Below, piece after piece: positions 1-31,257 of a stretch of 31,257 nucleotides of DNA (the stretch's first letter is position 1; every line of letters starts with the position of its first letter). Location: positions 1-31,257 of the forward strand of contig JBDGSJ010000006.1 in assembly GCA_042217585.1 (NCBI GenBank), written 5' to 3'. The DNA is from Candidatus Nanohaloarchaea archaeon. GTDB taxonomy: Archaea; Nanohalarchaeota; Nanosalinia; Nanosalinales; Nanosalinaceae. The position numbers and the translations under genes are program-made. The notes beneath the pieces are model-generated. The model saw only the letters and a program-made list of their open reading frames with translations, was not told the DNA's origin and did not search any database.

Positions 1-80
1 GATAACAGTATCTTCAGTCTGTTTTCGCTGGATAGTGCCTGGAATATTTCTGCGGTTTCTTCGAGGTCTTCCCTATACAT
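1..80 (-). CDS. ArsR/SmtB-family HTH transcriptional regulator, 5' part only (runs off the window edge; not in ORF track)
   Basis: Reverse strand from ATG at 80 reads MYREDLEETAEIFQALSSENRLKILL, matching the ArsR helix-1/2 pattern FxALxxxxRLxIL; an SmtB/CzrA-type operator abuts the start codon. Confidence 0.85.
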   Translation of the reverse strand, partial: MYREDLEETAEIFQALSSENRLKILL

Positions 81-106
81 AACATTTGAATAGTTGTTCA
101 AATATT
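81..106. promoter_or_regulatory. 12-2-12 inverted repeat, likely ArsR/SmtB operator
   Basis: AACATTTGAATA-GT-TGTTCAAATATT (10/12 arm match), core TGAA-N6-TTCA as in smt/czr operators; lies between the TATA box and the ArsR ATG. Confidence 0.8.
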
Positions 107-112
107 TAAATA
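103..112. promoter_or_regulatory. Palindromic TATA box, possibly shared by two divergent genes
   Basis: TATTTAAATA reads TTTAAATA on both strands; its first T is 30 nt from ATG 80 (-) and 28 nt from ATG 133 (+). Confidence 0.6.
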
Positions 113-132
113 ATGGTTGGTCAAACAGATTT

Positions 133-339
133 ATGGAAAATCGTGACTGGATTCTCAGCATAGCCGAGACCGCAGTCTGGTATGGATTCTTCTACTACCT
201 GTTATTCGCCATAAAGCAGGGAACAACACTCTGGAAGGACGCAGCCATTTTGCTTGGACTGACCTATATCGGCTTTATGCTATGTCCTTGGGTTCACAGA
301 ACCAAGGCGTGGAAAGAAACAATCGGGAAGCTGACATAG
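133..339 (+). CDS. Small two-helix membrane protein with an LCPW motif (68 aa; start moved from 94 to ATG 133)
   Basis: Two hydrophobic segments; ATG at leaderless distance from the TATA box; the TTG at 94 lies inside the operator. Confidence 0.7.
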   Translation: MENRDWILSIAETAVWYGFFYYLLFAIKQGTTLWKDAAILLGLTYIGFMLCPWVHRTKAWKETIGKLT

Positions 340-524
340 CTTCCTCATTCCTCCTTTTTCTTAAGGAAATAGAATAAACGATTGTATGCCTATACAGACA
401 GATACAACCCTTCGGGAGTTTTTCACCAGTCCTATGGGCGGTTGAAGTCAACCGCCATCACTCAAAAAGGGGCTCTCGATCCTCTATCGTGGGTTTTATC
501 ACCTGCCGGAGGGACTTTCTCTAC

Positions 525-680
525 ATGGAAGAACGATCTGTGTACGCCGGCATCCAGCTGACAGCTCTTTCCGCCTTCCTGGCGGCCTACGGAGGATCGA
601 ACCTCGCACTGCCCGGCTTCGGACTCGCGGTGCTCGGGACCGCTCTCACGGGCTACGGGCTGGTGAAGGAGGACCTCTGA
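525..680 (+). CDS. Small hypothetical membrane protein (51 aa)
   Basis: In-frame ATG at 525 about 30 nt after TTTTATCA; two hydrophobic helices; next gene starts 1 nt after the stop. Confidence 0.6.
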   Translation: MEERSVYAGIQLTALSAFLAAYGGSNLALPGFGLAVLGTALTGYGLVKEDL

Positions 681-681
681 G

Positions 682-942
682 ATGGATGAGGGACTGCTGC
701 ACCACGCATCACTGACGGTCTTCGGACTGGGGGTCCTGATCTCCAGCGCAGCGGACATCCACAGCGGACCGGACCTTTTCTCGGTACTGATGGCTGTGGG
801 CGGCGCAGGGCTCGTGGTGACGGCGGGCGCACCCATGCTCAGGGGCGATCACGGCGACGGCCACGGCAACTGGACCTACCTGCTGGCGCTCGGCGCCGCG
901 ATGATGTTCGCCGGGGCGGTCCTGCGCGCACTCGGAACCTGA
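682..942 (+). CDS. Hypothetical membrane protein (about 3 TM)
   Basis: Three hydrophobic stretches; GGAGG upstream; codon usage typical of the window. Confidence 0.65.
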   Translation: MDEGLLHHASLTVFGLGVLISSAADIHSGPDLFSVLMAVGGAGLVVTAGAPMLRGDHGDGHGNWTYLLALGAAMMFAGAVLRALGT

Positions 943-992
943 TCCCGGCCAGAAGGACCACCGTTAAAAGACTGAACGTTCATTCAGGAACC

Positions 993-1961
993 ATGTCTTC
1001 TGGAAAAGCGATACGGACGTCGGAACTGACGAAGATATACGGAGACGAGAAAGCCGTGGACGGCCTCTCGCTGGAGGTGGAGAGCGGAGAGATATTTGGT
1101 CTGCTGGGTCCCAACGGAGCAGGCAAGACCACGACCACCGGCATGCTTACGACGCTCGTCAAGCCCACCTCGGGATCGGCCGAGGTCAACGGTTTCGACG
1201 TGGTATCCGAGCAGGACAGGGTCAGGGAGAGCATAGGAGTGGTTTTCCAGGAATCAGCCCTTGACGACCGGCTGACCGGCCGCGAGAACATGGAGTTCCA
1301 CGCCCGGATGTACGGCATGGGAAAGACCAGGCGGAGGGAGAAGATAGAGGAGATGCTGGAGCTCGTGGACCTCTCCGGGGATGCTGACAGACAGGTGGAG
1401 GATTACTCGGGAGGGATGAAGAGAAGGCTGGAGATCGCACGAGGACTGATACAGGAGCCCGAGGTCCTTTTCCTTGACGAGCCCACTCTCGGGCTTGACG
1501 CCGAGACCCGGAGAAGTATCTGGGAGTACATAAACGATCTCAACGACCGCGAGGATATGACGATAGTTCTCACCACGCATTACATGGAGGAGGCTGACTT
1601 CCTCTGCGACCGCGTCTCGATAATGAGAGAGGGAAATCTGGTCGCCACCGACTCACCGGCCTCGCTGAAGGGCCGGCTGGGCGGCGACATCGTGAAGATA
1701 AAGGTCGAGGGAGGCAGCGGAGTCAGGGAAGCAGTCGAGGAACTCGGATGGGTCGAAAAGGTCGAGTTCAGCGGAGAAGAGCTGTCCGTGACCACGGAGA
1801 ACGCAGAGAAACACGTCGCGGAACTTGTGGACCTCGTTGAGTCGAAGGGCGGCGATATAGAGTCCCTGAACCTGAGGAAGCCAAGCCTGGAGGACGTCTT
1901 CCTCCACCTCACCGGCAACAGGATCGCCGGGAGGAAAGGCCTCGGGGGTGGGGAAAAGTGA
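993..1961 (+). CDS. ABC exporter ATP-binding subunit (DrrA-like)
   Basis: Walker A GPNGAGKTT, signature YSGGMKRRL, Walker B LFLDEPT, H-loop TTHYMEEA, C-terminal PSLEDVFL. Confidence 0.95.
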   Translation: MSSGKAIRTSELTKIYGDEKAVDGLSLEVESGEIFGLLGPNGAGKTTTTGMLTTLVKPTSGSAEVNGFDVVSEQDRVRESIGVVFQESALDDRLTGRENMEFHARMYGMGKTRRREKIEEMLELVDLSGDADRQVEDYSGGMKRRLEIARGLIQEPEVLFLDEPTLGLDAETRRSIWEYINDLNDREDMTIVLTTHYMEEADFLCDRVSIMREGNLVATDSPASLKGRLGGDIVKIKVEGGSGVREAVEELGWVEKVEFSGEELSVTTENAEKHVAELVDLVESKGGDIESLNLRKPSLEDVFLHLTGNRIAGRKGLGGGEK

Positions 1962-2725
1962 ACGCGGACCTCAGCTCGGTTTACGCGCTCTGGCTGAGAG
2001 AGGTCAAGAGGCTGAAGCGCTCTCCGTCGCGTATAATCGGCGGACTGGCGATGCCGGTCCTCTTCATGGTTTTCCTTTCGACAGGGTTCGGGTCGATGGG
2101 TCTTGAAGGTCTGCCCGCGGGGGTGAGTTACGTCCAGTACCTGGTACCCGGGATAATCGGTATGACCATGCTTTTCTCCGGCTCTATGGCAGGCATGTCT
2201 CTGCTCTGGGACCGGGAGCACGGGTTCCTGAAAGAGGTGATGGTGACGCCAGCCTCAAGGCTTTCGATCGTTCTGGGGAGGATAGCCGGCGGAGCGACGA
2301 TGTCCGTATTCCAGGGGATGCTGGTCCTCCTGGCCTCGCTTTTCATCGGTTTCTCCATCAGAGGTCCTGCCGGGTTCCTGGTCGGGTCCGTCTTCCTGGT
2401 GATGACAGCCGTCACGTTCATCGGCATGGGGATGATATTCGCGTCGAAGATGAAGGACAGCCAGGGTTTCGGACTCGTGATGAACCTCGTGATATTCCCG
2501 ATATTCTTCCTCTCAGGTGCCATCTACCCCGTCCAGAACCTTCCCGGTCCGGTCCAGTACCTCTCCTACATCAACCCGCTCACCTACGGGATAGACGGCA
2601 TGAGAGCCGCGATGACCGGGGCGTCTGAAAGCTCCGTGCTCCTGAACCTGGGCGCGCTCTCAGCCTCCACGGCCCTGCTGCTTCTTCTGGGAACACATTT
2701 CTTCCGGGAGATGGAGGTATCCTGA
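1958..2725 (+). CDS. ABC-2 type permease (DrrB-like)
   Basis: Six-TM pattern with DREHGFLKEVMVTP, FLSGAIYP and NPLTYGIDG motifs; GTGA overlap with the ATPase gene. Confidence 0.93.
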   Translation: MNADLSSVYALWLREVKRLKRSPSRIIGGLAMPVLFMVFLSTGFGSMGLEGLPAGVSYVQYLVPGIIGMTMLFSGSMAGMSLLWDREHGFLKEVMVTPASRLSIVLGRIAGGATMSVFQGMLVLLASLFIGFSIRGPAGFLVGSVFLVMTAVTFIGMGMIFASKMKDSQGFGLVMNLVIFPIFFLSGAIYPVQNLPGPVQYLSYINPLTYGIDGMRAAMTGASESSVLLNLGALSASTALLLLLGTHFFREMEVS

Positions 2726-2727
2726 GG

Positions 2728-3132
2728 TCATACGGACAGGTAGCCGTCCTCTATGTCCTGGAGGACCGTACCCATGGTCAGGGTCAGGAGCAGTACGAGG
2801 TAGACGACCAGCATCCCGAGGTCCGCGAGGAAGATGTCGAACGAGGAACTGGTCATGCCCCTGCTCGCTCCCCAGAGACCGGATATACCTCCTATCAGGC
2901 CCCCCATCGCGGCCCCCCAGTAGTTGACGCCGTCCCTCCTAACGAATATCAGCGGGACGTCGAACTGCCTGGTCAGCCGTCTCGCCGCGTAGACGAATCC
3001 TGCGAGACCTGATATCGAGACGAAGAAACGTACCGGAGTCCCTGCGAAATAGTTGACCGCGGCGAGGACCACAACTCCTCCGAGAGCTATACCGGCGAGC
3101 CTGCGGTCCTGCTCTTCCCTGTCCATAGCCAT
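2728..3132 (-). CDS. Hypothetical membrane protein (about 4 TM)
   Basis: Four hydrophobic, Gly-rich helices; fills the gap between well-supported genes. Confidence 0.7.
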   Translation of the reverse strand: MAMDREEQDRRLAGIALGGVVVLAAVNYFAGTPVRFFVSISGLAGFVYAARRLTRQFDVPLIFVRRDGVNYWGAAMGGLIGGISGLWGASRGMTSSSFDIFLADLGMLVVYLVLLLTLTMGTVLQDIEDGYLSV

Positions 3133-3225
3133 TATTTCGCGCCCCCACTGAAAAATCGTTGTGTCGCCATCACTTGGTCACAAAAATACGACACGTTTTT
3201 AAGTTTTCGTCTCTCACGGGTTCTC

Positions 3226-4044
3226 ATGCCGTCTGAAACCGCCGGAGGTCCTGAGGAGGGCCTCCTCGAGAGGGACCGCGTGCTTGAGCCCGGGGCCGAG
3301 ACCTCGCTTGAGTACGTGGAGCAGGTGATGGAGTCGGACCACTCGGAGCCGCTTGACGGAAGCCTGACCAACGAGCTGGTGGAGACGCCGGTGGACACTG
3401 TCCTGAAGAAGTACTCGAAGAGGCCGAAGATGGCGTACGTCCAGGCAGCCGGGAGGATACCGGCGAGGAAGCTGGAGTACCAGAACATAGAGGACCGGAT
3501 AGAGAACGAGAGAAGTTTCAGGGAGTTCATCGACCGTGAGCTGATAGACGTTCCGGAAATACTCGGTTCGGAGCAGCAGTACGTCGAGTTCGAGAAAGTC
3601 GAGGGCGAGGACCTCCACACCTACCTCAACTCCGCCTCGGACGAACAGGCGGAACGCGCGGGCAGAGAGGTCGGAGAGTTCCTCGACTACCTCCACGGGA
3701 GGGACGGCGCTATAACAGATCTCAGGATAAACAACTTCATGGTCCAGCCGGACGGGAGCATGGCGTTCGTCGATGCGGAGTACTTCGCGGAGGACGCGTC
3801 GGACTGGGAGAAGACCATGGACCTGATAACGATGGTATCAAGCGCAAGGCAGGTCAAGCCCGGCTCCTACAGCTCCTTCAGGTCCGGCTTCGAGGACAGC
3901 TACGGAGACCCCGGCGCCTTCACAGACCTCGCGGCCACCCTGACCTCGCACCTGCACGCCGCGGGACTGGAGACGGACGTCGAAAGGACTCTGCGGGCGT
4001 CCTACAACGCGGGGGCGCAGACCGCGGACCGCCTACGGCGTTAA
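3226..4044 (+). CDS. Atypical protein-kinase-like (Bud32/RIO/Kdo-like fold) phosphotransferase
   Basis: VLKKY (catalytic Lys), RIENE (helix C Glu), VPEIL, EKVEG hinge, LHGRDGAITDLRINNFMV catalytic loop, FVDAE (DFG equivalent). Confidence 0.8.
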   Translation: MPSETAGGPEEGLLERDRVLEPGAETSLEYVEQVMESDHSEPLDGSLTNELVETPVDTVLKKYSKRPKMAYVQAAGRIPARKLEYQNIEDRIENERSFREFIDRELIDVPEILGSEQQYVEFEKVEGEDLHTYLNSASDEQAERAGREVGEFLDYLHGRDGAITDLRINNFMVQPDGSMAFVDAEYFAEDASDWEKTMDLITMVSSARQVKPGSYSSFRSGFEDSYGDPGAFTDLAATLTSHLHAAGLETDVERTLRASYNAGAQTADRLRR

Positions 4045-4070
4045 ACAATAAAAGGGGGCGAACCAAATTG

Positions 4071-4541
4071 ATGGATGTGAAAGAGCAGGTGGACCTCTAC
4101 TTCCCGGATTCCATGAATCCTCTTCTGCTTTACCTGCCGGCGGTCACGCTGGGACTGGCGACCCTGCTTCCGGGATGCGACTGCATGATAGGTCTTCCGG
4201 GAGCGGAGATAAGCTACGCCGCGTTCTCCGCGCTGTACGTTCTGGCCGTCTCATTCCTGATCCAGAACCTCGGGCTCAGGCACGGGCACGAGGACCTCGC
4301 GAGCAGGATAACAGGGAGGTTCTTCCAGGAGACGGAGGGGCGTTACGAGGGCCTCGCGGTCGGAGTAACCGCCGTTTTCGTCGCATCGATCTACATAACC
4401 ACGACGCTGTTCCTGTACAGCTTCATGACCTCGACGACCTCGCTGCTGGTGATGGAGCAGGCAATCTACCTGTTCGTGTACGTGCTCCAGCTGGTGACGA
4501 TATTCGAGTTCTCGATCTACAACATCCTGGAGAACCTCTAG
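4071..4541 (+). CDS. Hypothetical membrane protein (about 4 TM, GCDC motif)
   Basis: Hydrophobic helices; typical codon usage; stop overlaps the convergent gene's stop. Confidence 0.7.
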   Translation: MDVKEQVDLYFPDSMNPLLLYLPAVTLGLATLLPGCDCMIGLPGAEISYAAFSALYVLAVSFLIQNLGLRHGHEDLASRITGRFFQETEGRYEGLAVGVTAVFVASIYITTTLFLYSFMTSTTSLLVMEQAIYLFVYVLQLVTIFEFSIYNILENL

Positions 4542-4951
4542 GAGAGCTTCTCCTTGACCCACTGCTGGGCCACGAAGAACATGGTTATGCCGAACATCCC
4601 GCTGAGGACCTGGTAATCTCTTGGAAGCGACAGCCACCACCTGAGCCCTTCCTCGAACATCTCCGTGTTGATGTATATCCCTGAGGCGGCATAGGAACCC
4701 GCGGCTCCGGCCGGTGCGCCCAGGACTCCGCCGTAACCTTTCTCGTCTCCGATCCCGTAGGCGAGGTCCTGTTCAAGCGAGAAGTACTCCTCGCCGGCGA
4801 CGTTGCCGGAGTAATCTGCCTCCTCCAGCGCGACGCGGTCGCTCTCGAGCGACTCGATGGTCCTTTCATCGCTGAGGACCTCTCCGTCCTTTCCCTGCGG
4901 CGTGAAAGGTCCGTAGATGTCGACCGGACCGTAGATACCTGATCCTTTCAT
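4538..4951 (-). CDS. Hypothetical protein, acidic N-terminus with C-terminal Gly/Ala-rich and hydrophobic helices
   Basis: Acidic composition typical of real genes here; 9 nt downstream of the preceding gene. Confidence 0.65.
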   Translation of the reverse strand: MKGSGIYGPVDIYGPFTPQGKDGEVLSDERTIESLESDRVALEEADYSGNVAGEEYFSLEQDLAYGIGDEKGYGGVLGAPAGAAGSYAASGIYINTEMFEEGLRWWLSLPRDYQVLSGMFGITMFFVAQQWVKEKLS

Positions 4952-4960
4952 ACAGGACCC

Positions 4961-5665
4961 TCAGAACAGGCCGAAGATCTTTCCCGAGCCTTCATCGTTT
5001 TCCGTATCGATGGTTTCTTTCTGGTAGTCCCAGCCCTGGTGGCTGAACCTGTGGCTGTTCTCCTTCGCCCTCTCCTTCAGCCTGTCGCCTCGGTAGACAC
5101 CGGTGTAGAGCCCGACCATGAAGGCCAGGCGGTCGTTGTCCTGGGTCCTGAACTCGTCCCAGTGGTTGTCGGCGACCGCCCAGTAGAGCTGTTCCGCAAG
5201 CTTCCTCTCGTCGAGCTGGTGCTTCACGAGCTTCTCCGCGGCCTGACGGTGCGCGGCACCCATCTGGACCCCCTCGGAGAACCAGCGGTTCGCGCTTCCG
5301 ACCGATTCGCCGTACCTGTCGTCGGTCCTCTCATCCCTCATGTGGCGGTATATCGCCGAGGTCTCGGTCGCGGGACCGGACTTCAGAGAGGCGGCGCCGG
5401 GACGGGTCAGCTCGTAGTCCTCCTCTACCCGGTCCGCTATCCTGTTGATGTCCGGCGGGTATATGCAGAGGTCCTGACGGAGGTCGAACGGGTAGTTCTC
5501 GTCGAGAGCTCCCTTGCCCTCCTCGAATATGTCCTCCAGTCCCTGCCTGACGGCCTCGGCGCCGGGTCCGCGGCATCCACAGCTGCAGGGCTCAAGCATA
5601 CCCCTGTCGAGCTGTCTTTCTCCGTCAAGTTCGTTGAAAAGCCTGACCTCGTCCGTAGTTCCCAT
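4961..5665 (-). CDS. Hypothetical acidic protein with a CSCGC motif
   Basis: Acidic composition; own BRE/TATA-like GAAAAACGTTTTAA about 30 nt upstream. Confidence 0.75.
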   Translation of the reverse strand: MGTTDEVRLFNELDGERQLDRGMLEPCSCGCRGPGAEAVRQGLEDIFEEGKGALDENYPFDLRQDLCIYPPDINRIADRVEEDYELTRPGAASLKSGPATETSAIYRHMRDERTDDRYGESVGSANRWFSEGVQMGAAHRQAAEKLVKHQLDERKLAEQLYWAVADNHWDEFRTQDNDRLAFMVGLYTGVYRGDRLKERAKENSHRFSHQGWDYQKETIDTENDEGSGKIFGLF

Positions 5666-5710
5666 ATGTTACCGTTTAATGACACCGGAAGTTAAAACGT
5701 TTTTCTCGGT

Positions 5711-8644
5711 TCACGGCCTGAGCAGGAACTCCGTCACGGTGGAGTGCTTGTAGTCCCTGACGTCCAGCCTCTGGTCCGCGACTATTCCCTGTATCGTGTC
5801 GCCGTCCAGTATGAAATCTGTCAGGTCGTTCATCGGCTGGTCCGCGGGCGTCGCGGTCACGGTAAGGAAGTCGTCGCCCGTCGCCTCCCGTGACTCCTCC
5901 TCGTCGAGCGTGGCGCGGTTCTGGAACGCCAGCGCGGCCTGGTGGTCGTGGCCCGAGTACTCGACGTCCACCGATGGAGGCCTGTTGGAGTTCAGCATCT
6001 TGTCGTTCTTGTCCTTGCCCCTGCCGCTGGACTTGTGGCTGACCAGGACCTCGTTGTCACCGATCTCCAGGTGTTCTCGGGAGCCGTCGGTGGTCCCCTC
6101 CATTATCTCGACCTCTCCGTCCTCTATCTTCGCCCGTGCGAAACCGTTCTCCCGGAGTCCGGCGCCGTCGATGTTGTTGTCGCCGCGGAGGTTGTTGTTC
6201 TCGTGGTTCCCGGTCCCGATGTAGGCCCTTCCGAGAGAGTCCTCCTCGATCATCTGCTCGACCCGGTCGTCGATAAGCTCCCTGACCCTGTTCAGCTGCT
6301 GGTGGAGATGCTGTGAGGGCTGCTGCAGAGTCACCCTCTTGCTGACTACCTCGTCCGCCGCCAGCTTCTCCTCTGGACCGCCCCCGGCCTCCTCTACTCG
6401 CTCCCGGACCGGACGGATCCAGCTCTCGTTGAACATGTCGCCTCTCTCTATGTAGTTCTCGGTTCCCTGGCCCCTGAAGGCGTCCCAGCCCTGCACCGCG
6501 TCACCGATATCCACGAGTATCTGGTCGTCCGGGGTCTCATCCTCTATGTAGTCTATCTCGAGCTCCAGCATGTCCTCAATCGGGGTCTGGTGGGCCCACC
6601 TGAGGCCGTGGGGCGCGCCGAGCTGGGAGTCACCGATCAGCGACACGCCCTGCATCTCGTCCTCCTTGTAGTCGAACCCGAGGACCTGGGTCTCGAAGAA
6701 CGCGCTCATCAGGTCCTCATCCTCCCTTCCGAAGGTCTCACGGAAGTCCTCCCTGAACTCGTCGGGCTCGAACTCGTCCTCAAGAGAGTGGTCATCGAGG
6801 AACTGCTCCAGCTTCCGGTCCTCGACCTCTTCAAGGAACTCCTCGACCTCGAGCTGGCGGCCTATGTTCCTGAGGTCCTCCTCCGCCCAGGCGCGGAACC
6901 TCGGCGTCTTCACGACTTTGCCGTCGACCTCCTCGTGGTCCAGCTCGGCCAGCATCACGGTGGAGTCGTACATGCCCTTCTGGTGTCTCTTGACGTCCCA
7001 GTTGGAGTCCATGCCCTCCTTCTTCGCCTCCACGACCTCCCTTCCATCCTGGAAGGTCCCGACCTGGACCGCGGCCATGATATCGGAGTCCATCCCCCTC
7101 CCCTTCCTCACGAACCTGACGCGGCCCTGTCCGTGGTGGGAGTTGATGAACAGGTCCGGGTCCATGTCGCTCATCTGCTCCCTCTGGTTTATCATCCTCT
7201 CGTGTCCGTACTTCAGCGGCACGTCCGAGTTACCGTTCAGGTTGTGCGCCGCCTGGACCACGTTGCCGTTCAGCTCGAAGGTCGCTATGTCGCCGTCGTA
7301 GACTATCTCCCGGAAGTCAACGTTGTCTATGTCCTCGTGGAGCTTCCTGTACTGCGCATCTGTCGCCTCGTTCAGTATCTCGTTCCAGTCCGCCTTGATA
7401 TTGGTCCTGCTGAGTATCTTCGCGCCGCCGGGCCCGAGCGCCTCACGGACCGCCTTCTCCGCGTTCAGCGCCCCGACCTCAGTCTTCTTCATGCTTATCG
7501 TGGTCTCGAGGTCGTCTATGGCGTCCTGTATCTCCCTGCGCCTCTCCCTCATCTCGTCGACGTGGTCCTCCGCCTCCTCCGGCACGTCAGTCTCCTCCAG
7601 CGTGTCGACGAGCTCGCCGTCGATAAGGTCCTCCTCGTCGATGCCGGTCAGCCGGTCCCTCAGGTCGCCCGAGACGTCCTCGTACTCCTCGAGGGTCTCG
7701 TTCACCTGCCGGACCGCGTCCATCATCTCGTCTATGTTCTCGTCTATCTCCTCGCCGATATCCCGGACCTTGTTCACGTAGTTCTGTATGTCGGCCTCCT
7801 TGATCTCCTTCCGGTTCTCACGTCCCTCCTCCCCGTCGGCCAGGACCACCGGGACGTCCCTGCCGATCGCGTCGGAGACCTTTCCGAACTCCTCCTCTAT
7901 GCTCTCTATCGCCATCTCGTAGTCAACTATCTTCCGGGCGAGCTCGTCCTCATCGATCGAATCATCTATCATCGCCATCACGTCGTCGACCCTGTCCTCT
8001 GAGACCACGCGGTCCCCGATGACCTCCTCCAGGGTCGAATCCTCGAGCGCCTCCTCGATGTTCTCGACGCGCTCATCGTAGTCCTCTGTCTCATCGACGG
8101 AGTCGAGAAGCTCGAGGTCCTCGTCGTTGGTTATCGAGTAGAACAGCGGGACTCTCGGGATCACGCTTCCGCCGACGTACATCCTGAACTTCTCGTCGGA
8201 GAAGTAGTCGTCTCCCTCCTCCTCACGTATCTCTGAGAGCTTGTAGGCGAGTCCGCGCCACGCCTTCGGCGATGAGAGCTTGGTCCCCGTGTTCGGCTCC
8301 CCGACCATGAGGACGTGGGCCTCTCCCTTCTCCTCAGCCCTCGCCTTCCTGTAGTCCTCGTTGACCCCAAGAGCCTCGCCGGCGAGGAAGTTCAGCTTGT
8401 CCTCCTGGCTGGAGAGGTCCGGCTTGTCCATGTAATCGGTGGAGAACGCGAACGAATACGTCTTTGTATCTTCCTCCTGGTTGCCGAAACGTTTCTCGAC
8501 CAGGACCTTTCCCTGCGGTGATTCACGCAGCTGCTCGAGGTGCGGCTCTATCTCCTCCTCAGGTATCTCCTCGCCGTCGTTGAGACGGGATACCACGTTT
8601 TCGAATCCTAAATCCTGTCCAGAGAAGCGCTCAAGGGAACTCAT
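5711..8644 (-). CDS. Large protein with two calcineurin-like (DP1-like) metallophosphoesterase domains and an acidic coiled-coil insert
   Basis: C-terminal domain: IGDSQLG, IGDAVQG, GTGNHE, VSHK, SGHDH. N-terminal degenerate copy: VGEPNTG, GGSVIP, DGEEGREN, AAHN, PDLFINSHHG, VGTFQD. Confidence 0.75.
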   Translation of the reverse strand: MSSLERFSGQDLGFENVVSRLNDGEEIPEEEIEPHLEQLRESPQGKVLVEKRFGNQEEDTKTYSFAFSTDYMDKPDLSSQEDKLNFLAGEALGVNEDYRKARAEEKGEAHVLMVGEPNTGTKLSSPKAWRGLAYKLSEIREEEGDDYFSDEKFRMYVGGSVIPRVPLFYSITNDEDLELLDSVDETEDYDERVENIEEALEDSTLEEVIGDRVVSEDRVDDVMAMIDDSIDEDELARKIVDYEMAIESIEEEFGKVSDAIGRDVPVVLADGEEGRENRKEIKEADIQNYVNKVRDIGEEIDENIDEMMDAVRQVNETLEEYEDVSGDLRDRLTGIDEEDLIDGELVDTLEETDVPEEAEDHVDEMRERRREIQDAIDDLETTISMKKTEVGALNAEKAVREALGPGGAKILSRTNIKADWNEILNEATDAQYRKLHEDIDNVDFREIVYDGDIATFELNGNVVQAAHNLNGNSDVPLKYGHERMINQREQMSDMDPDLFINSHHGQGRVRFVRKGRGMDSDIMAAVQVGTFQDGREVVEAKKEGMDSNWDVKRHQKGMYDSTVMLAELDHEEVDGKVVKTPRFRAWAEEDLRNIGRQLEVEEFLEEVEDRKLEQFLDDHSLEDEFEPDEFREDFRETFGREDEDLMSAFFETQVLGFDYKEDEMQGVSLIGDSQLGAPHGLRWAHQTPIEDMLELEIDYIEDETPDDQILVDIGDAVQGWDAFRGQGTENYIERGDMFNESWIRPVRERVEEAGGGPEEKLAADEVVSKRVTLQQPSQHLHQQLNRVRELIDDRVEQMIEEDSLGRAYIGTGNHENNNLRGDNNIDGAGLRENGFARAKIEDGEVEIMEGTTDGSREHLEIGDNEVLVSHKSSGRGKDKNDKMLNSNRPPSVDVEYSGHDHQAALAFQNRATLDEEESREATGDDFLTVTATPADQPMNDLTDFILDGDTIQGIVADQRLDVRDYKHSTVTEFLLRP

Positions 8645-8784
8645 GCTCGCAGCCGAGCAGGTCTGTAAAGGTTTTCAGAAGCGCTGAAACTTCCAGTTCT
8701 CGACTGCGTACTCAAGTTCTCCCCCCTGTCGAAAAAACCGGACGCACCAGTTATTAATCTAACGCCCAGGACCGGTCAGGAGAT

Positions 8785-9387
8785 TCATCTGGCCGGAACA
8801 GTCCCGTTCGGCGGACCCCCGCCCGGGTCGTTCACCGGCGCCTCTCCCGTCTCACCTATCGGTCCGCTCTCGGATACCACTGGGAGGAGGTTGTAGCCCT
8901 GCGGTCCGCGCTGGACCACCTCTATGTCGAAGAAGAACCCTGTCGAACCGCCCGCCGATACCGTGAAGGACTGCGTGACCATGAGCTTCCCCGAGGGGAC
9001 ACGGATATTGACGTTCCTGCCGGATACCTCTCCCTCGGCGTCAAGGACGTGAAGCTCTATCTTTTCGTAAGTACCGGGCGCGAGCGAGGTGTTCAGTACC
9101 GACTTCCTCTTCTCCCCCTGGACCTCGGTCAGGTCGACCGTCGGCCTCTCAAGGACCAGTTCCGTGCTGGAGTTCGAGGAGTTCCTGAAAACGACCGCCT
9201 TGGAGAAAGTCACGTTCAGGTAATCGAATTTTTCGATGGCTGTCGGCTGGTCGCTTATGTAGAGCCTGAACTCTCCTGAACTCTTCTGATCAGCACCCTG
9301 GTGGATGCAGCCCGAGACCACCGCCACAACACCCATAACGAGCAGGGCGGAGGACCTTACACTCTTTTCTTCGCTGAGATGAATCAT
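8785..9387 (-). CDS. DUF4382-domain lipoprotein
   Basis: Hydrophobic signal ending in lipobox-like VSGC; LYISDQP...LNVT, VDLT, GTYEKIEL, VPSGKL, LLPV pattern typical of DUF4382. Confidence 0.85.
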   Translation of the reverse strand: MIHLSEEKSVRSSALLVMGVVAVVSGCIHQGADQKSSGEFRLYISDQPTAIEKFDYLNVTFSKAVVFRNSSNSSTELVLERPTVDLTEVQGEKRKSVLNTSLAPGTYEKIELHVLDAEGEVSGRNVNIRVPSGKLMVTQSFTVSAGGSTGFFFDIEVVQRGPQGYNLLPVVSESGPIGETGEAPVNDPGGGPPNGTVPAR

Positions 9388-9600
9388 CGTGGAGCCTCCA
9401 TCGGCTCCCCTCTCCCATCAGGTGTTTTGCGGCCCTTCTTTTTACAGGTTTGGTCCGGATCTGAACCGGAGGAAACAGCCCCTGAGAAAGAATTAAAAGC
9501 AGTAATTCACAAGAAAACAATATGGCGGACCGGTGTGAGCCCGGATGTCAGTCCTCCATTCTCCAAAACCTTCTACTACCCGGATCTGAAGTGCGGTAAG

Positions 9601-10182
9601 ATGAGTTCAGAGCCTGCCGCGGCGGCAGGCTCGACCCCGGATATCGAGACGCGGTCCGACCACCAGCAGATCATCGACGCCCTGACGGACCGCTACCTGG
9701 AGGATTACCAGGATTCACGGTGGGACCTCGCGCTCAGGGAGGTCGAGTACTTCTACAGCGAGGAGAACTCCCCGGGGGAAAGAGATGAACTCTACGGCCA
9801 CCCGAAGGGCGAGCTCGACTTCGGGCTCGTGGACCTTGACCGGCAGGAGATAGTCTACCACGAGGTCAAATCCAGCAGGAAGTACATGGAGGACGGCCTG
9901 GAACAGATCGAGAGGCTGGAAGAGACGGTCGAGAACCTGAACGAGCACCTGGACTCGGAGTGGGATGTCGATGGCGAGGTCGTGACCCCTGAGGAGATAG
10001 ACCTGGAAGGACTGGACCCGTCGGACTACGGGGACGCTGTCTACTGTTCACGGGAGACCGCGAACCGCCTCAGGTCCTCGGATCCGTTCTCCGAGATATC
10101 CAGCCACCTCTTCGATGACGAGATACCTCTGGAGGACGCACCAGCGCTGGAAAGACAGGTTGAGGAACTCTACGCCTCCTAG
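9601..10182 (+). CDS. PD-(D/E)xK superfamily nuclease-like protein (193 aa; start moved to ATG 9601)
   Basis: REVEY...GELDFGLV...YHEVKSS...EQIER; the acidic coding signal begins at MSSEPA. Confidence 0.72.
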   Translation: MSSEPAAAAGSTPDIETRSDHQQIIDALTDRYLEDYQDSRWDLALREVEYFYSEENSPGERDELYGHPKGELDFGLVDLDRQEIVYHEVKSSRKYMEDGLEQIERLEETVENLNEHLDSEWDVDGEVVTPEEIDLEGLDPSDYGDAVYCSRETANRLRSSDPFSEISSHLFDDEIPLEDAPALERQVEELYAS

Positions 10183-10655
10183 AACATCATCACAGCTATT
10201 AACACCGAGAAACCGGTCAGTACTGCGGGGAAGACCATCACCGCGGCCCGGTGAAAGCTGGAGCCGTACAGGTAATGCGTCATGTAGATGTAACCGGTCA
10301 GCACCAGCCCGAAACCCCCGAAGAAACCGAGCGGCAACACAAGGAGCTTCATGGGTGACATCAGGCCGACCACGGTCACTATATCACCCATGTTGTTCTG
10401 CTCCGGCATCATGGCGCGGCCCAGACCGTAGAAGACCACTATCTCCGCCGCGAAACTCACAGCGAGTATAGATAGCATGCTGTCCATGAAACCCCTGGAA
10501 GTCTCGCTCTGCTGGGAGAAACCCTGGACGATCTCCGCGATCGCCTGGTCCGGCATCAGACCGCTGAGGCTAAGAAATAGTATAGCAGCCACGATGAGGA
10601 AAAGAGCGGCGAACTCCTCACGCTCGGAGGGTTCTATACCCAGAAAATCAGACAT
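10179..10655 (-). CDS. Membrane protein, Yip1-like topology
   Basis: About five hydrophobic helices; HYLYGSSFHRAA resembles the Yip1 C-terminal turn. Confidence 0.6.
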   Translation of the reverse strand: MSDFLGIEPSEREEFAALFLIVAAILFLSLSGLMPDQAIAEIVQGFSQQSETSRGFMDSMLSILAVSFAAEIVVFYGLGRAMMPEQNNMGDIVTVVGLMSPMKLLVLPLGFFGGFGLVLTGYIYMTHYLYGSSFHRAAVMVFPAVLTGFSVLIAVMMF

Positions 10656-10685
10656 GCTTGAGATTTCTACCCGGACATTAAAAAA

Positions 10686-11732
10686 TCACAGTAGTACCAG
10701 GAACAGCGGGACAGCCACCATCATGAACGAGAAACCTGCGAAAGCACGATCATCAGTCATCAGCCGGTCAAAGACGAACTTCAGCCCCCTGAAGTACCGG
10801 TCGTAGAACAGCATGAACAGCACCGTCACCGCGGAAGCCGCAAGACCGAGCACGAGAAGGACCCTCATCCCTGCCTCTGTCCCCACTACCGTTGCGGCCA
10901 GCAGCGTATCGACGAGAGTCGTGACGTTCGCACCGAGGATATACGGCACCACTTCCTCCCTCCTTATCAGGTCCTGATTGTAGAGCGGAACTATCAACCC
11001 GAGAGAAAGCGACACGCTCGCCGTGAGGACCGTGAGCAATCCTCCCGCGAGCAGTGAGAGCCACCGGTTGTCCAGCAGGAACCTCACGTAGTCTCCAGCC
11101 AGCCTGTTCCTTCCGAGGTCCGCGAACGCCCTGTCAAACCTGTTCAGCGCGAGGAAGAGGAACGCGACCGCCGCGGCCAGCGAAAATGAAGGACCGAGAA
11201 AACCCTGGAATAACCTGACCGAGGGAGAGAAAAGAGCACCCAGAGAATACCGGAGGATTGCCGGCCCCTGGACCTCAAGGAAACCGAGCCCGAGATTCTC
11301 TGTCAGCAGGTAGCCTGCTGCGGTCGCTGGGATGTAGACCGAGTAAGTCACGAGGAACGAAAGTATTCCGACCGACACAGAGTCCACTATACTCTCGTTC
11401 TCCCCGCTGAAGTACTCAAGAACACCTATAAGTACAACGATAAAGGTTGCGCCAAGCCTTGAACCCGATGCAAGAAGGAAATACTGCCCGGAGTCCAGGA
11501 TACCCTCCCTCAGGAATGCAAGCCCTACAGCAGCAACAGTCGACCCGTTCAAGAGCATATAGGAAGCGAACCATCCCGAGCCGAGAGCGGAAAGATCATC
11601 AGTAATCACGTCCGAGAGCACAGACCTCAGGAAGGGAGCAAGCTCGGACGTGGAGGCGGTCAGGAGCTGAAGCGAGAATACGAACACAAGAACCGCAGTA
11701 AGCCCGTAGAAAACCCTTTTCGCCGCGCTCAT
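10686..11732 (-). CDS. Na+/phosphate symporter (NptA/SLC34-like, no PhoU domain)
   Basis: Repeated motifs LLNGSTVAA...GSRLGAT and TASVSLSL...PYILGANVTTL; many TM helices. Confidence 0.85.
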   Translation of the reverse strand: MSAAKRVFYGLTAVLVFVFSLQLLTASTSELAPFLRSVLSDVITDDLSALGSGWFASYMLLNGSTVAAVGLAFLREGILDSGQYFLLASGSRLGATFIVVLIGVLEYFSGENESIVDSVSVGILSFLVTYSVYIPATAAGYLLTENLGLGFLEVQGPAILRYSLGALFSPSVRLFQGFLGPSFSLAAAVAFLFLALNRFDRAFADLGRNRLAGDYVRFLLDNRWLSLLAGGLLTVLTASVSLSLGLIVPLYNQDLIRREEVVPYILGANVTTLVDTLLAATVVGTEAGMRVLLVLGLAASAVTVLFMLFYDRYFRGLKFVFDRLMTDDRAFAGFSFMMVAVPLFLVLL

Positions 11733-11774
11733 CACAGGCAACTTTTAACCTTCCGGACCTAAAAGGGTACCTGT

Positions 11775-12287
11775 ATGGGGCTGGAGAAGGAACCCACGGA
11801 AGCCGATAAAGAGGAATACGAGGAAGCCACGGTGCTCGGGGACGCCACCCCTGAGGAGTTCGCAGGCCTCGAGGAGAGGACAGGACCTAAAGAGGATATC
11901 AACCTGATAGTCAGGACCGAACCGAGCGACGGCGGCAAGAAGGTCCTCGCCGTCACCAACAAGCGCGCCATCTCCTTCACTTCAGGAGACACGCGCCTTC
12001 TCGGCGAGAAAAACACCTTCCAGGACCTGAAGATAGACTCCATCGAGGACATAGAGGTCCAGGAGAGAGAGGGATTTGACAGGATGAAGGTTTCCGCCGC
12101 TGGACCGGAGCGGACTTTTATGGTACCCCCCGGCACCGGAGTGAAGGTGGCCGGCCACATCAGGGAGATACAGGAGAATCCGGACCCCACCAAACAGCTT
12201 GAGAAACTGGAGAAGAAGAGGGAGATGGGAGCTATCTCACCGGAAGAGTACGAGAAGGAAAGGGACCGGATCGAGGACATGATGTGA
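11775..12287 (+). CDS. Bacterial-type PH domain plus C-terminal SHOCT domain protein
   Basis: VLAVTNKRAISF (bPH-like); QLEKLEKKREMGAISPEEYEKERDRI (SHOCT pattern). Confidence 0.8.
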   Translation: MGLEKEPTEADKEEYEEATVLGDATPEEFAGLEERTGPKEDINLIVRTEPSDGGKKVLAVTNKRAISFTSGDTRLLGEKNTFQDLKIDSIEDIEVQEREGFDRMKVSAAGPERTFMVPPGTGVKVAGHIREIQENPDPTKQLEKLEKKREMGAISPEEYEKERDRIEDMM

Positions 12288-12361
12288 TACCGCACAACGC
12301 CGTCCTTCCCGGGAAACGAAGAGTTATTTTAAAAGCGTTATTACCTTAATGTGACAGTGTA

Positions 12362-12952
12362 ATGGGGGAGCGACTGCGGTTGAAGGACCTTGAGAACATG
12401 TACCACATGAAGAAGCGCGAAGAGCTTCAGCGCCGTCTCTCGGACAGCTTCAGGAAGGCAGGGACCGACGCCAGAGAGTACGGGATAGAGACTCCTGAGG
12501 ACCTTGACGTGGAATTCGTCCCGGGTATTTACAGGCAGGGATCGTGGTCCGGGAAGTACGACGGCGAACAGATACTGGTCAGCGGTCCATCTGGACCGAA
12601 CTACTCGGTTGACAGCGTGATATCAAGAGGTCTTCTCCACGCCGAGAACACGCGCAGGATGGGAGACGAACCCCAGAGTTCACAGGTGCTCAAGGCCCGC
12701 GGCATAGAGACCCTCTACGGCCTCTACCGGGAGGGCCTGACCTCCGACCGGGAGAAGATGGGTGTGGCGCTCCAGCAGACCCGGAAGATGTTCAACAGGA
12801 ACCCAGCCTACCCGGACAGGGCCGGCGACGCGATAGCCCGGGTCCCCGCGGACATGGTGAAGCTGAACGGCGAGATAGAGAAAGAAGAGATGAAGGAGAT
12901 CATAGACGGTTTCATGGCCGAGGTCGAGGAAGATTACAGCCAGAGGCGTTGA
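12362..12952 (+). CDS. Hypothetical protein
   Basis: Typical codon usage; AT-rich promoter region upstream. Confidence 0.7.
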   Translation: MGERLRLKDLENMYHMKKREELQRRLSDSFRKAGTDAREYGIETPEDLDVEFVPGIYRQGSWSGKYDGEQILVSGPSGPNYSVDSVISRGLLHAENTRRMGDEPQSSQVLKARGIETLYGLYREGLTSDREKMGVALQQTRKMFNRNPAYPDRAGDAIARVPADMVKLNGEIEKEEMKEIIDGFMAEVEEDYSQRR

Positions 12953-13798
12953 TCAGACAGCTCTCGCCTGATACACGTTGTTCCTCTGTGACTCCTCCAG
13001 CTCTCCCGCGTCGACCTTCTCCCTGTAGACGATATCACCATCGCCGTAGACTATGACCTCTTCGCCAGTGAGTTCCGCCTCCACGCGGTCCATATCACCG
13101 GCTGTCAGGTCGACCAGTAGCTCCCTGCCGCCATCCATGTCGTATGTATCCATGTAATCAGGAGTTTCTGCCTCCTCAGGCTCCTCCAGCTCTCCGTCGA
13201 AGTACTGACTCACAGCCGGATCGTCGGGCGAAGCCGCTATCTCGCTTCCTGTCTGTCTCAGTATGCTCGAATCCATCCGGTCCGGAAGACCGTCCTCGGT
13301 GTAAAGCACCGGGACCACGAAGTTGTTCTGGTCCAGCGCATCCTCGACGACGTCCTCGTAGCCGTTCGTGACGAACCTGCTGGACCGGAGCCGGTCCTGG
13401 AGCACCTCGCCCCGTCGGACCGTAACCGGGTAAACCTCGTCCAGACCGTCGAAGACCATGTAGGCCGGTATCTCGTCCTCGCCGTCCATCATGGATATAA
13501 CGTCATCGCTGGCGAAAACCGGGTTCTCGTCCTTTTCCGAAAGGGAGCTCCGGAAGTCCTCCACGAAGTCCTGTATCTTCTCGTGGAGCTGGTCCTCGTC
13601 TTCGCCGCCGTACTCCATGTACAGGTCGCTGGACATGTTGAAGCTCGGCGCAGACATCGCCCGGGTCTCGGGATCTGTGAACTGCGCGAATTCGACATTC
13701 CACGGTGTCTCCGAGCTGAAACGGCGGTGGCTTGCGACAGGCTCTCCCAGCTCCTCCGCAAGGTCCTCATCCAGCACCTCATGCACTCTATTCGCCAT
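12953..13798 (-). CDS. Acidic protein with a C-terminal Hsp20/alpha-crystallin-like domain
   Basis: C-terminal MDTYDMDGGRELLVDL...DRVEAELTGEEVIVYG...RNNVYQARAV follows the alpha-crystallin strand pattern; N-terminal about 200 aa unrecognised. Confidence 0.6.
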   Translation of the reverse strand: MANRVHEVLDEDLAEELGEPVASHRRFSSETPWNVEFAQFTDPETRAMSAPSFNMSSDLYMEYGGEDEDQLHEKIQDFVEDFRSSLSEKDENPVFASDDVISMMDGEDEIPAYMVFDGLDEVYPVTVRRGEVLQDRLRSSRFVTNGYEDVVEDALDQNNFVVPVLYTEDGLPDRMDSSILRQTGSEIAASPDDPAVSQYFDGELEEPEEAETPDYMDTYDMDGGRELLVDLTAGDMDRVEAELTGEEVIVYGDGDIVYREKVDAGELEESQRNNVYQARAV

Positions 13799-13860
13799 GA
13801 AGAGTACCTCGAAGACCTACATTAACGCTCAGAAGATAAAAACGTATGGGGAGGGCCGAG

Positions 13861-13980
13861 TCATATCTTTCCGAGGCAGGACTCATGAACCCTTGAACCG
13901 GATACTTTCACCCCTCTCCCTTCAGGGAGCTCCTCCCCGCAGACGTCGCAGTGCTGGCTATAATCTTTCGCGATTGGCAT
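13861..13980 (-). CDS. 39-aa zinc-finger microprotein (CxxC-x17-HxxC), missed by the ORF track
   Basis: MPIAKDYSQHCDVCGEELPEGRGVKVSGSRVHESCLGKI*; ATG 30 nt downstream of a minus-strand TATAAAAT; occupies an otherwise empty gap. Confidence 0.8.
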   Translation of the reverse strand: MPIAKDYSQHCDVCGEELPEGRGVKVSGSRVHESCLGKI

Positions 13981-13988
13981 GTTGTTTT

Positions 13989-14035
13989 ATACGATCTATC
14001 GGATTTTATATTTTTCTCCATACAAATGTTCGGTA
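13989..14035. promoter_or_regulatory. Two putative Lrp-family operator boxes in a divergent promoter
   Basis: ACGATCTATCGG (13991-14002) and ACAAATGTTCGG (14022-14033), both preceded by AT, 31 bp apart. Confidence 0.5.
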
Positions 14036-14067
14036 TTTTTAAAAAGCTCTCCCGTCATCCCTGACAC

Positions 14068-14538
14068 ATGAAGATCGACGATACTGACCTCAAGATACTG
14101 GAGGAGCTCAGGGAAGACGGCAGGAGATCCCTCCGTCAGATCGCCGAGAACCTGGACCTTTCCCCCTCCACCGCCAGCAACCGGTTCAAGAAGATGAAGG
14201 AAGAGGGCGTGATAAAGGGTTTCTTCCCCGAGATCGACCATGAGGCCATAGGTTTCTCCTTCACAACTATAACCCATATCAGGGCCGCCTCCGGCGGTAT
14301 AGACACGATAAAGGAAGAGCTATCGGACCGTGGCTTCGTCTCAAGCTACTACACCGTAACGGGAGACACAGATATAATCGCGATATGCGGATTCCTGAAC
14401 AGAGAGAAGATGAACAGGCACCTGCAGGACCTCCAGTCGCTCGAAGGTATAGAGGACATCCGGACGAACGTTGTGCTGGAGGCAGAAGGTATGAGAGGAT
14501 CGTTGGATTTTTCACCTATCAAGGAGGAAATTGACTAG
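14068..14538 (+). CDS. Lrp/AsnC family transcriptional regulator
   Basis: IDDTDLKILEELREDGRRSLRQIAENLDLSPSTASNRFKKM HTH; YTVTGDTD RAM-domain motif. Confidence 0.95.
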   Translation: MKIDDTDLKILEELREDGRRSLRQIAENLDLSPSTASNRFKKMKEEGVIKGFFPEIDHEAIGFSFTTITHIRAASGGIDTIKEELSDRGFVSSYYTVTGDTDIIAICGFLNREKMNRHLQDLQSLEGIEDIRTNVVLEAEGMRGSLDFSPIKEEID

Positions 14539-15650
14539 AGCTCTTCCTGTGTTAGAAGCCGGACCTGACCGGAGGAAACTGTATCAGATATAGATTTACC
14601 CACGGCGTACTCAGCGCCGATCTCCTCCGCCTTCTCGACCGCCTCACCGTCCAGCTCGCCGTCGATCAGGAGTGAATGCGCCTCCTGTTCCAGGCCGCCT
14701 ATCCTGTCGGCCGGAACCTTCTCAAGGATCTCTCCCGCCTCATCCACCGAGTTCGCCGCGCGCGTCCCGGTGAGATCCTTCATGAGTTCGGAGAAACGTT
14801 CCCTCAGTTCGTCCTCGAGCTCCGTCTCCACATCTGGTTCGTCGACGTACTTCACCGGCGAGCGGTCCCTGAGCGCCTCGTGGACCTGCTCCTTCGAGAG
14901 CTCCTCGACCTCCTTGTCCTCCGGCGCCCGCGCGACGTACTCGGGCTCGGCCTTCTCCTTCAGCTCCTTCAGTATCAGGTCTCCGCCGCGGTCCCCGTCG
15001 AGGAACGCCGTCAGCCTCCTCTCCTCCGCTATCTCCGCTATCTTTGGCGGGACCGATGTACCGCCGATACCCAGGCAGTTCTTTACGCCGTGCTTCAGGA
15101 GGTTGAGGACGTCGGCCTTCCCCTCCACTATTATCAGTTCGTCGGAGGTCCTGGCGTCAGGCCCGGCGACGAATCCCTCGAACTCCGTGACCTCCTTCTC
15201 ACGGACCTCGTGCTTCAGTTCATCGGTCATCTCCTGCTTGTCCGGTTTCTCGTCGTTCAGGTCCTCGAGCAGCTGTTTCGCCCTCTTGACGATGTAGTCT
15301 CTCTTGTTGACCCGGACATCGCGGATCTCCTCTATCCTGATGTCCGCATTGCTGGGTCCAACCTGCTCGATGGTCTCGAGAGAAGCCGCGAGAAGCGCTG
15401 TATCGGTCGCGTCCATAGAGGAAGGTATCTTTATCTTCGCGGTCGAGGAGCCGTCCTCATCGTGGACCTCGACATCCATCCTGCCGACCTTTCCGCGGTC
15501 GTTCAGTTCCCTGAGATCCATCTGCTCTCCCATCAATCCTTCCGTCTGTCCAAAGATCGCTCCTATGACGTCAGATTTCTCTATCATACCGGAGGCATCC
15601 AGCTCCGCCTCGATCATGTACTTCACGTTGTCCTGCGCTATCTTACCCAT
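14535..15650 (-). CDS. dnaG: Archaeal DnaG (TOPRIM; exosome-associated)
   Basis: SDVIGAIFGQTEGL N-terminal motif; IIVEGKADV and AFLDGDRGG TOPRIM motifs; ATG 15650 preceded by GGTGG. Confidence 0.95.
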   Translation of the reverse strand: MGKIAQDNVKYMIEAELDASGMIEKSDVIGAIFGQTEGLMGEQMDLRELNDRGKVGRMDVEVHDEDGSSTAKIKIPSSMDATDTALLAASLETIEQVGPSNADIRIEEIRDVRVNKRDYIVKRAKQLLEDLNDEKPDKQEMTDELKHEVREKEVTEFEGFVAGPDARTSDELIIVEGKADVLNLLKHGVKNCLGIGGTSVPPKIAEIAEERRLTAFLDGDRGGDLILKELKEKAEPEYVARAPEDKEVEELSKEQVHEALRDRSPVKYVDEPDVETELEDELRERFSELMKDLTGTRAANSVDEAGEILEKVPADRIGGLEQEAHSLLIDGELDGEAVEKAEEIGAEYAVGKSISDTVSSGQVRLLTQEEL

Positions 15651-15894
15651 CGTATCCACCCAGTCTTTCCTTTATCTCGTCCTCCGGGAGGTCCACCTTT
15701 ATCTTCTTCCTGCTGGACCTGTGCCCGGACACTATCCCGGGTCTCTCTCCGAGCAGGTCCTCCAGAAACTCCAGCAGCGCGCGGTTCGCTCTCCCGTTCT
15801 CGGGCTCCGCCGGGACCTTGACCACGGGATAGGTCTTCATCTCGACGCCGTACCCGTCGGCCCCCGGCTTCACCTTGACGTTTATCGTCGCCAT
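15643..15894 (-). CDS. DUF167/YggU (UPF0235) family protein
   Basis: VKVKPGA...VKVPAEPENGRANRALLEFL...IVSGHRSSRK; start moved to ATG 15894. Confidence 0.9.
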   Translation of the reverse strand: MATINVKVKPGADGYGVEMKTYPVVKVPAEPENGRANRALLEFLEDLLGERPGIVSGHRSSRKKIKVDLPEDEIKERLGGYDG

Positions 15895-15917
15895 GGTACC
15901 TAGTAAAATTATATTTG

Positions 15918-15983
15918 GCTGCCCCGTAACACAGACAGTCATCCCTGTCCCTTAGAGGTCTTGCCTGCTGACCGCAGAGCAGC
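15918..15983 (-). ncRNA. Candidate structured RNA or 5' leader (three-way junction) upstream of DUF167-dnaG
   Basis: GCUGCUCUG/CGGGGCAGC closing helix with internal GGUC/GACC and GGACAG/CUGUCU hairpins; G-U pairs favour the minus strand. Confidence 0.3.
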
Positions 15984-16024
15984 GCTAAATGATAATTGTT
16001 CAGTAAACCTTTTACCCAGTCCGG

Positions 16025-16648
16025 TCACTCGAAGAACTCTCTTTCCTCGGGGAAGTTCTCGTGGAGCAGCTGGTTGGTCTTGGTCTGGACCGGCTCCTCC
16101 CCGTGGTACTTACGGAGGTAGTTGAAGTAGTCAGCGAGCCGCTCCCTGGCGTACTCGGTGTCATGGACCAGTATGCCCTCGAGGATGGTCTCCTCGAACA
16201 CCCTCCTGAAGAACCGGTTCAGCGGGTTGGCGATGATCTTCGGCAGGAAGCTGATCCCTGAGGGCAGGTCGTAACGGACGTAGACATGGCCGATGTACTC
16301 GACGGTCCCGTAGTTGTTGTCGCCGGACGGAGGTATCTGGGTCTCTATCTCTATCTCAAGCTTCATCTCCCCTCTCCCGCTGGGAAGTTCATCTGTCACA
16401 TGCATCGTGGACCCGAAGCCCCCGCTGTCGATGTTCTGCTCGAAATGGGTCTCCGTCGGGGAGCCGAGGTCCATGTTCTGGCTGAGTAGCTGCTTGTGGC
16501 CTTCGTATATCTGTACTATCTGCGGGCTCTCGTACCACTCCAGCTTGTTCTGGAGTTCTGTCCACTCCCCTGCGAACAGCGGTGCCTCCCAGACCGTGCC
16601 GTCCGGCGTCTCGAGGAACATCTCCCTAAGCCATTCTCCCAGCGTCAT
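16025..16648 (-). CDS. Uncharacterised protein, paralog C of a tandem triplet (207 aa; start moved to ATG 16648)
   Basis: ATGA overlap with the upstream gene's stop; shares motifs with the two upstream genes. Confidence 0.8.
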   Translation of the reverse strand: MTLGEWLREMFLETPDGTVWEAPLFAGEWTELQNKLEWYESPQIVQIYEGHKQLLSQNMDLGSPTETHFEQNIDSGGFGSTMHVTDELPSGRGEMKLEIEIETQIPPSGDNNYGTVEYIGHVYVRYDLPSGISFLPKIIANPLNRFFRRVFEETILEGILVHDTEYARERLADYFNYLRKYHGEEPVQTKTNQLLHENFPEEREFFE

Positions 16649-17262
16649 CCGGACCACGGCGGCTCGTAGTGCGATGCTCCTGATTTTGAGATCGAGCTCT
16701 CCACCCCGAACTTCTGCCTCATCAGGTCGTGAAGGTGGATGACGAGCTCCTCGGCCTCTTCCTCGTATCCCTCGACCTCCTGCCTGTAGAAGATGTTGTA
16801 CCATATCCCCGCGACTATCCTGTAGAGCTTGGAGTCGTGAAAACCGTCCGAACCGCCGTCGAGATGGGTGTCGGGCACGCGGACCTTCGGAGTCCTTGTG
16901 ATCGGCTTCCCCATCCACGGCAGGGGATTCCCCTTCGGGTAGACAGTCACTACCTCGGAGCTGGTCTCTATCTCCGCCTTCATCACGCCCTCCCGCTCCA
17001 TCTCCTGGACCCCCTCGACCGGCGCAGAGTTCCAGGAGAGGTCCAGCCTTATCGCGGTGTACGGGCTCTTCTCCTTGTACGCGTGTATCTCGATGTCGTC
17101 CTCGGGGTCGCCGACTGAGAACTCCATCCTTCCCTCCTCGATTATATCCATCCCCAGCTCCTCCACCAGGACGTCCTTAAGCCCCCTGTAAATCCGGGCG
17201 GAGTCCTCCTCCACGAACAGGTGGTCCTCCTTCGACCCGCCATGCTCCCTGAAAGTCACCAT
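16645..17262 (-). CDS. Uncharacterised protein, paralog B of a tandem triplet
   Basis: TGATG overlap with the upstream gene; acidic; shared motifs. Confidence 0.82.
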   Translation of the reverse strand: MVTFREHGGSKEDHLFVEEDSARIYRGLKDVLVEELGMDIIEEGRMEFSVGDPEDDIEIHAYKEKSPYTAIRLDLSWNSAPVEGVQEMEREGVMKAEIETSSEVVTVYPKGNPLPWMGKPITRTPKVRVPDTHLDGGSDGFHDSKLYRIVAGIWYNIFYRQEVEGYEEEAEELVIHLHDLMRQKFGVESSISKSGASHYEPPWSG

Positions 17263-17714
17263 CAGGTCTCAGCCCCCAGCGCTCTTCTCATCCTTTCCAT
17301 GAGTTCGTCAAGGTTGTTTTTCAGCGGTTCCCTGTACTGCGCCCGGGTCTCGCCGTAGAGGAACTTGTGGAAGAGAGAGCGGTACGCGTAGTACCACAGC
17401 GTCTCCTGATAGTCCTTTTCATCGGGGTAACTGGTTATCAGCTTCGCCTTGACCTGTATGTCGACCTTCCCGTCCTTCTTGTCGACCTCGAACAGTATAT
17501 CGTACTCGCCCCGGGAGTACCGGTCGAAACCCTCGACCGCCTTCAGCTTGGTCCTGACCCTTCCCTCGTCGACATCGTTGAAGTACTTCTCCTCGGAGAC
17601 CTCGTCGAAACCCATCTTCTCCGTCAGGAGATCCCTCATCTCGGCGTATGCGGTGTCAGGGTCGTCGAGCTGGACCGTGGTCCTCCGCCGGTCCACCTCC
17701 TCGGTGATATCCAT
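17262..17714 (-). CDS. Uncharacterised protein, paralog A of a tandem triplet
   Basis: T-rich TATA-like element about 28 nt upstream; shared motifs. Confidence 0.82.
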   Translation of the reverse strand: MDITEEVDRRRTTVQLDDPDTAYAEMRDLLTEKMGFDEVSEEKYFNDVDEGRVRTKLKAVEGFDRYSRGEYDILFEVDKKDGKVDIQVKAKLITSYPDEKDYQETLWYYAYRSLFHKFLYGETRAQYREPLKNNLDELMERMRRALGAET

Positions 17715-17764
17715 ACAGTAGGATTAACGATAGAGAGTAAAAAAAGGATTACCAGCGGAGAGGT

Positions 17765-18301
17765 TCAGCGGCACTCGGGACAGAGCATCATCCCGTTGTG
17801 CTCCTCCAGGTCCTCCGAGTAGTTCTCGCAGCTCTCACAGACCCCGCTGGAGGTCTCCGGGGAAGACGGAACGGTTTCAGGACCCTCGAACTCGGATTCC
17901 TCGGACATGACCTCGGCGAAACCGGGCCACGCCCTCAGGATGTCGCTCTGGGTCACGATACCGACCAGCATGTCGCCCCGGACCACGGGGACCCTTGAGA
18001 TGCTGTTCTGGACCATCGCCATGGCGACGTCGTCAAGCAGTTCGTCCTCCTCCGCGACGATGAGGTCCGAGCTCATTATCTCCTCGACCGAGGTCTGCCT
18101 CGGGTCCAGTCCCTCGGCGGTGACCTGGTAGGCTATGTCCCTGCACACGACGACACCTACCGCGTCGCCCTCATCGACTACGACAAGGCCTCTTATGTCC
18201 TCCTCCTTCAGCTTGTTGGCGGCCTCCACAACATTAGCGTCGTTTTCGATGGCTATTACGCCTTCAGTCATTACCTCCTTGAGCTCGACTTCAGATTCCA
18301 T
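17765..18301 (-). CDS. CBS-pair protein with C-terminal zinc ribbon
   Basis: Two CBS repeats (KEVMT...IRGLVVVD...GVVVCRDI; EEIMSS...ISRVPVV...GIVTQSDI) and GVCESC...LCPECR. Confidence 0.92.
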   Translation of the reverse strand: MESEVELKEVMTEGVIAIENDANVVEAANKLKEEDIRGLVVVDEGDAVGVVVCRDIAYQVTAEGLDPRQTSVEEIMSSDLIVAEEDELLDDVAMAMVQNSISRVPVVRGDMLVGIVTQSDILRAWPGFAEVMSEESEFEGPETVPSSPETSSGVCESCENYSEDLEEHNGMMLCPECR

Positions 18302-18342
18302 ATGACGGGATAACACCTTGAACTCTAATAATGTTTCGGTGG

Positions 18343-21300
18343 CTACGAGAACTGCCTGAGCCCTGTCTGCCTCTGATCCTTGCCGAACAGGCTCTGGATG
18401 GTCTTGTCAAGCATCATGACCTGCTGCCTCATGTACGGGGAGATCTCGAACTCGTCGATTATATCCTTCGACGGCTGCATGTACTTCTTGATGGTCCCCT
18501 CCGATATAGTCAGGAGGACCTTCCCTCCGCACTCGGGGCACTGGGCCGTGGTCTTCCCCGTGGGGGCGATGGTCTGGTTGGTCATCGGGACCCGTCGGAA
18601 CTTCTCGTTGCAGTCCACGCACCTCATCTTCTGGGAGGAGAAACTCCTGAGGTTCCCCTTTATGTCCGGTATGAAGTGCTTGTCGAGAAGCAGCTCGGCG
18701 ACCTTGTCCTCGTCGACCGCCTTCGTCTTCTTCCCCAGCCCGAGCTGTGACTCCGTCTTCTCAGACATGTCGTCCAGCGTCACGTACTCGCTCTGCGTCG
18801 GACCGTTCTCCACGTTGCTGGAGTCGTGGGTGTAGCCGTGCTGGAACGGCTCGTCGCTCTCCACTATGTCCTCGCCTATCTGTATCTCCGTGTCGAGGTC
18901 CCACGGCTCCTTGTACTCGAGAGTCTCCCTGTAGAAGCTAAGCGGGTACTCGTCCACGGTCTCGATCGCCCAGGCCTCGTCGTCGATCTCGTCCGGGTTC
19001 AGGACCGTCGAAAGGATCAACGGGGCGTCCATCGTCCTCGCACCGGTGATGTCCGGGAGGAACTGGCGGGAGAAGTTAAGGAGGCCATCCATCAGCAGCA
19101 GGATCGCGTCCTCGTCCCCGTCAGCGTTCCTCCTCTTCGCTGCGTGCCAGTACGGATGGGAGTAGATCCCCTTCGCATCTGTGAAACCTATTATCCTTCC
19201 AACCGTCCCGCCCGACGTGTGGGGCGCGAGACCGATGACGAGCTCGCCGACGAGGTCCTCCTTCTCCTCGACATCGTAGTACGGCTCAAGGCCGTAGAAA
19301 TCCTCCAGAAGGTCGTCGATGTAGTTGGCAACCCTCATCATGTAGTCGGAGGCGGTGAGGGTCTTCTCACCGTCCGGTATGATTATGTCCTGCGGCTTGA
19401 GCGCTAGGACCTGGTCCTCCCGGGTGAGCTCTTCGCCGTCGACGTCCTCCGTGTAACCTATCTCCCTCAGCTTCTCCACCGAGACGCTGATCTCCTCCGG
19501 CGTGAAATGTGTCATCGGAAGGTCCGAGGCGTCGTAACGGACCGTGCCGTCCTTGTTGACGTAGAGATCGTACTTCTCCCTCAGCAGTCCTTTCTCGATG
19601 GGCTCGACGTGCTTGTGCTTCGAGCTCATCCCACGCACCGATTTCAGGAGTTCCGGCAGCTCGTCCAGTCCGAGGTTCTCCATCGCGTCATCGACCATAG
19701 ACTTCACGTCTATATCCGTGGAACTGTAACGCGAGAACCGGTCGGAGCCGCATGAATCGCATTTCTCCGGCTCCTCGTCGTACCTCTTACCGCACTCCCC
19801 GCACACAAACATCGGCTCCGCGGGGACCCCGCATTCACGGCAGTAACCGAAATGAGTGGTCTCGCCGCACTCCGGGCACTGGTTGTGGATTATCCCCTGC
19901 CTGACGATACCCTCCTCGCCGTTGACCGTGTTGTCGTAGGACGCCATCAGGTTCCTCATCCTTCCGCCCTCCTTCTTCCCGCACGGGAACAGAAGCTGGG
20001 GCTTCCCGTCGATGGTCCTCCTCTCCGCCTTCTCCGGCCTCCCCATCCTCGCACCGAGGTAATGTGGAGCCTGTTCACGGACCTCGACGCCCGAGACCTC
20101 CTCGATGAACTCCGGGATGTCCTCGCCGGACTCGATCCCATCCAGGAGGTCCGAGTTGTCCTCTTCCGGCCTGAGAAGACCTTTCAGGACCTTCATGTCC
20201 TCCTCACGGAGCTTTATCTGCCCGTCCTGTTCTTTATGCTCCACAAGTATGTCTTCGAGACATCTCTTCACCTTCGGACCTTCAAGCTCTCCCTCTCTCA
20301 GCGACCTGTAAAGGGCCCGGAACTTCCCGGGCGAGGTCTCCCTCCAGTGGTAGGTCCAGCGCGGATGCATCGGGACGCCGGTGGCCTCAGTTATCCTGAA
20401 CGCCTCCTCGGGCGAGGGATCGCGGTCCGAGAAATCCCTTCCCAGCTTCATGTCCTTCTGCTCCAGCGCCTCCTCCAGCTCCTTCTCCCACCACTCGGAG
20501 ACGTAAGGGGATGGAAGCAGTTCCTTGCCGTTCTCTATGAACTCGCCGTAGGTGACCAGCATGTCGCCGAGGAACAGTATCTCCTCCACGCGGTCCTCAA
20601 GTTCGCGGGCCTCCTCCCGTGAATCCACGCGGCGGACCTCGCCACTCTCAAGCCTCACCACCGGCGGATGTATATCGTCGCACGGCGTACCGACGGTCGC
20701 CTTGCCGGGGTACTCGATCTTCAACTGTGTGCCTGTCGCGATGAACCGCTCGGTTATCTCCATGGTCGCCGGGTGGAAGGACGTCGCCGCCAGACCGTTG
20801 GTCCGGGAGTGGCCGTAACGGAGCCTGAACCCTCCCTTCCTGCCGGGATGGGCGAAGACCGGTCTCCCCGCGGTCAGGGAGCCGAGGTACTTGTCGCTCG
20901 GAGTGTACTCCTCTTTATCCTCCTCTCCCCCGTCGTCCTCCCCGTCGTCCCCGCCGTCGGAATGGATCTCCTTCTGGAGCTCCAGGTAGTCCTCTATCCA
21001 CTCCCAGTGCTCCAGACCGAAGTCCTTCCCCCAGTTCTTTATCCTCTTCTTGATCTTCGGGGCCTTCAGCGGAAGTCCGTCGAGGTACACGAGACACATC
21101 CCGCCGCGTATCTGGTTGGTGTCGATCAGGTCCAGGTCCTTGTAGTTGGAGACCTCTATCTGCTCGGTGGGCGACCCCGTGACCTCCACCGGAACGTTGC
21201 TCGCGATCTTCTCTGTCTCCTCCCTCTCGGGGTAGTACTGTTTCGCGGTCACCCTGTTGTAGTAGTCATCGACCTCGGTCGCGTAGCGCTTGACCACGTT

Positions 21301-21846
21301 CTCCGACGGCTTGAACTCATCGAGTCCGACCCCCTTCCTGACGTAATCCGCGAGGAGGACTGACATCGCACTGGCGGTTCCGCCAGCGGACCTGATAGGT
21401 CCTGCGTAGTAGACAGCGATATACTCCGAGCCGTCGCTGTTCTCACGGATCCTCACGTCGCTTATACCCTCCAGCGGCGCCGTAGTTATACCTCCGGTCA
21501 TGTAGGAGACTCCCACCCGGATCCCGGCGTCACAGGCGCGCTCAAGCTCGTCGAACTCATGGAACTCTCCCTCCGCGATCTCCCGGGCGATGCTGAACGA
21601 CACCCGTTCATCGTTCTTGCCGTACTCGTCCTCCAGCTTCCTTATGCGCTCCGCGACACCCTGGTCCTCCAGCTCCGGGAACTTCGCGGCGATCACCAGC
21701 GACGACGCCTTCTCGGCCAGGTCCTCAGCCACGGGGATATCTACGCGCTGCTCCGGGTCCTTCGACTGGTCCCGCGCCTCTTCCGCGACCTCATACGCCC
21801 GGTCCGTCTCCTCCCTTATCCTGTCAAAATATCTCTCTACTTTCAT
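18343..21846 (-). CDS. polC: DNA polymerase D large subunit DP2
   Basis: YAGPIRSAGGT, GGFRLRYGHSRTNG, GARMGRPEKA, catalytic DGDED, RTMDAPL, C-terminal CVDC...CPECGG; no intein. Confidence 0.98.
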   Translation of the reverse strand: MKVERYFDRIREETDRAYEVAEEARDQSKDPEQRVDIPVAEDLAEKASSLVIAAKFPELEDQGVAERIRKLEDEYGKNDERVSFSIAREIAEGEFHEFDELERACDAGIRVGVSYMTGGITTAPLEGISDVRIRENSDGSEYIAVYYAGPIRSAGGTASAMSVLLADYVRKGVGLDEFKPSENVVKRYATEVDDYYNRVTAKQYYPEREETEKIASNVPVEVTGSPTEQIEVSNYKDLDLIDTNQIRGGMCLVYLDGLPLKAPKIKKRIKNWGKDFGLEHWEWIEDYLELQKEIHSDGGDDGEDDGGEEDKEEYTPSDKYLGSLTAGRPVFAHPGRKGGFRLRYGHSRTNGLAATSFHPATMEITERFIATGTQLKIEYPGKATVGTPCDDIHPPVVRLESGEVRRVDSREEARELEDRVEEILFLGDMLVTYGEFIENGKELLPSPYVSEWWEKELEEALEQKDMKLGRDFSDRDPSPEEAFRITEATGVPMHPRWTYHWRETSPGKFRALYRSLREGELEGPKVKRCLEDILVEHKEQDGQIKLREEDMKVLKGLLRPEEDNSDLLDGIESGEDIPEFIEEVSGVEVREQAPHYLGARMGRPEKAERRTIDGKPQLLFPCGKKEGGRMRNLMASYDNTVNGEEGIVRQGIIHNQCPECGETTHFGYCRECGVPAEPMFVCGECGKRYDEEPEKCDSCGSDRFSRYSSTDIDVKSMVDDAMENLGLDELPELLKSVRGMSSKHKHVEPIEKGLLREKYDLYVNKDGTVRYDASDLPMTHFTPEEISVSVEKLREIGYTEDVDGEELTREDQVLALKPQDIIIPDGEKTLTASDYMMRVANYIDDLLEDFYGLEPYYDVEEKEDLVGELVIGLAPHTSGGTVGRIIGFTDAKGIYSHPYWHAAKRRNADGDEDAILLLMDGLLNFSRQFLPDITGARTMDAPLILSTVLNPDEIDDEAWAIETVDEYPLSFYRETLEYKEPWDLDTEIQIGEDIVESDEPFQHGYTHDSSNVENGPTQSEYVTLDDMSEKTESQLGLGKKTKAVDEDKVAELLLDKHFIPDIKGNLRSFSSQKMRCVDCNEKFRRVPMTNQTIAPTGKTTAQCPECGGKVLLTISEGTIKKYMQPSKDIIDEFEISPYMRQQVMMLDKTIQSLFGKDQRQTGLRQFS

Positions 21847-21856
21847 CCTTACACCT

Positions 21857-23554
21857 TCAGAACTGCTTTACCTCCGTGTTTCGGGTTTTGAGGTCCAGTA
21901 TCGTGACCTTTCCCGGGTCCGGCTCATGCCCCACCCTCTTCTGGAAATCGGTCTGTGCCTGGAAGGTCGAAGACGCGATCACGTTCACGCCCTTGTAGGT
22001 GGCGTTCGCGTGGGAGTGAAGGTGGCCCGCAACAAACACGTCCGGCTCCTTATCGATCACGAGATGGTCCTTATCCTCCGGCGAGACCAGGTTCGACCCG
22101 TAGGTCGGCGCAAGATGCCTCCTCTTCAGCAGGTCGATCATCACGTGGGACGGGTCCTCGTACGCCTTGTCCCTCAGCTCCTTTATCTGGTCTATCTGCT
22201 CGTCGAAGGAGTAGCCGTGGTACATCAGGACGTCGATACCCTTCGACCTTATCCCGTGGAGCCTGACGTTCTGCGGGTTCTGGACCCTGTGAACGTTGTT
22301 GAAATCCGATATGTTCGGGAAGACCTTCTCCGGTAGCCTCGGCTGGGGCTCCGCCAGCCTGTTGATATCGTGGTTCCCCGGACCAATCAGTATCTGTATA
22401 TCCCGCGGGATCTTCTCCACCCATTCCTCGAACATCTCGTACTGCCTGTAGATATCCGTGACCTCGAGCTCCTCCTCCTGGCCCGGATAGTTACCCACTC
22501 CCTCGACCACGTCGCCCGGCATCACGAGGTAGCCGATGTCGTCCGCACCCTCCGAGCCGAGCCAGTCCGCGAACCGGTCCAGCCTCTTGTGAAGGGTGTC
22601 GACCGAACCCATGTGGAGGTCCGAGATGAACGCCGCCTCCACCTTCTCGTTCGTGGTCTTGACCCCCTGCGGGATCGGCAGGTCCGGACGTATGACGCTG
22701 TCAGCATAGATTATATCGCCGCCCATCCTCCCGGAGACTCCTATGACCTCGTCCTGCACGATCATCTGGCCCTCCCTGTCCCCTACCAGCGCCTTGAAGG
22801 TCCCTGTCTTGTCCTCAAGGGTCACGATGTACTTGCCGGAGTTCGTCGAGTACTTTTCCTTCACAAGACCGATGGTCGCCGCCTCCTCGCCCTCGTCACG
22901 CCTCTCAAGCCTGTTCAGGGTGGTCGCGGACTTCATCTCCATCCTCCTCATAAGCAGGTCCTTCATCCTGTCGTACCGGTCGTTGTAGTACTGGAGGAAC
23001 TCGGGAACATCCTTCTCCTCCCGTGATATATCCGCCTCGTCCAGTATCTCCACCTTGGTCCGCGTCTCGGTCCTGTCCCTGTCATCCCTTATCTCCACGG
23101 TGCTTTCAGAATCAAAGTAAGAACTCCTGTTCTCGAACTCCCTCTCCAGGTCCTCATCCCCAGCCTCCGTAATACCATCGGCGCCGGAGGAGCTATCATC
23201 CTCCCCCGAGAACTCGTCACCATCCGAAAGGTCATCTCCACCCTCTTCCTCCTCGCCCGGCCCCAAATCCTGTTTCTGTACCGTCTTCAGACCGTTACCG
23301 GCGTCCTGCTGCAGTTCAGTGGCGCCTGAAGCCTTGCCGTTCGGTTCTCTTCCCCTGGAACCTGCGTTCGGAGAACCTGACGGTCCGCCCGAATGAGCAG
23401 ACCGGATATTCTCCAGCATCTCCGCGGAGAGGTAGAGAGGTGGAGCATCCAGATCCCTTATCATCTCCACGTCAGAATCCCTCAGCGATTCCGCGGCTTC
23501 CTTGCCGACAATACATCCTTCCTTCGTTAGCTCCTTCAGTGCTTTCTCGTCCAT
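21857..23554 (-). CDS. polB: DNA polymerase D small subunit DP1 (3'-5' exonuclease)
   Basis: OB fold plus SDLHMGS, GDVVEG, PGNHD, YHG, KRRHLAPTYG, GHLH, TFQAQT motifs; ATG 23554 preceded by GGGAGGGGG. Confidence 0.97.
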   Translation of the reverse strand: MDEKALKELTKEGCIVGKEAAESLRDSDVEMIRDLDAPPLYLSAEMLENIRSAHSGGPSGSPNAGSRGREPNGKASGATELQQDAGNGLKTVQKQDLGPGEEEEGGDDLSDGDEFSGEDDSSSGADGITEAGDEDLEREFENRSSYFDSESTVEIRDDRDRTETRTKVEILDEADISREEKDVPEFLQYYNDRYDRMKDLLMRRMEMKSATTLNRLERRDEGEEAATIGLVKEKYSTNSGKYIVTLEDKTGTFKALVGDREGQMIVQDEVIGVSGRMGGDIIYADSVIRPDLPIPQGVKTTNEKVEAAFISDLHMGSVDTLHKRLDRFADWLGSEGADDIGYLVMPGDVVEGVGNYPGQEEELEVTDIYRQYEMFEEWVEKIPRDIQILIGPGNHDINRLAEPQPRLPEKVFPNISDFNNVHRVQNPQNVRLHGIRSKGIDVLMYHGYSFDEQIDQIKELRDKAYEDPSHVMIDLLKRRHLAPTYGSNLVSPEDKDHLVIDKEPDVFVAGHLHSHANATYKGVNVIASSTFQAQTDFQKRVGHEPDPGKVTILDLKTRNTEVKQF

Positions 23555-23573
23555 CTGTCCCCCTCCCACGGGC

Positions 23574-24779
23574 TCATATGTAGAACTTTTCCTCGACCAG
23601 TTCGGTCAGCTGATCCCTCACGTTGTCAGAGAGGTCAACGCTTATCTGCCTGGTCCTCCCGTAAGCACCCTTCGAGATCACCTTCGCGTTTATCACACCT
23701 AGCATGTCGAGCTCTGAGATAAGACCGGAAACACGTCTCTGCGTGAGCTCGGAGACCTCCACCTCCTCACACAGCTCCTGGTACTCCGAGTACACATCAC
23801 CGGTCGCGATCTCGTCCTCCTCCTGCGTCATCCGGAGTATAGTGTAGAGGACCAGCTTAGAGTGCTTAGGCTGGCTCTTAACCGTCTCGACAATCCTGTC
23901 GCGCTCGATCTTCTCCTGAGCTTTCTCGACGTGGTCCTGGAGAACGCGGTTGTGCTCCGACCTCTCGGCCAGTTCACCCGCGACCCTGATGAGGTCCAGC
24001 GCTCTCCTGGCATCACCGTGCTCCTGAGCCGCGAGAGCCGAGCACTTCGAGATGACTCCGTCCTCCAGTATATCATCTATGAAGGCGCGCTCGGTCCTAT
24101 CTCTTAGTATCTCACGCAGTTCGATAGCATTGTAGGGAGGGAATATAATCTCCTCCTCACTCAGACTTGACTTCACCCTTGAATCCATGTACTCGGTGAA
24201 GTTCAGGTCGTTCGAGATACCAAGGATCGATACCTTGGTCTCATCCAGATCATCGTTTATCCTGGTAAGGTTGTAGAGGAAATCGTCACCTATCTTCTTG
24301 ACCAGAGCATCAATCTCGTCCAGCGCGATTATGACAACGCCCTTCTGCTCCTTCAGGGCCTCGAAGAACCTGCTGTAGATCTCGTCAGTCGGAAGACCTG
24401 TCGAAGGGACCTCCTCACCCATCTGTCTGGCAAGCTTCGCGAGTAACCTGTACTCAGTGTCCGCGACCTTCTCCATCTTACAGTTCACATAGATTATATT
24501 GAGATCTATGTCCCTGTCGCTCGCCACGGTCTTGAGCTGGTCCGTCACGTGGTTCACGATCAGCGTCTTCCCGGTCCCCACCGACCCGTAGAGGAAGACG
24601 TTGCTCGGATCCTCCCCCTTCAGCGCCGGCGCGAGTATGTTCGCCAGATCGTCTATCTGCTCATCCCTGTGAAGTATGTTGTCCGGCTTCCAGCTGGTCG
24701 TGAGCGCGTCCTTGTTTTCGAAGACTGAATCCTTGTCGATGTAACTGGAGAACATAGACTTCAGGTCGCCCTGACTCAT
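23574..24779 (-). CDS. cdc6: Orc1/Cdc6 replication initiator
   Basis: Walker A GSVGTGKT, Walker B LDEID, GISN sensor, RVKSSL, HGDARRALDL, winged helix ISELDMLG...GRTR. Confidence 0.98.
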   Translation of the reverse strand: MSQGDLKSMFSSYIDKDSVFENKDALTTSWKPDNILHRDEQIDDLANILAPALKGEDPSNVFLYGSVGTGKTLIVNHVTDQLKTVASDRDIDLNIIYVNCKMEKVADTEYRLLAKLARQMGEEVPSTGLPTDEIYSRFFEALKEQKGVVIIALDEIDALVKKIGDDFLYNLTRINDDLDETKVSILGISNDLNFTEYMDSRVKSSLSEEEIIFPPYNAIELREILRDRTERAFIDDILEDGVISKCSALAAQEHGDARRALDLIRVAGELAERSEHNRVLQDHVEKAQEKIERDRIVETVKSQPKHSKLVLYTILRMTQEEDEIATGDVYSEYQELCEEVEVSELTQRRVSGLISELDMLGVINAKVISKGAYGRTRQISVDLSDNVRDQLTELVEEKFYI

Positions 24780-24854
24780 CTACGTCCCTCCCCCTCAGAT
24801 AGATTCGAAATCATGGTGTTTCGACCCCCGTGATAATTGCAACCGAAACCAAGG

Positions 24855-24868
24855 TTTATAATCTTTCC
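24855..24868 (-). promoter_or_regulatory. BRE/TATA box of the cdc6-DP1-DP2 cluster
   Basis: Minus strand GGAAAGATTATAAA about 80 nt upstream of the cdc6 ATG; SD-like GGGGGAGGG before the ATG. Confidence 0.6.
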
Positions 24869-24885
24869 TCCAGCCGAAAACCCTA

Positions 24886-24913
24886 CCCCCACCCCCTTGT
24901 TTCCACTGGAAAC
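24886..24913 (-). repeat. ORB1 (origin recognition box)
   Basis: Minus strand GTTTCCAGTGGAAACAAGGGGGTGGGGG: ORB dyad plus G-string. Confidence 0.92.
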
Positions 24914-24937
24914 TCAAACTGCCGAAAGTTCTGTGGT

Positions 24938-24988
24938 ATAACGGTGTTATAATACTATCACGGTGTTATCAGAATATATCACCGTTAT
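24938..24988. repeat. Three near-palindromic 13-mers at a 19-bp period
   Basis: ATAACGGTGTTAT (24938), ATCACGGTGTTAT (24957), ATATCACCGTTAT (24976; reverse complement ATAACGGTGATAT). Confidence 0.75.
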
Positions 24989-25017
24989 CTTCTGCTCACC
25001 CACCCAGCTCCATTCAA

Positions 25018-25044
25018 TTTCCACGTGAAATCAAGGGGTGGGGG
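25018..25044 (+). repeat. ORB2
   Basis: TTTCCACGTGAAATCAAGGGGTGGGGG. Confidence 0.88.
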
Positions 25045-25271
25045 CCCCTGAAAACCCTGTATTTTTCACCTTTAGGAACTAACAGATCTGAGGTGTTTCC
25101 AGGAGGTTCTCGCAACTCGGTCAGCGGAGCCTGGGAATGATCTCTCAAATCGCGGGGTGAAATAGGAACTTTCAGTCCCATCTATGGTTCCAGAAAAACC
25201 CTCAGATTTTCCTCTGGTTCTCGGAAGAATTCTTAGAGTTTTTCAGAACTCCACGACCCTTGAGAGATATT

Positions 25272-25297
25272 CCTCACCCCCTCGTTTCAAGTGGAGA
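25272..25297 (-). repeat. ORB3
   Basis: Minus strand TCTCCACTTGAAACGAGGGGGTGAGG; inverted relative to ORB2, G-strings facing each other across about 227 bp. Confidence 0.85.
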
Positions 25298-25307
25298 TCC
25301 TGTTCTG

Positions 25308-28300
25308 TCACCGGAGTTCAGTCCGGTCGAGCCGGACCTGAAGTCTCTTCACCGCTGACCTCAACTCGTCAAGCTTCCGCTCGAACCTCTCCCGTGTCAC
25401 TCCTGAATAGCTGACCTTAGTCCCTCCCGAAATCACCTCACGGAAATGACCGGATGAGGACCGGAAAGACCGGACGATCCTTCCAGGTCTCTCCACGATC
25501 TTTACCCTGTAACCGTCGTTCTCGAGCACCATCCGCCGGGACGAACTCGAGGAATGGACCTCCAGCCTAGCCTCCTGGCCGTTCCAGATAGCCTCAGTAC
25601 CTCCTGGACTGACCTGGTACATCAGGCTCTGCCGGGGACCCGAGATGCTCCACCTGAACTCGCGGCCGCCTGAACTCCGGGATACACTCCCCGGACCTCT
25701 GACGCGGACCGACACATCCTTACCGTTCACACTGACCGAGGTCCTTCCCTTGCTCACCCCGATCACCGTCCATCTGATCCTGCGCTCTCCACCACTCTCC
25801 AGGACCACGGTTCTCCTGAGGTCCTCCGTCAGGCCCGGCACCAGTCCCTCACCTGTATCCAGTACCAGCTCCTTCCTGACAGCAAAGTCAGTCGGATTCT
25901 TAACCACCGCCACCACATCGCCAGAAACACCCTTCTTCAGGTCAGGGGCAAAAAGGATCACGCGAGAGGACCTGAGATCGAAGCTTCCCGAGTCCTGCGC
26001 TATCTTCTTCCTCCCGGAGATCAGGTAGGCCTCGATCCTGTGTTTTCCAGGTGAAACGGAGGGGTGTAAGACGTTCTTGCCCTCAGAAACCTTCAGCTTC
26101 CTCACAGTAGAGTTTCCATCGACAACCAGGACCAGCCTACCCCGGAAGCTTCTCTCTGAGCTGATAACCAGTTCCATTTCCCCGGAGTCTCCGGATAAGT
26201 CAAGTGTGACTGGTGCGGAGTAATTCAGGGTCAGAGAGGAGGACTCGAGGATACGGTGACCGGATCCTGTCTTCTGGACCGCTGCCTGGACGTACACGAA
26301 CCCGTCTTTCGAGAGGTTGAACCGGGAGGTCTCTCTCGGGAACCTCTGATAGCCCAGGGACCGGTTGAAGTACCTGCCGCCGTGGGAGAGAAGAGTGTTC
26401 CGTGGCAGGTCTATCTCGGCGGACCTGAAATCCTCCGAGATCTCCACGCTGTCAACCGACGCGTTCAAGGGTATCTCCCCCGACTCCACGTAGATAGGGA
26501 CCACCGGAGCCAGATCCCTGAGAAGGACGTCGCCGGTATCTAAGACGGGGAAACGGTTCCCGCCGGACCTCACCCACTCCGGTTCAGGCTCCGCGGAAAG
26601 CGTCACCGTGCAGGTGGTCCCGGAGCACTCCTTGGACCTCTCCATCCCCTTTTCCGGGACAGGGTCCTTCCTCATCTCCGGGTTCCCGTAGAGGACCGCA
26701 GAGCTCTCCATCTTTTTCCTTACACCTGTCTTCAGGGGAGTGTTCGGGTCGTAGACGAAGAAGCCCTGTCTCAGCGAGTTGACCGCTCTCCTGAGCGACT
26801 CTCCTACCCTCTTTCCGTGGAGGAAGAACCTCGCGGCGACAGGGTAAGAGTACTGGGCGTAGTTCACCGAGGAGTAGCCGATGTAGGACGCCGCTCCTCT
26901 CTCGATGAAGCTCCGCCTCATCTCGCCGCCGTAGGAACCGGCCAGGTCCGACGAATCCCAGACGATGGGCTGGTCCAGCTCCGGGACCTGGGACGGCCGG
27001 AAACTGAACGAACCCGTGTACCGGTCCTTCACCAGACTCGTATCGTTGTTCGGCAGCACCCAGGCGGTGGAGTTACCCCGACCGCCGTAGTAGACCACGT
27101 CCGACTTCTTGAGGCTGGAATTGAGGTTCTCCGGGGTGATCCTGGGATGCTTCTCCGGGAAGACGAAGGCGTACAGCAGTTTCACCGCACCGTTCTGGAC
27201 CGCCTCCCTCATCGACTCACCCTCCGCGATATCCATCTCCTCAAGCCTGTCAAAACCTTTCTCCGGGCTGAAATCGAAACCCTCCCACTGCAGCTCCAGG
27301 TACAGCTCCAGAGACTGCTCCGCGTAGCTCGCACCCTTCAGGACGATGACAGCGTTCTGGACTGAGTTCGCGGCGCTGTCAGAGATAAAACTCTTGAGCC
27401 GGTTCTTTAACGAATCAGTCTTCGAGAGGAAGGACTTCACGCTAACAGGGGTCAGGCCCAGCAGGAACTCGACCGGGCGGACCCGGTACTCGACAAGCCT
27501 CGTCGTACTGAAACCCTCCCTCTGGAGAACGTCCTCGATCTTCTTGCCATGCCACATGCCCCCGCCGGCGGCCCCCAGAATCACAGGCCAGTTGCTGTGC
27601 AGGTACTCCGCCGCCACCAGTCCCTGCTTCTCCGGATCACGGACCAGGGACGAATGGTACAGCTCCGAAGCCAGAGCCGTCTCATCCGGGTAAACCCCTA
27701 CACCCGCCTCCAGCTCACGGTCCGCCCACAGGTTACCGTACCTGAGATACGAGCTGAATCTCGAGCCGTCGCCCGGGTCCGAACCCAGCAGACCCTCCTC
27801 GACAGGATCATCCAGCCTGAACGGAGGACCTTCAAGGATCGTGACGTACCGACCCTGGAGCACCGTGTTCCTGTTATCCCCGATGATCCCGAACACGGTC
27901 TGGATCCGGTCCTTCAGGACCTCAGGGTCCTCCGAGTACTGGACCGGGAGAGCACCCTGCCTCGCCGCCATGTACGACGCCAGCACCCCGGAATCAGAAC
28001 TGAGGTCCGCCGCCACGACGTGGTTCGGCCTGAACTCTTCGATGAACATCTCCCGGATCTCAGAAAGAGACCGGTCCGTGAAATCCCTGTAATCGCCCCG
28101 CGGCTCGAACACCAGGGAAGCGTTCCTCTCAGCAGCCAGAGGAGCAAGAAGAACAGCCTTCCTCCTCGACTCCACATAAAACCTCTTCTCACGCGGAAAA
28201 CTTCCGTCCAGGTCCACCCTCTCCAGACCGGTCACATCACCGACCCCCACAGGCTCACCAGCCCTTACAGCCTCCTCACGGACCTCACCGTACCGATCCG

Positions 28301-29429
28301 CAACAAAAGAAGTCCCATTCAGAGCCACAGCCTTCAACATCTCCCGCCCCGAACCAACAAAAACGGTCCGGTCCAGCGACTGATTCACCGTCTCAGGACC
28401 ACCCAGATCCAGATCATACACCTTCACCGCCCGGTCCGTCGCCACCGCCAGCTCATACTCCCGGTCCCCATCGTAATCAGTGAACCTGGGTTTGGCGACC
28501 GAATCGATTTTTCTGGTGAGAATTTTCTCTCCAGACTCCCTGAATACGGAAACATTTTCTTCCTGGATCGCCGCGAAAATATCTCTTTCAGGATGAAACT
28601 TCATCCGGGAAATCTGGCTACTAAGTTCGGAGATTTTCTCTGAAGTTCCGCTCAAAATATCTGTCCTGAACAGAGCTTCTCCAGTGGAGGAAAAGACTCG
28701 ACCTTCTTTCAGGGATAGGATTTTTCCTTCCGTTTCTATCCTGGATTTCTTAGTCAGGTTTTCATCCAGCGAGTATACGGAGTTTTTAGCTAACAGTAGA
28801 AGTTGACCGGAGGAACTTCTCAGTTCTACTCGGCCTGAACCAGCTCTGTTCTTCTTGATAAGCTCTCCATTCTGAGTGAGGACCGCGACTCTGCCCTGAA
28901 AGCTTCCCAGTAAAACCTCATTTCCTTCGCGGGATGATAGGTTCTGGAAGTCAGTAACGAAATAAAGAGAGCCGGGAGTATCAATCCTGCCGAGAAGATC
29001 TCCTGATATCCGGTATATACCCATCGAGCGACCGGCTCCAGCCACAAAAACCCTGCTATCTGAGATGAATGAAGCGCTATCCACCGAATGCGGAAGTTCT
29101 CTGCTGAAAACTTTCTGACCTGAAGATATGACTGAAAACTCTTCACCTGCAAACTTTGTCCCTGTCAAGAAGTAGTTCGTTCGGTTGATCTGTCTGTAAT
29201 CGATGGGGAAAGCGGCTTCACCTGGAGGATTAAATGTACGGTTCCTGATATTGCTGTAGAAGTTGATTGAATGTCTGGTATTAATCACGGAACTGAAATT
29301 TCCTTTTTTGGATACTTCATAAGTTCTTAAATCGTCTTCTAATCTATAGCTGTCTAAAAGATTGAATTGAGAAGAAATACCGGCAGGCAGGATTGCAAAC
29401 AGTATAAGGACCGCAAATAATTTTTTCAT
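25308..29429 (-). CDS. Large secreted protein: beta-propeller-like N-terminus, gingipain (peptidase C25)-like domain lacking the catalytic dyad, C25-propeptide-like and beta-rich C-terminal domains
   Basis: Sec signal MKKLFAVLILFAILPAG; DYDGDREYELAV FG-GAP-like motif; VYYGGRGNSTAW, PIVWDSSDLAG, FIERGAASYIG, VGESL, VLYGNP in C25 order. Confidence 0.72.
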   Translation of the reverse strand: MKKLFAVLILFAILPAGISSQFNLLDSYRLEDDLRTYEVSKKGNFSSVINTRHSINFYSNIRNRTFNPPGEAAFPIDYRQINRTNYFLTGTKFAGEEFSVISSGQKVFSRELPHSVDSASFISDSRVFVAGAGRSMGIYRISGDLLGRIDTPGSLYFVTDFQNLSSREGNEVLLGSFQGRVAVLTQNGELIKKNRAGSGRVELRSSSGQLLLLAKNSVYSLDENLTKKSRIETEGKILSLKEGRVFSSTGEALFRTDILSGTSEKISELSSQISRMKFHPERDIFAAIQEENVSVFRESGEKILTRKIDSVAKPRFTDYDGDREYELAVATDRAVKVYDLDLGGPETVNQSLDRTVFVGSGREMLKAVALNGTSFVADRYGEVREEAVRAGEPVGVGDVTGLERVDLDGSFPREKRFYVESRRKAVLLAPLAAERNASLVFEPRGDYRDFTDRSLSEIREMFIEEFRPNHVVAADLSSDSGVLASYMAARQGALPVQYSEDPEVLKDRIQTVFGIIGDNRNTVLQGRYVTILEGPPFRLDDPVEEGLLGSDPGDGSRFSSYLRYGNLWADRELEAGVGVYPDETALASELYHSSLVRDPEKQGLVAAEYLHSNWPVILGAAGGGMWHGKKIEDVLQREGFSTTRLVEYRVRPVEFLLGLTPVSVKSFLSKTDSLKNRLKSFISDSAANSVQNAVIVLKGASYAEQSLELYLELQWEGFDFSPEKGFDRLEEMDIAEGESMREAVQNGAVKLLYAFVFPEKHPRITPENLNSSLKKSDVVYYGGRGNSTAWVLPNNDTSLVKDRYTGSFSFRPSQVPELDQPIVWDSSDLAGSYGGEMRRSFIERGAASYIGYSSVNYAQYSYPVAARFFLHGKRVGESLRRAVNSLRQGFFVYDPNTPLKTGVRKKMESSAVLYGNPEMRKDPVPEKGMERSKECSGTTCTVTLSAEPEPEWVRSGGNRFPVLDTGDVLLRDLAPVVPIYVESGEIPLNASVDSVEISEDFRSAEIDLPRNTLLSHGGRYFNRSLGYQRFPRETSRFNLSKDGFVYVQAAVQKTGSGHRILESSSLTLNYSAPVTLDLSGDSGEMELVISSERSFRGRLVLVVDGNSTVRKLKVSEGKNVLHPSVSPGKHRIEAYLISGRKKIAQDSGSFDLRSSRVILFAPDLKKGVSGDVVAVVKNPTDFAVRKELVLDTGEGLVPGLTEDLRRTVVLESGGERRIRWTVIGVSKGRTSVSVNGKDVSVRVRGPGSVSRSSGGREFRWSISGPRQSLMYQVSPGGTEAIWNGQEARLEVHSSSSSRRMVLENDGYRVKIVERPGRIVRSFRSSSGHFREVISGGTKVSYSGVTRERFERKLDELRSAVKRLQVRLDRTELR

Positions 29430-29469
29430 GCTAAGGCTAAAAAGGGTTCTGCTTTAAATATATACGGTT

Positions 29470-30612
29470 ATGAGGCTGGCGCTGTATCACGCGTGGATCC
29501 ACACTAAGGGCGGTGGAGAGAAGGTCCTGCTGGAGCTGCTGGAGAAGAGCGAGCACGATATCACGGTCTTCACCAGCAAGTACGTCCCGGAGGACACCTT
29601 CGACGAGTTCGAGGACCACGACGTCAGAGTGATAGGGAACATACCGATCTTCGGCGAGGTCCTGAGAGGCGCGAGCTTCGCGCTCGGAGCATTTCTGACC
29701 AAGCTGCCGATGGAGGAATTTGACGCCCTTGTGGTATCGACCGGCGGCGTGGCCGAGGTGATCAACTACAGGAACCACGGGAAACCGGTCCTGGGGTTCT
29801 GCCACACGCCTCTGAGGGTGGCCCACGACCCGGACATATACGAGAGAAAGATGAAGGAGTCAGGACCTCTGAAGAAGCTTTTCTACAGGACCGCTGTGAA
29901 GATCTACAAGGCGATCGAGCGGCCGGCCTGGAGATACTTCGACCACGTAATGTTCAACTCGGAGACGACGAAGAAAAGGGCGCTGAGCTCCGGCCTGGTG
30001 GAAGAGGAAAGGACCTCGGTGAACCACCCGGGCGCGGATACATCGGGCAATGAGCCCGGAGAGTACGAGAAATACTTCTTCTATCCCTCCAGGTTCGCTT
30101 ACTACAAGAGACAGGAACTGGCGATCGAGGCTTACAGGGAGTTCCGCCAGAGGAACCCGGAGACAGATTTCAGGCTCGTCATCGCCGGCGGCGTCAACGA
30201 GGAGAAAAAAGAGTACTTCGAGGAGATAAAGGAGAAGGCTTCGGAGGTCGAAGGCGTCGAAGTCCGGTCCAACGTCCCCGGCGACGAATGGGAGGAGCTG
30301 TACAGGAACTGCTACTCGGTCCTTTTCTGCGCGATGAACGAGGACTGGGGGATAATCCCGATCGAGGCGGGAAGCTACGAGAAACCGATCATATCCGTCG
30401 ATGAAGGAGGTCCCACCGAATCGATAGTCGACGGCGAGACAGGGATCCTCGCGGAGGCCGAACCTGGTGCGTTCGCGGACGCGATGGAAGAGCTCGCCGG
30501 GGAACCGGAGAAAGCCAGGGAAATGGGTAAAAACGGGAAGGAAGAATCAAAGAGATACAGCTGGGAAAAATTCGTGGAAAAATTCGACGAAAAGGTCCGG
30601 GAAAATGCCTGA
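29470..30612 (+). CDS. Glycosyltransferase family 4 (GT-B)
   Basis: GGGEKV, CHTP, SRFAYYKRQELAIEA, NEDWGIIPIEAG (EX7E), GGPTESIVDGETG. Confidence 0.93.
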   Translation: MRLALYHAWIHTKGGGEKVLLELLEKSEHDITVFTSKYVPEDTFDEFEDHDVRVIGNIPIFGEVLRGASFALGAFLTKLPMEEFDALVVSTGGVAEVINYRNHGKPVLGFCHTPLRVAHDPDIYERKMKESGPLKKLFYRTAVKIYKAIERPAWRYFDHVMFNSETTKKRALSSGLVEEERTSVNHPGADTSGNEPGEYEKYFFYPSRFAYYKRQELAIEAYREFRQRNPETDFRLVIAGGVNEEKKEYFEEIKEKASEVEGVEVRSNVPGDEWEELYRNCYSVLFCAMNEDWGIIPIEAGSYEKPIISVDEGGPTESIVDGETGILAEAEPGAFADAMEELAGEPEKAREMGKNGKEESKRYSWEKFVEKFDEKVRENA

Positions 30613-31257
30613 GAAAGTAGCACTGGTCTGCACCGTCTACAACGAAGGCAGCGAATCCATGGAGGAGCTTCTGGAATCGGTCCTGGACCAGAGCCGGAGG
30701 CCGGACGAAGCCATATTCGTCGACGCAGGATCCGAAGACGGCACACAGGAAACGATAAGGGAATACGCCGAGGACCACGACTGGATAGAACTGATCGTGG
30801 AGGAGGGATGCAACATCGCCGAGGGCAGGAACATCGGGGTCCAGAACACCGACGCAGAGATAATAGCCACGACCGACGGCGGCTGCGTGCTCGACGAGAA
30901 CTGGCTGGAAAACCTGCTGGAAAACTTCCCTGAAGCCGACATCTCCGCAGGAGTATGGAAACCGAAGACCGACGGCTCAAGATTCAAAGAGGTCCTAGCA
31001 GTCCTCGAAACACCCGACCCCGAAAAGTTGCCGGAGGACTGGCCGCCCAGCTCCCGCTCCCAGGCATTCAAGAGAAAAGCATGGGAAGAAGTCGGAGGAT
31101 ACCCCGAGGACCTCTACACTGCCGAAGACACAGAATACAACCGGAGGCTGAAAGAAGCAGGATTCAACTATCGAATCGCCAGGGACGCCTTCGTCTACTG
31201 GGAGATGAGAGACTCGCTGAAAGAGGTCTGGGACCAGTACAAACTGTACGGGAAGGG
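30605..31257 (+). CDS. Glycosyltransferase family 2 (GT-A), truncated at the window edge; not in ORF track
   Basis: MPEKVALVCTVYNEG...FVDAGSEDGT...NIAEGRNIGV...TTDGGC...VGGYPE...AEDTEY; overlaps the GT4 stop. Confidence 0.92.
   Translation, partial: MPEKVALVCTVYNEGSESMEELLESVLDQSRRPDEAIFVDAGSEDGTQETIREYAEDHDWIELIVEEGCNIAEGRNIGVQNTDAEIIATTDGGCVLDENWLENLLENFPEADISAGVWKPKTDGSRFKEVLAVLETPDPEKLPEDWPPSSRSQAFKRKAWEEVGGYPEDLYTAEDTEYNRRLKEAGFNYRIARDAFVYWEMRDSLKEVWDQYKLYGK

Follow-up and report, generated by a model that had tools for sequence, protein, structure and literature searches.

A conserved tandem gene family of DPANN archaea predicted to adopt a five-stranded helix-grip fold

A curved antiparallel sheet that grips a long C-terminal helix is the hallmark of the START/StART-like domains (e.g., Lam2, Lam4 and Aster) and of the Bet v 1/SRPBCC proteins, and phospholipids are shuttled by the PRELI/Ups1 proteins, which act together with Mdm35. 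A group of cavity-less TBP-like domains has a small plan of a sheet plus two helices; it comprises KA1, the spermine synthase N-domain/AdoMet decarboxylase, the phosphoglucomutase C-domain, the adaptin appendage, the SZT2 repeat and the C-terminal domains of IntS9-IntS11. In the KA1/TBP-like topology, both helices pack on one face of a sheet of five strands, and several of these domains dimerise or bind membranes. A KA1-containing fragment binds acidic phospholipids, according to the accessible part of the report (PMC4686854). In archaea, the available sections of PMC12139934, where the START domain is a seven-stranded sheet, and of its later version describe Asgard START proteins (StarLok1) as helix-grip proteins with a cationic membrane-binding face that transfer lipids in vitro.

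Here we describe three adjacent genes, A, B and C, contained in a window of 31,257 nucleotides (i.e., the whole stretch of DNA that was analysed), which is placed in Nanohaloarchaeota by its named relatives. Their products are predicted to resemble the START/StART-like and Bet v 1/SRPBCC proteins in the gripped helix (Z 9.0-9.8 over 101-113 residues), but the seven strands give way to five plus a single N-terminal helix, an extra aromatic helix precedes the gripped one, the genes are tandem paralogues, and identity with those proteins is only 4-14%, with no Pfam match in 113 family members. The PRELI/Ups1 proteins were the first match in Foldseek, with Z 9.0-9.2 over some 120 residues and an Atlas TM of 0.59. 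However, the Foldseek TM-score of Ups1 is only 0.33, the Z values are tied with those of unrelated domains, there is no match to Pfam PF04707, and the triad proteins are shorter, archaeal and cytoplasmic. The cavity-less TBP-like domains have the same small plan (most Z 8.6-10.8; IntS9-IntS11 7.5), but these matches mostly cover 83-113 residues, whereas the triad proteins are stand-alone and have longer strands and the aromatic helix. Unlike the triad, the Asgard proteins are true seven-stranded START proteins recognised by InterPro; in its available sections, PMC12139934 names DPANN only as sampled taxa and does not include the triad family.

We have found no description of the family in the open full-text literature, subscription journals lying outside this scope, and it may sit unnamed in supplements. 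In their accessible parts, PMC11291902 deals with conserved pilus and coiled-coil loci and contains nothing that points to the triad family, PMC8204110 mentions unannotated DPANN modules without detail, and 10.64898/2026.05.13.725050 defines a single-copy core without mentioning it. Judging from the models and searches below, the triad belongs to a real, undescribed core DPANN family of a known fold class.

Organization and expression of the gene triad

The limits that an earlier note on this DNA had assigned to the three genes were right (Table 1), and the gene overlaps and the flanks that it had claimed, polC-CBS on one side and DUF167-dnaG on the other, were confirmed in the window. In TGATG, the A stop and the B start have one base in common, and the ATGA overlap between the B stop and the C start is 4 nt long. 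The genes found upstream of the triad are cdc6, DP1, DP2 (polC) and CBS, and those found downstream are DUF167 and dnaG. The triad had also been located about 7 kb from oriC, in agreement with the position of the inverted repeats listed in Table 1. An alternative 297-aa ORF for C, starting at GTG, was dropped as an over-extension because the relatives begin at the methionine of the ATGA overlap.

Table 1. Features of the triad locus and its surroundings in the window
Feature	Position	Strand	Description
Gene A	17262..17714	-	150 aa, compact member of the triad; predicted layout beta1-alpha1-beta2-beta3-beta4-beta5 plus a 40-residue C-terminal helix, the first third of which (residues 102-120) is aromatic
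Gene B	16645..17262	-	205 aa paralogue; start overlaps the A stop (TGATG); insert of about 30 residues containing Pro/Trp ahead of the aromatic helix, and a C-terminal tail
Gene C	16025..16648	-	207 aa paralogue; start lies across the B stop (ATGA); N-terminal extension rich in Trp/Phe (this family only); cationic amphipathic segment at about residues 133-150
TATA-like box, T-rich	17739..17747	-	25-33 nt upstream of the A start
CBS-pair protein with C-terminal four-cysteine ribbon	17765..18316	-	neighbour of the triad
DUF167 and dnaG	14535..15942	-	downstream neighbours; context, membership in the system unproven
Inverted repeats, which we take to be ORB-like	24886-25044		flank an AT-rich stretch upstream of cdc6, about 7.2 kb from the triad

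B comes after A in 35 of 35 loci (35 genomes), and C after B in 33, the other two loci reaching a contig end. With start codons chosen by eye, the A-B junction falls within -17 to +16 nt in 31/35 loci and the B-C junction in 31/33, true overlaps being the minority in the relatives (8/35 and 4/33, respectively). An all-A/T hexamer starting at -34 to -27 precedes A in 29/35 loci, B in 2/35 and C in 2/33, and SD-like 4-mers are found upstream of A in 3/35, of B in 33/35 and of C in 27/33. From its position and conservation, the T-rich box would be the leaderless promoter of the triad, and A, B and C would be co-transcribed from it in a single leaderless transcript, separate from polC-CBS, with B and C re-initiated at the internal SD sites. 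Kilobase insertions separate CBS and A in six Nanohaloarchaeota loci.

The orthologues of Ca. Nanohalobium constans (LC1Nh_0005-0007) are annotated as 'hypothetical', and all three were detected by proteomics with 5, 3 and 4 peptides and PAI values of 0.33, 0.25 and 0.33, respectively, in the portion of the study available to us (PMC7443923, dataset S2a). The A orthologue was detected in the secretome fraction only; since this fraction also contains cytoplasmic proteins, DP2 and RadA among them, a reading of A as a secreted protein was dropped. At the same position, Nha. antarcticus has three genes of 147, 209 and 219 aa, assigned as counterparts by position and length and not by sequence, which have no COG, arCOG, KO, Pfam, InterPro, TMHMM or SignalP entry in the accessible data of PMC11035636.

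Paralogy, predicted fold and conserved residues

The proposal that A, B and C are diverged paralogues, for which pairwise profile comparison had been suggested, holds: profiles of 33, 34 and 32 orthologues, respectively, aligned with a probability of 99.3% for A/B (E 1e-20), 97.1% for A/C (E 5e-11) and 98.0% for B/C (E 2e-13). The four sets of motifs quoted in support of that proposal are present in the proteins and stand in register in these alignments. Single-sequence BLASTP recovered the A/B pair only, and weakly (E 0.004, 20% identity), with no match for A/C or B/C.

The model of A (pLDDT 88, pTM 0.79) has strands at residues 2-15, 38-47, 52-62, 67-78 and 83-95 and a helix at 106-145; residues 101-120 are its less certain region, the aromatic helix showing the lowest confidence (pLDDT 64-67). 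The closest solved structures to this model in a wide fold search include the StART-like domain of Lam2 (Z 9.8, rmsd 2.8, 113 aligned residues) and Ups1 (Z 9.0, rmsd 3.7, 121 aligned), together with Lam4 and Aster. The sheet lies around the long C-terminal helix, and the alignments with Lam2, Bet v 1-like proteins and Ups1 span nearly the whole model. Cavity-less domains reach similar values: the phosphoglucomutase C-domain 9.6, SZT2 9.4, AdoMet decarboxylase 9.3 and KA1 8.8 (8.8-9.3 over 91-93 residues for the KA1 chains), alongside 9.4 for Bet v 1-like proteins, and the adaptin appendage domains lie within the tied group (8.6-9.6). The spermine synthase N-domain gave 9.5 in the wide search and 10.8, the highest value, in a second fold look. 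Since this domain, KA1 and other cavity-less domains tie with the lipid-transfer domains, the fold does not single out lipid carriers. Foldseek TM-scores were 0.2-0.37 overall, and the best named look-alikes in the Atlas were CoxG (TM 0.60) and PRELI, whose score is under the Atlas naming bar. We therefore predict for A a five-stranded helix-grip/TBP-like fold, with the five-stranded sheet and two helices on one face seen in KA1 and without the seven-stranded sheet of a START member; B and C are predicted to share it, considering their alignment to A. The presence of five strands, not seven, means that a lipid-sized cavity may be absent.

The earlier note had regarded the family as uncharacterised, and database searches agree: A, B and C had no match in Pfam, NCBIfam or PHROGs, and the PDB sequence search gave nothing at E <0.1 (best E 0.14). 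Neither a consistent family nor an SRPBCC-type family of Pfam or NCBIfam appeared among the 113 members (E 0.05). In the viral fold library only uncharacterised proteins came near the top (TM <=0.46), and an Atlas search with C returned no named cluster at >=0.9. Longer fused forms were absent among 8000 candidates, which is weak evidence. Sliding-clamp-like and HORMA folds, also considered, are absent from the fold matches listed and are not thereby excluded.

Conserved residues in the 113 members include E41 (98%), Y120 (89%), T94 (87%), D64 (85%), Y96 (83%) and Y23 (80%). Positions 102-120 are mostly aromatic or hydrophobic, R112 and K117 are basic in 72-73% of the members, and a basic residue stands at 112, 117, 124, 143 and 61 in 62-85% of them. 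From the alternation of the strands, E41 and residue 61 would face the helices. The interfacial score of A residues 104-121 is -5.1, a value as low being found in 3/271 background ORFs, and the scores of the helix in B and C are matched by 10/271 and 20/271, respectively; the background consists of acidic soluble-type ORFs of the same genome that may include A, B and C. The amphipathic aromatic helix that had been proposed is clear in C (moment 0.55, charge +4) and more marked in B (0.34-0.42) than in A, where the amphipathic character is only weak (0.23) with aromatic residues on most faces. Its suitability for a membrane surface stood, given the interfacial scores and the conserved aromatic and hydrophobic positions with basic residues at 112 and 117. 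No transmembrane or signal segment was found in A, B or C, and a transmembrane protein reading was rejected (top 19-residue hydropathy 1.4).

Distribution, duplication history and genomic neighbours

Searching 1.84 billion representatives with a profile brought up 101 matches. After the removal of fragments, of two long proteins that looked unrelated and of two that looked chimeric, these matches and closer relatives made up the 113-row alignment. The named members, a minority of the matches, belong to Aenigmarchaeota and Woesearchaeota/Nanoarchaeota, and the Atlas clusters concur. The family is found in 59/66 Nanohaloarchaeota genomes (28/28 of the near-complete ones) and, with the 113-row alignment as query, in 243/251 Nanobdellota genomes; the 251-genome tallies given here for the family, the coiled-coil protein and GGGP synthase include the unpublished G314 and G315. 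A tandem pair occurs in 77 of the best 80 of 477 metagenome loci that we call Aenigmarchaeota-type, their taxon being inferred from the cluster of the query, and the other three loci end early. The 40 Nanobdellota loci, selected for long contigs among the 150 matches listed, have three copies in 17 cases (16 of them in tandem), two in 16 and one in seven, and in one of these seven a second copy is barely detectable. These loci bear out the suggestion, put forward from the window alone, that similar tandem genes occur in other DPANN archaea. Pairs and single copies are frequent outside Nanohaloarchaeota, so the strict three-subunit stoichiometry proposed with it does not hold for the whole family.

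The counts cover Nanohaloarchaeota, Nanobdellota and Aenigmarchaeota-type loci and do not extend to Micrarchaeota, Iainarchaeota, Altiarchaeota, Undinarchaeota and Huberarchaeota. In the three phyla, genomes that measure about 1 Mb nearly always retain the family, often in more than one copy, which points to a core function of host-dependent DPANN archaea, one that carries no COG, arCOG, KO, Pfam or InterPro label. Even if that function proves not to be lipid-related, the family would still offer one of the best ways into the specific features of the DPANN cell.

Six loci have titles, and five of them contain triads. Two of the six are labelled 'uncultured Methanosarcinales', which counts against a strict DPANN-only claim; one of these two matches a Woesearchaeota locus almost exactly, both in its genes and in their order, and on this ground we take the titles as mislabels.

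A quick tree of 114 rows recovers a single group for each of A, B and C (support 94, 88 and 99) across the sampled Nanohaloarchaeota families, so the triplication, which had been supposed to be old, is by this tree older than the sampled Nanohaloarchaeota. Both Aenigmarchaeota-type copies also form one group each, and 48/48 Nanobdellota copies are all to the same side of a branch whose support is 100. AU tests on 40 of the rows, with groups defined after the first tree had been inspected, rejected trees that join A to copy 3 or copy 1 of Nanobdellota (p 1e-5 and far lower) and did not reject those that join it to copy 1 of Aenigmarchaeota (p 0.057). One-to-one orthology of the triads across phyla is thus rejected, subject to a simple model, long branches, halophilic composition and possible gene conversion, and the Nanohaloarchaeota and Nanobdellota triads appear to have arisen separately. 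The repeated tandem expansion and the single-copy loci suggest an ancestral homo-oligomer that would have become heteromeric by separate tandem duplications in each phylum. A hetero-oligomer of A, B and C is plausible from the tight junctions, the similar low abundance of the three orthologues and the repeated separate expansion to two or three copies. When the A+B+C complex was predicted and B was scored, the value was 0.48, against 0.30 in a control retaining A and B; this result is counted neither way.

The earlier note had linked the triad to replication or the cell cycle, in which it would act alongside polymerase D, Cdc6 or the origin. DP2 lies upstream in 19/20 long Nanohaloarchaeota loci, and DUF167 and/or dnaG lie downstream in 16/20; the origin is 7 kb off in the window, and the abundance of the orthologues resembles that of Cdc6 (PAI 0.35, in the accessible part of PMC7443923). 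Outside this phylum, however, DP1, DP2 and cdc6 are beside the family in 0/80 Aenigmarchaeota-type loci, only 33 of which are at least 8 kb long, and in 0/40 Nanobdellota loci. In addition, the triad seems to have its own promoter, the kilobase insertions part CBS from A in six loci, and the top fold matches contain no replication protein. Archaeal DnaG has been described as an RNA-binding exosome subunit in the available parts of PMC4227792 and PMC3672285. The link did not survive this comparison, and a replication role is very improbable.

The CBS gene is the one neighbour in the cluster of the window that often recurs beyond Nanohaloarchaeota: it lies near the family in 34/35 Nanohaloarchaeota loci, 9/40 Nanobdellota and 0/80 Aenigmarchaeota-type. 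Other neighbours in the Aenigmarchaeota-type and Nanobdellota loci are a nucleotidyltransferase (26/80 and 12/40), an Obg-like GTPase (36/80 and 9/40) and dnaG (0/80 and 4/40), and a 560-aa barrel-like protein is encoded in 40/80 Aenigmarchaeota-type loci. From these genes, the triad might serve a DPANN core module (nucleotidyltransferase, endonuclease-IV-like barrel and CBS) as partner or target, acting in RNA handling or nucleotide signalling through the binding of RNA or a small ligand. Among the fold matches of A are the METTL16-U6 complex (Z 7.9) and the C-terminal heterodimer of IntS9-IntS11 (Z 7.5), and the conserved polar residues could hold a nucleotide as well as a head group. Nevertheless, each neighbour is absent from most loci of at least one phylum, and the nucleotidyltransferase is on another contig in this genome. 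Charge varies at the exposed strand positions, where the 113 members show no conserved basic patch, the RNA-linked fold matches score lower than the lipid-binding ones, and such a role would leave the aromatic helix unexplained. We consider such a role unlikely.

A protein of 460-600 aa without known family is encoded divergently beside the pair in 60/80 Aenigmarchaeota-type loci, with a small coiled-coil gene after the pair in 44/80. The large protein, which carries a coiled-coil hairpin, is also encoded elsewhere in the genome in 44/52 Nanohaloarchaeota and 127/251 Nanobdellota, the latter being probably an undercount because many first looks gave no candidate. In its model the elements follow the order of the triad (strand, helix, strand, three strands, helix), and a helical insert of 180 residues forms a long hairpin after the second strand. 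This suggests that the triad could form part of a DPANN-specific machine, as a structural adaptor or a ring, for host attachment, a cell-to-cell conduit or division, acting with the coiled-coil hairpin protein as a protein-protein platform like adaptin appendages or SZT2, with no lipid cargo; the tie of cavity-less scaffold domains at the top of the fold search fits this idea. However, homology of the large protein to the triad was not significant (0.3% for the whole protein and 3% for the best slice, p ~0.013), its fold searches returned generic coiled coils only, the sheet domain being masked by the coiled coil, it adjoins the family in only 2/40 Nanobdellota loci, and the abundance of the orthologues, in the available data of PMC7443923, is low for a major structure. 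A scaffold of this kind is somewhat unlikely, and it is quite improbable that the function is something other than a scaffold, a partner of the core module, a replication factor or a lipid-binding protein.

A possible role in the handling of membrane lipids

The last of these is the reading that we tentatively prefer: A, B and C may form an oligomer that is peripheral to the membrane and binds lipids, in cells that for the most part do not synthesise the lipid backbone. It is suggested by the presence of lipid-transfer domains (Lam2, Ups1, Lam4 and Aster) among the closest solved structures, and the cavity-less KA1 alternative, also linked to membranes, counts for the membrane side of the proposal. 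It is likewise suggested by the conserved helix of aromatic and basic residues suited to the membrane interface, although this helix could instead be buried between subunits. A third argument is the near-universal retention of the family where the GGGP synthase family is rare: the latter was found in 3/52 Nanohaloarchaeota genomes and gave only weak matches in 16/251 Nanobdellota genomes, in a search whose control was positive in 7/14. According to the accessible part of PMC7414124, incomplete lipid pathways are common in cluster-2 DPANN. Against a lipid role, the proteins have no signal peptide and would need a conduit to get to the host membrane, and the commoner neighbours (nucleotidyltransferase, CBS, Obg-like GTPase and dnaG) are not lipid genes and point elsewhere.

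If the triad does bind lipids, a small oligomer would sit on the inner face of the cell membrane, anchored by the aromatic helix (residues 102-120), with a basic stripe at positions 104, 112 and 117 of that helix. A polar site made of E41, the basic residue at 61, D64, T94, Y96, Y120, R124 and Y127 might receive the head group, and the oligomer might bind membrane lipids and help in the uptake or distribution of lipids derived from the host; these two steps are the weakest of the scheme. For the question of how DPANN cells get host lipids, the triad proteins offer a direct handle at the bench.

A more ambitious version, rather unlikely as a whole, would make the family the missing machinery by which cluster-2 DPANN symbionts take up lipids: a helix-grip oligomer anchored to the membrane, with subunits of different lipid preferences duplicated separately in each phylum, that sorts host lipids at the contact site, possibly with the coiled-coil protein as the conduit. 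Nha. antarcticus takes host lipids selectively by a mechanism that the authors left open, according to the available part of PMC11035636. Were this version true, it would explain such recruitment and would represent an archaeal lipid-transfer system distinct from START proteins.

The association between the family and lipid auxotrophy is a lineage-level correlation among kin, with counts that covered no cluster-1 DPANN.

Genes of lipid synthesis are themselves neighbours of the family in two Aenigmarchaeota-type lineages, to which they are confined, none being found beside the family in the 40 Nanobdellota loci or in the Nanohaloarchaeota loci. An isopentenyl phosphate kinase lies just downstream in 10/80 Aenigmarchaeota-type loci (above the cut-off), and GGGP synthase-like and G1P dehydrogenase-like genes are nearby in 5/80 each (below the NCBIfam cut-offs). 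These neighbours argue for a lipid-related function of the triad proteins, and they also show that some carriers of the family make at least lipid precursors.

Recurrent proteins of the three phyla

A large coiled-coil protein of 460-600 aa (Table), for which no family match was found, was present in one copy per genome wherever it was detected. It is predicted to have an alpha/beta core with the order of elements of the triad, interrupted by a long helical hairpin. It was not found in genome G000, where its possible site coincides with the break of contig C33. In at least three Nanohaloarchaeota loci this gene immediately precedes a pair encoding a barrel-like protein with invariant His/Asp/Glu residues and a nucleotidyltransferase whose GS..DxD motif looks intact. 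The pair was seen repeatedly in Nanohaloarchaeota, Nanobdellota and the Aenigmarchaeota-type phylum.

In four Nanobdellota loci the CBS gene has the nucleotidyltransferase on one side and the family on the other. In the N. constans proteome, the CBS protein has a PAI of 2.4, far above the abundance of the triad (PMC7443923).

Table. Coordinates of the features
Feature	Location	Strand
CBS pair with C-terminal four-cysteine ribbon	window 17765-18316	-
DPANN core protein (460-600 aa, coiled-coil)	L167:1252-2637; L093:3726-5456	
Barrel-like protein, then nucleotidyltransferase	G000:C33:58843-60379; L065:2254-3927; L094:946-1890	
Inverted ORB-like repeats with G-strings flanking AT-rich stretch, upstream of cdc6	window 24886-25044	
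Third ORB-like repeat copy, upstream of cdc6	window 25272-25295	
Very large ORF, 977 aa	window 5711-8644	-
Very large ORF, 1373 aa	window 25308-29429	-
DUF4382 protein, Na+/phosphate cotransporter, PH-SHOCT protein	window 8785-13798	
Isopentenyl phosphate kinase, GGGP synthase-like, G1P dehydrogenase-like genes (Aenigmarchaeota-type)	L094:7190-8002; L111:8954-9880; L092:8775-9944	

Putative origin and other ORFs of the window

The ORB-like repeats upstream of cdc6 likely mark the replication origin. The two very large ORFs gave no significant match in a Pfam search, and several further ORFs between 8785 and 13798 had no family match.

Other loci and candidate lipid-precursor genes

Directly upstream of the family, 3 of the 40 Nanobdellota loci (L196, L206, L208) carry genes that, by eye, resemble those for the proteasome beta subunit and for a ribonuclease of the beta-CASP type. 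Loci L124 and L126 are titled 'uncultured Methanosarcinales archaeon', yet they are Woesearchaeota-like, and these titles are probably mislabels; the Woesearchaeota locus L125 is nearly identical to L124.

Since some Aenigmarchaeota-type loci hold the kinase, synthase-like and dehydrogenase-like genes of the Table, part of this phylum may make archaeal lipid precursors. Among 52 Nanohaloarchaeota genomes, the sole strong match to the GGGP synthase family was G017:C1:107309-108070, a gene that was possibly acquired.
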